Shown here in pieces: positions 1-64,000 of a DNA stretch of 64,000 bases. Both the position numbers and the translations under genes were made by a program. The stretch is from a virus: positions 1 through 64,000 of IMG/VR virus record IMGVR_UViG_3300037851_000553; one strand, written 5' to 3'. The notes beneath the pieces were generated by a model. The model made no database searches and was not told the DNA's origin. It worked only from the letters and a program-made list of their open reading frames with translations. Within the stretch, counting starts at the first letter, position 1, and every line of letters starts with the position of its first letter.

Positions 1-2
1 TT

Positions 3-281
3 GGTGCTGAGTGGTGCAATCCGTGTAGAAAAATGAAAAGTGAAACATGGAGCAATGAAGATCTAAAAAATTTTATGAAAGATAGGGGTATACAGATCAA
101 TTATTTTGATTACGACACTCCAGAACACAGAAAATACTTTTCATATTATGGAATAAAATCTTTTCCTACGGTTTTGTTTGTTGATCGCAACGATCTTAAT
201 AATCCGAAAGAAATACTTTCTGGATTTACTGATTCAGCTTCAATGTTATCTAATCTTAAAGAAGAATTAAATGAACAATAA
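3..281 (+). CDS. thioredoxin-fold protein, 5' end cut by window edge
   Basis: Frame is open from nt 3 and reads GAEWCNPCRKM (WCxPC redox motif). FPTVLFV cis-Pro loop follows. Lies upstream of nrdAB. Confidence 0.8.
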   Translation, partial: GAEWCNPCRKMKSETWSNEDLKNFMKDRGIQINYFDYDTPEHRKYFSYYGIKSFPTVLFVDRNDLNNPKEILSGFTDSASMLSNLKEELNEQ

Positions 282-621
282 CTCTCTGAAAGAAATTGCT
301 AACAGGGTTGGGGTTTATGCGAATGCAGAGAACGAAAAATTTACAATTGACCCTTTTACCATACTAGCAATCATCAATATGATATTGACACTCATTCGTA
401 TAATCTATGAGTGTAGAAACAATAGAGATTCTGCAAAAAAAATTATCAAGTCACCCGGACCTATATCAAAGTTTTTTTTACGCAGACAAGTAAACAGGAA
501 TTTTTCAGGAGAAGAACGAAAAGCCGTGTACAACGCAATGTTAACGGTTTCTGGTCAATTATCAGATATAGAAATTGACAACCTATTGGACCTTTTTGAT
601 GAATTGGAGGAAAATAAATGA
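271..621 (+). CDS. hypothetical protein
   Basis: 116 aa ORF overlapping the previous stop. Hydrophobic helix ILAIINMILTLIRIIY. No recognised motif. Confidence 0.4.
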   Translation: MNNNSLKEIANRVGVYANAENEKFTIDPFTILAIINMILTLIRIIYECRNNRDSAKKIIKSPGPISKFFLRRQVNRNFSGEERKAVYNAMLTVSGQLSDIEIDNLLDLFDELEENK

Positions 622-884
622 GCACATTTCAACTTGTAATGTTGGGCTTGGGAGTGCTTCTTGGGGTTGGTGCATTTTGGGATACCATCAAGTCTTGGAA
701 GTCAAAACAATCCGTCGATGTGGAAAATCACAAACACGACTCAGACAAAGACTCTTTGTGTGATGTTATTATTTGTTGGGAGAATCTTAATAAAGAATTA
801 AAAAGCAGGGGCTTGAAAAAGGCTTCTGATGAGCTACAAAAGATTTTTCCGCTTCTAGTAGTAAAAGATTCGGAGCTTAAATAA
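618..884 (+). CDS. hypothetical small membrane protein
   Basis: ATGA overlap with the upstream ORF. N-terminal TM segment LVMLGLGVLLGVGAFW. Confidence 0.45.
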   Translation: MSTFQLVMLGLGVLLGVGAFWDTIKSWKSKQSVDVENHKHDSDKDSLCDVIICWENLNKELKSRGLKKASDELQKIFPLLVVKDSELK

Positions 885-1360
885 TGAATAAAAATGTTCA
901 ATTTTTGTTGGCTATAGTTCTTGTGGTGGCTGGTTTGTTTGGAAAACAAGCGTTAGAACTTTTAAATAGTGTTGACGTTGTTCTTCCAAATCCAGTTCCG
1001 GTTGTTGTTGTGGATGAACCAACCGATACGTATAAAAACATGGTGAAGGATATTGTTAGTATCGACATAAAAAAAGATCACGCAAAACTTATTTCTGATT
1101 TCTTCTTGGAAGTTGCGTCTGTTATTGAAGATGATCCTGGCTTCCTAAAAACAACTGAGCAGTTTCGTAATTTTAATACCATGGCTGGACAATTGAACTT
1201 TTCTGGAACAGATATGAAGGGTCTATATCCAAACCTTGGACAAAAAATAGACGATGCATTTATGATGGCTGTTGGTAAAGAGAATTCTAAATTAGAGGGC
1301 GAAAAAAGAGCGGGTCTTGTGTCTGTTCTTAAGGCTATAGCCTGGGGTGTAAATCAATGA
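884..1360 (+). CDS. hypothetical membrane-anchored protein
   Basis: Coupled start. N-terminal TM FLLAIVLVVAGLF followed by a soluble domain. Confidence 0.5.
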   Translation: MNKNVQFLLAIVLVVAGLFGKQALELLNSVDVVLPNPVPVVVVDEPTDTYKNMVKDIVSIDIKKDHAKLISDFFLEVASVIEDDPGFLKTTEQFRNFNTMAGQLNFSGTDMKGLYPNLGQKIDDAFMMAVGKENSKLEGEKRAGLVSVLKAIAWGVNQ

Positions 1361-1539
1361 TCAACCGAATAATTGATGCCATAATTAAGCACTATGGGAT
1401 CAAGGAAGATCAGGTTGAAAAAATAAAATCTATCATTGATATGGTTGAATTCAAAGAAGAAAACGACCAGAAGTTTCTTTTTATTCGTCTTGGTGATGGT
1501 GTTGAGTTAAAAATAAAACAAGACGTTAAGGAAGATTGA
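1357..1539 (+). CDS. hypothetical protein
   Basis: 60 aa ORF, ATGA-coupled to the upstream gene. Confidence 0.35.
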   Translation: MINRIIDAIIKHYGIKEDQVEKIKSIIDMVEFKEENDQKFLFIRLGDGVELKIKQDVKED

Positions 1540-1585
1540 ATTATGTTTAAGCACGGCGGTTTAAAATAAATAAAGTTTAAATTTA

Positions 1586-1626
1586 AAGTCCTTTCGTTAC
1601 ATTTGTACGCGAGAGGACTTTTTTTA
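1586..1626 (+). terminator. rho-independent terminator
   Basis: 11 bp stem AAGTCCTTTCG / CGAGAGGACTT (one G-U pair), 13 nt loop, then a T-run at 1619-1625. Confidence 0.6.
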
Positions 1627-1636
1627 TACTTTTAGG

Positions 1637-1665
1637 TTGACATTAAGGTGTTTTTAGGATATTAT
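1637..1665 (+). promoter_or_regulatory. sigma70-type promoter upstream of nrdA
   Basis: TTGACA (1637-1642), 17 nt spacer, TATTAT (1660-1665). The spacer ends in TTTAGGA, like the two other promoters called below. Confidence 0.55.
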
Positions 1666-1722
1666 ATGGTATCTGTTTAGTGCAGTTAAAGATAAGGAGT
1701 GTTATTCTATGAGGGAAGTTAG

Positions 1723-3975
1723 ATGCAGGTAACAAAAAGAACGGGTAGTACAGAAAATTTTTCAGTAGAAAAGATACACAAGGTTGTAGAGTGGGCAACA
1801 AGCGGAATCAACGGCGTCAATCTGTCTGACATTGAAATGAACGCCAATCTTTCTATTTATGATAAAATTCCGACAAAAGAAATTCACAAAATTCTAATAA
1901 AAAGTGCCAACGATCTTATATCTACATCTTCACCAAACTATCAATATGTTGCTGCTAGACTTTTAAATATGGAATTGAGAAAAGAGGTTTGGGGCTGTGG
2001 CAATAAACCAACAGATTTTTTGTTGTTTTTAGAAAGAAATGTAGATAACGGAATCTATGATTCTAATTTTTTAGACAAGTGGATTGATAAAAGCACTCCT
2101 AACGACCCATATCACAAGATAAATCATCTTGGAAAGTATATAAATCATTCTCGTGATGATTTGTTTACATATGCTGGTTTGCAACAATTGATTGATAAAT
2201 ATCTTGTAAAAAATAGAAGCACAGGGGCGATATATGAAACGCCTCAGTTTGCTTATATGTGTATTGCTATGTGTTTGTTTGACAGCGTTGATAGTGTTAA
2301 GTCTGCTTATGATTGTTATTCTACCTTTAAAATCAATCTACCCACACCCATCATGGCCGGTGTTAGAACAAACATTAGACAATTTGCGTCTTGTGTTTTA
2401 GTTGATATCGGTGATAACTTGGATGCTATTTTCAGTTCCATACACGCTGTCGGAAAATACACGGCTAGACGGGCTGGAATAGGAATCAATATTGGCAGGA
2501 TGCGACCAATCAATTCGCCAATCAGGGGTGGTGAAGTTATTCACACGGGCTTGATTCCGTATCTAAAAAACTTTGAGAGTGCGGTAAAGTCTACAAGTCA
2601 AAACGGTTTGCGTGGCGGTTCTGCAACCGTCCATATTCCGTTCTGGCACTATGAGATTGAAGATATCATGGTACTAAAAAATAATGCTGGTACTGATGAT
2701 AACCGTGTTCGCAAACTAGACTATAGTGTTCAATTCTGCAAACTGTTTTATGACCGTTTGATTGCAAACGAAGATGTTACTTTATTTAGTCCGCACGAGG
2801 CCAAGGGTTTATATGAATCGTTTGGCAACAACGAAAAGTTTGAAGAATTGTATTTAAAATATGAAAATGTTCGCTCTATGAAATTTAGAAAGAAAGTTCC
2901 TGCTCGCAAAATAGCAGAAATTTTTGCCCGCGAAAGATTAGAAACTGGCCGCATTTACAGTATGAATATTGATAATGCCAACGAGCATGGATCGTGGAAT
3001 GTTCCAGTTTATATGTCTAATTTGTGCCAAGAAATTATTCATCCAACAAAACCAATTCAATCAATTGATGACAAGAACGGTGAAATTGGCATATGTATTT
3101 TGTCGGCATTAAATTTACTAGAATTGAACAACGAAAAGGACATTGAAAATGCTTGTCGTATAGCTGTTCGCACACTAGAATCTGTTATTGATTATCAAGA
3201 TTATCCAGTGGTTGCCGGTGAAAACTTTACAAAAAATCGACGCTCCCTGGGTATTGGTATTACAAATTTGGCCGGTTTTTTGGCAAAACACAAACTAAAG
3301 TATGGAGAACCAGCGGCCCTACAATTGATTCATGAAATAATGGAACAAATTCAATGGAATCTCATTAGTTCAAGTTGTGAATTGGCACAAGAAAAGGGTC
3401 CGTGTGCTAAATTTTCAGAAACAAAATATGCTGACGGACTACTTCCGATTGATTGGTACAAAAAGAGTGTTGATAAATTAGTTGAACCAGTATATAATAT
3501 GAACTGGGAAGAACTCAGAGAACGCGTCAAAAAATATGGCCTGCGACACTCTACGCTATCAGCTATCATGCCCTGCGAATCGTCTAGTGTTATTCAAAAT
3601 AGTACGAATGGCATAGAGCCTGTTCGTAGCCTTTTGATGCACAAGAAAGCTAAAAACGGTGTTCTAAAACAGCTTGTGCCAAATTTCCATATGCGTAAAA
3701 ATTTTTATACTTTGGCTTGGGAAATGCGTAGCAACAAAGCTATATTAGATACATCGGCCGTAATTCAAAAGTTTACAGATATGAGCATCAGTACAAACTT
3801 GTACTACAATTATGCTCATTATGAGGACGGTAATATACCGTTAAGTATTCTGATAAAAGATCAAATTTATGGCTATTCTTTGGGCTTAAAGAATTTCTAT
3901 TACGCCAACACGCCAGATGGTGACGGTGAAACAGAAAAAGACATGAACTGTGAATCTGGGGCGTGTGCTATATGA
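1723..3975 (+). CDS. nrdA: ribonucleoside-diphosphate reductase class Ia alpha subunit
   Basis: 750 aa, collinear with E. coli NrdA as I remember it. ATP-cone start VTKRTGSTE, LPTPIMAGVRT, SNLCQEI, C-terminal CESGACAI redox tail. Confidence 0.97.
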   Translation: MQVTKRTGSTENFSVEKIHKVVEWATSGINGVNLSDIEMNANLSIYDKIPTKEIHKILIKSANDLISTSSPNYQYVAARLLNMELRKEVWGCGNKPTDFLLFLERNVDNGIYDSNFLDKWIDKSTPNDPYHKINHLGKYINHSRDDLFTYAGLQQLIDKYLVKNRSTGAIYETPQFAYMCIAMCLFDSVDSVKSAYDCYSTFKINLPTPIMAGVRTNIRQFASCVLVDIGDNLDAIFSSIHAVGKYTARRAGIGINIGRMRPINSPIRGGEVIHTGLIPYLKNFESAVKSTSQNGLRGGSATVHIPFWHYEIEDIMVLKNNAGTDDNRVRKLDYSVQFCKLFYDRLIANEDVTLFSPHEAKGLYESFGNNEKFEELYLKYENVRSMKFRKKVPARKIAEIFARERLETGRIYSMNIDNANEHGSWNVPVYMSNLCQEIIHPTKPIQSIDDKNGEIGICILSALNLLELNNEKDIENACRIAVRTLESVIDYQDYPVVAGENFTKNRRSLGIGITNLAGFLAKHKLKYGEPAALQLIHEIMEQIQWNLISSSCELAQEKGPCAKFSETKYADGLLPIDWYKKSVDKLVEPVYNMNWEELRERVKKYGLRHSTLSAIMPCESSSVIQNSTNGIEPVRSLLMHKKAKNGVLKQLVPNFHMRKNFYTLAWEMRSNKAILDTSAVIQKFTDMSISTNLYYNYAHYEDGNIPLSILIKDQIYGYSLGLKNFYYANTPDGDGETEKDMNCESGACAI

Positions 3976-4036
3976 CACGTTTAGTTCCGACCGCCACAAC
4001 GACTTGTTTACCACTTACCTAAGACCACGTTAAATA

Positions 4037-5122
4037 TTGTACAGAAAAATGAAAACAATTTTCAATCTAAAAAATGTTGACCCAATGACCCAGCCGCTTT
4101 TTCTCGGAAAAGATTTGGGGGTACAACGATATGATGTTCTCAAGTATCCTGTTTTTAAGGAACTTGACAGCAAACAAATGATGAACTTTTGGCGTCCAGA
4201 AGAAATCGAACTCAAGAAAGATAGGGGCGATTTCAAAGAAATGTCAGATAATGAAAAGTTCATATTCACATCAAACCTAAAGTATCAAACAATGCTCGAC
4301 AGCGTTATTTGCCGTGGAGTACCTACGCTTTTAGAGTTTGTTACCAATACTGAACTGGAAGCGTGTTTGATGACATGGCAATTCTTTGAAAAAATCCACT
4401 CTCAAAGTTATTCCTATATAATACAAAATGTTTATGCCGATTCAAAAGAGGTTTTTGAAGGAATTTATGAAGATCAGGAAATAATCAAGCGTGCAAGAAA
4501 CGCTATTGAAGATTATAATAACCTGATGGGTATGCATTGTGATTCTAATAGTATAGAAGATTTGAAACGTCAAATCTATATGACCATCATAAGTATTAAT
4601 ATTTTAGAAGCTGTTAGATTCTATGTAAGTTTTGTTTGCAGTTTTGCTTTTGCCGAAAATAAAAAGATGGTTGGCAATGCAGATATTATAAAATTAATCA
4701 AACGAGACGAGGCTTTACACCTAACTAATACTCAAGAAATTCTTAAAATTCTTCAAAAAGAAGAAAGCGAGGGTTTTACTAAAATTGCAGAACAATGCCG
4801 CGACGACGCGGTGGAAATGTTTGTTAGGGCCGCACAAGAGGAAAAGGAGTGGGCATCATATCTATTTAAAGATGGGTCTATCATCGGTTTAAATGAGCAA
4901 GTTCTTCACCGATATATTGACTGGTTGTGCATGACACGAAGAAAGACTCTGGGTCTACCATACGAGCACACAGGAAAAAATCCTATTGCCGGATGGACAG
5001 AACATTGGATGAAAAGTAGTTCTGTACAAGTTGCTCCACAAGAACATGAAATAACAAGCTATAAAATTGGGGCTAGTAAAAACGATCTTGACAATATGGA
5101 CTTTGGAGATATGAAGCTATGA
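4037..5122 (+). CDS. nrdB: ribonucleoside-diphosphate reductase class Ia beta subunit
   Basis: FWRPEE, SNLKYQTMLDS, EAVRFYVSFVCSFAFAE, RDEALH, VQVAPQE. Collinear with E. coli NrdB. An alternative ATG lies at 4049. Confidence 0.95.
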   Translation: MYRKMKTIFNLKNVDPMTQPLFLGKDLGVQRYDVLKYPVFKELDSKQMMNFWRPEEIELKKDRGDFKEMSDNEKFIFTSNLKYQTMLDSVICRGVPTLLEFVTNTELEACLMTWQFFEKIHSQSYSYIIQNVYADSKEVFEGIYEDQEIIKRARNAIEDYNNLMGMHCDSNSIEDLKRQIYMTIISINILEAVRFYVSFVCSFAFAENKKMVGNADIIKLIKRDEALHLTNTQEILKILQKEESEGFTKIAEQCRDDAVEMFVRAAQEEKEWASYLFKDGSIIGLNEQVLHRYIDWLCMTRRKTLGLPYEHTGKNPIAGWTEHWMKSSSVQVAPQEHEITSYKIGASKNDLDNMDFGDMKL

Positions 5123-5523
5123 AAAATAACAACGATTGTTATCATGATCAACTAGCTAGAATGAAGATGCTGGAAGAACTAAATAATACATCCACGGATT
5201 TTGAATCTGATATTTATAGTCCAACAGAAAGTTATTTTATTGATAAGATTAGAAGATGGCATCACGATAGAAATCTTATCAAAGGTTCTTCGGATAAGGA
5301 TCAGTTTTGTAAGTTAATGCAAGAAGCCGGAGAATTGTCTGACAGTATTTGTAAAGGAAAAAGCGTTGCTGACGATATTGGTGATATGATTGTTGTCTTA
5401 ATTAATATAGCAGAGCGTAATAATTTAACACTAACCCAATGTTTAGAGCAGGCGTGGAATGAAATTAAAGATAGAAGGGGTAGGATGGTTGACGGCGTTT
5501 TCGTCAAGGAGTCTGATACATAA
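5119..5523 (+). CDS. mazG: MazG-like nucleotide pyrophosphohydrolase
   Basis: QEAGELSD and DDIGDMIVVLINIAERNNL helices typical of the MazG/NTP-PPase fold. ATGA-coupled to nrdB. Confidence 0.8.
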   Translation: MKNNNDCYHDQLARMKMLEELNNTSTDFESDIYSPTESYFIDKIRRWHHDRNLIKGSSDKDQFCKLMQEAGELSDSICKGKSVADDIGDMIVVLINIAERNNLTLTQCLEQAWNEIKDRRGRMVDGVFVKESDT

Positions 5524-5550
5524 TATTCTTTCTACCATACAAGGTTTTAT

Positions 5551-6213
5551 ATGAGAAAAACTAGAAACGCTAAAGACGCTGAAAAAAGCAAACTTGTTCC
5601 ACTAGAAGCAAAAACGCACAACCAAAAAGAATATATTCGTGCAATTATTGAAAACGATGTTATAATTTGTTCTGGACCTTCTGGTTCTGGTAAATCTTTT
5701 ATTGCTGCCGGTGTAGCTGCTCATAAATTGTATCGCGGCGAAATAGATAATATTATTGTTACTCGTCCTCTAGTGTGTACCGGTAAAGATCTTGGTTCGT
5801 TGCCAGGAGAAATAAACGAAAAAATTGCCCCATACTTATTGCCAATGAAAGAGAATTTAAAGTTCTTTTTAACGCAAGCGTATTATGGTCATTTTGAAAA
5901 CAACGGTGATATTCAGTATCGCCCACTAGAAGTGATGCGTGGTTCCACCTTTCATAACTCTTATATGATACTGGATGAAGCACAGAACTGTACAGTAGAT
6001 CAAATAAAAATGTTCATATCTAGAATGGGACAAAATTCAAAGGTTTTGATAAATGGAGACGTTCAACAGAACGATCTTCATGGTAGAAGCGGTTTAGAAC
6101 TTGTTATGAACAAACTTTCTAGGGTTCAGGGTTGTGCTGTTTGTCGCCTAAATTATGAAGATATCCAACGTCACGACTTGATTGGAAAAATATTAAACGC
6201 ACTGGAGAATTAA
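5551..6213 (+). CDS. phoH: PhoH-like ATPase
   Basis: Walker A GPSGSGKSF, Walker B ILDEAQN, typical PhoH length. Confidence 0.9.
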   Translation: MRKTRNAKDAEKSKLVPLEAKTHNQKEYIRAIIENDVIICSGPSGSGKSFIAAGVAAHKLYRGEIDNIIVTRPLVCTGKDLGSLPGEINEKIAPYLLPMKENLKFFLTQAYYGHFENNGDIQYRPLEVMRGSTFHNSYMILDEAQNCTVDQIKMFISRMGQNSKVLINGDVQQNDLHGRSGLELVMNKLSRVQGCAVCRLNYEDIQRHDLIGKILNALEN

Positions 6214-6218
6214 CGAAG

Positions 6219-6584
6219 ATGCCAACCTATGATTATGAATGTTCAAACTGTGAACATTTGGTACCAGATATTTATCAAAAGATTGATGATAAGCCGCTAA
6301 AAAAATGCCCATCGTGCGGAAAAAACAAATTATTTAAAGTGGTTACTGGAGGTTTGCACGCATCTGTTAAGAATATTAAAACGGTTGGTCAGTTAGCCGA
6401 CGCGAACGCAAAGAAAAATAAAAATAAACTTAACGAAATTGCTTCTAAAAAGAAAGAAGAAACACAACAGGAACCTAAGCCATGGTATCATGACCCTAAA
6501 TATGGTGAAAACGCCAGCAACAAAGAAATTAATAAAATGACAAAAGAACAAAAAATTAGATATGTAATGGAGGGGAAAAAGTGA
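6219..6584 (+). CDS. FmdB-type CxxC zinc-ribbon protein
   Basis: N-terminus MPTYDYECSNCEH ... CPSCG, followed by a lysine-rich tail. Confidence 0.6.
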   Translation: MPTYDYECSNCEHLVPDIYQKIDDKPLKKCPSCGKNKLFKVVTGGLHASVKNIKTVGQLADANAKKNKNKLNEIASKKKEETQQEPKPWYHDPKYGENASNKEINKMTKEQKIRYVMEGKK

Positions 6585-6943
6585 CAAACGAAAGAAAAAT
6601 AAAGTATATAGACAAAGACTCTTTCTTAGAAAAAAACACTAAAGAAATTTTATTTGACCGCACGGGCACACCACTTGACGCCGAAAGCAAACACAGAGTT
6701 CCTCATTACGCAAAAAGCATTGAAAGTATAAGTGGAGACAGTGGAACAAATTTAACCTATTATATTCGTATTTATCAGGGTACTCCGCTAGATCCAATGG
6801 GTCCGTATGCACGTAGAGAAAGAAATCTTGACACAAAACTACAGCGTGTTTCAAAAAATACGTTTGATCTTTATTTGACATATTTAAAAACCAATAATTC
6901 TATTTATTTAACAAAAGCACAGAGGGGTTTATTAAATGACTAA
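6581..6943 (+). CDS. hypothetical protein
   Basis: 120 aa ORF with a coupled start (GTG). Confidence 0.4.
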   Translation: MTNERKIKYIDKDSFLEKNTKEILFDRTGTPLDAESKHRVPHYAKSIESISGDSGTNLTYYIRIYQGTPLDPMGPYARRERNLDTKLQRVSKNTFDLYLTYLKTNNSIYLTKAQRGLLND

Positions 6944-7271
6944 AAAGGGACCACTAAGCAAAGCCGAAAAGTTTTACATTAAAAGTCATCCAGATCTAGA
7001 TATAGAACAACTTTGCAAAGATCTAGATCGTGCAAAGGCAACTGTAAATGAATTTATTAAAACGTTGCCAAAGATACCAAACACTTCAAAGCCACAGCCG
7101 GTGGAAAAAAAAGAAACCCCCTTATCAAAACAGTTTGCTAGAAATGATAAGGGTGGTGCAACCATAATGACACCAAACGCTTCTATTATGTCAGATGATA
7201 AGCGGTCAGAATTTCGCGGTGGAACCACAAAAAGATCGGAGCGTTGTATTACTAAAATACATAGGGATTAA
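6936..7271 (+). CDS. hypothetical protein, possible HTH
   Basis: 111 aa. The segment DIEQLCKDLDRAKATVNEFIK looks helix-turn-helix-like. Confidence 0.4.
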   Translation: MTKKGPLSKAEKFYIKSHPDLDIEQLCKDLDRAKATVNEFIKTLPKIPNTSKPQPVEKKETPLSKQFARNDKGGATIMTPNASIMSDDKRSEFRGGTTKRSERCITKIHRD

Positions 7272-7272
7272 T

Positions 7273-7719
7273 ATGGACAATCAAAAATGGGCAGACTTTT
7301 ATCGTAGTGATCGTTCGAACACCAAACATGTGTTCATTAAAGTAATGACCACGGATGGCGAACACTTCTTTTTTCACGACTATAATAAATGGTTTGAAAT
7401 AAAAGAATATTGCGAAAAAAATTCTGTCTTTATTAAAGATTTACATTTGCAATTTAGGTCCAACCGATGTATTATAGATATAGAGAATTCTGATGCGGTC
7501 TATCTTGTTCGTGCCGTTCTTGGTGCTTTAGGACAAGAAACAAGACACTATTTTACTGTTGGCACTTTACGTAATGGTAAAATGTTAAAACAAATGTACG
7601 TCGTTCCAGAGCTAGTAAAAGAAAAAGAGTATGAAGATGCTTTAAACAACTGTTTTGATGAGGCTTTGATATACGATGAAAAAAAGAAAACGAACAGAAA
7701 AAAGCAAGTACAAACATGA
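7273..7719 (+). CDS. hypothetical protein
   Basis: I chose the internal ATG at 7273, directly after the upstream stop (7269-7271). The track ORF starts at 7195. Confidence 0.45.
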   Translation: MDNQKWADFYRSDRSNTKHVFIKVMTTDGEHFFFHDYNKWFEIKEYCEKNSVFIKDLHLQFRSNRCIIDIENSDAVYLVRAVLGALGQETRHYFTVGTLRNGKMLKQMYVVPELVKEKEYEDALNNCFDEALIYDEKKKTNRKKQVQT

Positions 7720-8140
7720 GTCAACCGGAGATTATTGTACTTGTGCTGCATACGTTGCTGAAATTATGTGTCGTAAAAACGCTGAAAATAAAAACGAGGG
7801 TTCACTTCCATATAAATTCTGGAATAAAAAACCTTGGGACTGGACATTCAAACGTCAACTTTACGCAGCCAATAAACTTATAAAAGAATTTGGCGAACAC
7901 GCGGTGGTTAAGGCGATAAATTCAGACGAATTTAATGGTATATTTTCTTTAAATCACCCAAAAGCAAAATCTATTATAAAGAAATATCACATTATAGTTT
8001 CTGAACAAGAATCAAAGCCGAAACAAAAAATTGACTATGTAGAGGACGCAAAAACTAGAAGCAATTCTTATAGTTCTAAAAAAAGCATACTACAAAGACT
8101 GAGGAAAATTGAGAATGCCGAAGAAAAAGAGTTCGAATAA
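7676..8140 (+). CDS. hypothetical basic protein
   Basis: 154 aa ORF with ordinary protein-like composition. Overlaps the upstream gene by 44 nt. Confidence 0.45.
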   Translation: MKKRKRTEKSKYKHESTGDYCTCAAYVAEIMCRKNAENKNEGSLPYKFWNKKPWDWTFKRQLYAANKLIKEFGEHAVVKAINSDEFNGIFSLNHPKAKSIIKKYHIIVSEQESKPKQKIDYVEDAKTRSNSYSSKKSILQRLRKIENAEEKEFE

Positions 8141-9233
8141 ACCAGAATCAACGGGCGATTTATTGGTTGATGGTATCAATAAAAAATATGGTGCTATTAT
8201 TGAGTCTGGAAGCAGAGTTTTAGAAACGTTGGAAACTTATGATGTTATCAGCATTTCGCCAGCACTTGATATAGCTTTGGGCGGCGGTATCAGAGAGGGT
8301 CAATGTGTTGGTATGACCGGCGATCCAAAAACCGGAAAAACGACCACAGCACTTTATTTTGCGGCAAAGGCTCAAAAACTTGGCAAGCGTGTTTTTTATA
8401 TCAATACCGAGGGGCGTCTTACAAAAGAAAATTTTAAAGGAATAAAAGGTCTTGATATTGAAGCAATTCAAATCGTGCAAGCAACAGACGAAGAACCAAA
8501 AGTTTCTGCTGAAAAATACCTAAACACCCTTGAAACACTTATTAAACAAGAGCCTGGAATTGTCTGTATTGTTGATTCTGCCTCTAATATGGTTCCAGAA
8601 GAAGAACTAGACGGAGAAATAAGAACCGGGGTTCGAAACGCACTACCAAGATTGTTGTCAATGTTCTTTAAAAGAATAAGTGGCGATGTTTCAAGGATGA
8701 GGTCTATAGTTATTTTTATAACACATAATATTGCAAACACAAGCGGCAGCCGTTATGCACCATCCAAAATGTCAGATTGCGGAAACATGTTGCAATATCA
8801 AGTTAGTACAAACATGGTAATAACGCACCGTGGAAAGTGGGAAGTTCCAAAAGAATCTGGAAATCATGTTGGTCAAGTTGCTAATTGGAAAATTTTAACC
8901 TCTGCTGCTGGTGGACGCCCAAATAGCCTTGCAGAAAGCTGGATTAGATATGGGATTGGTATAGATGAAGCACAAGAAATTTGTCATATAGCAACTCAAT
9001 TTGCGTTAATTTCACCAAAAGGTGCTTGGTATACTATTTCGTCTTTTGTAGACAACAAAGACGATCCAACAATTCAGGCATATCTTCGAAAGAACGAGAT
9101 AGATCCAAACAATCAAGAAGAAGTTGAACGTGCTTTTAAGTTCAATGGAATGGATAATCTATCTTCATTTATTACGGAAAACGAAGAGTTACAACAGTTT
9201 TTGGTTCAACAGGTAAAAGATCTTTTACTATGA
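8115..9233 (+). CDS. RecA/UvsX-like recombinase ATPase
   Basis: Walker A GDPKTGKTT. Walker B region IVCIVDSASNMVPEEELDGE resembles RecA VVDSVAAL..EGE. ATG at 8115 is preceded by GAGGAAAA. Confidence 0.8.
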   Translation: MPKKKSSNKPESTGDLLVDGINKKYGAIIESGSRVLETLETYDVISISPALDIALGGGIREGQCVGMTGDPKTGKTTTALYFAAKAQKLGKRVFYINTEGRLTKENFKGIKGLDIEAIQIVQATDEEPKVSAEKYLNTLETLIKQEPGIVCIVDSASNMVPEEELDGEIRTGVRNALPRLLSMFFKRISGDVSRMRSIVIFITHNIANTSGSRYAPSKMSDCGNMLQYQVSTNMVITHRGKWEVPKESGNHVGQVANWKILTSAAGGRPNSLAESWIRYGIGIDEAQEICHIATQFALISPKGAWYTISSFVDNKDDPTIQAYLRKNEIDPNNQEEVERAFKFNGMDNLSSFITENEELQQFLVQQVKDLLL

Positions 9234-9646
9234 AGGTGCTTGGTCTTAACGGTAAAGAATACAATTTAGACTTAAAAAGATATTCAAAGGAACGTTCAAA
9301 TTGTTCTAAGTATCATGTTCGTGCAAGACAGGTCTTATTAGAAAAATTCAATGGATATTCTGTCTACGAAGAAGTGAAGTTGCCAGGAACGGTAAATCCA
9401 GCAAAAAAATCCGTTTTGTATCTTGACTTTTTTATTCCAAATGCTAAACTGGGGGTTGAGGTTCACGGCGAACAACACTATAAATTTATACCATATTTTC
9501 ATAAAACAAAAGCTGGTTGGTTATATTCTCAGATGCGTGATAGACAAAAGCTACAATGGTGCGAATTAAACAACTTAGAATTGATTGTTTTTAGATTTGA
9601 TACGTCCGAAGATTTTTGGAGAAAACAAATTGAGCATTGCTGCTGA
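9230..9646 (+). CDS. DUF559/Vsr-like (PD-(D/E)XK) endonuclease, possible free-standing homing endonuclease
   Basis: LYLDFFIPNAKLGVEVHGEQHY matches the DF....lvIEvDG.qH signature I associate with DUF559/Vsr-fold nucleases. Confidence 0.5.
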   Translation: MKVLGLNGKEYNLDLKRYSKERSNCSKYHVRARQVLLEKFNGYSVYEEVKLPGTVNPAKKSVLYLDFFIPNAKLGVEVHGEQHYKFIPYFHKTKAGWLYSQMRDRQKLQWCELNNLELIVFRFDTSEDFWRKQIEHCC

Positions 9647-10088
9647 TAGATTACAGGAATTTTTAGACAAGATAGATAATTATATTTCTTGTCAAAATAT
9701 TTCGTCTCCACGATTTAACGAAGAATTTGCTGTTGCAGAAACTTTTGATACAGAAACGCTATCATTATTGACGCAAGATGAATGTTTTAATTACGCATAC
9801 ATGCTGTATCAATATGCAGACCATGTAGCTAGCGAACGATCAAAACAAGAAAATGTGGTCAGATGGTGTGAATCTAGCTTAAATAGTATTCTAGCACAGG
9901 AAATGGACAATCAAGAAATTGCAAAATACGAAATTAAAGTCGCAAGAGTCTTGTTTGAGAACGAATTGGCAAAAAAAATAGACGAATGGAAAAAACATGC
10001 AGAGTCTAGGCTTGCAAAATTGGTGAGTCGAGAATATAATATACGTAGGAAGGCCGATATACTAATAGAAAAGGGGAAACGTAAATGA
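9585..10088 (+). CDS. hypothetical coiled-coil protein
   Basis: 167 aa ORF. Start is uncertain: it overlaps the upstream gene by 62 nt, and an in-frame TTG lies at 9630. Confidence 0.4.
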   Translation: MFLDLIRPKIFGENKLSIAADRLQEFLDKIDNYISCQNISSPRFNEEFAVAETFDTETLSLLTQDECFNYAYMLYQYADHVASERSKQENVVRWCESSLNSILAQEMDNQEIAKYEIKVARVLFENELAKKIDEWKKHAESRLAKLVSREYNIRRKADILIEKGKRK

Positions 10089-10501
10089 ACGATAGCGACC
10101 CGGTAAAAATATTGCTTGAATCTTTGACACCAGAACAAAGACAGCAACTTATCCGTGGGCTTATGGCTTCTAACGCACCCAAGGGCCTGACCAGTGAAGA
10201 AAAAATTCTTAATGAAGAAAAGGTGATTGTAAATGAAGATTTTACGGTTAGTCGTGTTAATGAACCTACAAATAGGAAGGTACCAGTGAGGGCTAAAAAG
10301 AATCGTTGGGTAGATGAGGGTTTTGATCGTGATCCAGATTTTGATCCGGTAAAATTTGAAAAGATGGGCCGCACCGCAAGGTCTAGATCTAAACCAGAAA
10401 AGGTAGATGTGACTTGTCATATCTGCGGTCGCTCGTTTAACATGAATCCAAATCTAATCTATGGTGAAAATATTAGATGTAATCGTTGTACGGGGCGATA
10501 A
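10085..10501 (+). CDS. hypothetical protein with C-terminal zinc ribbon
   Basis: C-terminal CHICG...CNRCTG. Directly upstream of dnaB. Confidence 0.45.
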   Translation: MNDSDPVKILLESLTPEQRQQLIRGLMASNAPKGLTSEEKILNEEKVIVNEDFTVSRVNEPTNRKVPVRAKKNRWVDEGFDRDPDFDPVKFEKMGRTARSRSKPEKVDVTCHICGRSFNMNPNLIYGENIRCNRCTGR

Positions 10502-10504
10502 ACC

Positions 10505-11962
10505 GTGGACAAACTTTGTGATCTTGGTTCAGAAAGAGCTGTTCTAGCAGGTCTTTTCAATCATGGATTTGATGCCTATGTTGAAATAAACGACCTAATC
10601 ACTCACAACAGCTTTGTACACCAAAACAATCAGATTCTATACAAGTGTATAGAAAAGATACTTCAAGGTGGTGCTACTATAGACCTAGCGTCTATATTAT
10701 CTGCTGCTAATCAACTTAATTTTTCTAATGTTATAAACACAGAGCAAGAATTAGAATACATTCGTTCTTTGATGGATTTTCCCGTCAAACAGGACAACGT
10801 ACCGTTTTTTGCTGCACAAATCAGAAAACTTGAGTTTGCAAGAAACGCAAAAAAAATAGCGAAAAGAATCGAACATAATATTGATGAAATCAATGGTGAT
10901 GAATCCATTGATGATATCATTAGTATGATTGAAACCCCGCTCATTGATTTTTTGCGTGACGATAATACTGGTCAAAAACCCGAACAGTTGGGAGACGACA
11001 TTGAGAACTATTTAGAGTTCTTGATAGAAAATAAATGTGATCAGATTGGATTGTCAACGGGTTTTCCAAGGTTTGACGCGGTTATTGGTGGTGGATTACG
11101 CCGCAAGTGTGTTGATCTTGTGTCTGCACGCCCAGGCGTTGGTAAATCTGTTTTTGCTGATAACGTAGCTTTACACAACGCACGCAAGGGTATTCCAGTA
11201 TTAATGTTGGATACTGAAATGTCAAAAGAAGATCATTTAAACCGTTTGCTTGCACACATTAGCGGAGTGCCCATTCAAGAAATCGCCACGGGTAAGTTTA
11301 CAAACGATCCAGAAAAATTAATTGCTGTGCGTGAGGCTGTTAAAGAAATAAAAAAACTGCCTTATACTTATGTTAGTGTTGCGGGTGCCCCATTTGAAAC
11401 AATTATCAACACCATCAAGCGGTGGATTCTACGCGAAGTTGGGCAAGACGAAAATGGTAAAACCAAAGACTGTCTGGTTATTTACGATTATTTGAAACTC
11501 ATGTCATCTTCTGGCATTACAAACAATCTTCAAGAATATCAGGCTCTTGGATTTCAAATTACAGATTTGCACAACTTGGCTGTCAAATACGATTTTGCTT
11601 GTTTATCATTTGTACAATTAAACCGTGACGGCATCACCAAAGAATCAACCGACACAGTAAGCGGTTCGGATCGTCTTATTTGGTTGTGTACTTCATTTTC
11701 TCAGTTTAAGGTAAAATCTCAAGAAGAAGTTGCTGAGGATGGTCCTCATGGTGGTAATCGTAAAATTGTGACACTAAAAGCACGCCACGGTGCAGGAATG
11801 ATGGAAGGAAATTATATCAACCTAAATATGGTTGGATCGCACGCACAGCTTTTTGAACTTGGAACTAGGGATGAATTACGCAATCAGCCACAAGGAATCA
11901 TTGAGGGTGCAGACGCACCGTTTGAAGAAGATGGTTATGAATGTCCGTTTGATCCAAACTAA
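10505..11962 (+). CDS. dnaB: DnaB-type replicative helicase
   Basis: GTG start. N-terminal SERAVLAGL, Walker A ARPGVGKSV, MLDTEMS, VQLNRD. Confidence 0.92.
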   Translation: MDKLCDLGSERAVLAGLFNHGFDAYVEINDLITHNSFVHQNNQILYKCIEKILQGGATIDLASILSAANQLNFSNVINTEQELEYIRSLMDFPVKQDNVPFFAAQIRKLEFARNAKKIAKRIEHNIDEINGDESIDDIISMIETPLIDFLRDDNTGQKPEQLGDDIENYLEFLIENKCDQIGLSTGFPRFDAVIGGGLRRKCVDLVSARPGVGKSVFADNVALHNARKGIPVLMLDTEMSKEDHLNRLLAHISGVPIQEIATGKFTNDPEKLIAVREAVKEIKKLPYTYVSVAGAPFETIINTIKRWILREVGQDENGKTKDCLVIYDYLKLMSSSGITNNLQEYQALGFQITDLHNLAVKYDFACLSFVQLNRDGITKESTDTVSGSDRLIWLCTSFSQFKVKSQEEVAEDGPHGGNRKIVTLKARHGAGMMEGNYINLNMVGSHAQLFELGTRDELRNQPQGIIEGADAPFEEDGYECPFDPN

Positions 11963-11977
11963 GAGGATGAACAAACA

Positions 11978-12151
11978 GTGGCAATCTTTGCAATCTCAGC
12001 AGCAACGTTTCTTTATATTTTGTGTGCAATTGATAATTTTAAAAAGGGCGATTATCCACATTCACTGACTTGGTTTGCATATTCATTAGCAAATTTAGGA
12101 TTACTTTGGTATGAATACGAAAAGTATTTCCAAAACAACGCCGATACATAA
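11978..12151 (+). CDS. unlisted small two-TM protein (GTG start)
   Basis: 57 codons, VAIFAISAATFLYILCAIDNFKKGDYPHSLTWFAYSLANLGLLWYEYEKYFQNNADT. AAGAGGA lies 10-11 nt upstream. Fills the dnaB-primase gap and overlaps the primase start by 41 nt. Confidence 0.35.
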   Translation: MAIFAISAATFLYILCAIDNFKKGDYPHSLTWFAYSLANLGLLWYEYEKYFQNNADT

Positions 12152-13145
12152 ATTAGATCTAAACAAAGTAAAGGATATTATATTTCAAGATATTTATAGA
12201 CTTTTAGACAGTTTTAGTTTGGAATATCGGCAAGACGGGGATAATATATTTATGTGTTGCCCAGTTCATTCTGGTAGTGACAACCCCACAGGATGTTCCA
12301 TTTCTAACAAGTTAAAACTGTGGAAATGTTGGACTCATAGTTGTCACGAACATTATGGGTCCGACATTTTTGGTTTTATAAAAGGGGTATTGGATACTAG
12401 CTCTTTTTCAGAAGTTTTGAGCTATATATCTAAAATATACAAACTAAAAGAAGCGGAAGGGCACACAAAACAAGACAATGTTATTGAGAATGATTTACAA
12501 AAAATTCTAAAACACTTTCGTGAACGCAGCGACGAGCCTTTTCGGTGTGATTTTTGCGAGGTTAATACGTGTGGTAGTTCTCCGTATTTTGAAAGTCGTG
12601 GCTTTAAACCAGAAACATTAAGACTGTTTGGTGTGGAAGATTGTAACGACAAAAACTCACCAATGAAGTTAAGGTCAATTATTCCTATTTATTTTCAAGA
12701 CAAACAAGTTGGATATATTGCTAGAGCAACAAAACCGTGGTTAAATCCTAAATATTTATTTTCTGACGGCTTTCGTAAGACAGATTATTTTTATAATTGG
12801 GATAAAGCAATAGAGCACTCGGTCTCTAAAAGAACAATGTTTTTAGTTGAGGGCCAGGGCGATGTTTGGAGAATGTATGAAGCAGGAGTAAAAAATTGTG
12901 TTGGTCTGTTTGGAAAAAGCATATCAGAACGGCAAAAAAGAATGCTATTAACAAACGAAATTACTAATCTTGTAATTTTAACAGATAATGATTCGGCTGG
13001 AAGGGAAGCTAAAACTAAAATCAAACGAGAATTCAACCGTTTGTTTAGACTAATTTTTCCACCAATGCACTCAAAAGACTTAGGAAACTTAACCGTTGAA
13101 AAGTTACAATCAGATATACTTTTAGGATTGAAGGATTTATATTAA
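12111..13145 (+). CDS. dnaG: DnaG-type primase (zinc finger plus TOPRIM)
   Basis: CCPVHSGSDNPTGCS...CWTHSC zinc finger. TOPRIM LVEGQGDVW and LTDNDSAGREA. Confidence 0.88.
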   Translation: MNTKSISKTTPIHKLDLNKVKDIIFQDIYRLLDSFSLEYRQDGDNIFMCCPVHSGSDNPTGCSISNKLKLWKCWTHSCHEHYGSDIFGFIKGVLDTSSFSEVLSYISKIYKLKEAEGHTKQDNVIENDLQKILKHFRERSDEPFRCDFCEVNTCGSSPYFESRGFKPETLRLFGVEDCNDKNSPMKLRSIIPIYFQDKQVGYIARATKPWLNPKYLFSDGFRKTDYFYNWDKAIEHSVSKRTMFLVEGQGDVWRMYEAGVKNCVGLFGKSISERQKRMLLTNEITNLVILTDNDSAGREAKTKIKREFNRLFRLIFPPMHSKDLGNLTVEKLQSDILLGLKDLY

Positions 13146-13146
13146 T

Positions 13147-13968
13147 ATGAAAATTATTGGAATTTCTGGAAAAAAACAGGCTGGAAAAAATACAGCGGCG
13201 AACATTCTTCACGGCCTTGTTCTGACACGATACGGTTTGATTAAAGATTGGGCTGTTGGATATTCTGGAGAACTTCTTGTTCTTACTAATAATCGCGACG
13301 GAAAAATGGGGTGGGGCGAATTAGACGTATCACGCAAAGACAAAGAATTTATAGAATATGCGGAAGTTAACATGTGGCCTTTTGTAAAGCTATATAACTT
13401 TGCTGATACGCTTAAGTGGATGTGTACCGAACTGTTCGAAATTCCACACGAATGTATTTGGGGAACAGACGAACAAAAGAATCGCTTGATGCCTCATTTA
13501 CTTTGGGAAAATATGCCAGGAGTAACAACAGAAAAAACCCCACAAGACCCAGTAAATGAAGTTGTTGCTGGTCGGCTTGGAAAATATTACGAAAAGGTTC
13601 TAAGCGGTATTGTATATCACGAACCAGGACCAATGACCGCCCGACAGTTTATGCAATTTTTGGGCACAGAAATTGGACGCAAAATGTATGCTTCTATTTG
13701 GGTAAATGCCACCATCAAAAAAATCAAACGAGAACAGTCCGAACTTGCAATTATTGCAGACGTTCGTTTTCCAAACGAGGCTAAAGCTATTGAAGATGCT
13801 GATGGAATGCTACTAAGACTTACAAGAAACGTTTTTGATGACAAGCATGACAGTGAAACAAGTCTAGATAATTATTGTTTTCAACACGTTATAGATAATG
13901 ACAAATATAACATATTTACGTATGCTCACAAAATAACGCAATTTTATGACACACACATTGGAAAATAG
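13147..13968 (+). CDS. deoxynucleoside monophosphate kinase-like P-loop protein
   Basis: P-loop GISGKKQAGKNT and ADVRFPNEA, as in T4 gp1-like dNMP kinases (from memory). Carries a long central insertion. Confidence 0.65.
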   Translation: MKIIGISGKKQAGKNTAANILHGLVLTRYGLIKDWAVGYSGELLVLTNNRDGKMGWGELDVSRKDKEFIEYAEVNMWPFVKLYNFADTLKWMCTELFEIPHECIWGTDEQKNRLMPHLLWENMPGVTTEKTPQDPVNEVVAGRLGKYYEKVLSGIVYHEPGPMTARQFMQFLGTEIGRKMYASIWVNATIKKIKREQSELAIIADVRFPNEAKAIEDADGMLLRLTRNVFDDKHDSETSLDNYCFQHVIDNDKYNIFTYAHKITQFYDTHIGK

Positions 13969-13982
13969 AACGGGGCATTGTT

Positions 13983-15023
13983 TTGATAGTTACATACATG
14001 CGTAGCTCAAGTTATAATAATTATGATTACTGTCAAATGCAGTATTTTATAACATATAATTTGGGCTGGTCTCCAGACAGCAACAAAAGAGCAGATCTTG
14101 GCACCATGGCTCATAAGGTTATGGAGACAATGGCCAAGTTTAAAAAATTTCATCAAGACAACCCTAGAAAGAAATATTTAGAGATAGAAGATGATGCTCT
14201 TGGTAAAATAAAAGTAGATAAAAACAGACTGTTGACCAAAGAGTTTTTGCACGAAATTGCTGATCTGAGTTTTGATAAATATAGACTACAATTTACCAAA
14301 CACAGATGGAGCAACAACGATAGAAAAGAAGTCAAACAGATAGTAGATATTTTTATAAATTGGAATCATGGTCAATTTGATCCAAGATTTCGTCATATTC
14401 ATCATGCAGAACCGCATTTTGACATTCCAATCGAAGAGGATTGGGCTAAGTTTGAATATGAAATAAATGGTAAAACGGTTGTTGGTCAATTAGCAATCAA
14501 GGGAACCATTGACCTTGTTACACTTGTTAATGATGACACAATCGAGGTTATTGACTGGAAAACCGGCAGACGTAAGAATTGGACAACTGGCGAAGAAAAG
14601 GACTTTAAAAAGCTGAACAATGATCCACAACTTTTGCTTTATTTCTATGCAATCTCTAAACTTTACCCAGATTATCCAAATCGCGTTATGAGCATATTTT
14701 TCTGTAAGAATCCTGACGGTGAATATGATCCAAAACCCTTTAGTTTGTGTTTTGACAAAAGCGATGAAGAAAAATTTTTGGTTATGCTAAGAAAAAGATT
14801 TGAAGAAATTAAAGCCAACAATTTTCCAAAACCGCTAGATTCAACTCGCAAAAACTTTAAATGCCAAAAAATGTGTCATTTTTGTAAAAATAACTGGAAG
14901 GATACAGACGAGAACATGTGTATATTTATAGAGAAGCATATTAAACAGCATGGCATAGAAGAAACAATAAAAAGGTGTACAAAGCCAGGGTTTGATATTG
15001 GCTTTTATGAATCGCCAGGATAA
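13983..15023 (+). CDS. PD-(D/E)XK nuclease, Cas4/RecB-like with Cys cluster
   Basis: GTIDLV...IEVIDWKTG, QLLLYFYA. One N-terminal Cys (YDYCQ) plus C-terminal CQKMCHFC, typical of Fe-S Cas4-like nucleases. TTG start. Confidence 0.75.
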   Translation: MIVTYMRSSSYNNYDYCQMQYFITYNLGWSPDSNKRADLGTMAHKVMETMAKFKKFHQDNPRKKYLEIEDDALGKIKVDKNRLLTKEFLHEIADLSFDKYRLQFTKHRWSNNDRKEVKQIVDIFINWNHGQFDPRFRHIHHAEPHFDIPIEEDWAKFEYEINGKTVVGQLAIKGTIDLVTLVNDDTIEVIDWKTGRRKNWTTGEEKDFKKLNNDPQLLLYFYAISKLYPDYPNRVMSIFFCKNPDGEYDPKPFSLCFDKSDEEKFLVMLRKRFEEIKANNFPKPLDSTRKNFKCQKMCHFCKNNWKDTDENMCIFIEKHIKQHGIEETIKRCTKPGFDIGFYESPG

Positions 15024-15033
15024 ATTTTTTGGT

Positions 15034-15050
15034 CAGCAAACAGTTTGCTG
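15034..15050 (+). terminator. weak hairpin after the nuclease gene
   Basis: CAGCAAA-cag-TTTGCTG: 7 bp stem, 3 nt loop, no adjacent T-run. Confidence 0.2.
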
Positions 15051-15083
15051 CATAGAATTACTTTTTTCACAGGTAGGTAAAAC

Positions 15084-16229
15084 ATGAGAAGCAGAAAGTT
15101 GGCCCTGGAAAGGGTAGAAGAACGGAATCTTATGGCAGGAGACGTATTTGTTAGCGATGGAACGCTATTTGTAGACGGTACGAACGGAAACGATTTCGTT
15201 CAAGTAGATCAAGTCGGGGGTACAAACACCGTAAGTGTTAACCTTAATGGCGAAAAATCTACATTTGATGGTGTTAGCAACATTTCAGTTACTGTTGGCA
15301 ATGGAGACGACAAAGTTTCAATCAATACTTTTGATGATCCAAACTTTTTGATTTCTTCAAGAGTTTTTGGTGGAAATGGTGACGATGTTCTACAAGGTGG
15401 TGGCGGAAGCGACTATCTTAACGGTGGCAACGGTGACGATATTGTTTCAAACTTTGTCACAGATGAAAATTATGCTCCGGTTGGCCGTGGTAGCAAAGAC
15501 GTTCTCATTGGAGGCAATGGTGACGACTCTTTGTGGGGCGGTTGGGGTCTACAAGATACAATCTTGGGTGGCCGTGGTAACGACACCATCTACGATATTG
15601 TTGGTGGAACAAATTTGATTGACGGAGAAGATGGCGATGATTTCATCATTGCTCGCGACGGTGCTGGTTTGCCAACAGACCCCCTAAATAATCCTGGGGG
15701 ATTGGTTTCTGACAATGTAGTTTTAAACAAGAGAGATTCTAGTGTTGTATTGTTTGATGCCGCAACACAAGCTGGTGGTCAACCGGTGTTGATTGGCAAT
15801 ACTCTATATGTTTTGAATCTTGACGGTGGAGACATTGCTGTAAATCAAGTCGGCAACAAGGTTGTTGTAACCTATGACGGTCAAGATTTTTCGTTTGACG
15901 CAGACGGTATCACGGCTGTTGCCGGTATCGGCGGTGCCACAAATGATTCGTTCGTAAACAACACAAACATCAAGTCTGTATTTTATGGGCAGGGTGGAAG
16001 CGATGTTTTGTTGGGCGGCTCGAATGATGACGTTTTGAAGGGCGGAAACGGCGATGACTACCTAGACGGTCGCGATGGAAAGGATGACATTACCGGTGAT
16101 GCTGGTTCGGATCTTCTTGTAGCTGCTGATGGCCTGAGCGATATCGTTCGCGTTGATGATTTGGACAGATTTTTTGTAGATTTGTCTTTGGATCGACTTG
16201 TGGTTAAGAGAAATTTGGCTTTTAGCTGA
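15084..16229 (+). CDS. RTX / hemolysin-type calcium-binding repeat protein
   Basis: Many GGxGxD units, for example GGNGDDVLQGGGGSDYLNGGNGDDIV, GGNGDDSLWGG, GGRGNDTIYD and GGSNDDVLKGGNGDDYLDGRDGKDDITGDAGSD. N-terminus is RKLALERVEERNLMAG. Confidence 0.85.
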   Translation: MRSRKLALERVEERNLMAGDVFVSDGTLFVDGTNGNDFVQVDQVGGTNTVSVNLNGEKSTFDGVSNISVTVGNGDDKVSINTFDDPNFLISSRVFGGNGDDVLQGGGGSDYLNGGNGDDIVSNFVTDENYAPVGRGSKDVLIGGNGDDSLWGGWGLQDTILGGRGNDTIYDIVGGTNLIDGEDGDDFIIARDGAGLPTDPLNNPGGLVSDNVVLNKRDSSVVLFDAATQAGGQPVLIGNTLYVLNLDGGDIAVNQVGNKVVVTYDGQDFSFDADGITAVAGIGGATNDSFVNNTNIKSVFYGQGGSDVLLGGSNDDVLKGGNGDDYLDGRDGKDDITGDAGSDLLVAADGLSDIVRVDDLDRFFVDLSLDRLVVKRNLAFS

Positions 16230-16248
16230 AATTACACCAAGCAAGTTT

Positions 16249-16275
16249 GCCGGTTCTTGTTAAAAACCGGCTTTT
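16249..16275 (+). terminator. rho-independent terminator
   Basis: GCCGGTT / AACCGGC stem followed by TTTT (16272-16275). Confidence 0.65.
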
Positions 16276-16299
16276 AATTCTACTTCTAGAGAGGCTACA

Positions 16300-16608
16300 A
16301 TGAGAAATTTATTGTTTGTTACTTTTTTGCTTTGTGCCATTTTATTTTCACAAGACGCGTTTGCTCAACAACGTCAAAATAATAACCAAAACAAGTTTAG
16401 GCCGTGGGTATTTAATTATCCCGCCGTTTATTATCAACCTCAAATTGTTTGGCTGCCACGGGGTCTTAGTTTGGATGTATACAACCCCCGCGTTTATACC
16501 TATCGCGGCCAAAGATACATTCAGTTTGGCATAAATTCTGGGTTTTACAACATTCCAAGGGTTGATACTTTCAATTTTTATAACGGTGAATACAGAAGGG
16601 GACGATAA
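16300..16608 (+). CDS. small secreted protein (signal peptide)
   Basis: MRNLLFVTFLLCAILFSQDAFA-QQ looks like a Sec signal with an AxA cleavage site. The mature part is rich in Y, N, R and Q. Confidence 0.5.
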   Translation: MRNLLFVTFLLCAILFSQDAFAQQRQNNNQNKFRPWVFNYPAVYYQPQIVWLPRGLSLDVYNPRVYTYRGQRYIQFGINSGFYNIPRVDTFNFYNGEYRRGR

Positions 16609-17102
16609 TGCCAATTCCATCAAGAAGAAGTGATGAGAAACCAAAGGATTTCATGTCTAGGTGCATGGGCGATCCAGTAATGAACAAGGAATACCCAGAT
16701 CAATCGCAAAGATCCGCCGTCTGCACGAGCAAGGCTTGTGAGGGCTTAACACACATTGAAAGCATGGATTTTCAGATAAAAGCTCCTGACTCTTACGAAG
16801 AGGGTCAAATGCAAAGAGAGCAATTAAACAAAATGCACGATCAGCTTATGGAAATAGTTGAATATATGGAGGGTGTTGTTTTTCAAGACTGGACAAAAGA
16901 CATGATTTCCAAGGCTGAAATTTATATTCAAAATATATACGACTTTGTAGAAGCAAACAGTCTAGAAGAATCAGAAGAAGAAGAATCTGAGGGTAAAAAG
17001 GGGTTTAAGTATAAAGACCCAATTACAAACGAAATCTTTCAATTTGACAGAAAGGGGCTTTATAAGAAAAACGGAAGAACACTTGTCCCGTTCGAAGATT
17101 AA
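16608..17102 (+). CDS. hypothetical acidic protein
   Basis: 164 aa. N-terminal DFMSRCMGDPVMNKEYPDQSQRSAVC motif. Acidic run EESEEEESE. Confidence 0.5.
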   Translation: MPIPSRRSDEKPKDFMSRCMGDPVMNKEYPDQSQRSAVCTSKACEGLTHIESMDFQIKAPDSYEEGQMQREQLNKMHDQLMEIVEYMEGVVFQDWTKDMISKAEIYIQNIYDFVEANSLEESEEEESEGKKGFKYKDPITNEIFQFDRKGLYKKNGRTLVPFED

Positions 17103-17111
17103 AATCTAATT

Positions 17112-18935
17112 ATGATAGACAAAATAGACTTTTCAAGATGCCGTTGTGAAAATGCTGGGTGGTGTAACTTATTTAAAAAAGAAATGCCGTCAAACCCTCC
17201 AAGTTGGCAATGGTGTCAGTCTATAACGCCATCACAGCGTGAAGAATATTATAAAAAGAATGTTATACAATCTTCTATGAAAAATATTAAAGACATGATT
17301 AGCAAAGTTGATATTGTTCAATTTTATGATAAGTTGCCAGAAATTCAAAGCGATTATGCTGTTTGTGTGATTCCAGCAAACCAAGACGCTGTTTCGTTAT
17401 TAGACGTAACAAGAGACAGTATTATCAGATATGCAAAAAAGTGTGGTGCTGATTATATAGAGTTGTCAGGAAATCAACACCCAGACTGGGTTATGGCAAA
17501 CAAGTACAGAGCTCATCAAGTATCTTCAAGATATAAAAAAACACTATATGTAGATTGTGATGTTGCTATAAAAGATGAAACACCAAATATCTTTCAGATT
17601 ACACCAGACGACAAAATATCGGCGTGTTCTGATTTTACAAGATTCAAAAAGTGGTCTGACACAGAATGGATAAGGAACGAACAAGAGTTAATTGTTCACA
17701 AAGTATTAAATTCTAATCATAAAAATATTAAAAATGGAAAATTCGAAGCAACGGAAATGCTTAATGGCGGATTTTTAGTAATACCGCAATCTTTAGCTGA
17801 TTATTATAAACAGCCATCAAAGCCATATCCTAGACAATGGTGTTTTGATCAAAATTATTTAACACTTACGCTTCCAGACGACAAACTGAATCTTTTATCT
17901 TTAAAATTTAATAACACAACCGTTGCGTCTACTAAATCTAAAGACACAATCATATGCTCAGAATTTTGGGAAGAATTAGACGAGTGTTACATTGTTCATG
18001 CAAATGGTATAAAAAATAACGAAATCAGAAAAGATATTTTAATAAGTTTTTTTGACGGTTCAATAAGAACAAAACAATCAACCGTAAAAACAAACACTCA
18101 GAACAATACGGACAAACCAAAAACAATACAACATAACCCATCCTGGGTTCTTGTTGTTGAACCAGAAGAACCGGTTATTGTGCCACAAAAAGATACGGCT
18201 GTTATCATGCTTGCGGCTGGTCCTTCTGGTAGAGAAATGGCACAATTTACAGGGCCAGCAGCTAAAAGATATGCCGAAAAAATTGGATCTGATTTTGTTA
18301 TGATAGGTGGCGAGGTTGCAAATCTAAAATTTCCATGCGGAGATAAGTTTAGGATACGTCATTATGCTAAATATTATCGTAGATCAATTTATATTGACGC
18401 TGATGTTTTTATAAGAAAAAACGCACCAAATCTCTTTGAAATCGTTCCAGAAGGAACGGTTGGTATGACAGACACATTTTTTACACACATAAAGCCATAC
18501 AAAAAACACCCAAATCCAAATTTTGACGTTATAAGAGACTGGGTTATTCCAGAAGTTTCTGAAATTATGTTGTCGCAGGGTGAAGAACCAACGCCTTCAC
18601 AAATCAAAAAACACTGGAATAGTGGGCTGATTGTTCTTGACCCTGATCTTGCTCAAAAATATTTTGAGCCCATGAAACGCCCATGTCCTCCGTTTTGGTG
18701 TTCAGAAGAGCATTGGTGCCGTAGAAATATTGATGTTCACGAATTAATTATAAGCGAAATTCCCACGAGTATACACTGGGGTTGGTGGTGGGATCAAGAT
18801 TTTAAAGAATTTGAACAAAGCAACGCAAGTTTTTTGCATTTGGCTGGAATGGGCCACAACGTTCCTTGGTGGGCAGCAACAGATATGGAGTGGAGAGTAA
18901 GAATTCTAAGAATACTAGGAACACTAGACAAATGA
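17112..18935 (+). CDS. two-domain GT8-like (GT-A) glycosyltransferase with N-terminal Cys4 module
   Basis: Two GT-A-like halves, each with a DxD (LYVDCDVAI and IYIDADVFI). N-terminal CRCENAGWC...WQWC. The N-terminal half is a paralog of 19558-21396. Confidence 0.65.
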   Translation: MIDKIDFSRCRCENAGWCNLFKKEMPSNPPSWQWCQSITPSQREEYYKKNVIQSSMKNIKDMISKVDIVQFYDKLPEIQSDYAVCVIPANQDAVSLLDVTRDSIIRYAKKCGADYIELSGNQHPDWVMANKYRAHQVSSRYKKTLYVDCDVAIKDETPNIFQITPDDKISACSDFTRFKKWSDTEWIRNEQELIVHKVLNSNHKNIKNGKFEATEMLNGGFLVIPQSLADYYKQPSKPYPRQWCFDQNYLTLTLPDDKLNLLSLKFNNTTVASTKSKDTIICSEFWEELDECYIVHANGIKNNEIRKDILISFFDGSIRTKQSTVKTNTQNNTDKPKTIQHNPSWVLVVEPEEPVIVPQKDTAVIMLAAGPSGREMAQFTGPAAKRYAEKIGSDFVMIGGEVANLKFPCGDKFRIRHYAKYYRRSIYIDADVFIRKNAPNLFEIVPEGTVGMTDTFFTHIKPYKKHPNPNFDVIRDWVIPEVSEIMLSQGEEPTPSQIKKHWNSGLIVLDPDLAQKYFEPMKRPCPPFWCSEEHWCRRNIDVHELIISEIPTSIHWGWWWDQDFKEFEQSNASFLHLAGMGHNVPWWAATDMEWRVRILRILGTLDK

Positions 18936-19546
18936 ACAAAAATATAGTTATATGCACATCACCCAGGTCTGGAAGTCAATGGTTGTCTGAATGTATTCGT
19001 CTTGGGGGGCTTGGTAAATGTGCAGAATGGATGGCAGAAGATATTGTCAACGGAAGAAAACACCCAACGCTTAACTTTCCGCTGGTTCTTCACGGATGGC
19101 TTGCGGCCAGAGCTTCTAAATACATAAATTGGAACAATGTTACAGTTGTTTACTTAAGACGGTTGGACATTGACGCACAAGCCGTTAGCTGGTTTCGTGC
19201 TATAATTGGTAAACGGTGGAACAGTGATTTTCCAGAGGACTCTTTATCGTTCGAACACTACAATTTTCATAGAATCATGGAACTCCGTTCGTCTATCTTG
19301 GAATATAGATCTGTGTGGCAATTGTTGTTCAAAAAACACAACATAAAACCAATAAAAGTTTCATACGAAAGACTTGCTGGTAACTGGTTTGAAATGGTCA
19401 ACCTAATCGAAAGACTTGGAGGAAAAATTGATCCCAATGGGCCAAGTCCACACCAAAAAATTCAACGCGACAACTTAAACAGAAAGTGGTTGGAACGGTT
19501 TAGACAAGAAGTAAAAGCCGGTTATCGTATTGAAATTCCTGTATAG
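18932..19546 (+). CDS. Stf0-type sulfotransferase
   Basis: VICTSPRSGSQWLSE (5'-PSB loop) and VYLRRLDIDAQAVSWFRA (3'-PB region). ATGA overlap with the upstream stop. Confidence 0.75.
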   Translation: MNKNIVICTSPRSGSQWLSECIRLGGLGKCAEWMAEDIVNGRKHPTLNFPLVLHGWLAARASKYINWNNVTVVYLRRLDIDAQAVSWFRAIIGKRWNSDFPEDSLSFEHYNFHRIMELRSSILEYRSVWQLLFKKHNIKPIKVSYERLAGNWFEMVNLIERLGGKIDPNGPSPHQKIQRDNLNRKWLERFRQEVKAGYRIEIPV

Positions 19547-19557
19547 GATTATACAAA

Positions 19558-21396
19558 TTGTCTCAAATAGATTTTTCAAAGTGCAACTGCGAAAATTCTG
19601 GGTGGTGTAAAACGTTTGACAAGGAAATGCCATCAAACCCCCCAAATTGGCAGTGGTGTCAATCTGCCACAGCAGAAGAGCGTGAAAATTTTTACAAAAA
19701 AAACCCAACAAAATTTTTACAAAGGATAAATAAAGCTGTTGAACCGGTTGAATTTTACGACGAATTACCAGAGATTAAAAGCGATTATGCCGCTTGTGTT
19801 ATTCCGGCAACAAGCGATGCTGCTGAACTGTTAGAAATAACCAGAGATGCTATTATAAAGTATGCAAAAAAATGTGGTGCAGACTACATTGAGTTGACCG
19901 GTAATCAAAATGAAAATTGGCCAATGTCCAATAAATATAGAGTTGAACAGGTTGCAAAAGTTTATAAAAAAACCCTGTATTTAGATTGTGATATTGTTGT
20001 TCGTCATGACTCTCCAAACATTTTTATAACTACGCCTGACGACAAAATATCAGCCTATGATGAGTGGGAGATTTGGGAGTCTAGAAAAGACACAGAGTGG
20101 ATAATCGAAGAACAAAAAATAATATCCAACAAGATGCTTGGTGGGGGTGGGAGCTCATTTGTTACAAATAAAATGCTCAACGGTGGAATCTTGGTGATAC
20201 CACAACGTATGGCACACTATTACAAACAACCAACCAGTGTATATCCTAAACAGTGGTGTTTTGATCAAAATTATTTAACACTTACGTTACCAGAAGATAA
20301 ACTTAATAGATTAAGCTACAAGTTCAACTGTGAATATGCAGACCAAAACTTTTATTCTAAACAAAAAGAATCTTATTTTGTTCATATAAATAATATTAAA
20401 AGATCTGATTCAGAAAAAAGAATAGATTTATTAAAAAAAATAAGTAATTATGTAGAGAATATTGATTCTGATCTGTGGATTCATGAAGATATATCTACTT
20501 CTAAAAAGTATCATAGTTGTAGTTTTGCTATAAAGAGACAGAAAAATGAAAACATTAAACTTAAAAAATACATCATCGAACAACAAGAAACTAAATACAC
20601 AGCAAATGATGTTTCCATTTTGTGTCTTGGGCATAAAAAAGAGCAATTTGATTCTATCAAACCCAGGCCATATCTGAAAAATATTAACTTAAATACTATT
20701 GATGCTGGCGAATTTTCTGGAAACGAGTGGGCAGAAGCAAGGGTGTTTTTGTCTAAAAATAATTTATTTGATTCGGACGCAAAATTTTACGGAATGGTTA
20801 CAGCCTCTTGGAACATGAAGTATTATTCTCAGTGTAGAATTGATGATTTTCATAATTGGTTTTCTGCTAAAGTGTTATTGAATTCTAAACCAGAAGATAG
20901 GGTTGTTCTTTGTGCCGACATGTATTGTTGGTGCAACTGGTTAAATGATAAAACTTGTTATAACAACAATAGAGTGATAAACTCGATTATGGACAAGGAC
21001 TACTATGATAATAAGTTAATATTGAGAAATTTTTTACGACTTATAAACTTTAATAGGAAGATACATAAACGTGTTCCGTTTTCAAACCAAATTATTTGTC
21101 ATAAACACTTGTTTCAGGATCTGGTAAACGAAATAAAAGAAAAAGATATAGCAGGAAAAATAAAATGGTTTATAAAAAAACACAACATAGTTAAGCACTT
21201 GTCTTATCCAGAGGGTCACTTTAAAAATATTCTAAATTATTCGTTAACAAGAGTGGAAGCATATTTTTTTGAAGTTTATACAATTGCGTGGTTCACCACA
21301 AACGATTGTAAAATTATAAGCAACACGACCAGATTAGAAAACTGGTATAGTTATCAAAGTATGACAAAAAGAATTATAAAAAATAAAAGTGAATAA
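19558..21396 (+). CDS. GT8-like glycosyltransferase with an unknown C-terminal domain
   Basis: TTG start. The first ~290 aa are a paralog of 17112-18935 (CNCENSGWC...WQWC, LYLDCDIVV, QWCFDQNYLTLTLP). The C-terminal ~300 aa are unrecognised. Confidence 0.65.
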   Translation: MSQIDFSKCNCENSGWCKTFDKEMPSNPPNWQWCQSATAEERENFYKKNPTKFLQRINKAVEPVEFYDELPEIKSDYAACVIPATSDAAELLEITRDAIIKYAKKCGADYIELTGNQNENWPMSNKYRVEQVAKVYKKTLYLDCDIVVRHDSPNIFITTPDDKISAYDEWEIWESRKDTEWIIEEQKIISNKMLGGGGSSFVTNKMLNGGILVIPQRMAHYYKQPTSVYPKQWCFDQNYLTLTLPEDKLNRLSYKFNCEYADQNFYSKQKESYFVHINNIKRSDSEKRIDLLKKISNYVENIDSDLWIHEDISTSKKYHSCSFAIKRQKNENIKLKKYIIEQQETKYTANDVSILCLGHKKEQFDSIKPRPYLKNINLNTIDAGEFSGNEWAEARVFLSKNNLFDSDAKFYGMVTASWNMKYYSQCRIDDFHNWFSAKVLLNSKPEDRVVLCADMYCWCNWLNDKTCYNNNRVINSIMDKDYYDNKLILRNFLRLINFNRKIHKRVPFSNQIICHKHLFQDLVNEIKEKDIAGKIKWFIKKHNIVKHLSYPEGHFKNILNYSLTRVEAYFFEVYTIAWFTTNDCKIISNTTRLENWYSYQSMTKRIIKNKSE

Positions 21397-22492
21397 ATTA
21401 GACTATATAATTGTTGGTGCTGGTTTGTCTGGTGCTACGTTTGCTAGATATGCAACCGATAGGGGTAAAAAATGCTTGGTTTTAGATAAAAGAAAGCATA
21501 TAGCTGGAAATATTTTTAGCCAAAACGTTGACGGCATCGAAGTTCACAAGTATGGACCCCACATTTTTCACACCAACTCTGAAAAAATTTGGAACTACGT
21601 AAATCAGTTTGCCGCTTTCAATGATTACAGACACAAGGTGCTGGTGAATTGTGGAGATGAGTTTTTCTCATTTCCAATCAATTTAAAAACACTAGAATCT
21701 TTGTGGGGTATCAAGGATGATGCAGAATTGATTAAAAAATTTGAAAACGGCAAGTCCAAACATAAACCCAAAGAAAATCTAGAAGATTGGGCTATAGCAG
21801 AGGTTGGTGAAGAAATCTATCGTAAGTTGATTTATGGATATACAAAAAAACAATGGGGTGTTTCACCGGCAAAATTACCACCATCAATAATAAGCAGAAT
21901 ACCGGTTAGACAAAACCGTAATGATGATTATCATAATTGCAAATTTTCTGGTATTCCGTTGTGCGGATACACAGATATGGTTGCGAATATGCTTTTTGGA
22001 ATAGAAGTTCAACTAGAAACAGATTATTTTCAAAAACGGTATTATTGGGATTCTATAGCAAAGAATATTATCTATACCGGGCCAATTGATGAATTCTTCG
22101 ATTACAAATACGGAGAAATGAAGTGGCGTTCTTTAAGATTTCAAGAACAAAGAATAAACCAGACGCTTGTTCAGCAAGTGGCACAAATAAATTTTGTACA
22201 AGAAAACGTTCCGTTTACCAGAAGCGTTGAGCACAAACACTTTATACCGTCTACACTTTTGGATAAAAAGTATACCATTATAACCAAAGAATATCCAGAA
22301 AAATATGTTCCTGGTTTAGAAAAATATTACCCGGTATGTAGCTGTTCTCAGGAAAATCTTCTGGCGAAGTATAAAAAACTTATACCTAGTAAATTTATTT
22401 TTATTGGTAGATTGGCCAAGTTTAAATATTACAACATGGATCAAGCGATTGCTTTGTCTCTATCTAAGGCTAGACTTGTAGTTGGAAACTAA
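21389..22492 (+). CDS. glf: UDP-galactopyranose mutase
   Basis: YIIVGAGLSGATFA, HKYGPHIFHT, YTKKQWG, IIYTGPIDEFFDY, SVEHKHF, GRLAKFKYYNMDQ. Collinear with E. coli Glf as I recall it. GTG start. Confidence 0.93.
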   Translation: MNKLDYIIVGAGLSGATFARYATDRGKKCLVLDKRKHIAGNIFSQNVDGIEVHKYGPHIFHTNSEKIWNYVNQFAAFNDYRHKVLVNCGDEFFSFPINLKTLESLWGIKDDAELIKKFENGKSKHKPKENLEDWAIAEVGEEIYRKLIYGYTKKQWGVSPAKLPPSIISRIPVRQNRNDDYHNCKFSGIPLCGYTDMVANMLFGIEVQLETDYFQKRYYWDSIAKNIIYTGPIDEFFDYKYGEMKWRSLRFQEQRINQTLVQQVAQINFVQENVPFTRSVEHKHFIPSTLLDKKYTIITKEYPEKYVPGLEKYYPVCSCSQENLLAKYKKLIPSKFIFIGRLAKFKYYNMDQAIALSLSKARLVVGN

Positions 22493-22516
22493 TTTTACAA
22501 AAACCTGAAAATCCTA

Positions 22517-22545
22517 TTGACTTAACACCGGCTTTAGACTATCAT
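22517..22545 (+). promoter_or_regulatory. sigma70-type promoter
   Basis: TTGACT, 17 nt spacer, TATCAT. The spacer ends in TTTAGAC. Confidence 0.45.
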
Positions 22546-22622
22546 ATGGTGGTCGGAAACCGTGTCGTGGAACCAAGAACATTAAGAAGCCAAAATATTA
22601 TTCTTGTCGAGAGATAGCCTAT

Positions 22623-23168
22623 TTGCATACGCTACCAAGAAATGGCGTTGGTGCAGAACTTGGTGTTTGTAAGGGCGAAAACGCTGTTAACCTATTGCAC
22701 TATAGTAGAGCCAAAAAACTCTACTTGGTAGACCCCTGGGACAACAAAGAACCGCTTGGAGAAGAGGGAAACCCAAATCATATCACAGCACCAGAATATT
22801 TTTTGTTTGAAAAATATGGAAGAAATTATCAAACTTTGGTACAAAAGATATTCAAAGACGAAGTTGAGTCTGGTAAAGTTGTAACTATTCGTAGCTACGC
22901 AAAGCCATGGCTAGATAGTTGCAACATATTGTTTGACTGGATTTACATAGACACTACACACACGTTTGACGAGACCTTCGAAACGGTTGAGAGCAGCGTT
23001 AATGTCCTAAAAAAGGGCGGGGTACTTGGGATTCACGATTATGAGACTGGGTTTCCTTGCGGATGGGACACAATGACCCCGGTTATGTATTTTATGGGAA
23101 CATTTTTATATCCGGTAGCCTGGGCTGGCGTTGATCGCGGCATAACACTATTTTGTAAAAAAATATAG
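22623..23168 (+). CDS. class I SAM-dependent methyltransferase
   Basis: AELGVCKGENAV, LYLVDPW, IYIDTTHTFDET, GIHDY. Paralog of 32293-32922. TTG start is uncertain because the frame is open from 22521 with no ATG. Confidence 0.6.
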   Translation: MHTLPRNGVGAELGVCKGENAVNLLHYSRAKKLYLVDPWDNKEPLGEEGNPNHITAPEYFLFEKYGRNYQTLVQKIFKDEVESGKVVTIRSYAKPWLDSCNILFDWIYIDTTHTFDETFETVESSVNVLKKGGVLGIHDYETGFPCGWDTMTPVMYFMGTFLYPVAWAGVDRGITLFCKKI

Positions 23169-23176
23169 GACAAAAA

Positions 23177-24805
23177 ATGAAGTGGTTTCCTCTCTGTAAT
23201 TATACACACTATTCTTTACAAATTGGCTTTTCCAAACCAAAGCAATTAGCCAAGAAATGCTCTGAAAATTCTTATCCAGCGTGCGGAATCGCTGATTACA
23301 AAAGCATTTCCGGTGCCGTTTCTTTTTATCAAGCTTGTCTGGAAAACAACATCAAGCCAATTATTGGTTGTTCGTTTGATGGGTTTTCTCTTTTTGCAAA
23401 AAATAAGAAGGGTTGGCTTGAATTAATTCGTATAGCATCTACCATAGACGCCGATGGAAACGTCGATAAACCAATGCTAATAAAACTAGCAAACAACGGC
23501 AACATGATTTGCGTTGCAGAAAACGAATTTTTATCTCCTATAACAGGAAGCGACTTTTACGTAAAAAGCGAAGCGTTTCCAAACACGTATTATGTGGAAA
23601 AAGAACAAGCAGAACTCCATAGAATTTTGTTGTGCTCTGGTATGAAAACAACTTTACCAGATATAAACAAACAGCTAGGAAACAGAAAGAGTGTAGACAA
23701 TCAGATTTTCTTTGAGAGCAATGATTTTTATCTTAAAAATCGCATGGAGATATCAAAGATGCTGACAGACGATCCAAAAATGGAAGTCTTTGAGGAAATT
23801 TTTAATAAGATTGAGAATTATAACATTTTAAATAAGCCTATGTTGCCAAATTTTCCAACACCAAACGGGGTCACAGAGCGTGATTATCTAGAAAAACTCT
23901 GCAACGCCGGGTGGAATAGAATGGTAAAAAACGGTGAAATAACAGACCAAAATAAAGACGAATACCACAGACGCTACAAGCACGAATTTGAAGTTATTGA
24001 AAATGCAAATCTTTTTGGTTATTTCTTGATCGTGTGGGACATTTTGAACTATTGTAGAACCAACGGCTGGATGGTTGGTCCTGGCCGTGGAAGTTCTGCT
24101 GGCTGTTTGATTTCCTATTTGATTGGCATTACTTTAATTGATCCAATTAAATACGACCTATTGTTTGAGAGATTTTATAACCCTGGTCGCAACACAGAAG
24201 ATCATATATCGCTTCCCGATATTGATGTAGATGTTCCAACGGGAAAACGTGACCAAATTATCAATGAATTAAAAGACAAATATGGTCACGACAATGTTAG
24301 TCAAATGTGTACGTTTGGCCGTTTGCAGGGTCGTAGTGCCATAAAAGAAGTGCTACGTGTAAATAACGCTTGTGGTTTTGGTGAAATGAACGAAATAACT
24401 AAATATATCCCAGACGAAGCTGCTATTTCGGATCAATTGGCTGAAATGGACGAAGAAGATCGTAGCATAATTCGTTGGGCACTATTGAACCACGCAGACG
24501 ATTTGCGTGATTATTGTTATATTGACCAAGAAGGTAATTTGCGTGGAGACTATTCAGAATTTTTTGAACAAGCCATTCAAATTGAAGGGACGTTTAAGAC
24601 TCAGGGCAAACACGCTGCCGGTGTCGTTATCTCAAAAGAGCCTCTGTATCTAGTGTGCCCAATGGTCAATCAAAAACATGGTACAGAAAAAATTGCAGGA
24701 TTAGAAATGGCAGACCTTGAGGCTTTGGGTCATGTTAAGTTTGATGTATTGGGGATAAATCTCCTTGATAAATTGATGTATATCGAGGATTTACTAGCAA
24801 AATGA
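23177..24805 (+). CDS. dnaE: DNA polymerase III alpha subunit, N-terminal fragment (PHP-like plus palm)
   Basis: GPGRGSSAGCLISYLIGIT, PDIDVDV, GKHAAGVVIS, VKFDVLGI. Ends at the point equivalent to just after E. coli KFDFLGL. Confidence 0.92.
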   Translation: MKWFPLCNYTHYSLQIGFSKPKQLAKKCSENSYPACGIADYKSISGAVSFYQACLENNIKPIIGCSFDGFSLFAKNKKGWLELIRIASTIDADGNVDKPMLIKLANNGNMICVAENEFLSPITGSDFYVKSEAFPNTYYVEKEQAELHRILLCSGMKTTLPDINKQLGNRKSVDNQIFFESNDFYLKNRMEISKMLTDDPKMEVFEEIFNKIENYNILNKPMLPNFPTPNGVTERDYLEKLCNAGWNRMVKNGEITDQNKDEYHRRYKHEFEVIENANLFGYFLIVWDILNYCRTNGWMVGPGRGSSAGCLISYLIGITLIDPIKYDLLFERFYNPGRNTEDHISLPDIDVDVPTGKRDQIINELKDKYGHDNVSQMCTFGRLQGRSAIKEVLRVNNACGFGEMNEITKYIPDEAAISDQLAEMDEEDRSIIRWALLNHADDLRDYCYIDQEGNLRGDYSEFFEQAIQIEGTFKTQGKHAAGVVISKEPLYLVCPMVNQKHGTEKIAGLEMADLEALGHVKFDVLGINLLDKLMYIEDLLAK

Positions 24806-24846
24806 GTATAATGGTATGTCAACCTTAACTTTTACGGAGTCATACC

Positions 24847-25521
24847 ATGAACAAAAAAGAGCTAGAGACTTTGATCTACACTGAAAACAAAACTCAAAGA
24901 GAGGTAGCAAAAGAAAAGGGGGTGAGCGAGGCTTGTGTGTCAAAATGGATGAAAAGACACGGCATCGTCAAAACATCAGAAAGAAGATGGATTGGAAAAA
25001 CCTATGGATCGTTAACTGTTTTGAGCGTTTCTGGAAAAGACAAGTATTCCCACGCCATTTTAGACTGTGTATGTGAGTGTGGAACCAAAATATCTGTATT
25101 AAATCACAGCCTTACTAGCGGTAACACAAAAACGTGCGGTTGCAAATCTAGAAAACGAGGTAGTCAACACCCACATTTCAAAGGGTTCGAGAGGATTCAA
25201 GCTAGTCATTGGGGGCAATACATCTCTGGTGCGACCAAGAGAGGTCTAGATTTTGACATTACTATGGAATACGCCTGGGGGATTTACATTAACCAAAACC
25301 GTTTGTGTGCCTTATCGGGTCAGCCTATCTATTTTCCACGAACGAGAAAACAAAAAACACAATCCACAGCATCGTTGGACAGAATAGACAGCAGCAAAGG
25401 ATACATACCAGGGAATGTTCAATGGATTCATAAAGAGATCAACAGGATGAAATCAAGCCTGTCAGAAAAAGATTTTTTACAATTCATCAGGCAAATCGCT
25501 GAGTACAAGCAGCTTGTATGA
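24847..25521 (+). CDS. HNH homing endonuclease with N-terminal HTH
   Basis: TQREVAKEKGVSEACVSKWM (HTH), a Cys-rich CVCECG...CGC segment, and SLDRIDSSKGYIPGNVQWIHKEINRMK (HNH-type). Confidence 0.85.
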   Translation: MNKKELETLIYTENKTQREVAKEKGVSEACVSKWMKRHGIVKTSERRWIGKTYGSLTVLSVSGKDKYSHAILDCVCECGTKISVLNHSLTSGNTKTCGCKSRKRGSQHPHFKGFERIQASHWGQYISGATKRGLDFDITMEYAWGIYINQNRLCALSGQPIYFPRTRKQKTQSTASLDRIDSSKGYIPGNVQWIHKEINRMKSSLSEKDFLQFIRQIAEYKQLV

Positions 25522-25523
25522 GT

Positions 25524-25565
25524 TTGGACAAACTTATGTACATTGAGGAACTAATCAAACAATGA
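25524..25565 (+). pseudogene. displaced duplicate of the dnaE-N 3' end
   Basis: Encodes LDKLMYIEELIKQ*, compared with LDKLMYIEDLLAK* at 24764-24805. Its TGA overlaps the exonuclease ATG (ATGA). Confidence 0.6.
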
Positions 25566-26236
25566 ATAGGGATATTGTCGTTTTCGATTTTGAAACGGGT
25601 GGAAGAAACCCGCTTCGTTGTCAACCCACACAAATTGCTGCTATCGCATTAGACGGTAGAAACTTTACACCAAAGGGCGAGTTTAATAGCTTGATGCGTC
25701 CGATATTGGATGATGAAAAAGCTATCGCTCTTGGTCTTGATCCGGTTGAAGATGAAGCACTGAAAAAAACAAGAAAGACCAGGGATGAACTTGCCAAAGC
25801 ACCACTACCAAAAACCGTGTGGAAAAAATTCTCTTCTTTTGTAGAACGTTACAATTGGCAGGGTACACCATATTTTGCACCAATTCCGTGCGGATTTAAT
25901 ATAATAGGATTTGATATGCCCATTGTTAACCGTTTATGTAAAGAATATGGACCCTGGGATGAAAAAAGATCGTGTCATAAATTGTTTCACCAAATTTATA
26001 AAATTGATGTAATGGATGATATCTGGCTGTGGACAGAGGGTGATCCAAATGTAAAATCTATAAGCATGGATTCACTTAGAGAGAGGATGGGGCTTTCTAT
26101 GGAAAATGCTCACGATGCCTTGCAGGACGTTAAAGATATAGCGAACATCTTTATCAAGCTGCAAAAGTCAAGAAGAGCAATCTATCGTAATATGAAGTTT
26201 GACAAAGCGTTCGCAGACGGAAAACTATTTGTATAG
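25562..26236 (+). CDS. DnaQ-like DEDDh 3'-5' exonuclease
   Basis: Exo I FDFETGG, Exo II GFNIIGFDMPIV, Exo III HDALQDV. Confidence 0.85.
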   Translation: MNRDIVVFDFETGGRNPLRCQPTQIAAIALDGRNFTPKGEFNSLMRPILDDEKAIALGLDPVEDEALKKTRKTRDELAKAPLPKTVWKKFSSFVERYNWQGTPYFAPIPCGFNIIGFDMPIVNRLCKEYGPWDEKRSCHKLFHQIYKIDVMDDIWLWTEGDPNVKSISMDSLRERMGLSMENAHDALQDVKDIANIFIKLQKSRRAIYRNMKFDKAFADGKLFV

Positions 26237-26248
26237 GAGCTAATAACA

Positions 26249-26515
26249 ATGTGTAATTTGCTTAAGAAAGTAGAAAACAAAAACAAATACAAATCAGCCG
26301 ACCCATTTTATTATCATTTGAGGGATGGGGATGTTGATTATCTTTTTTCTGATTATCAACTAGAAGCAGCAAAGAATCGTGCTCTTAGCAATCCAGAAGA
26401 TGTTGCAGATTATGAAGAGCCACCAAATGATTTTTGGGTTGGATTTGGTTCTGGTGTGGTTGCTTGTAGTTTCCTTGTTGCTTTTATTTATATTCTTATT
26501 CGCCTGTTGAGTTAA
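26249..26515 (+). CDS. small tail-anchored membrane protein
   Basis: 88 aa. C-terminal TM VGFGSGVVACSFLVAFIYILIRLL. Confidence 0.45.
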   Translation: MCNLLKKVENKNKYKSADPFYYHLRDGDVDYLFSDYQLEAAKNRALSNPEDVADYEEPPNDFWVGFGSGVVACSFLVAFIYILIRLLS

Positions 26516-26516
26516 G

Positions 26517-28082
26517 ATGATTGATTTTAATGATAAGAAAACTTGGTCTCTATATTGGAACGGACTGACAAAGGGCGTTTTCCAACTGGAAAGCAATCTT
26601 GGTAGGTCTTGGTCAAAAAAATTAGCACCAGAGAACATTGAAGAACTGGCAGCACTTATCGCCTTGATCAGGCCGGGGTGTTTGAAGGCTATCATTGATG
26701 GAAAGTCAATGACACAAAGATTTATTGATCGTAAGCACAAAAGAGAGCCTATTACTTATATTCACGACTCTTTGGAAAGTATTCTAAAAACAACCTATGG
26801 AGTTCTTGTCTACCAAGAGCAGGCAATGAAAATTGCTGTCAAACTTGCTGGGTTTAATGAACAAGAGGCAGACAATCTTCGTAAAGCCATTGGCAAAAAG
26901 AAGGCCAAGCTGATGATTGAAATTCGCGAACAATTTATAAAGGGTTGTTTAAAGGTTGGAATAGTAGATGAAGATACGTCTAAAGAGATTTTTAGCTGGA
27001 TTGAAAAATCTTCAAGATACTCTTTCAACAAGTCTCATGCCGTGGCATATGCAGTAAACTCATACTGGTCTGCTTGGTATAAAGCAAATCACACAGAGGA
27101 ATTTTTTACATCATATTTATACCACTCCAATGAAAAACAAGACCCTCATGAAGAAATTTATGAATTAGTTTCTGAGGCAAAATTGTTTGATATACATGTA
27201 AAGATATCAAAATTGTCATCTTTTAGTGAAAAATTTAAAAACAATAAAGATGGAATCTGTTTTGGTATAAAAGATATTAAAGGTTTGGCCGGTGTAAATG
27301 GGGACAACGTAATTTTTGTCATTCAAGAAACATCCAATATAATTAAAAAGAACCCAAAAGATTTTACGTGGATGGACGTTTTGATTTTTCTTTCTCCAAA
27401 AATCAATTCAACGGCTTTCAAGTCTTTGGCTAGCGTTGGGTTTTTTTCAACTTTATCAACGGGTGTCAGCAGAAACAGGGCTTTGTATGAATATTTGATC
27501 TTTAAAGAATTGACAAAAACTGAACAATCTTGGATTTTAGATAATTACGAAAAAAAACAGTGGAACAGCCTATATGACTGTCTAACTTCTTTGGCACCGG
27601 TAAAGAAACTTGGCGGTGGAACAAGCAACCATAGTCGTAGTCAAATAGTTTCAAATGAAGCAGAAATGGTGCTACATCCACCATATAAACTTTCAGACGA
27701 TCCATCTTGGATAGTCGAAATGGAAAAAAAGTTTTTGGGTTGTCCGGTCTCGTTGTCAAAGATTGATGCCGTTGACACATCTGTTGCGAACACTACTTGC
27801 AAAGACGTTTTAAATGGAAAACGTGGAAAAGACATATGTATAGTAGCAAGCGTAACAAGGGTTGCAAATCATAAGATAAAGAAAAAGGGAAGCAAACAGT
27901 TTGGTAAATTAATGTCGTTTTTAACGATTGAAGATTCAACCTGTTCATTGGATAGCGTTGTTGTGTTTCCAGACGCAAGAGAAAAGTATCAATATATTTT
28001 ATATGAAGGAAATAATCTTATGCTTTGTGGAGAAGTAGAAAATGGAAATTCTTTTGTTGTTGACAAAATTCATGAAATTTAA
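26517..28082 (+). CDS. dnaE: DNA polymerase III alpha subunit, C-terminal fragment (fingers plus OB-like tail)
   Basis: VFQLES, ALIRPG, FIDRKH, VLVYQEQAM, LRKAIGKKK, YSFNKSHAVAYA. Collinear with E. coli DnaE from about the IPLDDKKSF region onward. Confidence 0.92.
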   Translation: MIDFNDKKTWSLYWNGLTKGVFQLESNLGRSWSKKLAPENIEELAALIALIRPGCLKAIIDGKSMTQRFIDRKHKREPITYIHDSLESILKTTYGVLVYQEQAMKIAVKLAGFNEQEADNLRKAIGKKKAKLMIEIREQFIKGCLKVGIVDEDTSKEIFSWIEKSSRYSFNKSHAVAYAVNSYWSAWYKANHTEEFFTSYLYHSNEKQDPHEEIYELVSEAKLFDIHVKISKLSSFSEKFKNNKDGICFGIKDIKGLAGVNGDNVIFVIQETSNIIKKNPKDFTWMDVLIFLSPKINSTAFKSLASVGFFSTLSTGVSRNRALYEYLIFKELTKTEQSWILDNYEKKQWNSLYDCLTSLAPVKKLGGGTSNHSRSQIVSNEAEMVLHPPYKLSDDPSWIVEMEKKFLGCPVSLSKIDAVDTSVANTTCKDVLNGKRGKDICIVASVTRVANHKIKKKGSKQFGKLMSFLTIEDSTCSLDSVVVFPDAREKYQYILYEGNNLMLCGEVENGNSFVVDKIHEI

Positions 28083-28111
28083 TTGGTATAAATTAGAATT
28101 TAGACTATTAT
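28083..28111 (+). promoter_or_regulatory. sigma70-type promoter ahead of the long glycan operon
   Basis: TTGGTA, 17 nt spacer, TATTAT. The spacer ends in TTTAGAC. Confidence 0.45.
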
Positions 28112-28146
28112 AAGTTATACTATCATTTCACAAATATGGAGGAATC

Positions 28147-28602
28147 ATGAGGTCTTTGAATTCGGAAAGAAAGGTTGTGGTAAAAAAGACAAGGCTTCTT
28201 AATGCATTAAGAAAAAATCTTGAGAAGCATATCAACGATTATTTAGAAGCTGTCGCGGGATATAAAGAAGAAGCAAAGGTAAAGCTAGAAGCTGAAAAAG
28301 AAAAGGCTATTGAAAAACTGTCGCGTGCTTATACAAAAACTCTTGGTGAGATTGATAACTTTGATCCTGAAAAATCAACAGACGTTATAGTTTTTTGCGA
28401 TTCGATCCGATTTGATTTGGTAGCCCCAAAGAATTTTTCTGATGCTTATCAACAGGCAATAGAAATGTTGGAGTGGGAAGAAAGAGACGAAGTAGAATTG
28501 ACGACCTATGAATTTCGATGTTTTGTTATGGATAAGTGGGATTGGATGGAAGATTTTATAAAGAGCAATTCTAGATATCTATTAAAGAACAAGGCTCTAT
28601 GA
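28147..28602 (+). CDS. hypothetical protein
   Basis: 151 aa, GGAGG RBS, coiled-coil-like N-terminal half. Confidence 0.45.
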   Translation: MRSLNSERKVVVKKTRLLNALRKNLEKHINDYLEAVAGYKEEAKVKLEAEKEKAIEKLSRAYTKTLGEIDNFDPEKSTDVIVFCDSIRFDLVAPKNFSDAYQQAIEMLEWEERDEVELTTYEFRCFVMDKWDWMEDFIKSNSRYLLKNKAL

Positions 28603-28793
28603 TGGTCTGGCGTAAAGATGATCCGCCCTTTAATTTTGGTAAACCGCTAGAGTCTGTGCTTGAACGCAGACTGTATAGATTATCCATTCTAGAAAAAAAG
28701 CGGCCAGGAAAATTTACAGAACAATTACTGGAAGCAAGACAAAAATGGATTAAAGAATTTGAATATAATATAAATATTGATCTTGCTCTTTAA
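28599..28793 (+). CDS. hypothetical protein
   Basis: 64 aa, ATGA-coupled. Confidence 0.35.
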   Translation: MMVWRKDDPPFNFGKPLESVLERRLYRLSILEKKRPGKFTEQLLEARQKWIKEFEYNINIDLAL

Positions 28794-28826
28794 GATAAAG
28801 ATACTTATGGACAAAGAAGGGTAAAA

Positions 28827-30515
28827 ATGAGGCGTAAGCGTGTACTTTTTTGTAGTGAAGCTACATTTTTAAATACTGGATACGCGACGTATACCAGAGA
28901 AATTTTAAATCAACTACATAACACTGGAAAATATGAAATAGCTGAAATGGGTGCCTACGGTCAGAGAAACGACCCAAGGGCGGTTGAAATCCCATGGAAA
29001 TATTATGGTGTTGCACCAAACACAGAGTGTGAGCCAAAGGCAACAGAACAAGAGCTACAGGCTTATAATTCTTCTGGGACAAACCAATTTGGTGAATGGA
29101 TTTTTGAGCATGTTTGCTTGGATTTTTTGCCAGACATTGTTTGTGATATTCGCGATTTTTGGATGCTTGACTTTGCAGAAAGATCCCCATATAGAAATTA
29201 CTTTAGGTGGGCTATAATGCCAACGGTTGACGCACGACCACAAGCAAGACAATGGATTGCTACATATGCTAGTGCAGACGCTGTTTTGACCTATTCTGAT
29301 TGGGCTGGCGGTGTTTTGTCTGATCAATCTGGTGGTAAGATAAAGTATTGGGGAAGTTCTCCACCCTCTGCACACCACGCGTATAGACCAGTTCCAGACA
29401 AGCGAGCACACAAGCTACAATATGGAATAAATCCAGATTACAAAATAATCGGAACGGTTATGCGTAATCAAAGACGAAAATTGTATCCAGATTTGTTCGA
29501 AGCGTTTAGGAAATTTTTAGACAAAGCAAAGAGCAAACAGTATTATCTATATTGTCACACTTCATACCCAGATCTTGGTTGGGATATTCCAGAACTTATC
29601 TTGCAATACGACCTTGCAGCACACGTACTGTTTACATATATTTGTCCAGAAACAAAGAAACCATTTCCTTCACTGTTTAAGGGGGCCGTTGCTCAATCGC
29701 CCTTTACGGGGCGTTGGGGGTCTACTCTTTCGAATGTGAAGAACGGGGTGTCATATGAGAATTTATCAAATATTATAAATTTGTTTGATCTTTATGCTCA
29801 ATATGCAAACTGTGAAGGTTTTGGGCTTCCACAGGTTGAAGCCGCTGCCTGTGGAGTACCCGTTTGTGGTACAGATTATTCTGCTATGGAAAGCGTGCTT
29901 CGTCAGCTTGGGGGTCATCCAATTAGACCAGCCGCTCTTTACAAAGAACTTGAAACGGGGTGTTTTCGTGCTGTACCAAACAACGAAGAAGCCGCACGCC
30001 ATTTTTTGAAATTCTTCGAAGAAACAAGCGAAGAAGGTAGAAAAGCAATTGGTTTACAAACAAGAAAAAATTTTGAGAAATATTTTAGATGGGACATGAG
30101 TGCCGGAAAGTGGGCTGCTATTTTTGATAGCTTTGAAGAAATTCCAATCGAAAGAACGTGGGCGTCTCCACCGAAAATTCATCAACCATCACCGCCACTG
30201 ACAAAAGAACAGGTGAACGGTTCTGATCCAACGCAGTTGGCAAGATGGTTGATAGTAGAAGTTCTTGGAGACGTTTCAAAATTGAATACTTTTTTTGAAT
30301 CAAGGCTTGCTAGAGACTTAACATATCGTTCTTCGACTAGCTCTACAGGTGGAATGTATTTCAACGAATCTTCTGCTGCTTTTGAGGGTATTAATTTTCG
30401 TTTACACTTCGATTTTGACATTGCTTACAATCAACTAAAGGCCCAGTGTGAAAGAAGAAACGCTTGGGAACAGCGTCGTGTACAGGTAATGCAAGAAAGG
30501 AGACTGCTACGATGA
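28827..30515 (+). CDS. GT4-like (GT-B) glycosyltransferase
   Basis: CEGFGLPQVEAAACGVPVCGTDYSAMESV (E-x7-E region). Confidence 0.8.
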   Translation: MRRKRVLFCSEATFLNTGYATYTREILNQLHNTGKYEIAEMGAYGQRNDPRAVEIPWKYYGVAPNTECEPKATEQELQAYNSSGTNQFGEWIFEHVCLDFLPDIVCDIRDFWMLDFAERSPYRNYFRWAIMPTVDARPQARQWIATYASADAVLTYSDWAGGVLSDQSGGKIKYWGSSPPSAHHAYRPVPDKRAHKLQYGINPDYKIIGTVMRNQRRKLYPDLFEAFRKFLDKAKSKQYYLYCHTSYPDLGWDIPELILQYDLAAHVLFTYICPETKKPFPSLFKGAVAQSPFTGRWGSTLSNVKNGVSYENLSNIINLFDLYAQYANCEGFGLPQVEAAACGVPVCGTDYSAMESVLRQLGGHPIRPAALYKELETGCFRAVPNNEEAARHFLKFFEETSEEGRKAIGLQTRKNFEKYFRWDMSAGKWAAIFDSFEEIPIERTWASPPKIHQPSPPLTKEQVNGSDPTQLARWLIVEVLGDVSKLNTFFESRLARDLTYRSSTSSTGGMYFNESSAAFEGINFRLHFDFDIAYNQLKAQCERRNAWEQRRVQVMQERRLLR

Positions 30516-31540
30516 GAAGCGTGATAGTTACCGGTTGTGCTGGATTGTTTGGAAGTCATTTTAGTCGCCATCTTATAAAGCGTGGTTATAAAGTGGTTGG
30601 AATTGATGATCTTAGCGGTGGATACGCCGACTACTTGCCGTTGGATGGGCCAGATCGTTTTGAGTTTTGGCCAATTGATTTGTCTGACGGAAAGTGGTCC
30701 CCCAAATGTTTAGAGCATATCTTCATTGATCCCAAACGAGATGAAATTGCTGCATGTTTTCATTTTGCCGCTTATGCCGCAGAAGGATTGTCACCGTTTA
30801 TCCGGCGTTTTAATTATAGCAACAACGTTTTGGCCAGTGCCAACGTTATCAACGCTTGCATCAACCGTGGTGTTAAATTAATTTTTACTTCTTCTATGGC
30901 CGTTTACGGTAATCAACTGGCACCGTTTACAGAGTCAATGGAGCCAAAGCCTATTGATCCATACGGCGTTGCAAAGTATGCTGTTGAAATGGACATTAAA
31001 ATAGCAGCTTCACAACACAAGCTAGAGTATACAATAGTTCGCCCACACAACGTTGTTGGCATCTATCAAAATATTTGGGACAGATATCGTAATGTGGCAG
31101 GTATCTTTATACGCAAGGTTCTAGACGGAGAACCAATGTTGATTTATGGTGACGGCGAACAAACTCGTGCGTTTTCTGATATCAAATATTACATGGAACC
31201 ACTTGAGAAAATGATAGACGCACGCGGTGTTGAATCTAATCGTACTGTGAACATTGGTGCTGACAAAGTATACACCATCAACGAATTGGCCGATACTGTA
31301 CAGCGTGTGGCCAAAAAGAATGGTTATGAAGCAACAAAAAAATACGTAGAGGGACGACACGAAGTAAAACACGCACACTGTGATCATTCTGTTGCTAAAT
31401 CTATTTTTGGTTTTCGTGATGACACCAATCTTGAAGAATTGATAGATGAAATGTTCAAGTGGGCCATGTTACAACCCAAGCGTGATCAAAAGAAGATGCC
31501 GTATGAAGTGGAACAGGGAATCTATGACTACTGGAAGTAA
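30512..31540 (+). CDS. NAD-dependent sugar epimerase/dehydratase (extended SDR)
   Basis: VTGCAGLFGSH Rossmann motif, SSMAVYG, YGVAKYAVE (YxxxK). ATGA overlap and AAGGAG RBS. Confidence 0.85.
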   Translation: MRSVIVTGCAGLFGSHFSRHLIKRGYKVVGIDDLSGGYADYLPLDGPDRFEFWPIDLSDGKWSPKCLEHIFIDPKRDEIAACFHFAAYAAEGLSPFIRRFNYSNNVLASANVINACINRGVKLIFTSSMAVYGNQLAPFTESMEPKPIDPYGVAKYAVEMDIKIAASQHKLEYTIVRPHNVVGIYQNIWDRYRNVAGIFIRKVLDGEPMLIYGDGEQTRAFSDIKYYMEPLEKMIDARGVESNRTVNIGADKVYTINELADTVQRVAKKNGYEATKKYVEGRHEVKHAHCDHSVAKSIFGFRDDTNLEELIDEMFKWAMLQPKRDQKKMPYEVEQGIYDYWK

Positions 31541-32360
31541 ACTGAATCTACAACATGTAACAATCTTTACGTTTTGTTGGGGCACAGAACACGTTGGTCT
31601 TTCTCTTAGGGCCATGTTAATTGGTTTGGATCAAGTAAATTTTGGTAAAAGGATTTTAATTACAGACCCAGAAAAAACAGATTTGAGTTTGTTTGAACAA
31701 ATTATTGATCGTAACAACATAGAGGTATACGACATGAGCGTAGACCTCAACAGCAACCTAAAGAATGATGATACAAACCGCTCTGGATTTTGTGAGTCGT
31801 TTGTTCAACAAACAAATCGTTATATTACTGGAGATTTTTGTTTGAATGTTCAACACGATTCGACTATAATAGATAGCACGAAGTGGGACGACAAGTTTCT
31901 GGATTATGACTACATTGGAGCACCGTGGCCAATGGAAATAATTCAAGCTAGTGATATGGTTGCTGGTAGGATAAAGGAAATTCCCAACGTTGTTGGCAAC
32001 GGGGGGTTTTCCTTGAGAACGCGAAAATTTGTTGAAGAATCGGCCAAGCTGGGGTGGCAACACAAGAACGAAGATTTAAATATTTGCGTTTTCAATTATC
32101 AACGAATGACTGATTCCGGCGTTAAGTTTGCACCACCACAATTGGCCGCCAAATTCTCGGTTGAGCACCCAACACCATATAAGAAATTTTATAGAGACCT
32201 GTTGTTTAGCTATGGGTCGTTTGGTTTTCATGGTGAATTCAACACGGCAGGAATGAAGTTTATAAATAACTATAAATTAGGAAAAGAAAAAGATGAAGAT
32301 AGTGACAAACAGAGACGCTTATCTAGAACACATCAAAACACAGCTTCCAACAAATCCTAA
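31524..32360 (+). CDS. DUF5672-like putative glycosyltransferase
   Basis: YDYIGAPWP and VGNGGFSLRTRKF motifs. I chose the ATG at 31524. Confidence 0.55.
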   Translation: MTTGSKLNLQHVTIFTFCWGTEHVGLSLRAMLIGLDQVNFGKRILITDPEKTDLSLFEQIIDRNNIEVYDMSVDLNSNLKNDDTNRSGFCESFVQQTNRYITGDFCLNVQHDSTIIDSTKWDDKFLDYDYIGAPWPMEIIQASDMVAGRIKEIPNVVGNGGFSLRTRKFVEESAKLGWQHKNEDLNICVFNYQRMTDSGVKFAPPQLAAKFSVEHPTPYKKFYRDLLFSYGSFGFHGEFNTAGMKFINNYKLGKEKDEDSDKQRRLSRTHQNTASNKS

Positions 32361-32922
32361 AGTATTGGAAATTGGGGTAGAAGCCGGATATTTCTCTAAA
32401 CAACTGCTAGATGTTTTGAATCCATCAGAACTACATTTACTAGACCCTTGGAAAGTAAACCCGTTTAATGGTAAAATATACTCTGAGGGACATATGAAAA
32501 ATGTTCCAACGGCACACAGCAATGTGAACATGCAAATTAAAATTGAAAGAACGTATGAAGAAGAAATTAAAAACGGTAAAATTCATATTCACCGTGGATA
32601 TTCATATGAACTTGCAGACAGGTTTGATCCAGAATATTTTGATTTCATTTATTTAGATGGCTGTCACCTTTACGAGTCAGTAAAACAAGATTTGATTGAC
32701 TATATCCCAAAAATAAAGCCACAAGGAGTTTTTGGTGGTCACGATTATATCAGCAAAGAAACCCTCTTTACTCAAGAGGGCGTTGTCTATACAAACCAGC
32801 TTGGTTATGGTATAAAACAGGCCGTTGACGAATTTTTAAGTTGCAGACCAGACCTAGAAATGATTGTCCTGGTAAGTGATGATATTCCGTTTCCAGACTG
32901 GGCTATTAGGAGAAAACAATGA
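32293..32922 (+). CDS. class I SAM-dependent methyltransferase
   Basis: LEIGVEAGYFS, LHLLDPW, IYLDGCHLYESV, GGHDY. Paralog of 22623-23168. Confidence 0.65.
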   Translation: MKIVTNRDAYLEHIKTQLPTNPKVLEIGVEAGYFSKQLLDVLNPSELHLLDPWKVNPFNGKIYSEGHMKNVPTAHSNVNMQIKIERTYEEEIKNGKIHIHRGYSYELADRFDPEYFDFIYLDGCHLYESVKQDLIDYIPKIKPQGVFGGHDYISKETLFTQEGVVYTNQLGYGIKQAVDEFLSCRPDLEMIVLVSDDIPFPDWAIRRKQ

Positions 32923-34043
32923 AGGTATTATACATAGGTTATTATAGAGAGGATAGTGACTGGGGTAGACAAACGGTCAATCAAATTTTAGCTTTAGAAA
33001 AGGCTGGTGTAGACATTGTTTGTCGCAGCATTGATCTTGGTGGCAGCAAGCGAACCCCAGAATCAATAGGGCATCTAGAAGATAAAGATGTTTCAAACGC
33101 GGATTACTGCATTCAACATGTGTTTCCAGAACACATGGTAGGAAGCAATAAGTTCAAGAAAAATGTTGGATATTTCACCAATAATTTCGTAAACATCAAA
33201 CACAGCACTTGGATAGAGAAATTATCGTTGATGGACGAAGTTTGGATGCCTTATAAGGTAGATTATACCCCTTTTGTTGGTATAAATTCATTAAAATTTA
33301 TTCCATTTGCTTTTGATATTAGTATTTTTAACAAGCGTCACAATAATATAAACATTAAAGAAGCAGAAAATACTTTTAAAGTATATTCTATTGCTAACCC
33401 AAACGAGCCGGGCCTAGATTGGTTGTTGACTTCATTTCATTCTGAGTTTGACGTTTCAGAACCAGTGTCTCTTGTGATTTTGGTAAAAACAGAATCTATA
33501 GACGGAAAACAAGAACTTGCAATCGTAAACGAGCGTTCACAAAAAATAAAATCTTTACTTAGGTTATATCCAAATCTCAGCGGCTACAAGCGTGATATTA
33601 TTATTGCTTCTCCCTCGTTGACGCAAGAAAACATTTTTGAACTTCATCAATATTGTGATTGTTATGTATCTACAAGCACACAGGCCCTGTTTCCAACAAC
33701 AGAAATTGAAGCTGCTGGATTTGGAAATAATCCAATAGTATCTGATAAAAGTGTTATTTTACAATATCTTCCACCTGAATGTAGGCGGCACGTTCCTTCT
33801 ATTTATCAAGTTTTACAAACAAGGGGTGGGGTTTTTCCAGATACAAACAATGGAAGAGATTATTATATTCGTCCAGATGAACACTACATAAAAATGGCTA
33901 TGCGTACTTCATACAAACGATGGATAGACGAAACACCAATGAAGCACAAAATTAATAATAAGACACAAACGCTAAACGAACTATCAAAGCGTTTTTCGTT
34001 AGAAAGTGTTGGACAGAAAATGAAGGAGGCTTTGAGTGTTTAA
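32919..34043 (+). CDS. GT-B-like glycosyltransferase (degenerate GT4 motif)
   Basis: CDCYVSTSTQALFPTTEIEAAGFGNNPIVSD in the position of the GT4 E-x7-E region. Confidence 0.5.
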   Translation: MKVLYIGYYREDSDWGRQTVNQILALEKAGVDIVCRSIDLGGSKRTPESIGHLEDKDVSNADYCIQHVFPEHMVGSNKFKKNVGYFTNNFVNIKHSTWIEKLSLMDEVWMPYKVDYTPFVGINSLKFIPFAFDISIFNKRHNNINIKEAENTFKVYSIANPNEPGLDWLLTSFHSEFDVSEPVSLVILVKTESIDGKQELAIVNERSQKIKSLLRLYPNLSGYKRDIIIASPSLTQENIFELHQYCDCYVSTSTQALFPTTEIEAAGFGNNPIVSDKSVILQYLPPECRRHVPSIYQVLQTRGGVFPDTNNGRDYYIRPDEHYIKMAMRTSYKRWIDETPMKHKINNKTQTLNELSKRFSLESVGQKMKEALSV

Positions 34044-35019
34044 ACAATTAAAAATTATAAACGATGTTGATAGAACCGATAAAAAATACAACATTCTAAC
34101 GTTCAACACACACGAGCGTTATCAGACACAAGTTGCAAAAACGGGGCACAATTTTTACGCGTTTAATTTTGATGGGGGAAAAGATTGGTTTGATAAACAC
34201 GCCCCAATGCCATCGAATTATTATCAATTACCAAAAAATTCGATGTACCCAGGAATTGTTTTTGATTTTATTTTTGTTAACAGTAAGTTTGGACAATTTC
34301 AAACAGCTTCTCAAATTAATCAAAGACTACAACTTCCAATGGTAGTTCTAGAACATACCCTACCACTACCAAACTGGCCCAACGAACAGTTAAGAATGTT
34401 TCAGAACATGAAGGGCGATATTAATGTATTTATTACAGAATACTCAAAGCGACAGTGGGGAATGTCTGGCGATGTTATTTATCATTCGATTGATACCGAC
34501 CTATTCAAACCAATTGAAGGAGAATGGATACGAAAGAATCAAGTTTTAACAGTTGCTCACGACTTTATCAAAAGAGACTATGCACTAAATTATTATGGTT
34601 GGGAAAGAATTACAAAAGGACTTCCAAGGGTTGTTGTTGGAGATACGCCAGGATTATCTAAACAAAGCGAATCGGTTGAAGATCTTGTAAAAACATATCA
34701 AGAAAGCCTTATTTATATCAACCCAAGCGTTTTGAGTCCAGTTCCAACGAGCATGTTGGAGGCCATGGCGTGTGGCTGTGCGGTTGTTTCAACGGCAACC
34801 TGTGAGATTCCAAACATCATTGAAAACGGTGTGAATGGATTCTTGTCAAACAACGAAGAGGAACTAAGGATGATAATTAATAAACTTCTTGAAAATTCAG
34901 AGTTGGCAAGCAAAATAGGGCAAAATGCAAGAAAAACAATTTTGGAAAAATTTTCGGAACAAAAGTTTATTGACAGTTGGAACACGGTTTTTAACAAAGT
35001 AATTAATATGAGGAAATAA
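34036..35019 (+). CDS. GT4-like glycosyltransferase
   Basis: PVPTSMLEAMACGCAVVSTATCEIPNIIENGVNGFL. Confidence 0.8.
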   Translation: MFKQLKIINDVDRTDKKYNILTFNTHERYQTQVAKTGHNFYAFNFDGGKDWFDKHAPMPSNYYQLPKNSMYPGIVFDFIFVNSKFGQFQTASQINQRLQLPMVVLEHTLPLPNWPNEQLRMFQNMKGDINVFITEYSKRQWGMSGDVIYHSIDTDLFKPIEGEWIRKNQVLTVAHDFIKRDYALNYYGWERITKGLPRVVVGDTPGLSKQSESVEDLVKTYQESLIYINPSVLSPVPTSMLEAMACGCAVVSTATCEIPNIIENGVNGFLSNNEEELRMIINKLLENSELASKIGQNARKTILEKFSEQKFIDSWNTVFNKVINMRK

Positions 35020-35021
35020 AA

Positions 35022-35444
35022 ATGAAGTTACAAATATTAGGTAGGGGACAAGCATCTATTGGCGGATACAATACGCTTATTATTGATAGAAACGATATGG
35101 ATTTAAGTTCCATTACAGACAACGAGTGTGATTTTATTTTAGCGTCAGATGTTGCGGATTTTTTCCCGGCAAATTTTATTGAACGGGTTATTGCAGGAAT
35201 CGTGCAAAAACTTAGACTAAACGGTGAAGTTGTTTTTGGGGGTACGGATGTGCGTTTGTTTTCTAAGGCGGTGTTTAATGGTTTGATTACCGAAGAAAAC
35301 GCTTCAAATATTGTAACGTCTGTTAATTCTATGACTTCTAGCGAGCAAGTAAAAAACATTTTTCAAAAAATGGGATTACAAATTTTGTCCGTCTATATTG
35401 ACGGACTACACTACGAAGTCAAAGCAAAAAGGTTGCCACAATGA
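35022..35444 (+). CDS. hypothetical protein (possibly a truncated methyltransferase-like fold)
   Basis: 140 aa. DFILASDV...LRLNGEVVFGG faintly resembles the C-terminal half of a class I methyltransferase. Confidence 0.3.
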   Translation: MKLQILGRGQASIGGYNTLIIDRNDMDLSSITDNECDFILASDVADFFPANFIERVIAGIVQKLRLNGEVVFGGTDVRLFSKAVFNGLITEENASNIVTSVNSMTSSEQVKNIFQKMGLQILSVYIDGLHYEVKAKRLPQ

Positions 35445-36163
35445 ATTGCAACGGCTGTGTTTTTGCGTTGATGGATAAAAACGAAGAACAAATTGGCTGT
35501 GAATGTTCTCGTATAGAAACGTTTAAAAACAGGGGTGAAGCACATAAACCAGCAGACAAACCATATTATGAATTAACAAAATTTTGCAATATGTATAGAA
35601 CAGAAGAGTGGAAAAGCAAACACACAGATTGCGACCATGCTGCGGTTGCACGCAATGAAATAATGCCGCTGTTTGGAATTGCTGTTTTAGATGATTCACA
35701 GTCTAGTTTTGATATGCTTGAAAATACGGCGATGCAAATTGCAAATATAGACTATCCACTAAAAAAGATAAAAGTTGTTGTTTCAACATTTAATGCTCGC
35801 GGCGTTGGTAAGATTGCGGATTTGATAAACCGCCTACAAAAAAACAATGTTAACTCGTTGGCAACTTTTCATATTTTTAACAACAGTAAATTTAAAGACA
35901 CAGAAGTATTTAAAAAGTTAGTACAAGCAACTTTCTTTGTTAGTATAAAATCTGGTAGTGTTATACCATATGATTTGTTTAAAAAAATAAATCGCTCGAT
36001 GAATGATGATCTAGACAGGGTGTGCATGTGGGAGGGCGATGGTTATGCAATTATAAATAAACATATAGCAGATTCTTTATACTTAAATTTTAATAACTAT
36101 GAAAAAATGGTAGAATATATCAAAAAACTTGCTATAGAACAAAATGTGTACAAAACAGTATGA
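35441..36163 (+). CDS. GT2-like protein with N-terminal Cys4 module
   Basis: MNCNGC...GCEC, then FGIAVLDDSQSSFDMLENTAMQIANIDYPLKKIKVVV (GT-A-like). Confidence 0.4.
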   Translation: MNCNGCVFALMDKNEEQIGCECSRIETFKNRGEAHKPADKPYYELTKFCNMYRTEEWKSKHTDCDHAAVARNEIMPLFGIAVLDDSQSSFDMLENTAMQIANIDYPLKKIKVVVSTFNARGVGKIADLINRLQKNNVNSLATFHIFNNSKFKDTEVFKKLVQATFFVSIKSGSVIPYDLFKKINRSMNDDLDRVCMWEGDGYAIINKHIADSLYLNFNNYEKMVEYIKKLAIEQNVYKTV

Positions 36164-36924
36164 GACAAAATATTCGTTATATTACAAGCCCAAAAAACGT
36201 TGGTTCAGAAGCTAAACGTGATGAAAAAATGACGTTTATTCTTTTGGCCGAAAACTACGGCTATCGTATGAAATCATACGGTCCACTTCCTCTTATAAAC
36301 ATAGGAGACAAAACGCTTATAGAGCATCAAATAAACGCCATATCTTCAACATTTATTGATTTTGAAATTATTCTTTGTTCCGGTTTTGAAACTCACAGAA
36401 TCTATCATTATTTACATTCTAATTTTCCACAAAGTCTACCAATTCGCATTGTAGAGAATCAGGTCTATTATCATAGCAACTGTTGCGAGGGTTTAAGACT
36501 ATGTATGAACAACACAAGAAACAATAGAATTGTTGTGTGCGGTGGAGGCGTTTTACTTACTATTCCGTATTTGAAATCATTGAATATAAAGAAATCGTCG
36601 ATTCTATATCAAGAAAATGATAAAGAATCTACTTTTGATGTTGGCGTAATTGAAAACGGAGACCGGTTAGAAAATTTATCTCTAGCAGTAAAAGACAAGG
36701 TGTGGACAGATCTTTTGTACTTAAATGGCGATGTTATGATAAAATCGTTTTATAACACAATTTCAAAGCCAGAGCTAAAAACCAAGTTCTTGTTTGAGGC
36801 TATAAATCTTTGGCGTGGCAAAAGACAGATTTACCTGTCAGAAAATAAAGATGAAAAAATATTAAAAGTTGATAACATAAAAACATTAAAAAGGATTACA
36901 GACAATGAAAATATTGTTTCATAA
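36160..36924 (+). CDS. sugar-phosphate nucleotidyltransferase-like protein
   Basis: ILLAENYGYRMKSYGPLPLINIGDKTLIEH resembles the LAaGxGxRm..PK.l..i NTP-transferase N-terminus but is degenerate. Confidence 0.45.
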   Translation: MRQNIRYITSPKNVGSEAKRDEKMTFILLAENYGYRMKSYGPLPLINIGDKTLIEHQINAISSTFIDFEIILCSGFETHRIYHYLHSNFPQSLPIRIVENQVYYHSNCCEGLRLCMNNTRNNRIVVCGGGVLLTIPYLKSLNIKKSSILYQENDKESTFDVGVIENGDRLENLSLAVKDKVWTDLLYLNGDVMIKSFYNTISKPELKTKFLFEAINLWRGKRQIYLSENKDEKILKVDNIKTLKRITDNENIVS

Positions 36925-37801
36925 CTATTCAAACGAAACAACAACAGAGCCAGCATATTTGTGTGCCGCCCTACAAAAAAGCGGCGTTGATGCAAAGCTA
37001 TGGTCAGACCCAAGAATGAGTGCTTTTGACGCCTTTGATTTAACTCAGCCAGACGTATTTGTTACAAGCTATCAAACCATTACTCCAGATATCTTAAAAT
37101 ATATAGAGTTAAACAATAAAAAAATTGACCTTGTTTTAAATGTTACGGGAGTTTCTGATGCACAAATGGAAGATATAGAGAGCGTAATAAAAAATCTTAA
37201 AATAAATGTTCCGTTGGTTTTTATTAATAGTTTTAGCTACAAGAGGCGGCCAAAAACATCTTTAAAGTGTGAGCGTCTGTTTCCAGCTTTTGATCTGTTT
37301 AATATTCGTAGAACCGGCGAGAAGGCTCTGTGTGAAGAGGCTGTGCTTGCCACCAAGCCAAGTGAAAAACTAACAGAGGTTCTTTCAAAGAAACGGGTAT
37401 ATCATTTGGTACAAATAACCAATGGTAAAAAGGACGAAGAATTTGACATACGTGCTAACGCACCCTCGATGCAAGACTTGTTTAAGTATTATCGAAAATG
37501 GAGTTTGGTTGGTGACGCAGATTTTTGTTCTTCACAAATCTTCTTTGATCTAAACTTTAATGTTCACAATATTGTTGTTGCAGCAGAAGATGGCGAAAAC
37601 TTTGATAAGTTTTTAGAAGAAATATTTGAAGATAAAGATTCTGGTGAAGATATCGGGGTTCAAATAAAAAACCAATTGAAATTAAGACATACCCCATTTC
37701 ATCGTGCCGCAACACTTATGAAATATTTGAAATTCAAAGATGGAATGTCTCAGGTTGAACACGTAAAAACACAGCTTTCAGATATGTTAAAGGGATTATA
37801 A
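36905..37801 (+). CDS. hypothetical protein
   Basis: 298 aa ORF within the coupled operon. Confidence 0.4.
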   Translation: MKILFHNYSNETTTEPAYLCAALQKSGVDAKLWSDPRMSAFDAFDLTQPDVFVTSYQTITPDILKYIELNNKKIDLVLNVTGVSDAQMEDIESVIKNLKINVPLVFINSFSYKRRPKTSLKCERLFPAFDLFNIRRTGEKALCEEAVLATKPSEKLTEVLSKKRVYHLVQITNGKKDEEFDIRANAPSMQDLFKYYRKWSLVGDADFCSSQIFFDLNFNVHNIVVAAEDGENFDKFLEEIFEDKDSGEDIGVQIKNQLKLRHTPFHRAATLMKYLKFKDGMSQVEHVKTQLSDMLKGL

Positions 37802-38526
37802 TGGCTAGATTGTTAATTCAATTTCCAACATATGGTCGTGGAGAAAAGTTTTTAAATGCTTTAGCAAAATTTGTTAGAAAAGCAAGCAAGGAAAATCTTT
37901 TGTTTTTTAATATAAATTGTGATTTGTCAGATTTGACAATGACAAATGCTTATATTCAAAAACGTATTGAGTACATTTTTTCAAACTGCCCAAACGCAGC
38001 ATACAGTTTAAACTTTGACGCAAGCACAACAAAGATAAGTGCAATCAATAGCCACATTCCTCAGCAAGATGGTTGGGATTGGGATATTGTGATTATTTTA
38101 AGTGATGATATGGTTCCAAGGGTAGATGACTGGGACAAAGAAATCTCAGACGCTATGGAAAAACATTTCCCAGGAAGAGACGGATGTGTTTATTTTGATG
38201 ATGGTAGTCACAGTGCAAAAGATTTGATTACTCTATCTATTGTTGGTCGTGAACTATATAACCGGCTTGGTTATCTCTATCATCCAGATTATAAGAGTTT
38301 GTATTGTGATAATGAATTTACAGAAGTGGTTAAAAATCTAGGTGTTTCAAAATACATAGACAAGAAGATAATTACACACGAACATTGGAGCATAGAAGGG
38401 TCAGAAAATTACAACCAAGTAGATATTGCTGTTCAAAAGACACTACACTATTCTGGACGAGACAAGCAGGTGTATGAACGTAGAAAATCAATTGGTTTTC
38501 CAAAGGAAAGGATAACGAATGACTGA
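37801..38526 (+). CDS. possible GT-A-like glycosyltransferase
   Basis: LIQFPTYGRGEKFLNAL ... IVIILSDDMVP (DxD-like). Confidence 0.35.
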   Translation: MARLLIQFPTYGRGEKFLNALAKFVRKASKENLLFFNINCDLSDLTMTNAYIQKRIEYIFSNCPNAAYSLNFDASTTKISAINSHIPQQDGWDWDIVIILSDDMVPRVDDWDKEISDAMEKHFPGRDGCVYFDDGSHSAKDLITLSIVGRELYNRLGYLYHPDYKSLYCDNEFTEVVKNLGVSKYIDKKIITHEHWSIEGSENYNQVDIAVQKTLHYSGRDKQVYERRKSIGFPKERITND

Positions 38527-39274
38527 TTATAGTGTTGGGATTGTAACATTTGAACATAGATTTGAAAGATTTTTTAAACCACTTATAAATAAAATCAAAG
38601 AACTCAGACCAAATATAGAAATTGTTGTTGCTGTAAACGGCGAATACAAATGTAACTTCAATCAGAAGTACAGAAAAGAAATACTAAATTTTATTTCTGA
38701 ACACGATAATGTATTTCCAAACGTTTATACAGAATTTAGATCTTTAGCAAAGCTATGGAATAATTTATTAATAAATTCTAGTAATCATTTGGTTTTGATG
38801 CTAAACGACGACCTAACGATCACAAGTGAAAATTTTTTTAATACATTAGAATCTATTATTGATTCTGGTGAAAATTTTTTCAAAATCAACGGTAGCTGGA
38901 GTCATACGCTTTTAGACAGAAGAGTAGTAGCACAATTAAACTGGTTCGACGAAAGATTTCTTGGTGTTGGAGAAGAAGATGGCGACATGGAGTGGGAAAT
39001 TGGAAATGCAACCGGTGGTAGGTTTATCAAATCTTTAAACGTTCCAGATATTGTAAACATTGTAGACGCAGAGAATGTTTTGAAGAACATTAGGAAAGCA
39101 AACGTGAAATACACACAATTTAATGTTGACATGGCTCACGGTTATAAATATCGAATTGATCCAAAAGAAGGCAAGAGTTACGGTATAAACCCAAGGCCAT
39201 TAGTTTTGATAAGACCAAAACCTCCGCTTCATACTACAGAGTCTTTCTATTGGGAAAATAAAAATAACTTATGA
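38519..39274 (+). CDS. GT2-like glycosyltransferase
   Basis: YSVGIVTFEHRFERF...IEIVVAVNG, LMLNDDLTI, GVGEEDGDMEWE. Confidence 0.55.
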   Translation: MTDYSVGIVTFEHRFERFFKPLINKIKELRPNIEIVVAVNGEYKCNFNQKYRKEILNFISEHDNVFPNVYTEFRSLAKLWNNLLINSSNHLVLMLNDDLTITSENFFNTLESIIDSGENFFKINGSWSHTLLDRRVVAQLNWFDERFLGVGEEDGDMEWEIGNATGGRFIKSLNVPDIVNIVDAENVLKNIRKANVKYTQFNVDMAHGYKYRIDPKEGKSYGINPRPLVLIRPKPPLHTTESFYWENKNNL

Positions 39275-40476
39275 AAATAAGCAAACTGGACGCAGCTTCA
39301 AATAAACCGTTTTTACCAACCGACAAGAACGGAAGATCAATTAGTATTTATAATCTTGATCAAGCGGAGTTGGTTGGTGATATTTTTTATCCAAACGCCC
39401 TTGTGTATTCGCATATAGAAAATGTTTTATACAACCCAATAAACGAAAGAACAATGTCTTTGGGAGACAACAAGCGAACAGATTTTTTGTGGTCTCCACG
39501 GAACCGTATTGATGTAATTGAAACGCCTGTTTTTTTCTTTCTCTATAATACAGACAATTACTATCATTTTGTATACGACACACTTCCTTATCTTATTAGC
39601 TATTTTGAAGCAAAAAAGACATATCCAGATTTAAAGCTGCTGATAACAAAACCAAACCCAAACGTAGATATTTACCCCTTTGTAGCAGAGTTTTTAGAGC
39701 TAGCTGGTGTTAAAAAAGAAGAACTTTTGTTCGCACAACGCGATATTACATATAATAAAATGTTGGTATCCGATTCTTATACCCATGGACACGACTCCAA
39801 TTTACCACCAAGATCAGAAATATATTCTTTCTTACAAAGTCTAACAAAAAAGGTAGAAGAGGTAGAATCTTATGGTAAAAAGATATATGTGTCTAGAAGA
39901 TCGTGGATACACAACGACACATCAAACATTGGAACAAATTATACGAACAGAAGAAAATTAGAAAATGAAGATAAATTGGTTGCTTTTCTAACATCCTTGG
40001 GATATAATGAACTGTTTACTGAACTTTTATCTACAAAAGAAAAACTTGGCGTATTCAAACAGGCAACTCATGTGGTTGGTGCTATTGGTGGTGGAATGTG
40101 TAACACCCTTTTCTCACCGTCAGAAACTCGCGTTGAGTGTATTGTGTCTCCATATTTTTTAGATATAAATGCTAGATTTAGGTATTGTTTTAATAGCAAC
40201 ACAAGATACTGGACCGATACAAAACATACTGAAAAAGGCAAATTTAAAAAATATATGAGGGTAAAATTTGAAGGAAACAAAGTTGGCGAAATAAACGATA
40301 TAAACGGCGATCAAGCTACGGTCGCTTTTGCTGAATCAACAGTTTCTGGATGGAACTCAAGTGTCGCCTGGAACCTAAAACAAATCAATATCAATGAACT
40401 CGAAAAGATAGACGATGGCTTAAACAGTGAATGGTCTATGAATCTTGAAGTGTTCCAAGAAAATTTAGAAAAATGA
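39271..40476 (+). CDS. GT61/DUF563-like glycosyltransferase
   Basis: NYYHFVYDTLPYL motif. Extra C-terminal ~80 aa beta-rich segment. Confidence 0.6.
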   Translation: MKISKLDAASNKPFLPTDKNGRSISIYNLDQAELVGDIFYPNALVYSHIENVLYNPINERTMSLGDNKRTDFLWSPRNRIDVIETPVFFFLYNTDNYYHFVYDTLPYLISYFEAKKTYPDLKLLITKPNPNVDIYPFVAEFLELAGVKKEELLFAQRDITYNKMLVSDSYTHGHDSNLPPRSEIYSFLQSLTKKVEEVESYGKKIYVSRRSWIHNDTSNIGTNYTNRRKLENEDKLVAFLTSLGYNELFTELLSTKEKLGVFKQATHVVGAIGGGMCNTLFSPSETRVECIVSPYFLDINARFRYCFNSNTRYWTDTKHTEKGKFKKYMRVKFEGNKVGEINDINGDQATVAFAESTVSGWNSSVAWNLKQININELEKIDDGLNSEWSMNLEVFQENLEK

Positions 40477-41090
40477 ATTCTGCAATTGCTATATGCGGAG
40501 ACTCTGGAAGTGGTAAAACAACCATGTCTCTTTTTCTGTGTCAACAACTTAAAAATTGTACAATTCTTGAGTGTGACAGATACCACAAGTGGGAGCGTGG
40601 AGATTATCATTGGAGGTATTTTACACAATTAGATCCATCTGCGAACGAAATTGATTTAATGAAAAGCGATGTTAAGCGTTTAAAAGACGGCTTCTCAATA
40701 CAAAGAAAAGATTACGATCATTCAAAAGGAAAATTTACAGAACCAAAATTGATAGAACCAAATGAATACATCTTGGTTGTTGGGTTACATTCTATCAAAG
40801 CAGACGTAGATCTAAAAATATTCATTGACACACAAAAAGATTTAAAATACTTATGGAAAATAAACAGAGATTTTAAAGAAAGAGGACACTCGATTGAGGC
40901 AATTATAGAAAACATAAAAAATAGGGAAGTAGATTTTCAAAATTATATATTACCACAAAAACATCGTGCTGATATCATTGTGACACACTTTTGGGATAAA
41001 AAACAAAAACAAAGAATTGAAATAGTCAAGGAAAATACACTTTCAAAAAGAATAGCGAGAATATTAAATGAACAAGTACACACAGATTGA
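40473..41090 (+). CDS. PRK/uridine-kinase-family P-loop kinase
   Basis: IAICGDSGSGKTT, ECDRYHKWERGD. Confidence 0.65.
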   Translation: MNSAIAICGDSGSGKTTMSLFLCQQLKNCTILECDRYHKWERGDYHWRYFTQLDPSANEIDLMKSDVKRLKDGFSIQRKDYDHSKGKFTEPKLIEPNEYILVVGLHSIKADVDLKIFIDTQKDLKYLWKINRDFKERGHSIEAIIENIKNREVDFQNYILPQKHRADIIVTHFWDKKQKQRIEIVKENTLSKRIARILNEQVHTD

Positions 41091-41802
41091 TATTTGCAAC
41101 AACAACACAAAAAACCTTCTTAGCGAAGAAATATACGAAGCGTTTAATAAGTTTATTTTTTCAAACGACATTAAGCTGATTGGTAAGCTATTGCACAGGT
41201 TTCATTTTTTCGAACAGACGCGACATTTGCCAGGAGATATTGTAGAGATTGGAGTTTTCAAGGGGTCTGGAGTGGCAACGTTCGTAAAGTTTTTAGAAAT
41301 TTTTATGCCAAACTCAAACAAGAAAGTAATAGGATTTGATATCTTTGATACAAGTGAAGGTTCTTTTATTCTAAAAACAAGAGATACGGAAATTGATAAA
41401 AATAGTATGGAAACTGTCTATAGTAAAGTTGATGCTAACGAACTTTCAATAGAAGCTGTTGAAGCTCGCCTACTTGGTATTTCAAACAACGTTCAAAACA
41501 AAATAAAACTTATCAAGGGGGATGTACAAGAAACATTACCAATATTTCTGGAAGAAAACCCAGGATTTAGGGCTTCTCTGATTTATATTGATGTAGATAT
41601 AGAGCGTCCAACATATCACGCGTTGACTAATCTTTGGGACAGGCTGCTTCCTGGTGGTGTTATTTTGTTTGATGAATATGAATACCACCTATTCAGTGAG
41701 AGCGTTGGTGTCGATAAATTCTTAAAAGAAAAGAACCTTAAATACAATGTGATAACTACAGATTGGTTTGCTCCAACAGCATATATGAGGAAAGAAGCAT
41801 GA
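41068..41802 (+). CDS. TylF/macrocin O-methyltransferase family protein
   Basis: GDIVEIGVFKGSGVATF, VIGFDIFD, IYIDVDIERPTYHAL...PGGVILFDEY. Confidence 0.75.
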   Translation: MNKYTQIDICNNNTKNLLSEEIYEAFNKFIFSNDIKLIGKLLHRFHFFEQTRHLPGDIVEIGVFKGSGVATFVKFLEIFMPNSNKKVIGFDIFDTSEGSFILKTRDTEIDKNSMETVYSKVDANELSIEAVEARLLGISNNVQNKIKLIKGDVQETLPIFLEENPGFRASLIYIDVDIERPTYHALTNLWDRLLPGGVILFDEYEYHLFSESVGVDKFLKEKNLKYNVITTDWFAPTAYMRKEA

Positions 41803-42485
41803 AGAAGCAGATATGGAAAAATATGGAAGCAAAAAGTAAATACTTTGCAGAATTGGCATACATGGCAAAAAGTCTTGAAAAATATGTTGTTGGTGTTGAG
41901 GGTAATCTGTCAGCACGAACAGAAGATGGTTTTTGTATAAAAGCTAGCGGAAAATCATTTCAGGATATTAAAAACCTAGACGGCTTGTCAATATCTTTTT
42001 GTGACACACGCGGTACTTGTGTTGGTGGGTCCAAGCCAAGCATGGAAGTAGAGTTTCATACGCTTCTATACAAGTTGAACCCAAATATTAACTTTATAGC
42101 ACACACACATCCCATAAACTGTCTTAAAATTTTGGTATGTAAAGAAGATACTGATAAATTTGCAAATGAAAGATACTTTCCAGATCAGGTAATATTCAAT
42201 GGTGTAAAATCTTGTGTTGTTCCGTATGCTAAGCCAGGAAAAATGCTAGCACAAGAGATATCTTATGCAACAAAAGAGTCTGGTTTTGTTGTGCCGGAAG
42301 TTTTTTTATTGAGAAACCATGGAATTATTTGTTGCGGAAAGACAGCAAAACAGTGTGTGATAGCAACAGAAATTTGTGAAAAGGCGGCAGCGTGCTTTTC
42401 TAGAACAGCAACCCCGCTGACAAAAAAAGAGATTGAAGAATTAATAAATGACAAAGAAGAACAATTTAGAAAAAATTTGATATGA
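41799..42485 (+). CDS. class II aldolase/adducin-N family protein (aldolase, epimerase or dehydratase)
   Basis: EGNLSAR, PSMEVEFHTLLY, IAHTHP, LRNHGIICCG. ATGA overlap with the upstream gene. Confidence 0.75.
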   Translation: MKKQIWKNMEAKSKYFAELAYMAKSLEKYVVGVEGNLSARTEDGFCIKASGKSFQDIKNLDGLSISFCDTRGTCVGGSKPSMEVEFHTLLYKLNPNINFIAHTHPINCLKILVCKEDTDKFANERYFPDQVIFNGVKSCVVPYAKPGKMLAQEISYATKESGFVVPEVFLLRNHGIICCGKTAKQCVIATEICEKAAACFSRTATPLTKKEIEELINDKEEQFRKNLI

Positions 42486-42790
42486 ACATACGTGTAGATA
42501 TAGATGAAACCATTTGTTTTTATGAAGAAAAAATACCACTAGACGGCAAAAGGGACTACTCAAAAGCAATACCAAGCCACGATAATATAGCCAAAATCAA
42601 TAAATTGTTTGATGATGGTCATTATATTGTTTATTGGACAGCGAGAGGAAGCAGAAGCGGTATTGATTGGAATGATTTTACTAGAAAACAATTAGAATCC
42701 TGGGGATGTAAATTCCACGAATTATTTTGCGATAAACCCTATTACGACTTGTTTATAGAGGATAGAAGTAAAAGGGTAGAAGAAATATGA
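42482..42790 (+). CDS. HAD-superfamily phosphatase-like protein
   Basis: VDIDETI (DxDxT motif I) and YWTARGS (motif II). Confidence 0.55.
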   Translation: MNIRVDIDETICFYEEKIPLDGKRDYSKAIPSHDNIAKINKLFDDGHYIVYWTARGSRSGIDWNDFTRKQLESWGCKFHELFCDKPYYDLFIEDRSKRVEEI

Positions 42791-43641
42791 GAAAAATGGT
42801 TAAAATTCAATTGTTGTATGGTATATCTCTTTATATGGAATATTTTTCCATCTTTAGGGGGCACCCAGAAATTGATTTTGAAGTAGTTTATGATGATAGA
42901 CTGATACGTTCTCTAAGGCGTGAATATGACGATAGATACAGTCAACGCATGAAAGTGCTATTGACTGATATGGCAAACAGTCTTGATAATGTAAGAATAA
43001 CAGACAATAAAGAGGGAACAATATCGTCTCCATTTCTAGTTGATATTCTACCGCACGATTTAGCCAATTATCTGAAAACAAAACCAAATTCTCTTAAACC
43101 CGCTTTTGATCCTATAGAACAGAAGAACAAAGATCCTTATATAGTAATGAACACCAAATGTATAACGGTTCAAGACTTTGGATTAAAAGAAAGATGGACA
43201 GCTTTAAAAGACCCTCTATTTAATTTGTTTAACAAGTACAATACAAAAATTAAAATTGTAGGAGAAAAACAGCCGTCAGATTGTACAGAATACAAAATAC
43301 ATGGCACGTTTTCTATTTATAATGATATAATAAATGGTGGATTATTGAACCTAGAAGATGAAACACTCTCAGACACGGTGGCGTTATACAGTCTAGAATC
43401 TATTTCCAGAAATATCAATATCTTAAGACGATCAATGTTTAATGTTCATATTGGTGAAGGTGGTGGATATGTTCTGTATACACATTGCAACAACCTGCTT
43501 GCTTTCACAAATAAAAAGATCCCAATGTTAGATTTTATAAACAATCCAAATTTTCATTACAAAACTTTTGATCAAGCTGGCTTTTTGCGTTTGATAGAGG
43601 AGAAACTTATTGATGTTAAAAATAATATCACACAGGGGTAA
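42787..43641 (+). CDS. hypothetical protein
   Basis: 284 aa, coupled start, no recognised motif. Confidence 0.4.
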   Translation: MRKMVKIQLLYGISLYMEYFSIFRGHPEIDFEVVYDDRLIRSLRREYDDRYSQRMKVLLTDMANSLDNVRITDNKEGTISSPFLVDILPHDLANYLKTKPNSLKPAFDPIEQKNKDPYIVMNTKCITVQDFGLKERWTALKDPLFNLFNKYNTKIKIVGEKQPSDCTEYKIHGTFSIYNDIINGGLLNLEDETLSDTVALYSLESISRNINILRRSMFNVHIGEGGGYVLYTHCNNLLAFTNKKIPMLDFINNPNFHYKTFDQAGFLRLIEEKLIDVKNNITQG

Positions 43642-44107
43642 TCTCAACGGACCAATACCCGAAAAGGAAAACTCAATAGATTACATTGACAAAGCAATAA
43701 GAACGGGATATGATGTTGAAGTTGACGTTCGAACAAAAGACGGGTCTCTGCATCTTGGACACGATTTTGCACAAAATAAAATCTCATACAACGAACTTGC
43801 TTACAGAGAGGGTAGTTTGTGGGTACACTGTAAAGATATAGACTCTTTTTTTGTTTGTAGAAACTTAAGATCTTTTTGCCACACAGCAGACCCGTTTTGC
43901 TTGATACACAATTACTCACCGATAAATAATTACCTACCTTTGGTTTGGGTTCATGATCTTAGTTTAAATTTAAATCATATAAGTGTAATACCACTTTTAT
44001 CAATACAAGATATCGACAATTTTGATTTAGGACAAGCAAAAAATATATATGGAATATGTACAGATTACCCAAACTATTTAAGTGAGAAACTGTATGGACA
44101 AAAATAA
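43613..44107 (+). CDS. glycerophosphodiester phosphodiesterase (GDPD)-like protein
   Basis: ISHRGN...ENSIDYIDKAIRTGYDVEVDVRTKDGSLHLGHD. Confidence 0.6.
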   Translation: MLKIISHRGNLNGPIPEKENSIDYIDKAIRTGYDVEVDVRTKDGSLHLGHDFAQNKISYNELAYREGSLWVHCKDIDSFFVCRNLRSFCHTADPFCLIHNYSPINNYLPLVWVHDLSLNLNHISVIPLLSIQDIDNFDLGQAKNIYGICTDYPNYLSEKLYGQK

Positions 44108-45641
44108 CATTCAGTTGATCGTTCCAATGTCTGGAACGGGAAAAAGATTTGTAGACGCTGGATACAAAGAGCCAAAACCACTAATAGAAGTAGACGGAAA
44201 ACCAATTATAGCCCATGTTCTAGATATATTTCCTGGCGTAAACGATGTTACTTTTATCTGTAATGAAGATCACGTTCAAAATACCAACATTGTAGAGATT
44301 TTAAACAAACATTGTCCTGATGGTAAAATTATAACAATCCAGGGTCACAAGAAGGGGCCTGTTTATTCTGTATTGCAGATTTTTGACAAAATTGATGATC
44401 AAAAACCAGTAATTGTTAGCTATTGTGACTATGGCACAGTTTGGAATTTCTATAAGTTTTTAGAATCTGTTGACGGGTTTGACGGTGGAATTCCATGTTA
44501 TACCGGGTTTCATCCTCATATGCTTGGTTCTGATAACTATGCTTTTTGTAAAGAAAACAATTTGGTTTTACAAGACATAAAAGAAAAAGAACCGTTTACA
44601 AAAAACAAAATGAAAGAATATGCTTCAAATGGTACATATTTTTTTGCTTCTGGAAAGATTCTTAAAAAATATTTTCAAAAAACCGTTGATGAAAACCTGA
44701 ATCTTAATGGTGAATTTTATGTAAGCCTTGTGTACAAGAAGCTGCTTGAGGATGGATTAAAAACAAAAATCTTCGAAATTGAAAAAATGCTACAGTGGGG
44801 CACTCCTTACGATCTAGAAATTTACAAAAAGTGGTCTAGCTGTTTTTCAGATTTGAAATTAAAGAAAGAAAAAGCACCAGAACAAAATTTTACATTGATC
44901 CTTCCTGTGGCAGGAAAGGGTGAAAGATTTTCTGTAGAAGGATATAAAAAACCTAAACCGATGGTTGTTGTAGATTCATATCCAATGGTCATTGCTGCTG
45001 TAAAAAGTTTACCAAATTTTAAAGAATCTTATTTTATTTGTTTGGAAAATCACGTTTTAGAGCATAATATAGATAGGGAAATACAGAACTATTATCCGAA
45101 CTCTAAAATAATTTCATTGTCAAAAGTTACCGAGGGTCAGGCTTGCACCTGCGAATTGGCTATAAAAAAAATAAATCCTCAAGATTCTATTCTAATCTCA
45201 GCCTGTGACAACGGGGCTTGCTACGACGAATCTGAGTTTTTAAAAATGATAAGTTCAGATGTTGATGTTGTTGTCTGGACGTTCAGAAACAATCAAACCA
45301 GCAAAATAAAGCCAAATATGTATTCGTGGGTCGAAGTAGACGAAAATAACAATGTTCTAAGCGTATCGTCTAAAAAATTTACTGGTGGTGACCCGCTAAA
45401 AAAACATGCAATTATAGGCACCTTTTATTATAAAAGAGCACAAGATTTTGTTAACGGTTTGAACGAAAATTATAGAAGAAATATTCGTACAAACGGAGAG
45501 TTTTTTGTTGACGATATTATAAACCGAAACGTAGAGTCTGGATTAAAAGTAAAGGTTTTTGAAGTAAATCATTATATTTGTTGGGGAACGCCAGACGACT
45601 ACAGAACATATAATTATTGGAGAGAACACTTTGTCAAATAA
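44094..45641 (+). CDS. tandem double nucleotidyltransferase-domain protein
   Basis: Two repeats of the same N-terminal signature: IVPMSGTGKRFVDAGYKEPKPLIEVDGKPII and ILPVAGKGERFSVEGYKKPKPMVVVDSYPMV. Confidence 0.7.
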   Translation: MDKNNIQLIVPMSGTGKRFVDAGYKEPKPLIEVDGKPIIAHVLDIFPGVNDVTFICNEDHVQNTNIVEILNKHCPDGKIITIQGHKKGPVYSVLQIFDKIDDQKPVIVSYCDYGTVWNFYKFLESVDGFDGGIPCYTGFHPHMLGSDNYAFCKENNLVLQDIKEKEPFTKNKMKEYASNGTYFFASGKILKKYFQKTVDENLNLNGEFYVSLVYKKLLEDGLKTKIFEIEKMLQWGTPYDLEIYKKWSSCFSDLKLKKEKAPEQNFTLILPVAGKGERFSVEGYKKPKPMVVVDSYPMVIAAVKSLPNFKESYFICLENHVLEHNIDREIQNYYPNSKIISLSKVTEGQACTCELAIKKINPQDSILISACDNGACYDESEFLKMISSDVDVVVWTFRNNQTSKIKPNMYSWVEVDENNNVLSVSSKKFTGGDPLKKHAIIGTFYYKRAQDFVNGLNENYRRNIRTNGEFFVDDIINRNVESGLKVKVFEVNHYICWGTPDDYRTYNYWREHFVK

Positions 45642-46485
45642 GAACGGATTTGTATATTTCCATCAAGGCATGACAGATCTAGTTATCTGCATGGGGTTGA
45701 TAGATTATTATAGAGAATTATACAAGAATATAAAGGTGTTATTAAGATCCGACGCCAAAGAAATGATGGATTTCTATATTCGTGGAAAAGACAATGTAGA
45801 GCCAATTTATTTTAATGGAGACGACGGTAGATATTATGGAACAATATCAAAAACAGATATAGTTACAAATTCAGACTATTTTTTTTGTCCTTCTGATTTG
45901 AATGGTTATGGTAATTTGTGGCTAAACCCAAGTTATGCGATGCTTACGCACGCAGAACATGACAAATGGAGAGAAGATTGTCACGCCTTTTATTGGTACA
46001 GACAAAACAAAAAGCCAGCAGCATATTTTTCCGAGGCTTTTTATACTTTTTATGATATTCCATACACAACAAGAATAAATAAATTTAATGTAAACAGAGA
46101 CCTTGATTTAGAACAAAGTGTCTACAACCAGTTTATAAAAGAAAACGGTACAGATTATATATTGTATCACGATGATCCAAACAGGGACGCAACACCAGTA
46201 AAAGGTGTTCCTTATAGATCAACAAAAATCAATTTTGATTCTATTGACGAAAACTATAAATATGTAAACCTTCATAGAAAATCAAAGATATTTTTTGATT
46301 ACATAAAAGTGATCGAAAACGCAAAAGAATTGCACCTTGTTGATTCTGTTTGGGCGTGCTTGATATATCAACTAGACTGTAGATACGAATTGTTCAGAAA
46401 CAAAAACATAAATATCTATTGTCAACGCGGCCATTACAACCTATTTTCTAATCCAATTGTACTTCCAAACTGGAGACTAATATGA
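45631..46485 (+). CDS. hypothetical protein
   Basis: 284 aa, TTG start, no recognised motif. Confidence 0.4.
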   Translation: MSNKNGFVYFHQGMTDLVICMGLIDYYRELYKNIKVLLRSDAKEMMDFYIRGKDNVEPIYFNGDDGRYYGTISKTDIVTNSDYFFCPSDLNGYGNLWLNPSYAMLTHAEHDKWREDCHAFYWYRQNKKPAAYFSEAFYTFYDIPYTTRINKFNVNRDLDLEQSVYNQFIKENGTDYILYHDDPNRDATPVKGVPYRSTKINFDSIDENYKYVNLHRKSKIFFDYIKVIENAKELHLVDSVWACLIYQLDCRYELFRNKNINIYCQRGHYNLFSNPIVLPNWRLI

Positions 46486-47315
46486 AGGTACATGCTAATG
46501 TGCCGTTTCGCAACGAGGCGGTATTATTAAAACATCTTGTTCCAATTTGGAATAAATATCCAATTGATGAGTGGGTTTTCTTTAACGATAGATCAACAGA
46601 CAATAGTGTAGAAATTGTTAAAACTTTAGACGCTAAAGTTACAATAATTGATAACACAGAAGCTATAGCTGGCGGCGAGTGGCACGAAACAAAGTGTAGA
46701 CAGGTCATGCTAGATTACAGTAGAAAAAATAAAGCAGAACTTATTTTTGCTATTGATGCAGATGAATTCTTATCTTCCAACATGGTTAAAAACTGGGATG
46801 AACTAATAAACATACTGAGCGACATGAGTTTGAACACATACTGGTATAACTTTGTAGATGACACACAGCATATAAGACAAGATTCACAATATTTACATAA
46901 TTATAAAACTTTTATTATGCACGTTCCAAGTGTGTTAAATTTTACTGGCAATCTACTCAAACACACGCCAAGAACCCCGTTTACAGTGCAGAACCAAGTT
47001 AAAACCAAAACATACGGACTTATGCATCTACAATCCATGAATGTTAAGTTTTATGCACTAAAACAGTTGTGGTATAAACACTGGGAATATCACGTAGAAA
47101 AGCGTCCTATAGAATTTATCAACAGAAGATACGATCCGGTGGTAAACAACCTAGATTTTAATAAAACAAGAATAGAACATTATCTTGTAGAAGGAATAAG
47201 TTTAGATCCTAGCATTTTCGATGAATTGTTAGAAGTCAAGGGATATAAAAAATATATCTTAGAGAACCTAGTTCCAGAACTTGTAACATTTGGTAAAGAA
47301 TTTTTGGAGGATTAA
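46482..47315 (+). CDS. GT2-like glycosyltransferase
   Basis: VFFNDRSTDNSVEIV and IFAIDADEFL. Confidence 0.6.
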   Translation: MKVHANVPFRNEAVLLKHLVPIWNKYPIDEWVFFNDRSTDNSVEIVKTLDAKVTIIDNTEAIAGGEWHETKCRQVMLDYSRKNKAELIFAIDADEFLSSNMVKNWDELINILSDMSLNTYWYNFVDDTQHIRQDSQYLHNYKTFIMHVPSVLNFTGNLLKHTPRTPFTVQNQVKTKTYGLMHLQSMNVKFYALKQLWYKHWEYHVEKRPIEFINRRYDPVVNNLDFNKTRIEHYLVEGISLDPSIFDELLEVKGYKKYILENLVPELVTFGKEFLED

Positions 47316-48281
47316 ATGAAGGTCTTGCTAACCGGTGGGAGTGGATTTTTGGGAAGAAATATTCAAGAATATTTCAAAAGCCTAAAGGGGTATGATTTGA
47401 TATCAGTTTCTAGTCGTGATTATGACCTGCGTGATAGTCGTGCTTGCTGTAAGATGTTAGAAAAACACCGACCAGATGCTATTGTTCACGCCGCCGGAAG
47501 CGTTGGCGGAATTTTAGCAAACAGCAAAAACCCTGGCAAATTCATGTATGACAACCTTGCTATGGGTATAAACATGATTGAAAACACCAGAAGATATAGA
47601 GATAACCATCTTTATAAAGTAAAATTTATAATGATAGGAACCGTCTGTTCTTACCCAAAGCACACACCGGTACCGTTCAAAGAAGAAAGCCTGTGGGACG
47701 GTTATCCAGAAGAAACAAACGCTCCATACGGAATCGCTAAAAAGACACTGATGAAACTTTGTGAAACTTATCACCAACAATACGAACTAGATATTGTAAA
47801 TTTGATTCCGGTGAATATGTATGGCCCACACGACCATTTTAATCTAACAACAAGCCACGTTATACCAGCTTTAATTTTAAAATTTTATTCAGCAATCAGG
47901 AATAAAAGAAAAAAAATAGAGGTATGGGGCACCGGCGAGGCGTCTAGAGAATTTTTATACGCAAAAGATTGTGCCAGAGCAATAGAGTCTGTTCTTTACT
48001 ACAATTGGGATAGAACCATTGGGCCAGAACCTATAAACATTGGTACCGGACAAGAAATCACCATCAAAGACCTTGTTGATGAAATTGGTGAACAAATGGG
48101 TTTTAAAGGAACAATTGAGTGGGATTTTTCTAGACCAGACGGACAACCACGACGCTGCTTAGATGTTGGTAGTGCCAAAAAGCGTCTTGGTTTTAAAGCA
48201 GAAACAGATTTAAAAACCGGACTAAGACAAACCATTGATTGGTTTTTGACAACCAAAAAACAAAAAGAAACTGGAGAATGA
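47316..48281 (+). CDS. fcl: GDP-L-fucose synthase
   Basis: LTGGSGFLG, AAGSVGGILAN, GTVCSYPK, NAPYGIAKK, NMYGPHDHFNLTTSHVIPAL, WGTGEASREFLY, RPDGQPRRCLDV. Collinear with E. coli Fcl as I recall it. Confidence 0.9.
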   Translation: MKVLLTGGSGFLGRNIQEYFKSLKGYDLISVSSRDYDLRDSRACCKMLEKHRPDAIVHAAGSVGGILANSKNPGKFMYDNLAMGINMIENTRRYRDNHLYKVKFIMIGTVCSYPKHTPVPFKEESLWDGYPEETNAPYGIAKKTLMKLCETYHQQYELDIVNLIPVNMYGPHDHFNLTTSHVIPALILKFYSAIRNKRKKIEVWGTGEASREFLYAKDCARAIESVLYYNWDRTIGPEPINIGTGQEITIKDLVDEIGEQMGFKGTIEWDFSRPDGQPRRCLDVGSAKKRLGFKAETDLKTGLRQTIDWFLTTKKQKETGE

Positions 48282-48283
48282 TA

Positions 48284-48730
48284 ATGAAACTAGGGTTTTA
48301 TTTAGAGACAAACGGCGGAACACCACAAAACACTGAAATTTATAATTTCTTAAACAGAGAAATAGAAAATGGTAACCTAAGAGACGCAGCAGTATTTTTT
48401 AACTCTGTTAATTTTAATCCGATTACAACAAAATTTGGAATGTTTGACGCAACAGAACTATGGCACTTTACTGGTAAGCTGGTTACTACATCGGTACTAA
48501 ATACGGTTAGAGCCAAAAATGTAGTAAACAAATTTGATATGGCTTATATCTTCAACTCACAAGACAAGAACGAACAGACAATTTTTGAACTTGTTAGAAT
48601 TGGAAAAACAATGCCGGTTATAGTTACCAACGAATTAGAAAGAAAAGAATTTTATAGACTAACCGGTATAGAGCCAAAGTTACTAGACGGTTTCTCATTA
48701 GAAAAATTTGGAGAAATTTTCCATGAATGA
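48284..48730 (+). CDS. hypothetical protein
   Basis: I chose the ATG at 48284, just after the fcl stop. Confidence 0.4.
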   Translation: MKLGFYLETNGGTPQNTEIYNFLNREIENGNLRDAAVFFNSVNFNPITTKFGMFDATELWHFTGKLVTTSVLNTVRAKNVVNKFDMAYIFNSQDKNEQTIFELVRIGKTMPVIVTNELERKEFYRLTGIEPKLLDGFSLEKFGEIFHE

Positions 48731-49487
48731 ATTTGACAAAACCGTAATCAGTATGTACAATGAACGAAACAAGAGTACATACGAAATTGCTAAAGAATTA
48801 AAAACATATCCAAACAAGATCAGAAGAACCCTGATAAAGCATGGATATGAACTAAAAGATAAAAGCGAAGCACAAAAAACAGCCTTGAAGTCTGGGCGTA
48901 GCACACACCCAACCGCTGGAAAAAAACGCACAGCAGAAGAACGTGTTGCAATAAGCAGCAGCTTGGTTGATTATTGGGAAAAAATGAACAAAAAAGAACG
49001 AGAAAAACGTATCGAAGCAGCAAAATCTAATTGGCAAAACATGACAGAAAGCCAAAGAGAAACGATGCGTTCAAAGGGAATCGCTGCTATTCGTGCTGCG
49101 GCGGTTGGCGGCTCTAAATTAGAAAAATTCTTTCAAGAAAGAATTCAAGAAGCTGGATATTCTGTTGAAGCCCACAAACTACTAATTCCCGTAGAAAATC
49201 TAGAAATTGATTTGTACATCCCCAAAATCAAGACTATAATAGAGGTAGATGGACCATCGCACTTCTTGCCAATCTGGGGAGAAGAAAAGTTACAAAAACA
49301 AGTGAACGCCGACCTAAGAAAAAGCGGCGTTTTGTTGAGCAAAGGATACGCAGTGATTCGTGTAAAGTCACTGGGACAAGAATCGTTGGCAAAGAAAGAA
49401 CAGTTGATCGAACAGGTACTAACCCATATCTATGAAATTGACAAGGCTTTCCCGCCACGCAACAAACGTTTTATAGAGGTTGAATAA
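48723..49487 (+). CDS. HTH plus DUF559/Vsr-like endonuclease, possible homing endonuclease
   Basis: N-terminal STYEIAKELKTYPNKIRRTLIKHG (HTH). C-terminal LEIDLYIPKIKTIIEVDGPSHF, the same nuclease signature as 9230-9646. Confidence 0.5.
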   Translation: MNEFDKTVISMYNERNKSTYEIAKELKTYPNKIRRTLIKHGYELKDKSEAQKTALKSGRSTHPTAGKKRTAEERVAISSSLVDYWEKMNKKEREKRIEAAKSNWQNMTESQRETMRSKGIAAIRAAAVGGSKLEKFFQERIQEAGYSVEAHKLLIPVENLEIDLYIPKIKTIIEVDGPSHFLPIWGEEKLQKQVNADLRKSGVLLSKGYAVIRVKSLGQESLAKKEQLIEQVLTHIYEIDKAFPPRNKRFIEVE

Positions 49488-50290
49488 TGAAAGATTTTAG
49501 TGATTTTGGTTCAAAAGACATTTTTGAAGGTTTAGATCTTGCAATTCCTACGTCTACACCGGGAGAAAATGGTAGCCCAGTAATCGACAAGATCGTGGTT
49601 TGTATTCCAAAGAGAACTTCTCCAGAGTGGAACGATTATGTTCTTTCTCTTTTTGAAGAAAACGAAATGTTTGAGGGTCGCCCACTTTGTGCTGGTCTAA
49701 GAAGGGTCGCAGAATTGGTCATGGGTCCAATCATGATTAGTAGGCCAACGCAAGTGTTTCCACCAAAAGAAAGCGACGGCGTTGGTCGTGCTACCGTTGT
49801 TTGGGAGGTCGTGTTCGAAACTGGGCACTTGTTTTCAGATGTTGCTGACTGCTGGGAAGGAAACACAGACGACGCTTTCTGTGTTTTCAATACGGCAACC
49901 GCCGCAACAAGAGCAGAAGGGCGTGCTCTAAGAAAGGCATTGGGTCTAAAGACTGTTGCAGCAGAAGAAATGACAAACAAAAATACTGCCAGCGTGGCCA
50001 AAGAATTGAGCATAAAGAAGAACACTTCAACAGAGGGTGAGTATGACGAATCCCAAAGAATGACTGATGCTCAAGCAAATTTCATTGATGTTAAAGCCAA
50101 GCAGCTTGATATAAACGTAGCAGCGTTTTTTAAACAGGTTTTTTCTATAAATGTAAACCGTAAAATTGACAAGCGACAGGCTAGTGCTGCCATTGAGCGT
50201 TTGAATGAATATCAACAAGACAAAACGTTAATACCAACAATTCCTAGTATCAAAGGCTATCAAAATGATTGGAGAAGTACAGTAAGATGA
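49487..50290 (+). CDS. hypothetical protein, possibly a Rad52-like annealing protein
   Basis: ATAATRAEGRALRKALGL loosely resembles the Rad52-family A.TDA.KRA...fG helix. Weak. Confidence 0.3.
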   Translation: MKDFSDFGSKDIFEGLDLAIPTSTPGENGSPVIDKIVVCIPKRTSPEWNDYVLSLFEENEMFEGRPLCAGLRRVAELVMGPIMISRPTQVFPPKESDGVGRATVVWEVVFETGHLFSDVADCWEGNTDDAFCVFNTATAATRAEGRALRKALGLKTVAAEEMTNKNTASVAKELSIKKNTSTEGEYDESQRMTDAQANFIDVKAKQLDINVAAFFKQVFSINVNRKIDKRQASAAIERLNEYQQDKTLIPTIPSIKGYQNDWRSTVR

Positions 50291-50619
50291 AAGTTAATTA
50301 TCAAACAAGAGACGGGCGTTTGAGTGTTGAGCTAGAAGGCGATTCTCAAAAGGATATCTTTCAAGAAATCAGCCGTTTTCAAGAAGTGTTTGAGGAAAGC
50401 ACTTGTGGAAAATGTTCTAGTGATAATCTACGTTACGTAGTTCGTAACGTTGATGATAATCTATATTATGAACTTAGGTGCGGCGAATGTCATGCCAAGC
50501 TATCTTTTGGTGTTCACAAAAAGGGCGGCGGATTGTTTCCCAAGAGAAAAGAAGGGGAAACTTGGCTTCCTGATCGCGGTTGGGTCAAGTGGAATCCAAA
50601 GACAGAACAAAACGAATAA
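50287..50619 (+). CDS. hypothetical zinc-ribbon protein
   Basis: CGKC...CGEC. ATGA overlap with the upstream gene. Confidence 0.4.
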   Translation: MKVNYQTRDGRLSVELEGDSQKDIFQEISRFQEVFEESTCGKCSSDNLRYVVRNVDDNLYYELRCGECHAKLSFGVHKKGGGLFPKRKEGETWLPDRGWVKWNPKTEQNE

Positions 50620-50631
50620 CAGGAACAAGTC

Positions 50632-50943
50632 ATGGAAGATAAATATGTTGCCGTGATAGAACCCGTCATTGGAATAATTAGGGTTTTTAAGCACGATCAA
50701 GTCGCAATGGTAGATCCCTATGAATTTTCTGCCACCGTACTTTACTCAGAAAATGGAGAAGTTGCAGAACTAGCCGGTGCAACAAGCAAGGGCGGAATAT
50801 CATTTATACATTTTAGAGAAGCGATTTTTAAAGAGTTATACAGGCTTGGTGTAAAGCATCTGAAATGGAATAGAAGATCAAAAAATCGTGACAAAAGATA
50901 CGTAATGATTGATGTGTTGTCGTACCTAGAAAGAAGAAGTTAA
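50632..50943 (+). CDS. hypothetical protein
   Basis: 103 aa. Last gene of the + strand block. Confidence 0.4.
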   Translation: MEDKYVAVIEPVIGIIRVFKHDQVAMVDPYEFSATVLYSENGEVAELAGATSKGGISFIHFREAIFKELYRLGVKHLKWNRRSKNRDKRYVMIDVLSYLERRS

Positions 50944-50944
50944 G

Positions 50945-50977
50945 AAAAAACCCCGTCCTTTTTGGGCGGGGTCTTTT
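50945..50977. terminator. bidirectional rho-independent terminator between convergent modules
   Basis: CCCCGTCC-ttttt-GGGCGGGG hairpin flanked by AAAAAA upstream and TTTT downstream, so it can serve both strands. Confidence 0.7.
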
Positions 50978-51002
50978 CATTTTAAAACAAGCGGGTGTTG
51001 TA

Positions 51003-51767
51003 TTACAGGTATTCCAGCGTAAAATACAGACCAAAATCTGTCTTGCTGCCTATACTGTCTGGCGAAGCACTCAGTGCAATATACCAGTCGTGTCTTGTTG
51101 CACGACAAGATTCTCCAGATTGCGAAATCCAATTTATATAGGTGCCATCACCAGTTGCTAGAATTTCATCTGAGCTAGTGTTCAAACCGCTTGGACCTGG
51201 GCCTGGGGTCAACACCATGTCAGCCATAGTAAAGCCATCTGCAAACTGCACCCAGCCGTGTTGATTTGATACACCACGATGACGAAGCGGACCAATGTTA
51301 GATGCGAAATTTACCCCCTCTACCGGGTGTGGATGACGTACTTCGTAGACCTGTGTTGTCACCCCGCTGGCGTGGTTAGAAATATCGTTACGATCAAAAA
51401 TACGCAGCTTGCAATTTTGAACTCTAACACCTTCGTCGTGCTCAAAACGAATATTTAGCGGTGCGGCAATATTTGGGATGCCAGACGTACCGGTTGTGGT
51501 TGTGCTGCTTTGAATCCAAACGCCGCTGTTTGGAAACGCTACCGTATCACGATATTTTGTATTTGAGCATCTTACACCAGACGCCGTACCGTTAGAATTG
51601 GTAACATATGTGCTGCTTTGATACTCGTTCACTGGAACAGAAATTCCAAAACCGCCGCCAAAAAACCCTAGCCCAGACCCCGCTGTATGATTTATTAAAT
51701 CTGGTGGGGTGCTTGGACTCCCAGGATAGATATTTGTATTATTAGCATGAAATGTAATTGTCGCCAT
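51003..51767 (-). CDS. hypothetical virion-associated protein, Ser/Thr/Gly-rich
   Basis: 254 aa with a strong AAAGGAG RBS. Has SSTTTTGTSG and GFFGGGFG segments. Last gene of the - strand operon. Confidence 0.5.
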   Translation of the reverse strand: MATITFHANNTNIYPGSPSTPPDLINHTAGSGLGFFGGGFGISVPVNEYQSSTYVTNSNGTASGVRCSNTKYRDTVAFPNSGVWIQSSTTTTGTSGIPNIAAPLNIRFEHDEGVRVQNCKLRIFDRNDISNHASGVTTQVYEVRHPHPVEGVNFASNIGPLRHRGVSNQHGWVQFADGFTMADMVLTPGPGPSGLNTSSDEILATGDGTYINWISQSGESCRATRHDWYIALSASPDSIGSKTDFGLYFTLEYL

Positions 51768-51819
51768 TTAAAATCTCCTTTTTGAAAGATTATCTGTATT
51801 ATTATACACAAAAAACTAA

Positions 51820-54800
51820 TTATCGCGGATTAATTCTCACAGTAACGTGCTGTTCCGCACACTCTGTAATATTTCTAAAATCTCCATGAAAATCTGAGTT
51901 GGACGCCAACCAAGTCATAGAGATATCGTTATGAAAATGAAAAAAAACATCATATTGTCTGTTTTCAGATAGCAGTGTCTGATCCAAAATATATAAAACT
52001 TCATGAGACTTATCAATAAACGCCCCGTTCTCTGCGGCTGGCGTAAACCCCGTTGTCAAATGCGTCCCCTGTGGCTCTGGGGCGGCGATTCGCACTATTT
52101 CCTGGCCGTCTCGTTTCATAAGGTATGGCTTTGAATCTACATAAACCTTTGAATAAACTCTTCCGGCCACAAAATATGCTTCAAAATCTTCACCGGCGGC
52201 AGTATCAATCGTTCGAATCGTTATTTGGCCACTTGAGTTTGGACCAAAAACGTCTTGCTTCGCAGCAAAAGATGAAAAATTTGTGATAACGCCTGGGCTT
52301 ATACATTTTAATCCAGCAACTGATCCTCCAACGCCGGTCGCGGTTACTTCAAAACTAATTTGTAAACTAGAAGAACCAACAACGTCTCCAACGGCATAAC
52401 TATTTCCAGCGTTTTTAATAACAATTTTATTCAATAGGTTCTCTACCGGAGTATCATTCAAACTAGCAGAGTCAATAACCCTGTCGCCATTAGAAAAATT
52501 AATAACTTCATTTTCCTCAAAACTAACACCAACCGTTAGGCGTCCATATTTATATGGCAACAACTTACCAACACGGTTACTGTTTACATGCCAAAATCTT
52601 TGATTGTTAATAACTGCTGGTAAAAATTGACCATTATAACAAGCATCCAACAAAACATATTCGCCGGTTGTCAAAACAACGCTTTGATAATTTTCTCCGT
52701 CCTCATGGCTATCTGTTTCATATCTAGAAATTTCTCTAAAATCAACCGTACTAAATGTTTTTGTAGAAGAATAAAAAAACGTAATAGGATTACCATTTTC
52801 GTCTCTACCACTAAGTTCAACGTTTTCTGTTTCTCTGTTGAAATCCTCAACCGTTCCGTCGTCTTTTACAAACTTATTGTTTGCATATCTTACGTCTGGA
52901 TTAAAATGATGAACCGCGAACGTTCTTGGGTCATACAACAGTTGATCCCTTGGATGCTGTTGATAGATACGAACACTCAAATCAATGATATTCTCTTGTC
53001 TATAAGAATCAAGAAATGACGCAACGCCCCATGTTTTATCTTGACCGGTGTTTCCAGCAGAAACGCTAAATCTACCATTTGCAGCAGCACCCATACCGTA
53101 AATATTATCAGTAATAAAATTAATCTGCGAGTTTGCAGAAACGGTCGTAAAAGTTGTAATGACACCAAATGCACCGGCACCACGCCAATTTCCATTCAAC
53201 GATCTTGTCCACGTTAAAGCACCCCCATTTTCAGCTTCCCAATATGAGAACTCGTGCAAGTTAGTATAAGAAGGTTTATAACTAAGATCTCCACCCCACT
53301 TTAATCCATGGTCCGGTTGATACAATAATTCAAAATAATCAGAATTAAGCTGAGTTTCTCTATCTTCAACAAAATATGAACATGGACGCTTGCCGTCTTT
53401 TTGTGTTCTATGTGCCTCAACACAAAAACCTACTCTGCTTCCGTGTGATCCGGTGTTTACAGATAGGTCTTTAACTTTTTCAAAAGCCGCCGCGTTGTTT
53501 GCATCTCTGCCAAATTGAACATATCCTTCCATCTTTAGTGGGCGAAACGTCAAAGATTGTCTATTTACTGGAAGCAAATCAAACGCACTATCACCTTTTG
53601 TATAGCGATTTTCTTCTTCATCCTCGTCCGATAGGCTTTCTTTACTAAGCCAACATGCCTGTAAAAAGGCTCTTGATGCTTCTAGGTGTTTGTCGGCACT
53701 TGGATTGTAAAAGTTTTTAAACCTATGAACCGAATATATAGGGCTACCATTTTCGCCTGTTGGGGAAGCGTTCAACATAACATCTGCTGGCATTTGAGGA
53801 AATGTTAACGCTGTATTCTGAACCTGTTCAGCAAAAAGATTGGCACTATAGCGGTCGTCATATCTAGACCAACTGTTGTTGTTTTCTGTAAGCTCTTCTA
53901 GTGGATCTGCAACGGCTGGTTGACGACAATTGTTTCTGTCGCTAGTAGCGTTTGCGGCACGAAGCGGATACGATGAATAATTCTCACCCTGTGTCCAAAA
54001 AAATACACTAGGATCAACAATGGAACCGGTGGTGCTTCCTATAATGTTCCAATTTCTAGCTTGAATAAACTGTGTTGTGTTATTGTAACCCTCTGGAAAA
54101 AAGCAACCAAAAAATAATCCTGCGTGTGCGGCATTTCTTGTTGCAAATTGTGGATTTGGTTTTGGAATTTCTCGACCAGCACTATTTTTTATAGCACTCG
54201 TTGTAGAAATTGAACATAGATCTTCTCCAGCCTGTCCTATAAAACTCCCCGGCACGCCCCTGATACCAAAAAGTTTTTTATCTAGATAATCAAAAGATGT
54301 TGTCTGAAAATATCCATGAGCAATCTGTGTTGGAATAAAACCTACGGTATTAAATGGTTGCTCTTTGTTATAACCGCCACTTACACCATAATCAGTATTC
54401 TCATTCAGAGAATCTCCTTGATAGTACAGTTTATGAAACGATAATTCTGCGTCTCTTGGTGAAAACCTTGCACCATTTTCTGTTCTAAAAAAGAACTCAC
54501 TATTTGTGGCCATATAAGTAAATTCACCCCAACGGTTAACTCCAGCAACAACAGCGTCACCTTCGTCGGTTCCAGCCCACAAAGGAATAACGTGCCACTG
54601 ACCGTCTATACGCGACAACAAAACTTCTTCGTCTCTTTTGAATCTTCTACGCGTATTATAATTATAAACAACTATAGTTTCTTTTTTCTTGTTGGTTGCG
54701 TCTCTACATCTTACATCGTCTGAATCTAAATAATTTGGCTGCCACTGTAAAGGATTACCATTTTGAGGGCGAATTGGCATAGCAATTCCGCTGGCTGGAA

Positions 54801-55920
54801 TAAATTTTGATTCTTCAAATTCTTCACTATCTAAATCTTCTGCAACATCATTTGTTTCAAGACGGTCCACCTTTGGTACTGTTGGAAGCCCAATATCTGT
54901 AACCAGTTTAGCGAACAACTGCGGAGTTCCACTTTCCCACTTTTTTGTAACACCGTTGTAGCTAAGATCAATTTCAGATGCACCAAGAGTAGACGGAGAA
55001 TCTGGATCAAAATCAGAATAACCCCCATCAGACGATGAACTAAAAACTTTTCCGTTAACATCTCTTTTGGGTGCTACATATGTAAGATTTTTTAAAGTTA
55101 CCGCTTTGTTGGCTGTTGTAGACGTAATATCATCAAACAAATAAAGTTTAAATGGAACCCACTCGGTAATAGAACAATTTAAAGTCCCGTTGTTTTCATT
55201 GATATAAAATGTGAGTTCACCACTCCACTCAATATATGGACCAAATTTAGAAGATTTTATTTCTGTTAATAATTCATGAGAAGCAAAAATCTTGTTTGTC
55301 TCTTTTCCACCGATGGTATCCGAATCTTTATCCCAAGTAGATCTTGGAAAAAAATCATCAAATGAATTCATATAACGATTCATATTGATGAGCGATGAAA
55401 GAGGTCGTATGTCTAAAAGGCTTGGGTTTGGAGATCTTGCCACGGTTTTGATAAAACTGGTCGCATTTTCGTTAAGAGTTCCCCCAACAATCGGGGTTGT
55501 TGCGTCAAAACTTTCAGAAAGAAGATCTGAAACACTAACAACACCAACAGCAGACTCAAAGCTCCAAGGGTTTGAACCACCGGTATTTGCGTCTGATAAA
55601 TCCTGTTTCTTGTAAACGCCAGCGTTTTGCAACTCTTTGTTTGGTTTCCACCCATACCAAAAGAATTCGGTCTCGTTGGTTATACCAAGCACAGAATAAA
55701 TTCCGTTATCTGGATTAGATAGCTCTTCTTTATTTCTTGTGTTGTTAAAAAGCGTTCTATTTAAATAATAACCATCGAAAGTTACATCGTTCCACCAAGC
55801 GTATAAAGTCCCGGTAGTAAACATACCAAGACCAACCTCAATCATATATGGATGATTTGTAACAAATAAATGATGGTCACTAACATCCTGGTTCATTAAT
55901 TTTTCAGTAAAAAATGACAT
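51820..55920 (-). CDS. very large hypothetical virion (tail/baseplate-type) protein
   Basis: Uninterrupted 1366 aa ORF. The function guess rests only on size and on being in an operon with other large proteins. Confidence 0.6.
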   Translation of the reverse strand: MSFFTEKLMNQDVSDHHLFVTNHPYMIEVGLGMFTTGTLYAWWNDVTFDGYYLNRTLFNNTRNKEELSNPDNGIYSVLGITNETEFFWYGWKPNKELQNAGVYKKQDLSDANTGGSNPWSFESAVGVVSVSDLLSESFDATTPIVGGTLNENATSFIKTVARSPNPSLLDIRPLSSLINMNRYMNSFDDFFPRSTWDKDSDTIGGKETNKIFASHELLTEIKSSKFGPYIEWSGELTFYINENNGTLNCSITEWVPFKLYLFDDITSTTANKAVTLKNLTYVAPKRDVNGKVFSSSSDGGYSDFDPDSPSTLGASEIDLSYNGVTKKWESGTPQLFAKLVTDIGLPTVPKVDRLETNDVAEDLDSEEFEESKFIPASGIAMPIRPQNGNPLQWQPNYLDSDDVRCRDATNKKKETIVVYNYNTRRRFKRDEEVLLSRIDGQWHVIPLWAGTDEGDAVVAGVNRWGEFTYMATNSEFFFRTENGARFSPRDAELSFHKLYYQGDSLNENTDYGVSGGYNKEQPFNTVGFIPTQIAHGYFQTTSFDYLDKKLFGIRGVPGSFIGQAGEDLCSISTTSAIKNSAGREIPKPNPQFATRNAAHAGLFFGCFFPEGYNNTTQFIQARNWNIIGSTTGSIVDPSVFFWTQGENYSSYPLRAANATSDRNNCRQPAVADPLEELTENNNSWSRYDDRYSANLFAEQVQNTALTFPQMPADVMLNASPTGENGSPIYSVHRFKNFYNPSADKHLEASRAFLQACWLSKESLSDEDEEENRYTKGDSAFDLLPVNRQSLTFRPLKMEGYVQFGRDANNAAAFEKVKDLSVNTGSHGSRVGFCVEAHRTQKDGKRPCSYFVEDRETQLNSDYFELLYQPDHGLKWGGDLSYKPSYTNLHEFSYWEAENGGALTWTRSLNGNWRGAGAFGVITTFTTVSANSQINFITDNIYGMGAAANGRFSVSAGNTGQDKTWGVASFLDSYRQENIIDLSVRIYQQHPRDQLLYDPRTFAVHHFNPDVRYANNKFVKDDGTVEDFNRETENVELSGRDENGNPITFFYSSTKTFSTVDFREISRYETDSHEDGENYQSVVLTTGEYVLLDACYNGQFLPAVINNQRFWHVNSNRVGKLLPYKYGRLTVGVSFEENEVINFSNGDRVIDSASLNDTPVENLLNKIVIKNAGNSYAVGDVVGSSSLQISFEVTATGVGGSVAGLKCISPGVITNFSSFAAKQDVFGPNSSGQITIRTIDTAAGEDFEAYFVAGRVYSKVYVDSKPYLMKRDGQEIVRIAAPEPQGTHLTTGFTPAAENGAFIDKSHEVLYILDQTLLSENRQYDVFFHFHNDISMTWLASNSDFHGDFRNITECAEQHVTVRINPR

Positions 55921-55926
55921 ATCCTA

Positions 55927-58900
55927 TTACTCCTGGTTTTTATTGTCCAAACGATCATTAAACCAACGACCAACATATGGTTCGACACTAGGCAAAACGC
56001 TGTTTGGCAAATTAGAATAAGCCTGAAGTATGGAAGCCATTGGTGCAATAACGTTTTGTCCAAACTGTCTGGCCAACGTATTACGGTCCATAAGACCAAA
56101 CAAACGTGTTGCATCTTCTTTGGTCATAACCGCACCGTTGTTATCACCAACAGAAATTATGGTATCCTGAATTTCTCTGCCAAGTTTTTCGTTCGTGTTG
56201 ATTTGTCTTGTGATTTCACTGGCTATATCTGAAATACGTTTTCCTCCAGCTTGCATTACTGTGTTTACAAGGTCAGCACTTGTTTGCCTCTTGCCCAAAC
56301 CTCTACGAATAGCATTATTTTTTTCGTCAAGCAAACGTTGTCTTTCGCGAGCTATTTGACTTATAGCCATTTCTTTTTGTTTTTGTAGTTTTCCAAACCG
56401 CGATGTATAAAGATCCATTTTTACGGTCGTTTTAACACCGTTTGTTGGATCAACCTGAATACCAATAGACGTTATCAGCGGACCACCATCCTTTAGTGCT
56501 GTGGCTAAGGCTATGCCCGTGGGTGCGTCTGGAATAACAAAACCACCACGTTCACTAAAAAGCAACAAGCTGTTAGAAAACTGTGCTTGCAAACTTCCAG
56601 CCTGATCCATAAGTTGATACCCAGCATAATTCCACGGTGCTAAATTTTCATCCTTGATAAATTCTACTCTACCACCAATGTTCGAATATTTTATTCTAGC
56701 ATCGGCAGATGAATCAAGTTGACTTGCAGACAACCAAGGCCCATAACAACGCTCTTGAGACATAAGAGGAATTGCTATCAAGTCTGGAAACACGGGCGAA
56801 GGGCTTGTAAATCCAAGCTCTATTTGGGGTTGACCCAAAGCAAAGCCTTTTAACACCTTCTTTGTAATTCTCCTGGCAGAAGAAATTTCTTCCAAAGAAA
56901 TCTTGATCCAATCATCTTCTAGACCGGGGCTATATCCAACTGGCTGTTTACCACCGCCATTTTTTTCTCTTTCAACATCTTTGGGCGTTGGTCTTTGGTG
57001 AGAACCAATCAAGCCATAATTTTTAGCTTCTTGTTCTGCCTGTTCTTGAGTTTCATAAACTGGTGCTGGACCACACGGAAGCATAGTTCTTGTCAAATCA
57101 GCAGATGGTAAACTTGGCTTAGAAAATTCTGGAATTTTAACAACATCTTGTGTCATAAGATGCTTTATTCTCCACGTATTATAAGCCTGCATTGGGCCGT
57201 CTTTCCATCTAACATCAATTGTGCTTTTTATTCTTCCTGGGACCGTAATAAGTGCATACACATGCTCATCATCAAGCTGTGGAATGTCTGTATTTACAAT
57301 CCATCCGTTTAAATTTTCATCCCATCGACGCTCAAAATCTGTCCAAGAAGCAGACGAGCCATCCTTGCCGCCATTTCTTGGAACAGAAAATACCGGTAAG
57401 GCCCTGGGAAATTCATTTCTAAAACCACCAGTACAATCTTCTTTGATTTCTCTAACAAGTTTCATTTCTGGGAAAGAAAATTTCATTTCATACTCGTTGG
57501 CCCACACATCAAGATTTTTTTTCTGAAGTTTTGGTGGTAGATACAGTCTTTCTTCTATTTCGCACTTGACAAACGCTACAGAATCTTTTTTACGTTCTAA
57601 CAATCTTTGATCTTTTGTTAGTTCGTTGATAGAATCAAACGAAGTTTCTGCGTCAATATTGTTGTTTGGTAAAGACTCCACAATATCTGGAACAAATTGA
57701 CCACCAAATTCTATTGTTTGCTGTGTTATATCTTCTGGATTAACGCCGGTAAAATCCAAAGTATGACTATGATTATACTTTACATAACACTGCATTCTGT
57801 TGGAATCTGACAATAAATTTTGAACATCAATTGGAAGCAATCCTTGTTGCATAACCAGGGGCAAACTAGAAAACGGAATTCTACCATTTAAATATTCTAA
57901 TGAAGTTAAATTTGTGCCAAACAAACTGTGGCTATAAAATCCTCCTTGTGGTTCTGGTTTATAATTCCACTCCCAAGATTCTGAGAATGGATTATAATTT
58001 CCTTTTAAGGCACCATTTGTATAATTAGAAGAAATACCAAGTTTAAACCCGTTGTCTGGAAACGCAGAGTTGGTATAATCTTCTAAGTAATGGTGAAACA
58101 AACTTTCTTCAGAAATAAGACGCGAAAATTTTATTTGGTCAATTTCTAGTTGAAACAGTGGGCTTGAAGCGTAGTTTGGATCAGCGTTGATTGGTCTTGG
58201 AACAAAACCAAACGGGCCAGTAGCCACATTATATGGTTGTGTCCCGGTAAATGTGTTTACAGAAACATTATAATTAAGATTGCAAGCCTTCGGAATTCTA
58301 ACAAGAAATTTTTTACCCAAACATTCGTCAGCAATCTTACGAATAAACTCATATACCTTTTTAGCGTTTTCTGTGTGTTTTCTTGCCGTTTTTTCAATAT
58401 TAAAAAGTGTTGTTGCCAGACTTCCGTTCTCAGGCTTGTCTAAATTTTCAACCAACGAAATTAAGCCCTTGGTAGCAAGTGCATTTGACTTTAACTCATC
58501 AAAATTATTCAATATTGAGACTGCTTCTTCCTTCTTTTCTATCAAACTTCTATATATCGGGGTATTTTTGTATGAATCATCTTTTTTACCCTTTGCAAGA
58601 TTCTGCAACTGTTTTGAAATTTCATTGTTGTATTTGTCCAAACGATCTTTCCCAAGATTTAAAAGCGGTGAATTTTTATTTTCAAATTGCTTTTTAAGAT
58701 CTTCTATATCGGAAACAACACGGGTTTTTGTGTTTAACACACTTATGACACCAGCCTCAACTATACCAATGCGTGTTGCACGCTTGTAGTATAACGGATA
58801 ACCAAACGGTGGAGAACAAGGGCTGGCTGGATATCCATCTTCTGTCATATACGGTCTATCAGAATCCCAAACACATCTTGGTACCGTAACCGCAAATTGA

Positions 58901-61056
58901 CGATTTTTTAACAAATCCAAGTATTCTTCTATTCTTTGTTTTGGAATTCCTTCTTCCAACGAATCAAAATTAACATTTGCTTTAAATTGATCAAGCACCC
59001 TGTTTATTTGATCATTTTCTGTAGAAAGTGCATCAAAAAATGCTGAGTGTTCTGATATATCTTCAATGTAAACGTCGTTGTATGACAACAAGAAATTTTT
59101 CCATGTATCAAACGAAACAAGTGCAGCACGAAGCTCTAATTCTGTTGCTACATAATAGTTTCCAACGCCAAAAGCATCTAATTCTCTTGCGTCAAGTAAA
59201 ATCTGTTGAAAAGAACCAAAGCCTCTTGGAATTGAAACAGCCTTGTTTCCTAAAAGCCCATAATATGGGATTAATTGTTGTTGTAGCTGAGTTCTTAAAT
59301 CCCACTGCTGCATTTGTAGAATATTTAAATTGTCTGCGTTTTCTTCCAGCTTCCATAATGTATCTCTATCTCTTTCTGTAGAAAATAAATACATGTCAAC
59401 TTCTTGTGCTCCAACAACAAATTTGTCAGTAACAACATTTGACAATTCAAATCCAACATCTTGATTTTCTACATGTATACCCCTATCTTCTAGCTCGTCC
59501 AAATACGATTTTATAGCACCATATCTTGGTTGCGTTGTACGATCAATAGCATCCAAACGTATGATGCCAGCAACAATATTTTCTGGTCTTTTTGCTTTTA
59601 CTTGTTCTTGGTTGTATTTCCAAAGAAAATCACAAGCTGGATGATCAATCACAGGAAGCAAAGTAACATAAAGATCATGACTTATTATGTCACACAACTC
59701 TTGTGCTAAACTCAATAAATCAATCTTATCAAAGTCCATATAATATAACAACGGAATTCTTTCTGTTGGAATTCCACCAAAGTCTACTACATAATTATAT
59801 CCACGGAAATTTATTTGTCCACCAAAACCTGCGTTTACATATTCTTGTGGTAAGAACCCATAATATTGAAAAATAGCAGCTAGCCCATGAGAAATTCTAT
59901 ACCAAGGCATACCCTTATCGCTGCGTCTAGAAAAACCCTGACCAGTAATTGGAAAGAACTCTGGTTTTACACTACCGTTAAAAGCATTTAAACCAAAATA
60001 ATATTGATCTTGTAGATTTACAACTCTGCCAGGAATAAACACTTCTGATAAACCGGTCTTTGTCCAAGTAAAATCGTTTGTTAGCACATTTGCTAAAGAT
60101 TTATTTGGATCTGTTTCCCATCCATCAACACTGTTCCAATTAGCAGAAATTCCAAAATAATCAAGGTTACCAAAACCGTCAACAAATTTTTCTACAATTC
60201 CAGCCATTATTTGAGAATTTCTAAAATCTTGCAGCAGTACCGTAGAAGGGTCATATTCTAAAAACCCATAGAGATTGATGATATTTTTGTTGTTAAATAC
60301 TGTTCCCTGATAATTGTTTAAAAGTACCTCTACGCTAGCAAGAATTTCTCGCGGATCAACAACGGTAACAGAAAAAAGAGACCCCTCCAAACTTTTATTT
60401 TGCGTATAGCTTTGTAAAATACCACCAAAAACAAAGTGGTTTCTTCCACGCCAAGATGTATTGCTGTTCCACAATATGCTACGATCTTCAATAACGTTTC
60501 TGGTCAAATCAACAAAATTATATCGTTCTAGTTGATTAAAATTTTCTGGATCATATGGTGTTTCTGGAAAATCCCAACCCCAAGCATTGTTTCGATTTGT
60601 TTTAGTTGGTAATGTTTGAACTTTGTATAGATTATCAAAAGTTTGACGAAAAGCCTGTTCAATGTTCGCGAAATTTTTTCCAAACTTAAAATAAACAGGG
60701 CTTCCAACAATTGGAGGTAAAAATGTATCTTGTACACCGCTATGATATGGGTCGTCACCCATCCCAATTGGTGTTCCGTCTGAACTATTGAATTCGTCAT
60801 TAACAATTTGAACATTAAGTGTTGACGTAGTATCACCAAAACCGGCATTTAAATCAAAGCTGCGTACAGAACCGCCAAGAAAAGTTTGTTGAATAAAACC
60901 TTCGTTTCCAACGTTTTTTTGCAAAATATTGTCAATTGTCCAGCCGCCAGTAGACAACGATCCGCTAGCACCAGCCGGAATATTATGGTGTACGGGCCAG
61001 TTTTTCCCAAACTCGCCCGACGGCGGAACAATGCCGTAATTATTTTCTAGTGTCAT
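55927..61056 (-). CDS. very large hypothetical virion protein
   Basis: Uninterrupted 1709 aa ORF with a central coiled-coil-like region. No catalytic motif recognised. Confidence 0.6.
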   Translation of the reverse strand: MTLENNYGIVPPSGEFGKNWPVHHNIPAGASGSLSTGGWTIDNILQKNVGNEGFIQQTFLGGSVRSFDLNAGFGDTTSTLNVQIVNDEFNSSDGTPIGMGDDPYHSGVQDTFLPPIVGSPVYFKFGKNFANIEQAFRQTFDNLYKVQTLPTKTNRNNAWGWDFPETPYDPENFNQLERYNFVDLTRNVIEDRSILWNSNTSWRGRNHFVFGGILQSYTQNKSLEGSLFSVTVVDPREILASVEVLLNNYQGTVFNNKNIINLYGFLEYDPSTVLLQDFRNSQIMAGIVEKFVDGFGNLDYFGISANWNSVDGWETDPNKSLANVLTNDFTWTKTGLSEVFIPGRVVNLQDQYYFGLNAFNGSVKPEFFPITGQGFSRRSDKGMPWYRISHGLAAIFQYYGFLPQEYVNAGFGGQINFRGYNYVVDFGGIPTERIPLLYYMDFDKIDLLSLAQELCDIISHDLYVTLLPVIDHPACDFLWKYNQEQVKAKRPENIVAGIIRLDAIDRTTQPRYGAIKSYLDELEDRGIHVENQDVGFELSNVVTDKFVVGAQEVDMYLFSTERDRDTLWKLEENADNLNILQMQQWDLRTQLQQQLIPYYGLLGNKAVSIPRGFGSFQQILLDARELDAFGVGNYYVATELELRAALVSFDTWKNFLLSYNDVYIEDISEHSAFFDALSTENDQINRVLDQFKANVNFDSLEEGIPKQRIEEYLDLLKNRQFAVTVPRCVWDSDRPYMTEDGYPASPCSPPFGYPLYYKRATRIGIVEAGVISVLNTKTRVVSDIEDLKKQFENKNSPLLNLGKDRLDKYNNEISKQLQNLAKGKKDDSYKNTPIYRSLIEKKEEAVSILNNFDELKSNALATKGLISLVENLDKPENGSLATTLFNIEKTARKHTENAKKVYEFIRKIADECLGKKFLVRIPKACNLNYNVSVNTFTGTQPYNVATGPFGFVPRPINADPNYASSPLFQLEIDQIKFSRLISEESLFHHYLEDYTNSAFPDNGFKLGISSNYTNGALKGNYNPFSESWEWNYKPEPQGGFYSHSLFGTNLTSLEYLNGRIPFSSLPLVMQQGLLPIDVQNLLSDSNRMQCYVKYNHSHTLDFTGVNPEDITQQTIEFGGQFVPDIVESLPNNNIDAETSFDSINELTKDQRLLERKKDSVAFVKCEIEERLYLPPKLQKKNLDVWANEYEMKFSFPEMKLVREIKEDCTGGFRNEFPRALPVFSVPRNGGKDGSSASWTDFERRWDENLNGWIVNTDIPQLDDEHVYALITVPGRIKSTIDVRWKDGPMQAYNTWRIKHLMTQDVVKIPEFSKPSLPSADLTRTMLPCGPAPVYETQEQAEQEAKNYGLIGSHQRPTPKDVEREKNGGGKQPVGYSPGLEDDWIKISLEEISSARRITKKVLKGFALGQPQIELGFTSPSPVFPDLIAIPLMSQERCYGPWLSASQLDSSADARIKYSNIGGRVEFIKDENLAPWNYAGYQLMDQAGSLQAQFSNSLLLFSERGGFVIPDAPTGIALATALKDGGPLITSIGIQVDPTNGVKTTVKMDLYTSRFGKLQKQKEMAISQIARERQRLLDEKNNAIRRGLGKRQTSADLVNTVMQAGGKRISDIASEITRQINTNEKLGREIQDTIISVGDNNGAVMTKEDATRLFGLMDRNTLARQFGQNVIAPMASILQAYSNLPNSVLPSVEPYVGRWFNDRLDNKNQE

Positions 61057-61059
61057 ATT

Positions 61060-61614
61060 TTATCCTCCTCCAAATCCTACCCAACCATTATAAGCATTAA
61101 AGTCTATAGCCACCCTATATGTTGATATATATGGAATCCTAATTGGTGGCGGTAGGGGTCTTGAGCGATTAGACGGATATCTCTCATGATGAATGTAATC
61201 ATTAAAAATTGTAAAATCTTCTATTTCTTTAGTATCAGAATCAACAGCGTTAGAAAATTGAGATAAGAACTCGTTAAAGTGAAAAATTCCAGATTCTCTT
61301 TCTTCGTCTACTAAAGCGTCTTGATCCGGTCCATATGTTTTTATTATACCAGAAGCGTCCCACCAATCGTTACTGAACTGATCTGGAAACATTCCCCTGT
61401 TTGTACCAGACGTAAAAGCAAGATCGTTTGGGGTTGACAGATTTGGATATGGAAATGGCTCATTTATGTTAACCTGTCTAAAATCAAATCCGTTTGATTC
61501 GCCAGAAGGCAATACGCCAGAAACCATTTGAACCCTTTGTTGTGGGGTCAATGGTAATTGTGGTCCAAGTCCAGCGTTATAAAAATCATTCCACGTTGGT
61601 GTTGGGTCGGCCAT
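61060..61614 (-). CDS. hypothetical virion protein
   Basis: 184 aa, 3 nt gap to the downstream gene. Confidence 0.5.
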   Translation of the reverse strand: MADPTPTWNDFYNAGLGPQLPLTPQQRVQMVSGVLPSGESNGFDFRQVNINEPFPYPNLSTPNDLAFTSGTNRGMFPDQFSNDWWDASGIIKTYGPDQDALVDEERESGIFHFNEFLSQFSNAVDSDTKEIEDFTIFNDYIHHERYPSNRSRPLPPPIRIPYISTYRVAIDFNAYNGWVGFGGG

Positions 61615-63338
61615 TATTTATCCAGTTCATATGTGAAAGAGACATTGAACGAATAAGCACCGTCTTTTGGTGTCCAATTCTCTGTCGGTGGCGATATGAA
61701 ATATTTCCTAACTCCTGGTTCACCCTGTGGACTAAGTTCTTTTAATAGCTGTGCGATCTGACTAGCCGTTGGTTCTACCAGGCTGGGTTTCTTCAAAACA
61801 AGAGAGCGTCTATCTCCACTATAAGGAATTTTTGTATAATCCATAATAAGATTAATAGATATTTCTCTACGATATTCTGTTCTTCCGCCCATATATTGTA
61901 AAACTGGGCCGGTTTTTCTTCCAAGCACAGGAATTATAGCAAAAACATCGCCAGGATATGTATCATTAATTTGTATATTTTCAGAAACAACTCCAGAAAT
62001 AATATTTGTTGGTCTATTATCAAAAGATACGTTGTATGTAATGTCGCCAGTAAATTGATTTGTTCCAACACTTAAAGAAACAGGCTGAGAATTTAATTGA
62101 ACGGCAACAAGGTTGTTTGCTCTTTTATAAACATCGCTAGTCAAACCAAACAAACCGCTATTAGAAATTTGATTATACTTATTGAGTGCGTTTGTATAAG
62201 CACCACTAGCCGATGTAAGTGTCGGGTCTCCCAATTTGTCTGGTGGAACTTGAGACAAACCCTTGATAGTTCCATCAATAGACACTGTTACAAACGGGCT
62301 ACTGTTTGATATAGAGGTTGTCATACTGTAATTTTCTGTAGACAACCCGCTACTCAGTAACCAATTTTCTGTGACAGAATATGTACCGGCTGTTTCGTTT
62401 ATTTGTTCTGTTCTTACATGATTATAGCCACCATAAGAATTAACCAAACTAACAGTACCAGAGCCAATTAAACCAACAACGTTTGGATAATAGCCGCTTG
62501 GATTTAATGACAATCTTGTTAGGACAAAGTTTCTAGCCTGCTGCCAAGCCGGTTTGTGTATTTTACCCTCCCAATCATATACGGTCTTACCAGTAGCATT
62601 CAAAGAGTGTGATATTCTATATGATCTAGGGTTCGCTACAGATTCTCCAACAGAATCATCGGTTTCTAGAGTCCAATCCTCATTGTAATCCTCTATAAAA
62701 AACGTACTGTCGCTTTCAAGAAGCTGCTGAAATTCTGTGTTTATGGTTCTTAATTCGCCACTATTAGCATACGTTCCTTCAAAATCAACCAGAGCGTTTT
62801 CGTCTGTGCCAGCATTGTCTCTAAGTAGATAGTCAGCTTCTAGAACAATTGTATACTGACACGTTGTAACGTAAGCACCGTCTGTAAAATCAATACTAAT
62901 GACCCTTGGGTAACATATGATCGTTGCCCCAGCATCATCAAAAATATCAGAAAGCTCTATTCTTTGTCCATCTTGTGCAAACAAAGCACGCAAAGCACGT
63001 TGTTTGCTTAACATAGCACTAGAATTTTTATTGTCCACTTTTTGCCGCCACGGTTTAGGACGACTACTTATAGGCTCTTTATCAAAAAGACCGTATGGAC
63101 CAATAAATTCAGACGGCTCGTGTGATACCTCAAAAAAACCAAAAGGCGTGTTTGTGGCAGGATTTAACGCATACGGGGTTCCGTGGTCAGCAAGCAGTGT
63201 TCCAGTCAAAGTAATCGTATACGTTACACCAAAATTTCCCTCTTTATTTTTAAGAACATTTTCAGAAATTTGTATGAAAGGCGTTGGCCTTATCGTACAA
63301 TCCTGATTTGGGTCGTTTTGATAGCGTACTCGAAGCAT
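61614..63338 (-). CDS. hypothetical virion protein
   Basis: 574 aa. Start and stop each overlap a neighbouring gene by 1 nt. Confidence 0.55.
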   Translation of the reverse strand: MLRVRYQNDPNQDCTIRPTPFIQISENVLKNKEGNFGVTYTITLTGTLLADHGTPYALNPATNTPFGFFEVSHEPSEFIGPYGLFDKEPISSRPKPWRQKVDNKNSSAMLSKQRALRALFAQDGQRIELSDIFDDAGATIICYPRVISIDFTDGAYVTTCQYTIVLEADYLLRDNAGTDENALVDFEGTYANSGELRTINTEFQQLLESDSTFFIEDYNEDWTLETDDSVGESVANPRSYRISHSLNATGKTVYDWEGKIHKPAWQQARNFVLTRLSLNPSGYYPNVVGLIGSGTVSLVNSYGGYNHVRTEQINETAGTYSVTENWLLSSGLSTENYSMTTSISNSSPFVTVSIDGTIKGLSQVPPDKLGDPTLTSASGAYTNALNKYNQISNSGLFGLTSDVYKRANNLVAVQLNSQPVSLSVGTNQFTGDITYNVSFDNRPTNIISGVVSENIQINDTYPGDVFAIIPVLGRKTGPVLQYMGGRTEYRREISINLIMDYTKIPYSGDRRSLVLKKPSLVEPTASQIAQLLKELSPQGEPGVRKYFISPPTENWTPKDGAYSFNVSFTYELDK

Positions 63339-64000
63339 TAGTATCCCCGCATTCTAAGTGGAAGTGAACTCGTGGTCTGCGTATTGGTTACATTCAAATT
63401 CAAGATTCCAGAGTGCCCACTTGGAGCCTCAGTGAACAATGAAACATTTCCACTAGATAGACCAAGAATAGCAGATTGATACAAATTCACTGTATTATAC
63501 ACATTTGCACGATCTGGACCAACTAGAACCAGATTCATATCTTCAGAAATTGGTGCCTGACTACCAGAAGCCACAAGGTTAAATACGCCACTGTTTGACA
63601 GCGGTGGATATAGTTGAAGCTCAACCTTTTCAACGTATGGTCTGTGTGCAACAAAACCCTTGGCTGACGGGTCAAACCCAGAAACCTCCAAGAAGATTTC
63701 GCCGTTCTTGTTGGTGAAAATTATACCAGAAACTTTATAAGTTTGCGATTCACCAGAAACGTTTTGGTATACCCTCATTTCAACCCTATCGGTCGCGTTT
63801 CTGTCTCTCTTTTGTCCAAATACATGAGCGTCAATCCATCCTCCACTGTTTGGAATTGACGGAATTTGTTCTCTAAGCATAGCGTCAAAACAATATGCGG
63901 CACCAGCATCAACAAGCTCTTGGGATGGGTGATTTCCACTTGTTGGCCAATAATGCCTTGGGGCACCAACCACCAATGTATAATCACTATCTCCGCGAGC
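63338..64000 (-). CDS. hypothetical virion protein with FG-GAP-like motif, N-terminus outside window
   Basis: The frame stays open to the window edge (ARGDSDYTLVVGAPRH...AGAAYCFD). The track start at 63976 is an internal TTG. Confidence 0.55.
   Translation of the reverse strand, partial: ARGDSDYTLVVGAPRHYWPTSGNHPSQELVDAGAAYCFDAMLREQIPSIPNSGGWIDAHVFGQKRDRNATDRVEMRVYQNVSGESQTYKVSGIIFTNKNGEIFLEVSGFDPSAKGFVAHRPYVEKVELQLYPPLSNSGVFNLVASGSQAPISEDMNLVLVGPDRANVYNTVNLYQSAILGLSSGNVSLFTEAPSGHSGILNLNVTNTQTTSSLPLRMRGY

What the first reader, a model, noticed from the sequence alone, without database searches (positions are those of the whole stretch)
40473..45641. Kinase, O-methyltransferase, class II aldolase, HAD phosphatase, unknown, GDPD and double-nucleotidyltransferase sub-cluster: a candidate new activated sugar or polyol-phosphate branch
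Seven tightly coupled genes combine a PRK/uridine-kinase-like P-loop kinase, a TylF methyltransferase and a class II aldolase/epimerase-family protein (HTHP and NHG motifs). They also include a minimal HAD phosphatase (DIDET), an unknown 284 aa protein and a GDPD-like esterase. The last is a protein with two tandem nucleotidyltransferase domains. The logic of phosphorylate, rearrange or epimerise, dephosphorylate and nucleotidyl-activate resembles heptose or CDP-polyol (ribitol/arabinitol) pathways. The enzyme families used differ from the textbook versions (GmhA/HldE/GmhB, TarI/TarJ). The GDPD domain hints at phosphodiester-linked, teichoic-acid-like substituents. The product cannot be named from sequence.
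Basis: inference. Interest (0 to 1): 0.6.

Follow-up and report, generated by a model that had tools for sequence, protein, structure and literature searches.

The report
Phage phosphoribulokinase-type sugar-activation cassette
A large uncultured phage carries a widespread but biochemically uncharacterised enzyme set, led by a Calvin-cycle-type kinase, that most likely turns ribulose phosphate into a nucleotide-activated five-carbon sugar for a virus-made glycan.

Summary
The seven overlapping genes are real and carry the stated motifs. The window is the start of a complete 173-kb phage.

The "unknown" 284-aa protein is a compact GT-B glycosyltransferase with a GT9-like fold. The 165-aa protein is a minimised GDPD barrel that keeps its catalytic residues. 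Both halves of the double nucleotidyltransferase keep their signature motifs.

The functional unit is not these seven genes. It is a conserved cassette of GT61-like transferase (39271-40476, outside the finding), PRK-type kinase, class II aldolase-family enzyme, small HAD, mini-GDPD and tandem nucleotidyltransferase. I found it in most of 80 viral loci, including giant-virus bins. In 80 bacterial loci from many phyla it is joined to GtrA, GT2 and membrane machinery. The O-methyltransferase recurs in some loci; the GT9-like transferase is rare.

The kinase keeps every PRK residue named for catalysis and Ru5P binding. The bacterial HAD is closest to haloarchaeal RuBP 5-phosphatase. The best reading is Ru5P to RuBP to pentulose-1-phosphate to an NDP-sugar. 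The product is unknown.

I found no support for a teichoic-like, heptose or methionine-salvage reading, and no paper describing the cassette. This scan has flagged the same cassette at least 12 times on other DNA.

The parts
39271..40476 (+). GT61-like glycosyltransferase. It is a cassette member lying just upstream of the finding, and the probable transferase that uses the activated sugar in viruses.
   Evidence: Pfam Glyco_transf_61, 1.2e-13; phrog_29695, 6.8e-83. Orthologues sit beside the tandem nucleotidyltransferase in cyanophages S-SM2 and Bellamy (37-43% identity). Found in 61 of 80 viral loci.
40473..41090 (+). Stand-alone PRK-type (plant/cyanobacterial phosphoribulokinase-like) P-loop sugar-phosphate kinase, 205 aa. 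It lacks the C-terminal part of true PRK.
   Evidence: Pfam PRK, 3.2e-37. NCBIfam NF005655 phosphoribulokinase, 3.4e-50 at 171 bits, below the 236-bit cut-off. The best PDB hits are cyanobacterial and plant PRKs, 8.8e-33. D35, R42, Y81, H83, R132, D133 and R137 match CrPRK Asp57, Arg64, Tyr103, His105, Arg159, Asp160 and Arg164. Present in 58 of 58 viral loci with at least 9 kb of upstream sequence.
41068..41802 (+). TylF-family SAM-dependent O-methyltransferase, a recurrent accessory of the cassette.
   Evidence: Pfam TylF, 6.3e-13, and Methyltransf_24, 1.9e-11. Found in 24 of 80 viral loci, where it is usually between kinase and aldolase. Absent from the bacterial operon.
41763..42485 (+). 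Class II aldolase/adducin-family metalloenzyme of a distinct clade. The likely true start is the ATG at 41799.
   Evidence: Pfam Aldolase_II, 6.2e-28; phrog_13212, 4.7e-42. All NCBIfam equivalogs (OtnC, FucA, Ru1P aldolase, AraD, MtnB, RhaD) score far below their cut-offs. Best PDB hits are 2irp, 6vop and FucA. Invariant E95, H114, H116 and H186, plus a C-terminal E233..R236 motif, across viral and bacterial members.
42482..42790 (+). Capless mini-HAD phosphatase, 102 aa.
   Evidence: The DxDxT, T, K and acidic motifs are conserved in 8 viral copies. phrog_1238, 2e-24, carries the misnomer 'phosphoheptose isomerase'. PDB 9iqw 'capsule biosynthesis protein', 4.6e-10. Found in 57 of 80 viral loci.
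42787..43641 (+).
   Evidence: No Pfam, NCBIfam or PHROG hit. 77 representative clusters at E<=1e-3. AF2 pLDDT 94.7, pTM 0.91. Foldseek PDB top hits are the heptosyltransferases TibC, WaaC and WaaF, E 3.5e-6, probability 1.0, TM about 0.49. Found in only 5 of 80 viral loci.
43610..44107 (+). Minimised GDPD/PI-PLC-superfamily phosphodiesterase-like protein, 165 aa.
   Evidence: Pfam GDPD, 6.6e-4, N-terminal part only; phrog_34507, 2.4e-40. The family has 721 proteins, and those listed are mostly 141-172 aa. Invariant H8, R9, N11, E20, N21, E37, D39, H51, D52, H73 and K75. AF2 pLDDT 95.1. The best Foldseek hits are mostly GDPDs: 1v8e at 1.7e-4, 2pz0 at TM 0.58. The bacterial 196-aa counterpart matches by hhalign at 90% probability, and PGAP names it PI-PLC/GDPD family.
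44082..45641 (+). Tandem (double) sugar-phosphate nucleotidyltransferase.
   Evidence: Pfam NTP_transf_3, NTP_transferase and IspD; phrog_3980, 5.6e-116. The two halves are about 28-31% identical to each other, and both keep GxGxR(F) and PKP. More than 3500 relatives. The N-terminal half matches PDB 4evw at 2.1e-13.
45631..46485 (+). Conserved 284-aa protein of unknown function that often travels with the cassette.
   Evidence: No Pfam or NCBIfam hit. 37% identical to the gene between GT61 and the kinase in L005. Found in 25 of 80 viral loci. Its nearest Atlas neighbours are viral hypothetical proteins, with a weak GT9/DUF6165 lead only.
46482..48281 (+). Downstream neighbours, a GT2-like transferase and a GDP-fucose-synthase-like SDR. 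They keep this order in the closest relatives but are not part of the conserved core.
   Evidence: Pfam Glyco_tranf_2_4 and Epimerase. NCBIfam GDP-L-fucose synthase at 280 bits, below the 500-bit cut-off. Same order in L099, L100, L102 and L106.

Best explanation
The region is this phage's copy of a widespread, uncharacterised sugar-activation-and-transfer cassette. It sits inside a roughly 30-kb glycan island.

Proposed route:
1. The PRK-type kinase phosphorylates C1 of ribulose 5-phosphate, or a very close ketose phosphate, to give a 1,5-bisphosphate (RuBP).
2. The HAD phosphatase removes the distal 5-phosphate. This leaves a pentulose 1-phosphate that can close to a furanose.
3. The class II aldolase-family enzyme resets stereochemistry at C3 or C4 of the ketose-1-phosphate, by Zn-enediolate or retro-aldol/aldol chemistry, instead of cleaving it.
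4. The tandem nucleotidyltransferase makes the nucleotide-activated form.
5. The mini-GDPD handles a phosphodiester or cyclic-phosphate intermediate or by-product.
6. The GT61-like transferase puts the sugar on the phage-directed glycan.
7. In this lineage a TylF-type enzyme O-methylates the sugar, and a GT9-like GT-B adds a further glycosylation step.

Shown here: the gene set, folds, motifs, synteny and distribution.
Inferred: every substrate, the order of steps 2 and 3, the role of the GDPD-like protein, and the acceptor.

My odds: about 0.8 that the cassette makes and transfers a nucleotide-activated sugar, about 0.55 that the route starts from Ru5P via RuBP and yields a five-carbon sugar, and about 0.3 that the transferred residue is a ketopentofuranose.
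For: Synteny:
- Among 58 viral loci with enough upstream DNA, the kinase is in 58, GT61 in 50, the aldolase in 49, the HAD in 48 and the GDPD-like gene in 47. The window's exact order recurs in L099, L100, L102 and L106.
- Bacterial loci from many phyla share the order kinase fusion, HAD, aldolase, tandem nucleotidyltransferase, GtrA, GT2, GDPD-like protein. The kinase fusion is in 56 of 80 loci and the GDPD-like protein in 53 of 80. The same set is on an E. coli IncR plasmid.
- Coupling to GtrA plus a GT2 whose nearest families include polyprenyl-phosphate glycosyltransferases argues for a glycosyl donor.

Kinase:
- Its best structural relatives are plant and cyanobacterial PRKs, at 8.8e-33.
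- All residues named in the PRK literature for catalysis and Ru5P binding are kept and are invariant in the family.
- Three of four cassette-bearing bacterial genomes have no RuBisCO-family gene, and neither does this phage, so the kinase does not serve CO2 fixation.

HAD:
- The bacterial cassette HAD has as its top NCBIfam hit the haloarchaeal ribulose-1,5-bisphosphate 5-phosphatase, at 1.6e-48.
- That enzyme makes cyclised Ru1P and is encoded in an operon with a FucA-type Ru1P aldolase (PMC9700705).

Other parts:
- The window's aldolase also hits the Ru1P aldolase model, at 1.1e-13.
- Both nucleotidyltransferase halves keep their signature motifs.
- The GDPD-like protein keeps the His/Arg, Glu/Asp and His set. 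It occurs fused to HAD and methyltransferase domains elsewhere.
- The two cultured Synechococcus phages that carry nucleotidyltransferase, GT61, aldolase, HAD and GDPD-like genes lack the PRK-type kinase genome-wide. That fits host Calvin-cycle PRK supplying RuBP.
Against: - No enzyme was assayed and no product is known.
- All equivalog scores are below their cut-offs.
- The window's own mini-HAD shows no detectable homology to the RuBP 5-phosphatase. Only the bacterial HAD does.
- A pentulose 1-phosphate carries its phosphate on a primary carbon. Simple nucleotidylation would therefore not give a glycosyl donor, so an extra, unproven step is needed.
- Class II aldolase-family enzymes could equally cleave or dehydrate the substrate.
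- The cyanophage argument rests on two phages, and both encode other kinases in their islands that could replace the PRK-type one.
- The role of the second nucleotidyltransferase domain is unexplained in the simple scheme.
Confidence: 0.55

Rival explanations
1. The cassette makes an aldopentofuranose donor, such as NDP-arabinofuranose or NDP-ribofuranose. The route would be RuBP to a pentose 1,5-bisphosphate to a pentofuranose 1-phosphate, following the NDP-heptose logic exactly. The GDPD-like protein would reopen the 1,2-cyclic phosphate that labile NDP-furanoses shed.
For: The order kinase, bisphosphate, HAD, nucleotidyltransferase mirrors the heptose pathway. GT61, GT2 and GtrA need a glycosyl donor. 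GDPD-type chemistry proceeds through cyclic phosphates (established knowledge of the family), and the active-site residues are kept.
Against: The ketose-1-P to aldose-1-P isomerisation is known only from MtnA/R15P-isomerase (IF-2B) proteins. None is in this phage, and none is among the conserved bacterial neighbours. Class II aldolase-fold chemistry acts at C3/C4, not at C1/C2 (established knowledge).
Confidence: 0.15
2. This is the first reader's alternative: a CDP-polyol or pentulose-phosphate donor for phosphodiester-linked, teichoic-acid-like substituents. The nucleotidyltransferase would act like TarI, AbpA or IspD on a primary phosphate.
For: Weak IspD and ribitol-5-P cytidylyltransferase matches. 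A GDPD-fold protein is present. Ketose phosphates are cytidylylated directly in the characterised CDP-6-D-glucitol pathway (PMC10918830) and, from my own knowledge of the literature, in the CDP-arabinitol pathway.
Against: The core has no conserved reductase. No TagF- or LicD-type phosphotransferase appears among the ORFs scanned between 28.8 and 50.3 kb. The bacterial version is wired to GtrA, GT2 and a membrane protein, a route for lipid-phosphate-linked monosaccharides.
Confidence: 0.13
3. The activated sugar is used to hypermodify phage DNA, as in glucosyl- or arabinosyl-hydroxymethylcytosine phages, and not to build a glycan.
For: The island is interleaved with replication genes (RNR, RecA-like, DnaB, primase, split DnaE). 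The phage encodes a thymidylate-synthase-family protein.
Against: That protein passes the ordinary thymidylate synthase model, 234 bits against a 108-bit cut-off. The same cassette in bacteria is tied to membrane glycan-decoration genes. The island holds many glycosyltransferases and methyltransferases, which is far more than DNA glycosylation needs.
Confidence: 0.06
4. It is a variant NDP-heptose pathway, as older phage annotations imply ('phosphoheptose isomerase', 'heptose kinase/adenylyltransferase').
For: The add-on transferase has a GT9 heptosyltransferase-like fold. There are weak nucleotidyltransferase matches to 6-deoxy-manno-heptose pathway proteins. The overall logic of kinase, HAD and nucleotidyltransferase is the same.
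Against: No SIS_2 (GmhA-type) gene was found in the genome. The 'phosphoheptose isomerase' PHROG is in fact the mini-HAD. The kinase is PRK-type with the Ru5P-binding residues. The GT9-like gene is in only 5 of 80 loci.
Confidence: 0.04
5. It is a catabolic or salvage module: methionine or 5-deoxyribose salvage, or a pentose-bisphosphate breakdown route that rewires host carbon.
For: The trio of PRK-like kinase, HAD and FucA-like aldolase resembles the haloarchaeal route. The aldolase's best PDB hit is Aquifex aq_1979, which I recall as an MtnB-type protein (from memory, not tested).
Against: The genes overlap with, and are syntenic with, nucleotidyltransferases and glycosyltransferases in about 160 loci. 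There is no MtnA/R15P isomerase. The MtnB model scores 46 bits against a 137-bit cut-off.
Confidence: 0.03

Closest known systems
NDP-glycero-manno-heptose biosynthesis (GmhA, HldE/HddA kinase, GmhB HAD phosphatase, HldC/HddC nucleotidyltransferase)
   Same: The overall logic is shared. A sugar monophosphate is phosphorylated to a bisphosphate, a HAD enzyme removes the distal phosphate, and a nucleotidyltransferase activates the product. The genes also sit in a glycan island beside transferases.
   Different: The kinase is PRK-type rather than PfkB or GHMP. There is no SIS isomerase in the genome. A class II aldolase-family enzyme, a GDPD-fold protein and a duplicated nucleotidyltransferase have no counterparts in the heptose pathway.
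Non-carboxylating pentose bisphosphate pathway of haloarchaea: RuBP 5-phosphatase (HAD) plus Ru1P aldolase (FucA-type), PMC9700705
   Same: RuBP is dephosphorylated at C5 by a HAD enzyme whose gene is in an operon with a class II aldolase acting on ribulose 1-phosphate. The bacterial cassette HAD has that phosphatase as its best NCBIfam hit (1.6e-48). The window's aldolase hits the Ru1P aldolase model (1.1e-13).
   Different: That pathway is catabolic. Its RuBP comes from R15P isomerase, not PRK, and it has no nucleotidyltransferase, GDPD-like protein or glycosyltransferase. All scores here are below the equivalog cut-offs. The phage uses an unrelated mini-HAD.
Plant/cyanobacterial-type phosphoribulokinase (e.g. 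PDB 6gve, 6hzk, 6kev)
   Same: The P-loop, the Asp/His catalytic dyad and all named Ru5P-binding residues are conserved. The E-value is 8.8e-33 over residues 5-172.
   Different: The protein is only 205 aa and so lacks the C-terminal third of PRK. It scores below the NCBIfam cut-off (171 against 236 bits). It sits in a glycan operon in genomes without RuBisCO. In bacteria it is fused to a polytopic membrane domain of about 390 aa.
Three-component glycan decoration systems (GtrA/GtrB/GtrC, CsbB/GtcA/YfhO, ArnC/ArnT)
   Same: The bacterial form of the cassette ends in GtrA, a GT2 whose nearest NCBIfam families include polyprenyl-phosphate glycosyltransferases, and large membrane proteins.
   Different: The phage form has none of these. 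It uses a soluble GT61-like transferase, which implies direct cytoplasmic transfer. The known systems use common UDP-sugars and carry no dedicated precursor pathway.
CDP-alditol and CDP-ketose pathways (TarI/TarJ CDP-ribitol, AbpA/AbpB CDP-arabinitol, C. jejuni CDP-6-D-glucitol, PMC10918830)
   Same: A nucleotidyltransferase of the same superfamily acts on a pentulose or hexulose phosphate carried on a primary carbon.
   Different: Those pathways pair the transferase with a reductase and a phosphotransferase. They have no kinase, aldolase-family enzyme or GDPD-like protein, and none of the defining partners is conserved here.

Membership tests
Phosphoribulokinase, plant/cyanobacterial type (PF00485; NCBIfam NF005655) | Walker A P-loop | tested here: met
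   A GxSGxGKT-type loop lies at residues 9-16. It is invariant in the family alignment A4.
Phosphoribulokinase, plant/cyanobacterial type (PF00485; NCBIfam NF005655) | Catalytic Asp57/His105 dyad and Ru5P-binding Arg64, Tyr103, Arg159, Asp160, Arg164 (CrPRK numbering; PMC9978339, bioRxiv 10.1101/422709) | tested here: met
   The window residues D35, H83, R42, Y81, R132, D133 and R137 align to them. All are invariant in 15 family members.
Phosphoribulokinase, plant/cyanobacterial type (PF00485; NCBIfam NF005655) | Whole-protein score over the curated cut-off and full length (about 330 aa, with the C-terminal part) | tested here: not met
   171 bits against a 236-bit cut-off. The protein is 205 aa and matches only profile positions 11-193 of 326.
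Phosphoribulokinase, plant/cyanobacterial type (PF00485; NCBIfam NF005655) | Ru5P-dependent ATP turnover giving RuBP | not testable with these tools
   This needs an enzyme assay.
Class II aldolase/adducin family (PF00596) | Pfam gathering score, and a metal site of three His plus an acidic residue | tested here: met
   98.4 bits against 22.2. E95, H114, H116 and H186 are invariant across viral and bacterial members.
Class II aldolase/adducin family (PF00596) | Membership of a characterised equivalog (FucA, RhaD, AraD, MtnB, OtnC, Ru1P aldolase) | tested here: not met
   The best is OtnC at 73 bits against 250. Ru1P aldolase scores 51 against 300, and MtnB 46 against 137.
HAD phosphatase superfamily | Motifs I-IV (DxDxT, Thr/Ser, Lys, acidic pair) | tested here: met
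   The motifs are conserved in 8 aligned viral copies. The protein matches PDB 9iqw at 4.6e-10 and phrog_1238 at 2e-24. No Pfam or NCBIfam model reaches E 0.01.
Glycerophosphodiester phosphodiesterase (GDPD, PF03009) | Pfam gathering score and a full (beta/alpha)8 barrel of about 240 aa | tested here: not met
   20.3 bits against 23.6, N-terminal 46 residues only. The protein is 165 aa, and the relatives listed out of 721 are mostly 141-172 aa.
Glycerophosphodiester phosphodiesterase (GDPD, PF03009) | GDPD fold and the catalytic His-Arg, metal-binding Glu/Asp and second His | tested here: met
   The best Foldseek PDB hits are mostly GDPDs, with probability 1.0 for the top ones. H8, R9, E37, D39 and H51 are invariant. 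My mapping of these onto catalytic roles rests on knowledge of the family, not on a test.
Sugar-phosphate nucleotidyltransferases (PF00483/PF12804) | N-terminal GxGxR loop plus a conserved Lys, in each half | tested here: met
   G18, G20, R22, K32 and G278, G280, R282, K292 are invariant in 15 sequences.
Sugar-phosphate nucleotidyltransferases (PF00483/PF12804) | Membership of a characterised equivalog (GlmU, RmlA, GalU, HddC, IspD, TarI, MurU) | tested here: not met
   All are far below their cut-offs, the best being 52.8 bits against 292.
NDP-heptose pathway | GmhA-type SIS sedoheptulose-7-P isomerase encoded with the kinase, phosphatase and nucleotidyltransferase | tested here: not met
   PF13580 was not found in the complete 173-kb genome, while the control genomes matched.
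CDP-polyol (teichoic-type) donor pathways | A partner reductase and a TagF- or LicD-type polyol-phosphate transferase | tested here: not met
   Neither family appears in the Pfam scans of the ORFs checked between 28.8 and 50.3 kb. Neither is among the conserved neighbours in bacteria or viruses.
Methionine / 5-deoxyribose salvage (MtnK/MtnA/MtnB, DrdK/I/A) | MtnA/IF-2B-family isomerase and an MtnB-level aldolase-family score | tested here: not met
   PF01008 is absent from the genome. TIGR03328 scores 46 bits against 137. The kinase is PRK-type.
Glycosyltransferase GT-B fold (GT9-like), for 42787-43641 | Two-Rossmann-domain GT-B architecture matching solved GT9 enzymes | tested here: met
   pLDDT 94.7. 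The top 27 Foldseek ranks, as far as listed, are GT9 heptosyltransferases, E 3.5e-6 to 1e-4. Sequence identity is only 8-12%, so the donor specificity cannot be inferred.

The most novel reading that the evidence does not exclude
The cassette may be a route to true ketopentofuranosyl donors by a 'phosphate walk'.

Proposed steps:
1. Ru5P goes to RuBP (kinase).
2. RuBP goes to a pentulose 1-phosphate (HAD), with the stereochemistry set by the aldolase-family enzyme.
3. Nucleotidyltransferase domain A nucleotidylates the primary 1-phosphate.
4. The mini-GDPD lets the neighbouring anomeric 2-OH attack. This expels NMP and forms a 1,2-cyclic phosphate, which it reopens to the 2-phosphate.
5. Nucleotidyltransferase domain B then makes NDP-2-pentulofuranose, for example NDP-xylulofuranose. 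This is the donor for GT61 in viruses or GT2 in bacteria.

Each step has a chemical precedent, all from my own knowledge of the literature: RtcA-type activation and cyclisation, PhnP opening a ribosyl 1,2-cyclic phosphate to the anomeric phosphate, and PI-PLC/GDPD cyclic intermediates.

The scheme uses every conserved domain exactly once. It would also explain how the xylulofuranose residues known in several bacterial glycans (PMC8707391) are activated.
Probability: 0.12. Interest if true: 0.85.

Novelty: new variant of a known kind. Interest (0 to 1): 0.62.

Why it matters
Dedicated nucleotide-sugar pathways are a known kind of system. This one combines a Calvin-cycle-type kinase, a class II aldolase-family enzyme, a stripped-down phosphodiesterase and a duplicated nucleotidyltransferase. 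Nine full-text searches found no paper describing that combination.

The cassette occurs in thousands of metagenomic proteins, in bacteria of many phyla, on an E. coli plasmid, in cultured cyanophages and in giant-virus bins. An unknown surface sugar may therefore be common in nature.

Working it out would:
- define a new use for RuBP outside carbon fixation;
- possibly answer how ketopentoses such as xylulose are activated for glycan synthesis;
- show what large phages build with 30-kb glycan islands, whether virion coats or host-surface remodelling.

The parts are small and soluble in the phage version, so the pathway can be reconstituted directly.

Tried and rejected
- **Nucleotide search against cultured phages:** no match.
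- **Single-protein scan of viral contigs:** nothing. The alignment-based scan worked.
- **Literature:** nine full-text searches found no description of the cassette. The topics were kinase + aldolase + nucleotidyltransferase, PRK-like + glycosyltransferase, xylulose + capsule, PDB codes 9IQW and 4EVW, PRK structures, and the pentose bisphosphate pathway.
There was no match by BLAST or by profile.
- **Is the C-terminal extension of the bacterial aldolase a fused mini-HAD?** Rejected. The mini-HAD profile hits no bacterial neighbour, and the extra length is two insertions.
- **Do photosynthetic cyanobacteria carry a kinase-less cassette?** Only 7 of 401 sampled Cyanobacteriota genomes had a nucleotidyltransferase match. 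Four were a distant split pair without the cassette, so the test was uninformative.
- **Link to E. coli O95 (xylulose O-antigen):** DNA searches of 5,426 E. coli genomes found the cassette only on two near-identical plasmids.
- **Longer forms of the GDPD-like protein:** I found HAD, FkbM and DUF7796 fusions. I did not find the nucleotidyltransferase-GDPD fusion reported in earlier scan notes, so I did not verify that fusion.
- **Promoter and terminator scans:** at chance level.
- **Bacterial HAD against CbbY (XuBP phosphatase):** the PDB search gave only generic HADs. The NCBIfam RuBP 5-phosphatase hit was more informative.

Full report
**Setting.** The window is the first 64 kb of a complete 172,984-bp virus record with direct terminal repeats. 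Bases 1.7-28 kb encode ribonucleotide reductase, a RecA-like protein, DnaB, primase and a split DnaE. Carbohydrate genes run from about 17 to 48 kb. The finding is therefore one part of a phage glycan island, not a bacterial operon.

**Observation.** All seven ORFs are present on the + strand, and each overlaps the next by 4-40 nt.
- Pfam gives PRK (3.2e-37), TylF (6.3e-13), Aldolase_II (6.2e-28), a sub-threshold GDPD match (6.6e-4) and nucleotidyltransferase families.
- No NCBIfam equivalog cut-off is reached by any of the seven proteins.
- PHROGs shows that four of them belong to phage families of unknown or misnamed function. phrog_1238, called 'phosphoheptose isomerase', is in fact the mini-HAD.
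- The aldolase gene most likely starts at the ATG at 41799, which gives an ATGA overlap with the methyltransferase stop.
- Promoter-like and terminator-like sites are at chance level.

- The 284-aa 'unknown' has 77 representative relatives. It folds with pLDDT 94.7. Its best PDB matches are the GT9 heptosyltransferases TibC, WaaC and WaaF (E 3.5e-6, probability 1.0, TM about 0.49, 8-12% identity). It is a compact GT-B glycosyltransferase whose donor cannot be read from the fold.
- The 165-aa protein belongs to a family of 721 proteins, and those listed are mostly 141-172 aa. It folds with pLDDT 95.1. Its best PDB matches are mostly glycerophosphodiester phosphodiesterases. H8, R9, E37, D39 and H51 are invariant. 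It is a minimised GDPD barrel that probably remains active.

**What the unit is.**
- Cultured Synechococcus phages S-SM2 and Bellamy carry the order tandem nucleotidyltransferase, GT61-like, aldolase, mini-HAD, GDPD-like protein. Identity to the window's proteins is 36-61%.
- Metagenomic contigs add a kinase with an extra N-terminal domain of about 220 aa.
- I scanned 80 viral loci, several of them from giant-virus bins. Of the 58 with enough upstream DNA, the kinase is in 58, GT61 in 50, the aldolase in 49, the HAD in 48 and the GDPD-like gene in 47.
- Across all 80 viral loci the methyltransferase is in 24 and the GT9-like gene in 5.
- Four loci repeat the window's order exactly, including the downstream 284-aa unknown, a GT2-like gene and an SDR.
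- The core therefore includes the GT61-like gene at 39271-40476, which lies outside the finding. The methyltransferase and the GT9-like transferase are add-ons.

**Bacterial counterpart.** A scan of species-representative genomes returned 80 loci. They come from Flavobacteriaceae, Lysobacter, Halobacillus halophilus, Campylobacterota, non-photosynthetic Cyanobacteriota, Chlamydiota, Bdellovibrionota, Fusibacter and others.
- Clustering the neighbours gave a conserved operon, in this order:
  - a protein of about 690 aa, with a polytopic membrane domain of about 390 aa followed by the PRK-type kinase;
  - a HAD_2 hydrolase;
  - the aldolase-family protein;
  - the tandem nucleotidyltransferase;
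  - GtrA;
  - a GT2;
  - a 196-aa protein;
  - often a DUF6798 membrane protein as well.
- The 196-aa protein shares the N-terminal catalytic block of the viral GDPD-like protein (hhalign probability 90%).
- On an E. coli IncR plasmid that carries the whole set, PGAP names it a PI-PLC/GDPD family protein.
- A cassette ending in GtrA, a GT2 related to polyprenyl-phosphate glycosyltransferases and membrane proteins is the layout of periplasmic glycan decoration systems. That implies the product is a glycosyl donor.
- The phage version replaces this module with a soluble GT61-like transferase.

**Chemistry that can be argued.**
- The kinase is a close relative of plant and cyanobacterial PRK (8.8e-33 to PDB 6gve; uridine kinases only about 1e-11).
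- Every residue the PRK literature names is present and invariant in the family. These are the Asp57/His105 dyad, Arg64 and Tyr103 at the Ru5P phosphate, and Arg159, Asp160 and Arg164. In the window they are D35, H83, R42, Y81, R132, D133 and R137.
- The protein lacks the C-terminal third of PRK and scores below the NCBIfam cut-off. I therefore say that it works like PRK, not that it is PRK.
- It does not serve CO2 fixation. The phage has no RuBisCO-family gene, and neither do three of four cassette-bearing bacterial genomes.
- The bacterial HAD has as its best NCBIfam hit the haloarchaeal ribulose-1,5-bisphosphate 5-phosphatase (1.6e-48; the next hit is 1e-37; below cut-off).
- That enzyme produces cyclised ribulose 1-phosphate and is co-operonic with a FucA-type Ru1P aldolase (PMC9700705).
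- The window's aldolase-family protein also hits the Ru1P aldolase model (1.1e-13). It keeps the Glu plus three-His metal site and a family-specific C-terminal motif.
- Together these point to Ru5P, then RuBP, then a pentulose 1-phosphate. The aldolase-family enzyme probably resets stereochemistry, because cleavage would make the downstream nucleotidyltransferase and transferases pointless.
- Both nucleotidyltransferase halves keep the GxGxR and Lys signatures.

**A supporting but weak observation.** The two complete cyanophage genomes that carry the module lack the PRK-type kinase (the same query matched in three bacterial genomes). This would make sense if the host's Calvin-cycle PRK supplies RuBP. 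Both phages encode other kinases in their islands, so this is only suggestive.

**Open problem and the most novel reading.**
- A pentulose 1-phosphate has its phosphate on a primary carbon. Nucleotidylating it does not give a glycosyl donor, yet the transferases downstream need one.
- The two unexplained parts, a second nucleotidyltransferase domain and a GDPD-type enzyme, could together move the phosphate to the anomeric carbon.
- The scheme is this: nucleotidylate the 1-phosphate, let the 2-OH attack to give a 1,2-cyclic phosphate plus NMP, open it to the 2-phosphate, then nucleotidylate again.
- Each step has a precedent elsewhere (RtcA, PhnP, PI-PLC/GDPD chemistry, from my own knowledge). 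Nothing here tests the scheme, and I give it about 0.12.
- A simpler role for the GDPD-like protein is to reopen the cyclic phosphate that labile NDP-furanoses shed.
- Xylulofuranose is a known rare constituent of glycans in E. coli O95, Y. enterocolitica O:10, C. jejuni RM1221, E. saburreum and Devosia submarina (PMC8707391). I could not test whether those organisms carry the cassette.

**Rivals.**
- *Polyol-phosphate, teichoic-like donor.* It lacks its defining partners, a reductase and a TagF- or LicD-type transferase.
- *NDP-heptose variant.* The genome has no GmhA-type isomerase, and the kinase has a Ru5P-type site.
- *Methionine or 5-deoxyribose salvage.* There is no MtnA-family gene, and it does not fit the synteny.
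- *DNA hypermodification.* It cannot be excluded, but the genome's thymidylate-synthase homologue passes the ordinary ThyA model. The bacterial cassette is wired to surface-glycan machinery.

**Relation to earlier scan notes.** The scan has flagged this cassette at least 12 times in other phages, giant viruses and bacteria. Earlier follow-ups reached a similar 'PRK-based five-carbon sugar' reading. I used two of their leads and checked both myself: the haloarchaeal pathway paper and the E. coli plasmid. I could not verify the reported nucleotidyltransferase-GDPD fusion in a giant virus.

**Verdict.**
- The feature is a new variant of a known kind, a dedicated nucleotide-sugar pathway built from unexpected enzyme families. 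It is widespread and uncharacterised.

Noticed in passing
L008:6150-8234 and 55 other bacterial loci (alignment A4): In bacteria the PRK-type kinase is fused behind a polytopic membrane domain of about 390 aa, with a conserved FPYPP..LY and AD-containing first loop that looks like a GT-C fold. It also has a C-terminal extension of about 100 aa. Fusing a cytoplasmic sugar-phosphate kinase to a membrane glycosyltransferase-like domain is unusual, and I cannot explain it.
   Followed up: partly
L179 (E. coli plasmid NZ_CP145712.1, 6022-14984): The full bacterial cassette sits on a 33-kb IncR plasmid from a human stool E. coli. A near-identical plasmid comes from a bullfrog isolate. It was found on no E. 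coli chromosome among 5,426 complete genomes at the DNA level.
   Followed up: partly
L002 (Synechococcus phage S-SM2, 16947-17613) and L003 (Bellamy, 17852-18202): The cyanophage islands carry a second mini-HAD paralogue (S-SM2) and a small cupin annotated 'cysteine dioxygenase'. Bellamy also has a nucleotidyltransferase-phosphatase fusion annotated 'phosphatase' (L003:9785-10942). These suggest a second, related sugar branch.
   Followed up: no
L089-L092 (four Cyanobacteriota genomes of 1.7-2.1 Mb, about 31-34% GC): These have two adjacent single-domain nucleotidyltransferase genes, about 27% identical to the tandem protein and separated by one stop codon. None of the cassette partners is nearby. 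They could be a split or ancestral form of the tandem enzyme.
   Followed up: partly
L060 (contig binned as Planctomycetaceae TMED10, 5960-10681): It carries the cyanophage-type order (mini-HAD, nucleotidyltransferase, GT61, aldolase, mini-HAD, GDPD-like protein) at 37-60% identity. The 12-kb contig is probably viral DNA that was binned into a bacterial MAG by mistake.
   Followed up: no
P0325-P0329 (relatives of window 43610-44107): The mini-GDPD domain occurs fused to HAD (Hydrolase_3), to an FkbM methyltransferase, to DUF7796 and to unknown 260-aa domains. This hints that it works closely with the phosphatase and methylation steps.
   Followed up: partly
window 45631-46485: This 284-aa protein has no family assignment. 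It accompanies the cassette in 25 of 80 viral loci, sometimes in two copies. Its Atlas neighbours are viral hypothetical proteins, with only a weak GT9/DUF6165 lead.
   Followed up: partly
G000:C1:155092-156072 (outside the window): The phage encodes a 339-aa thymidylate-synthase-family protein that passes the ordinary ThyA model. It lies next to an A1S_2505-family phage non-structural protein.
   Followed up: partly
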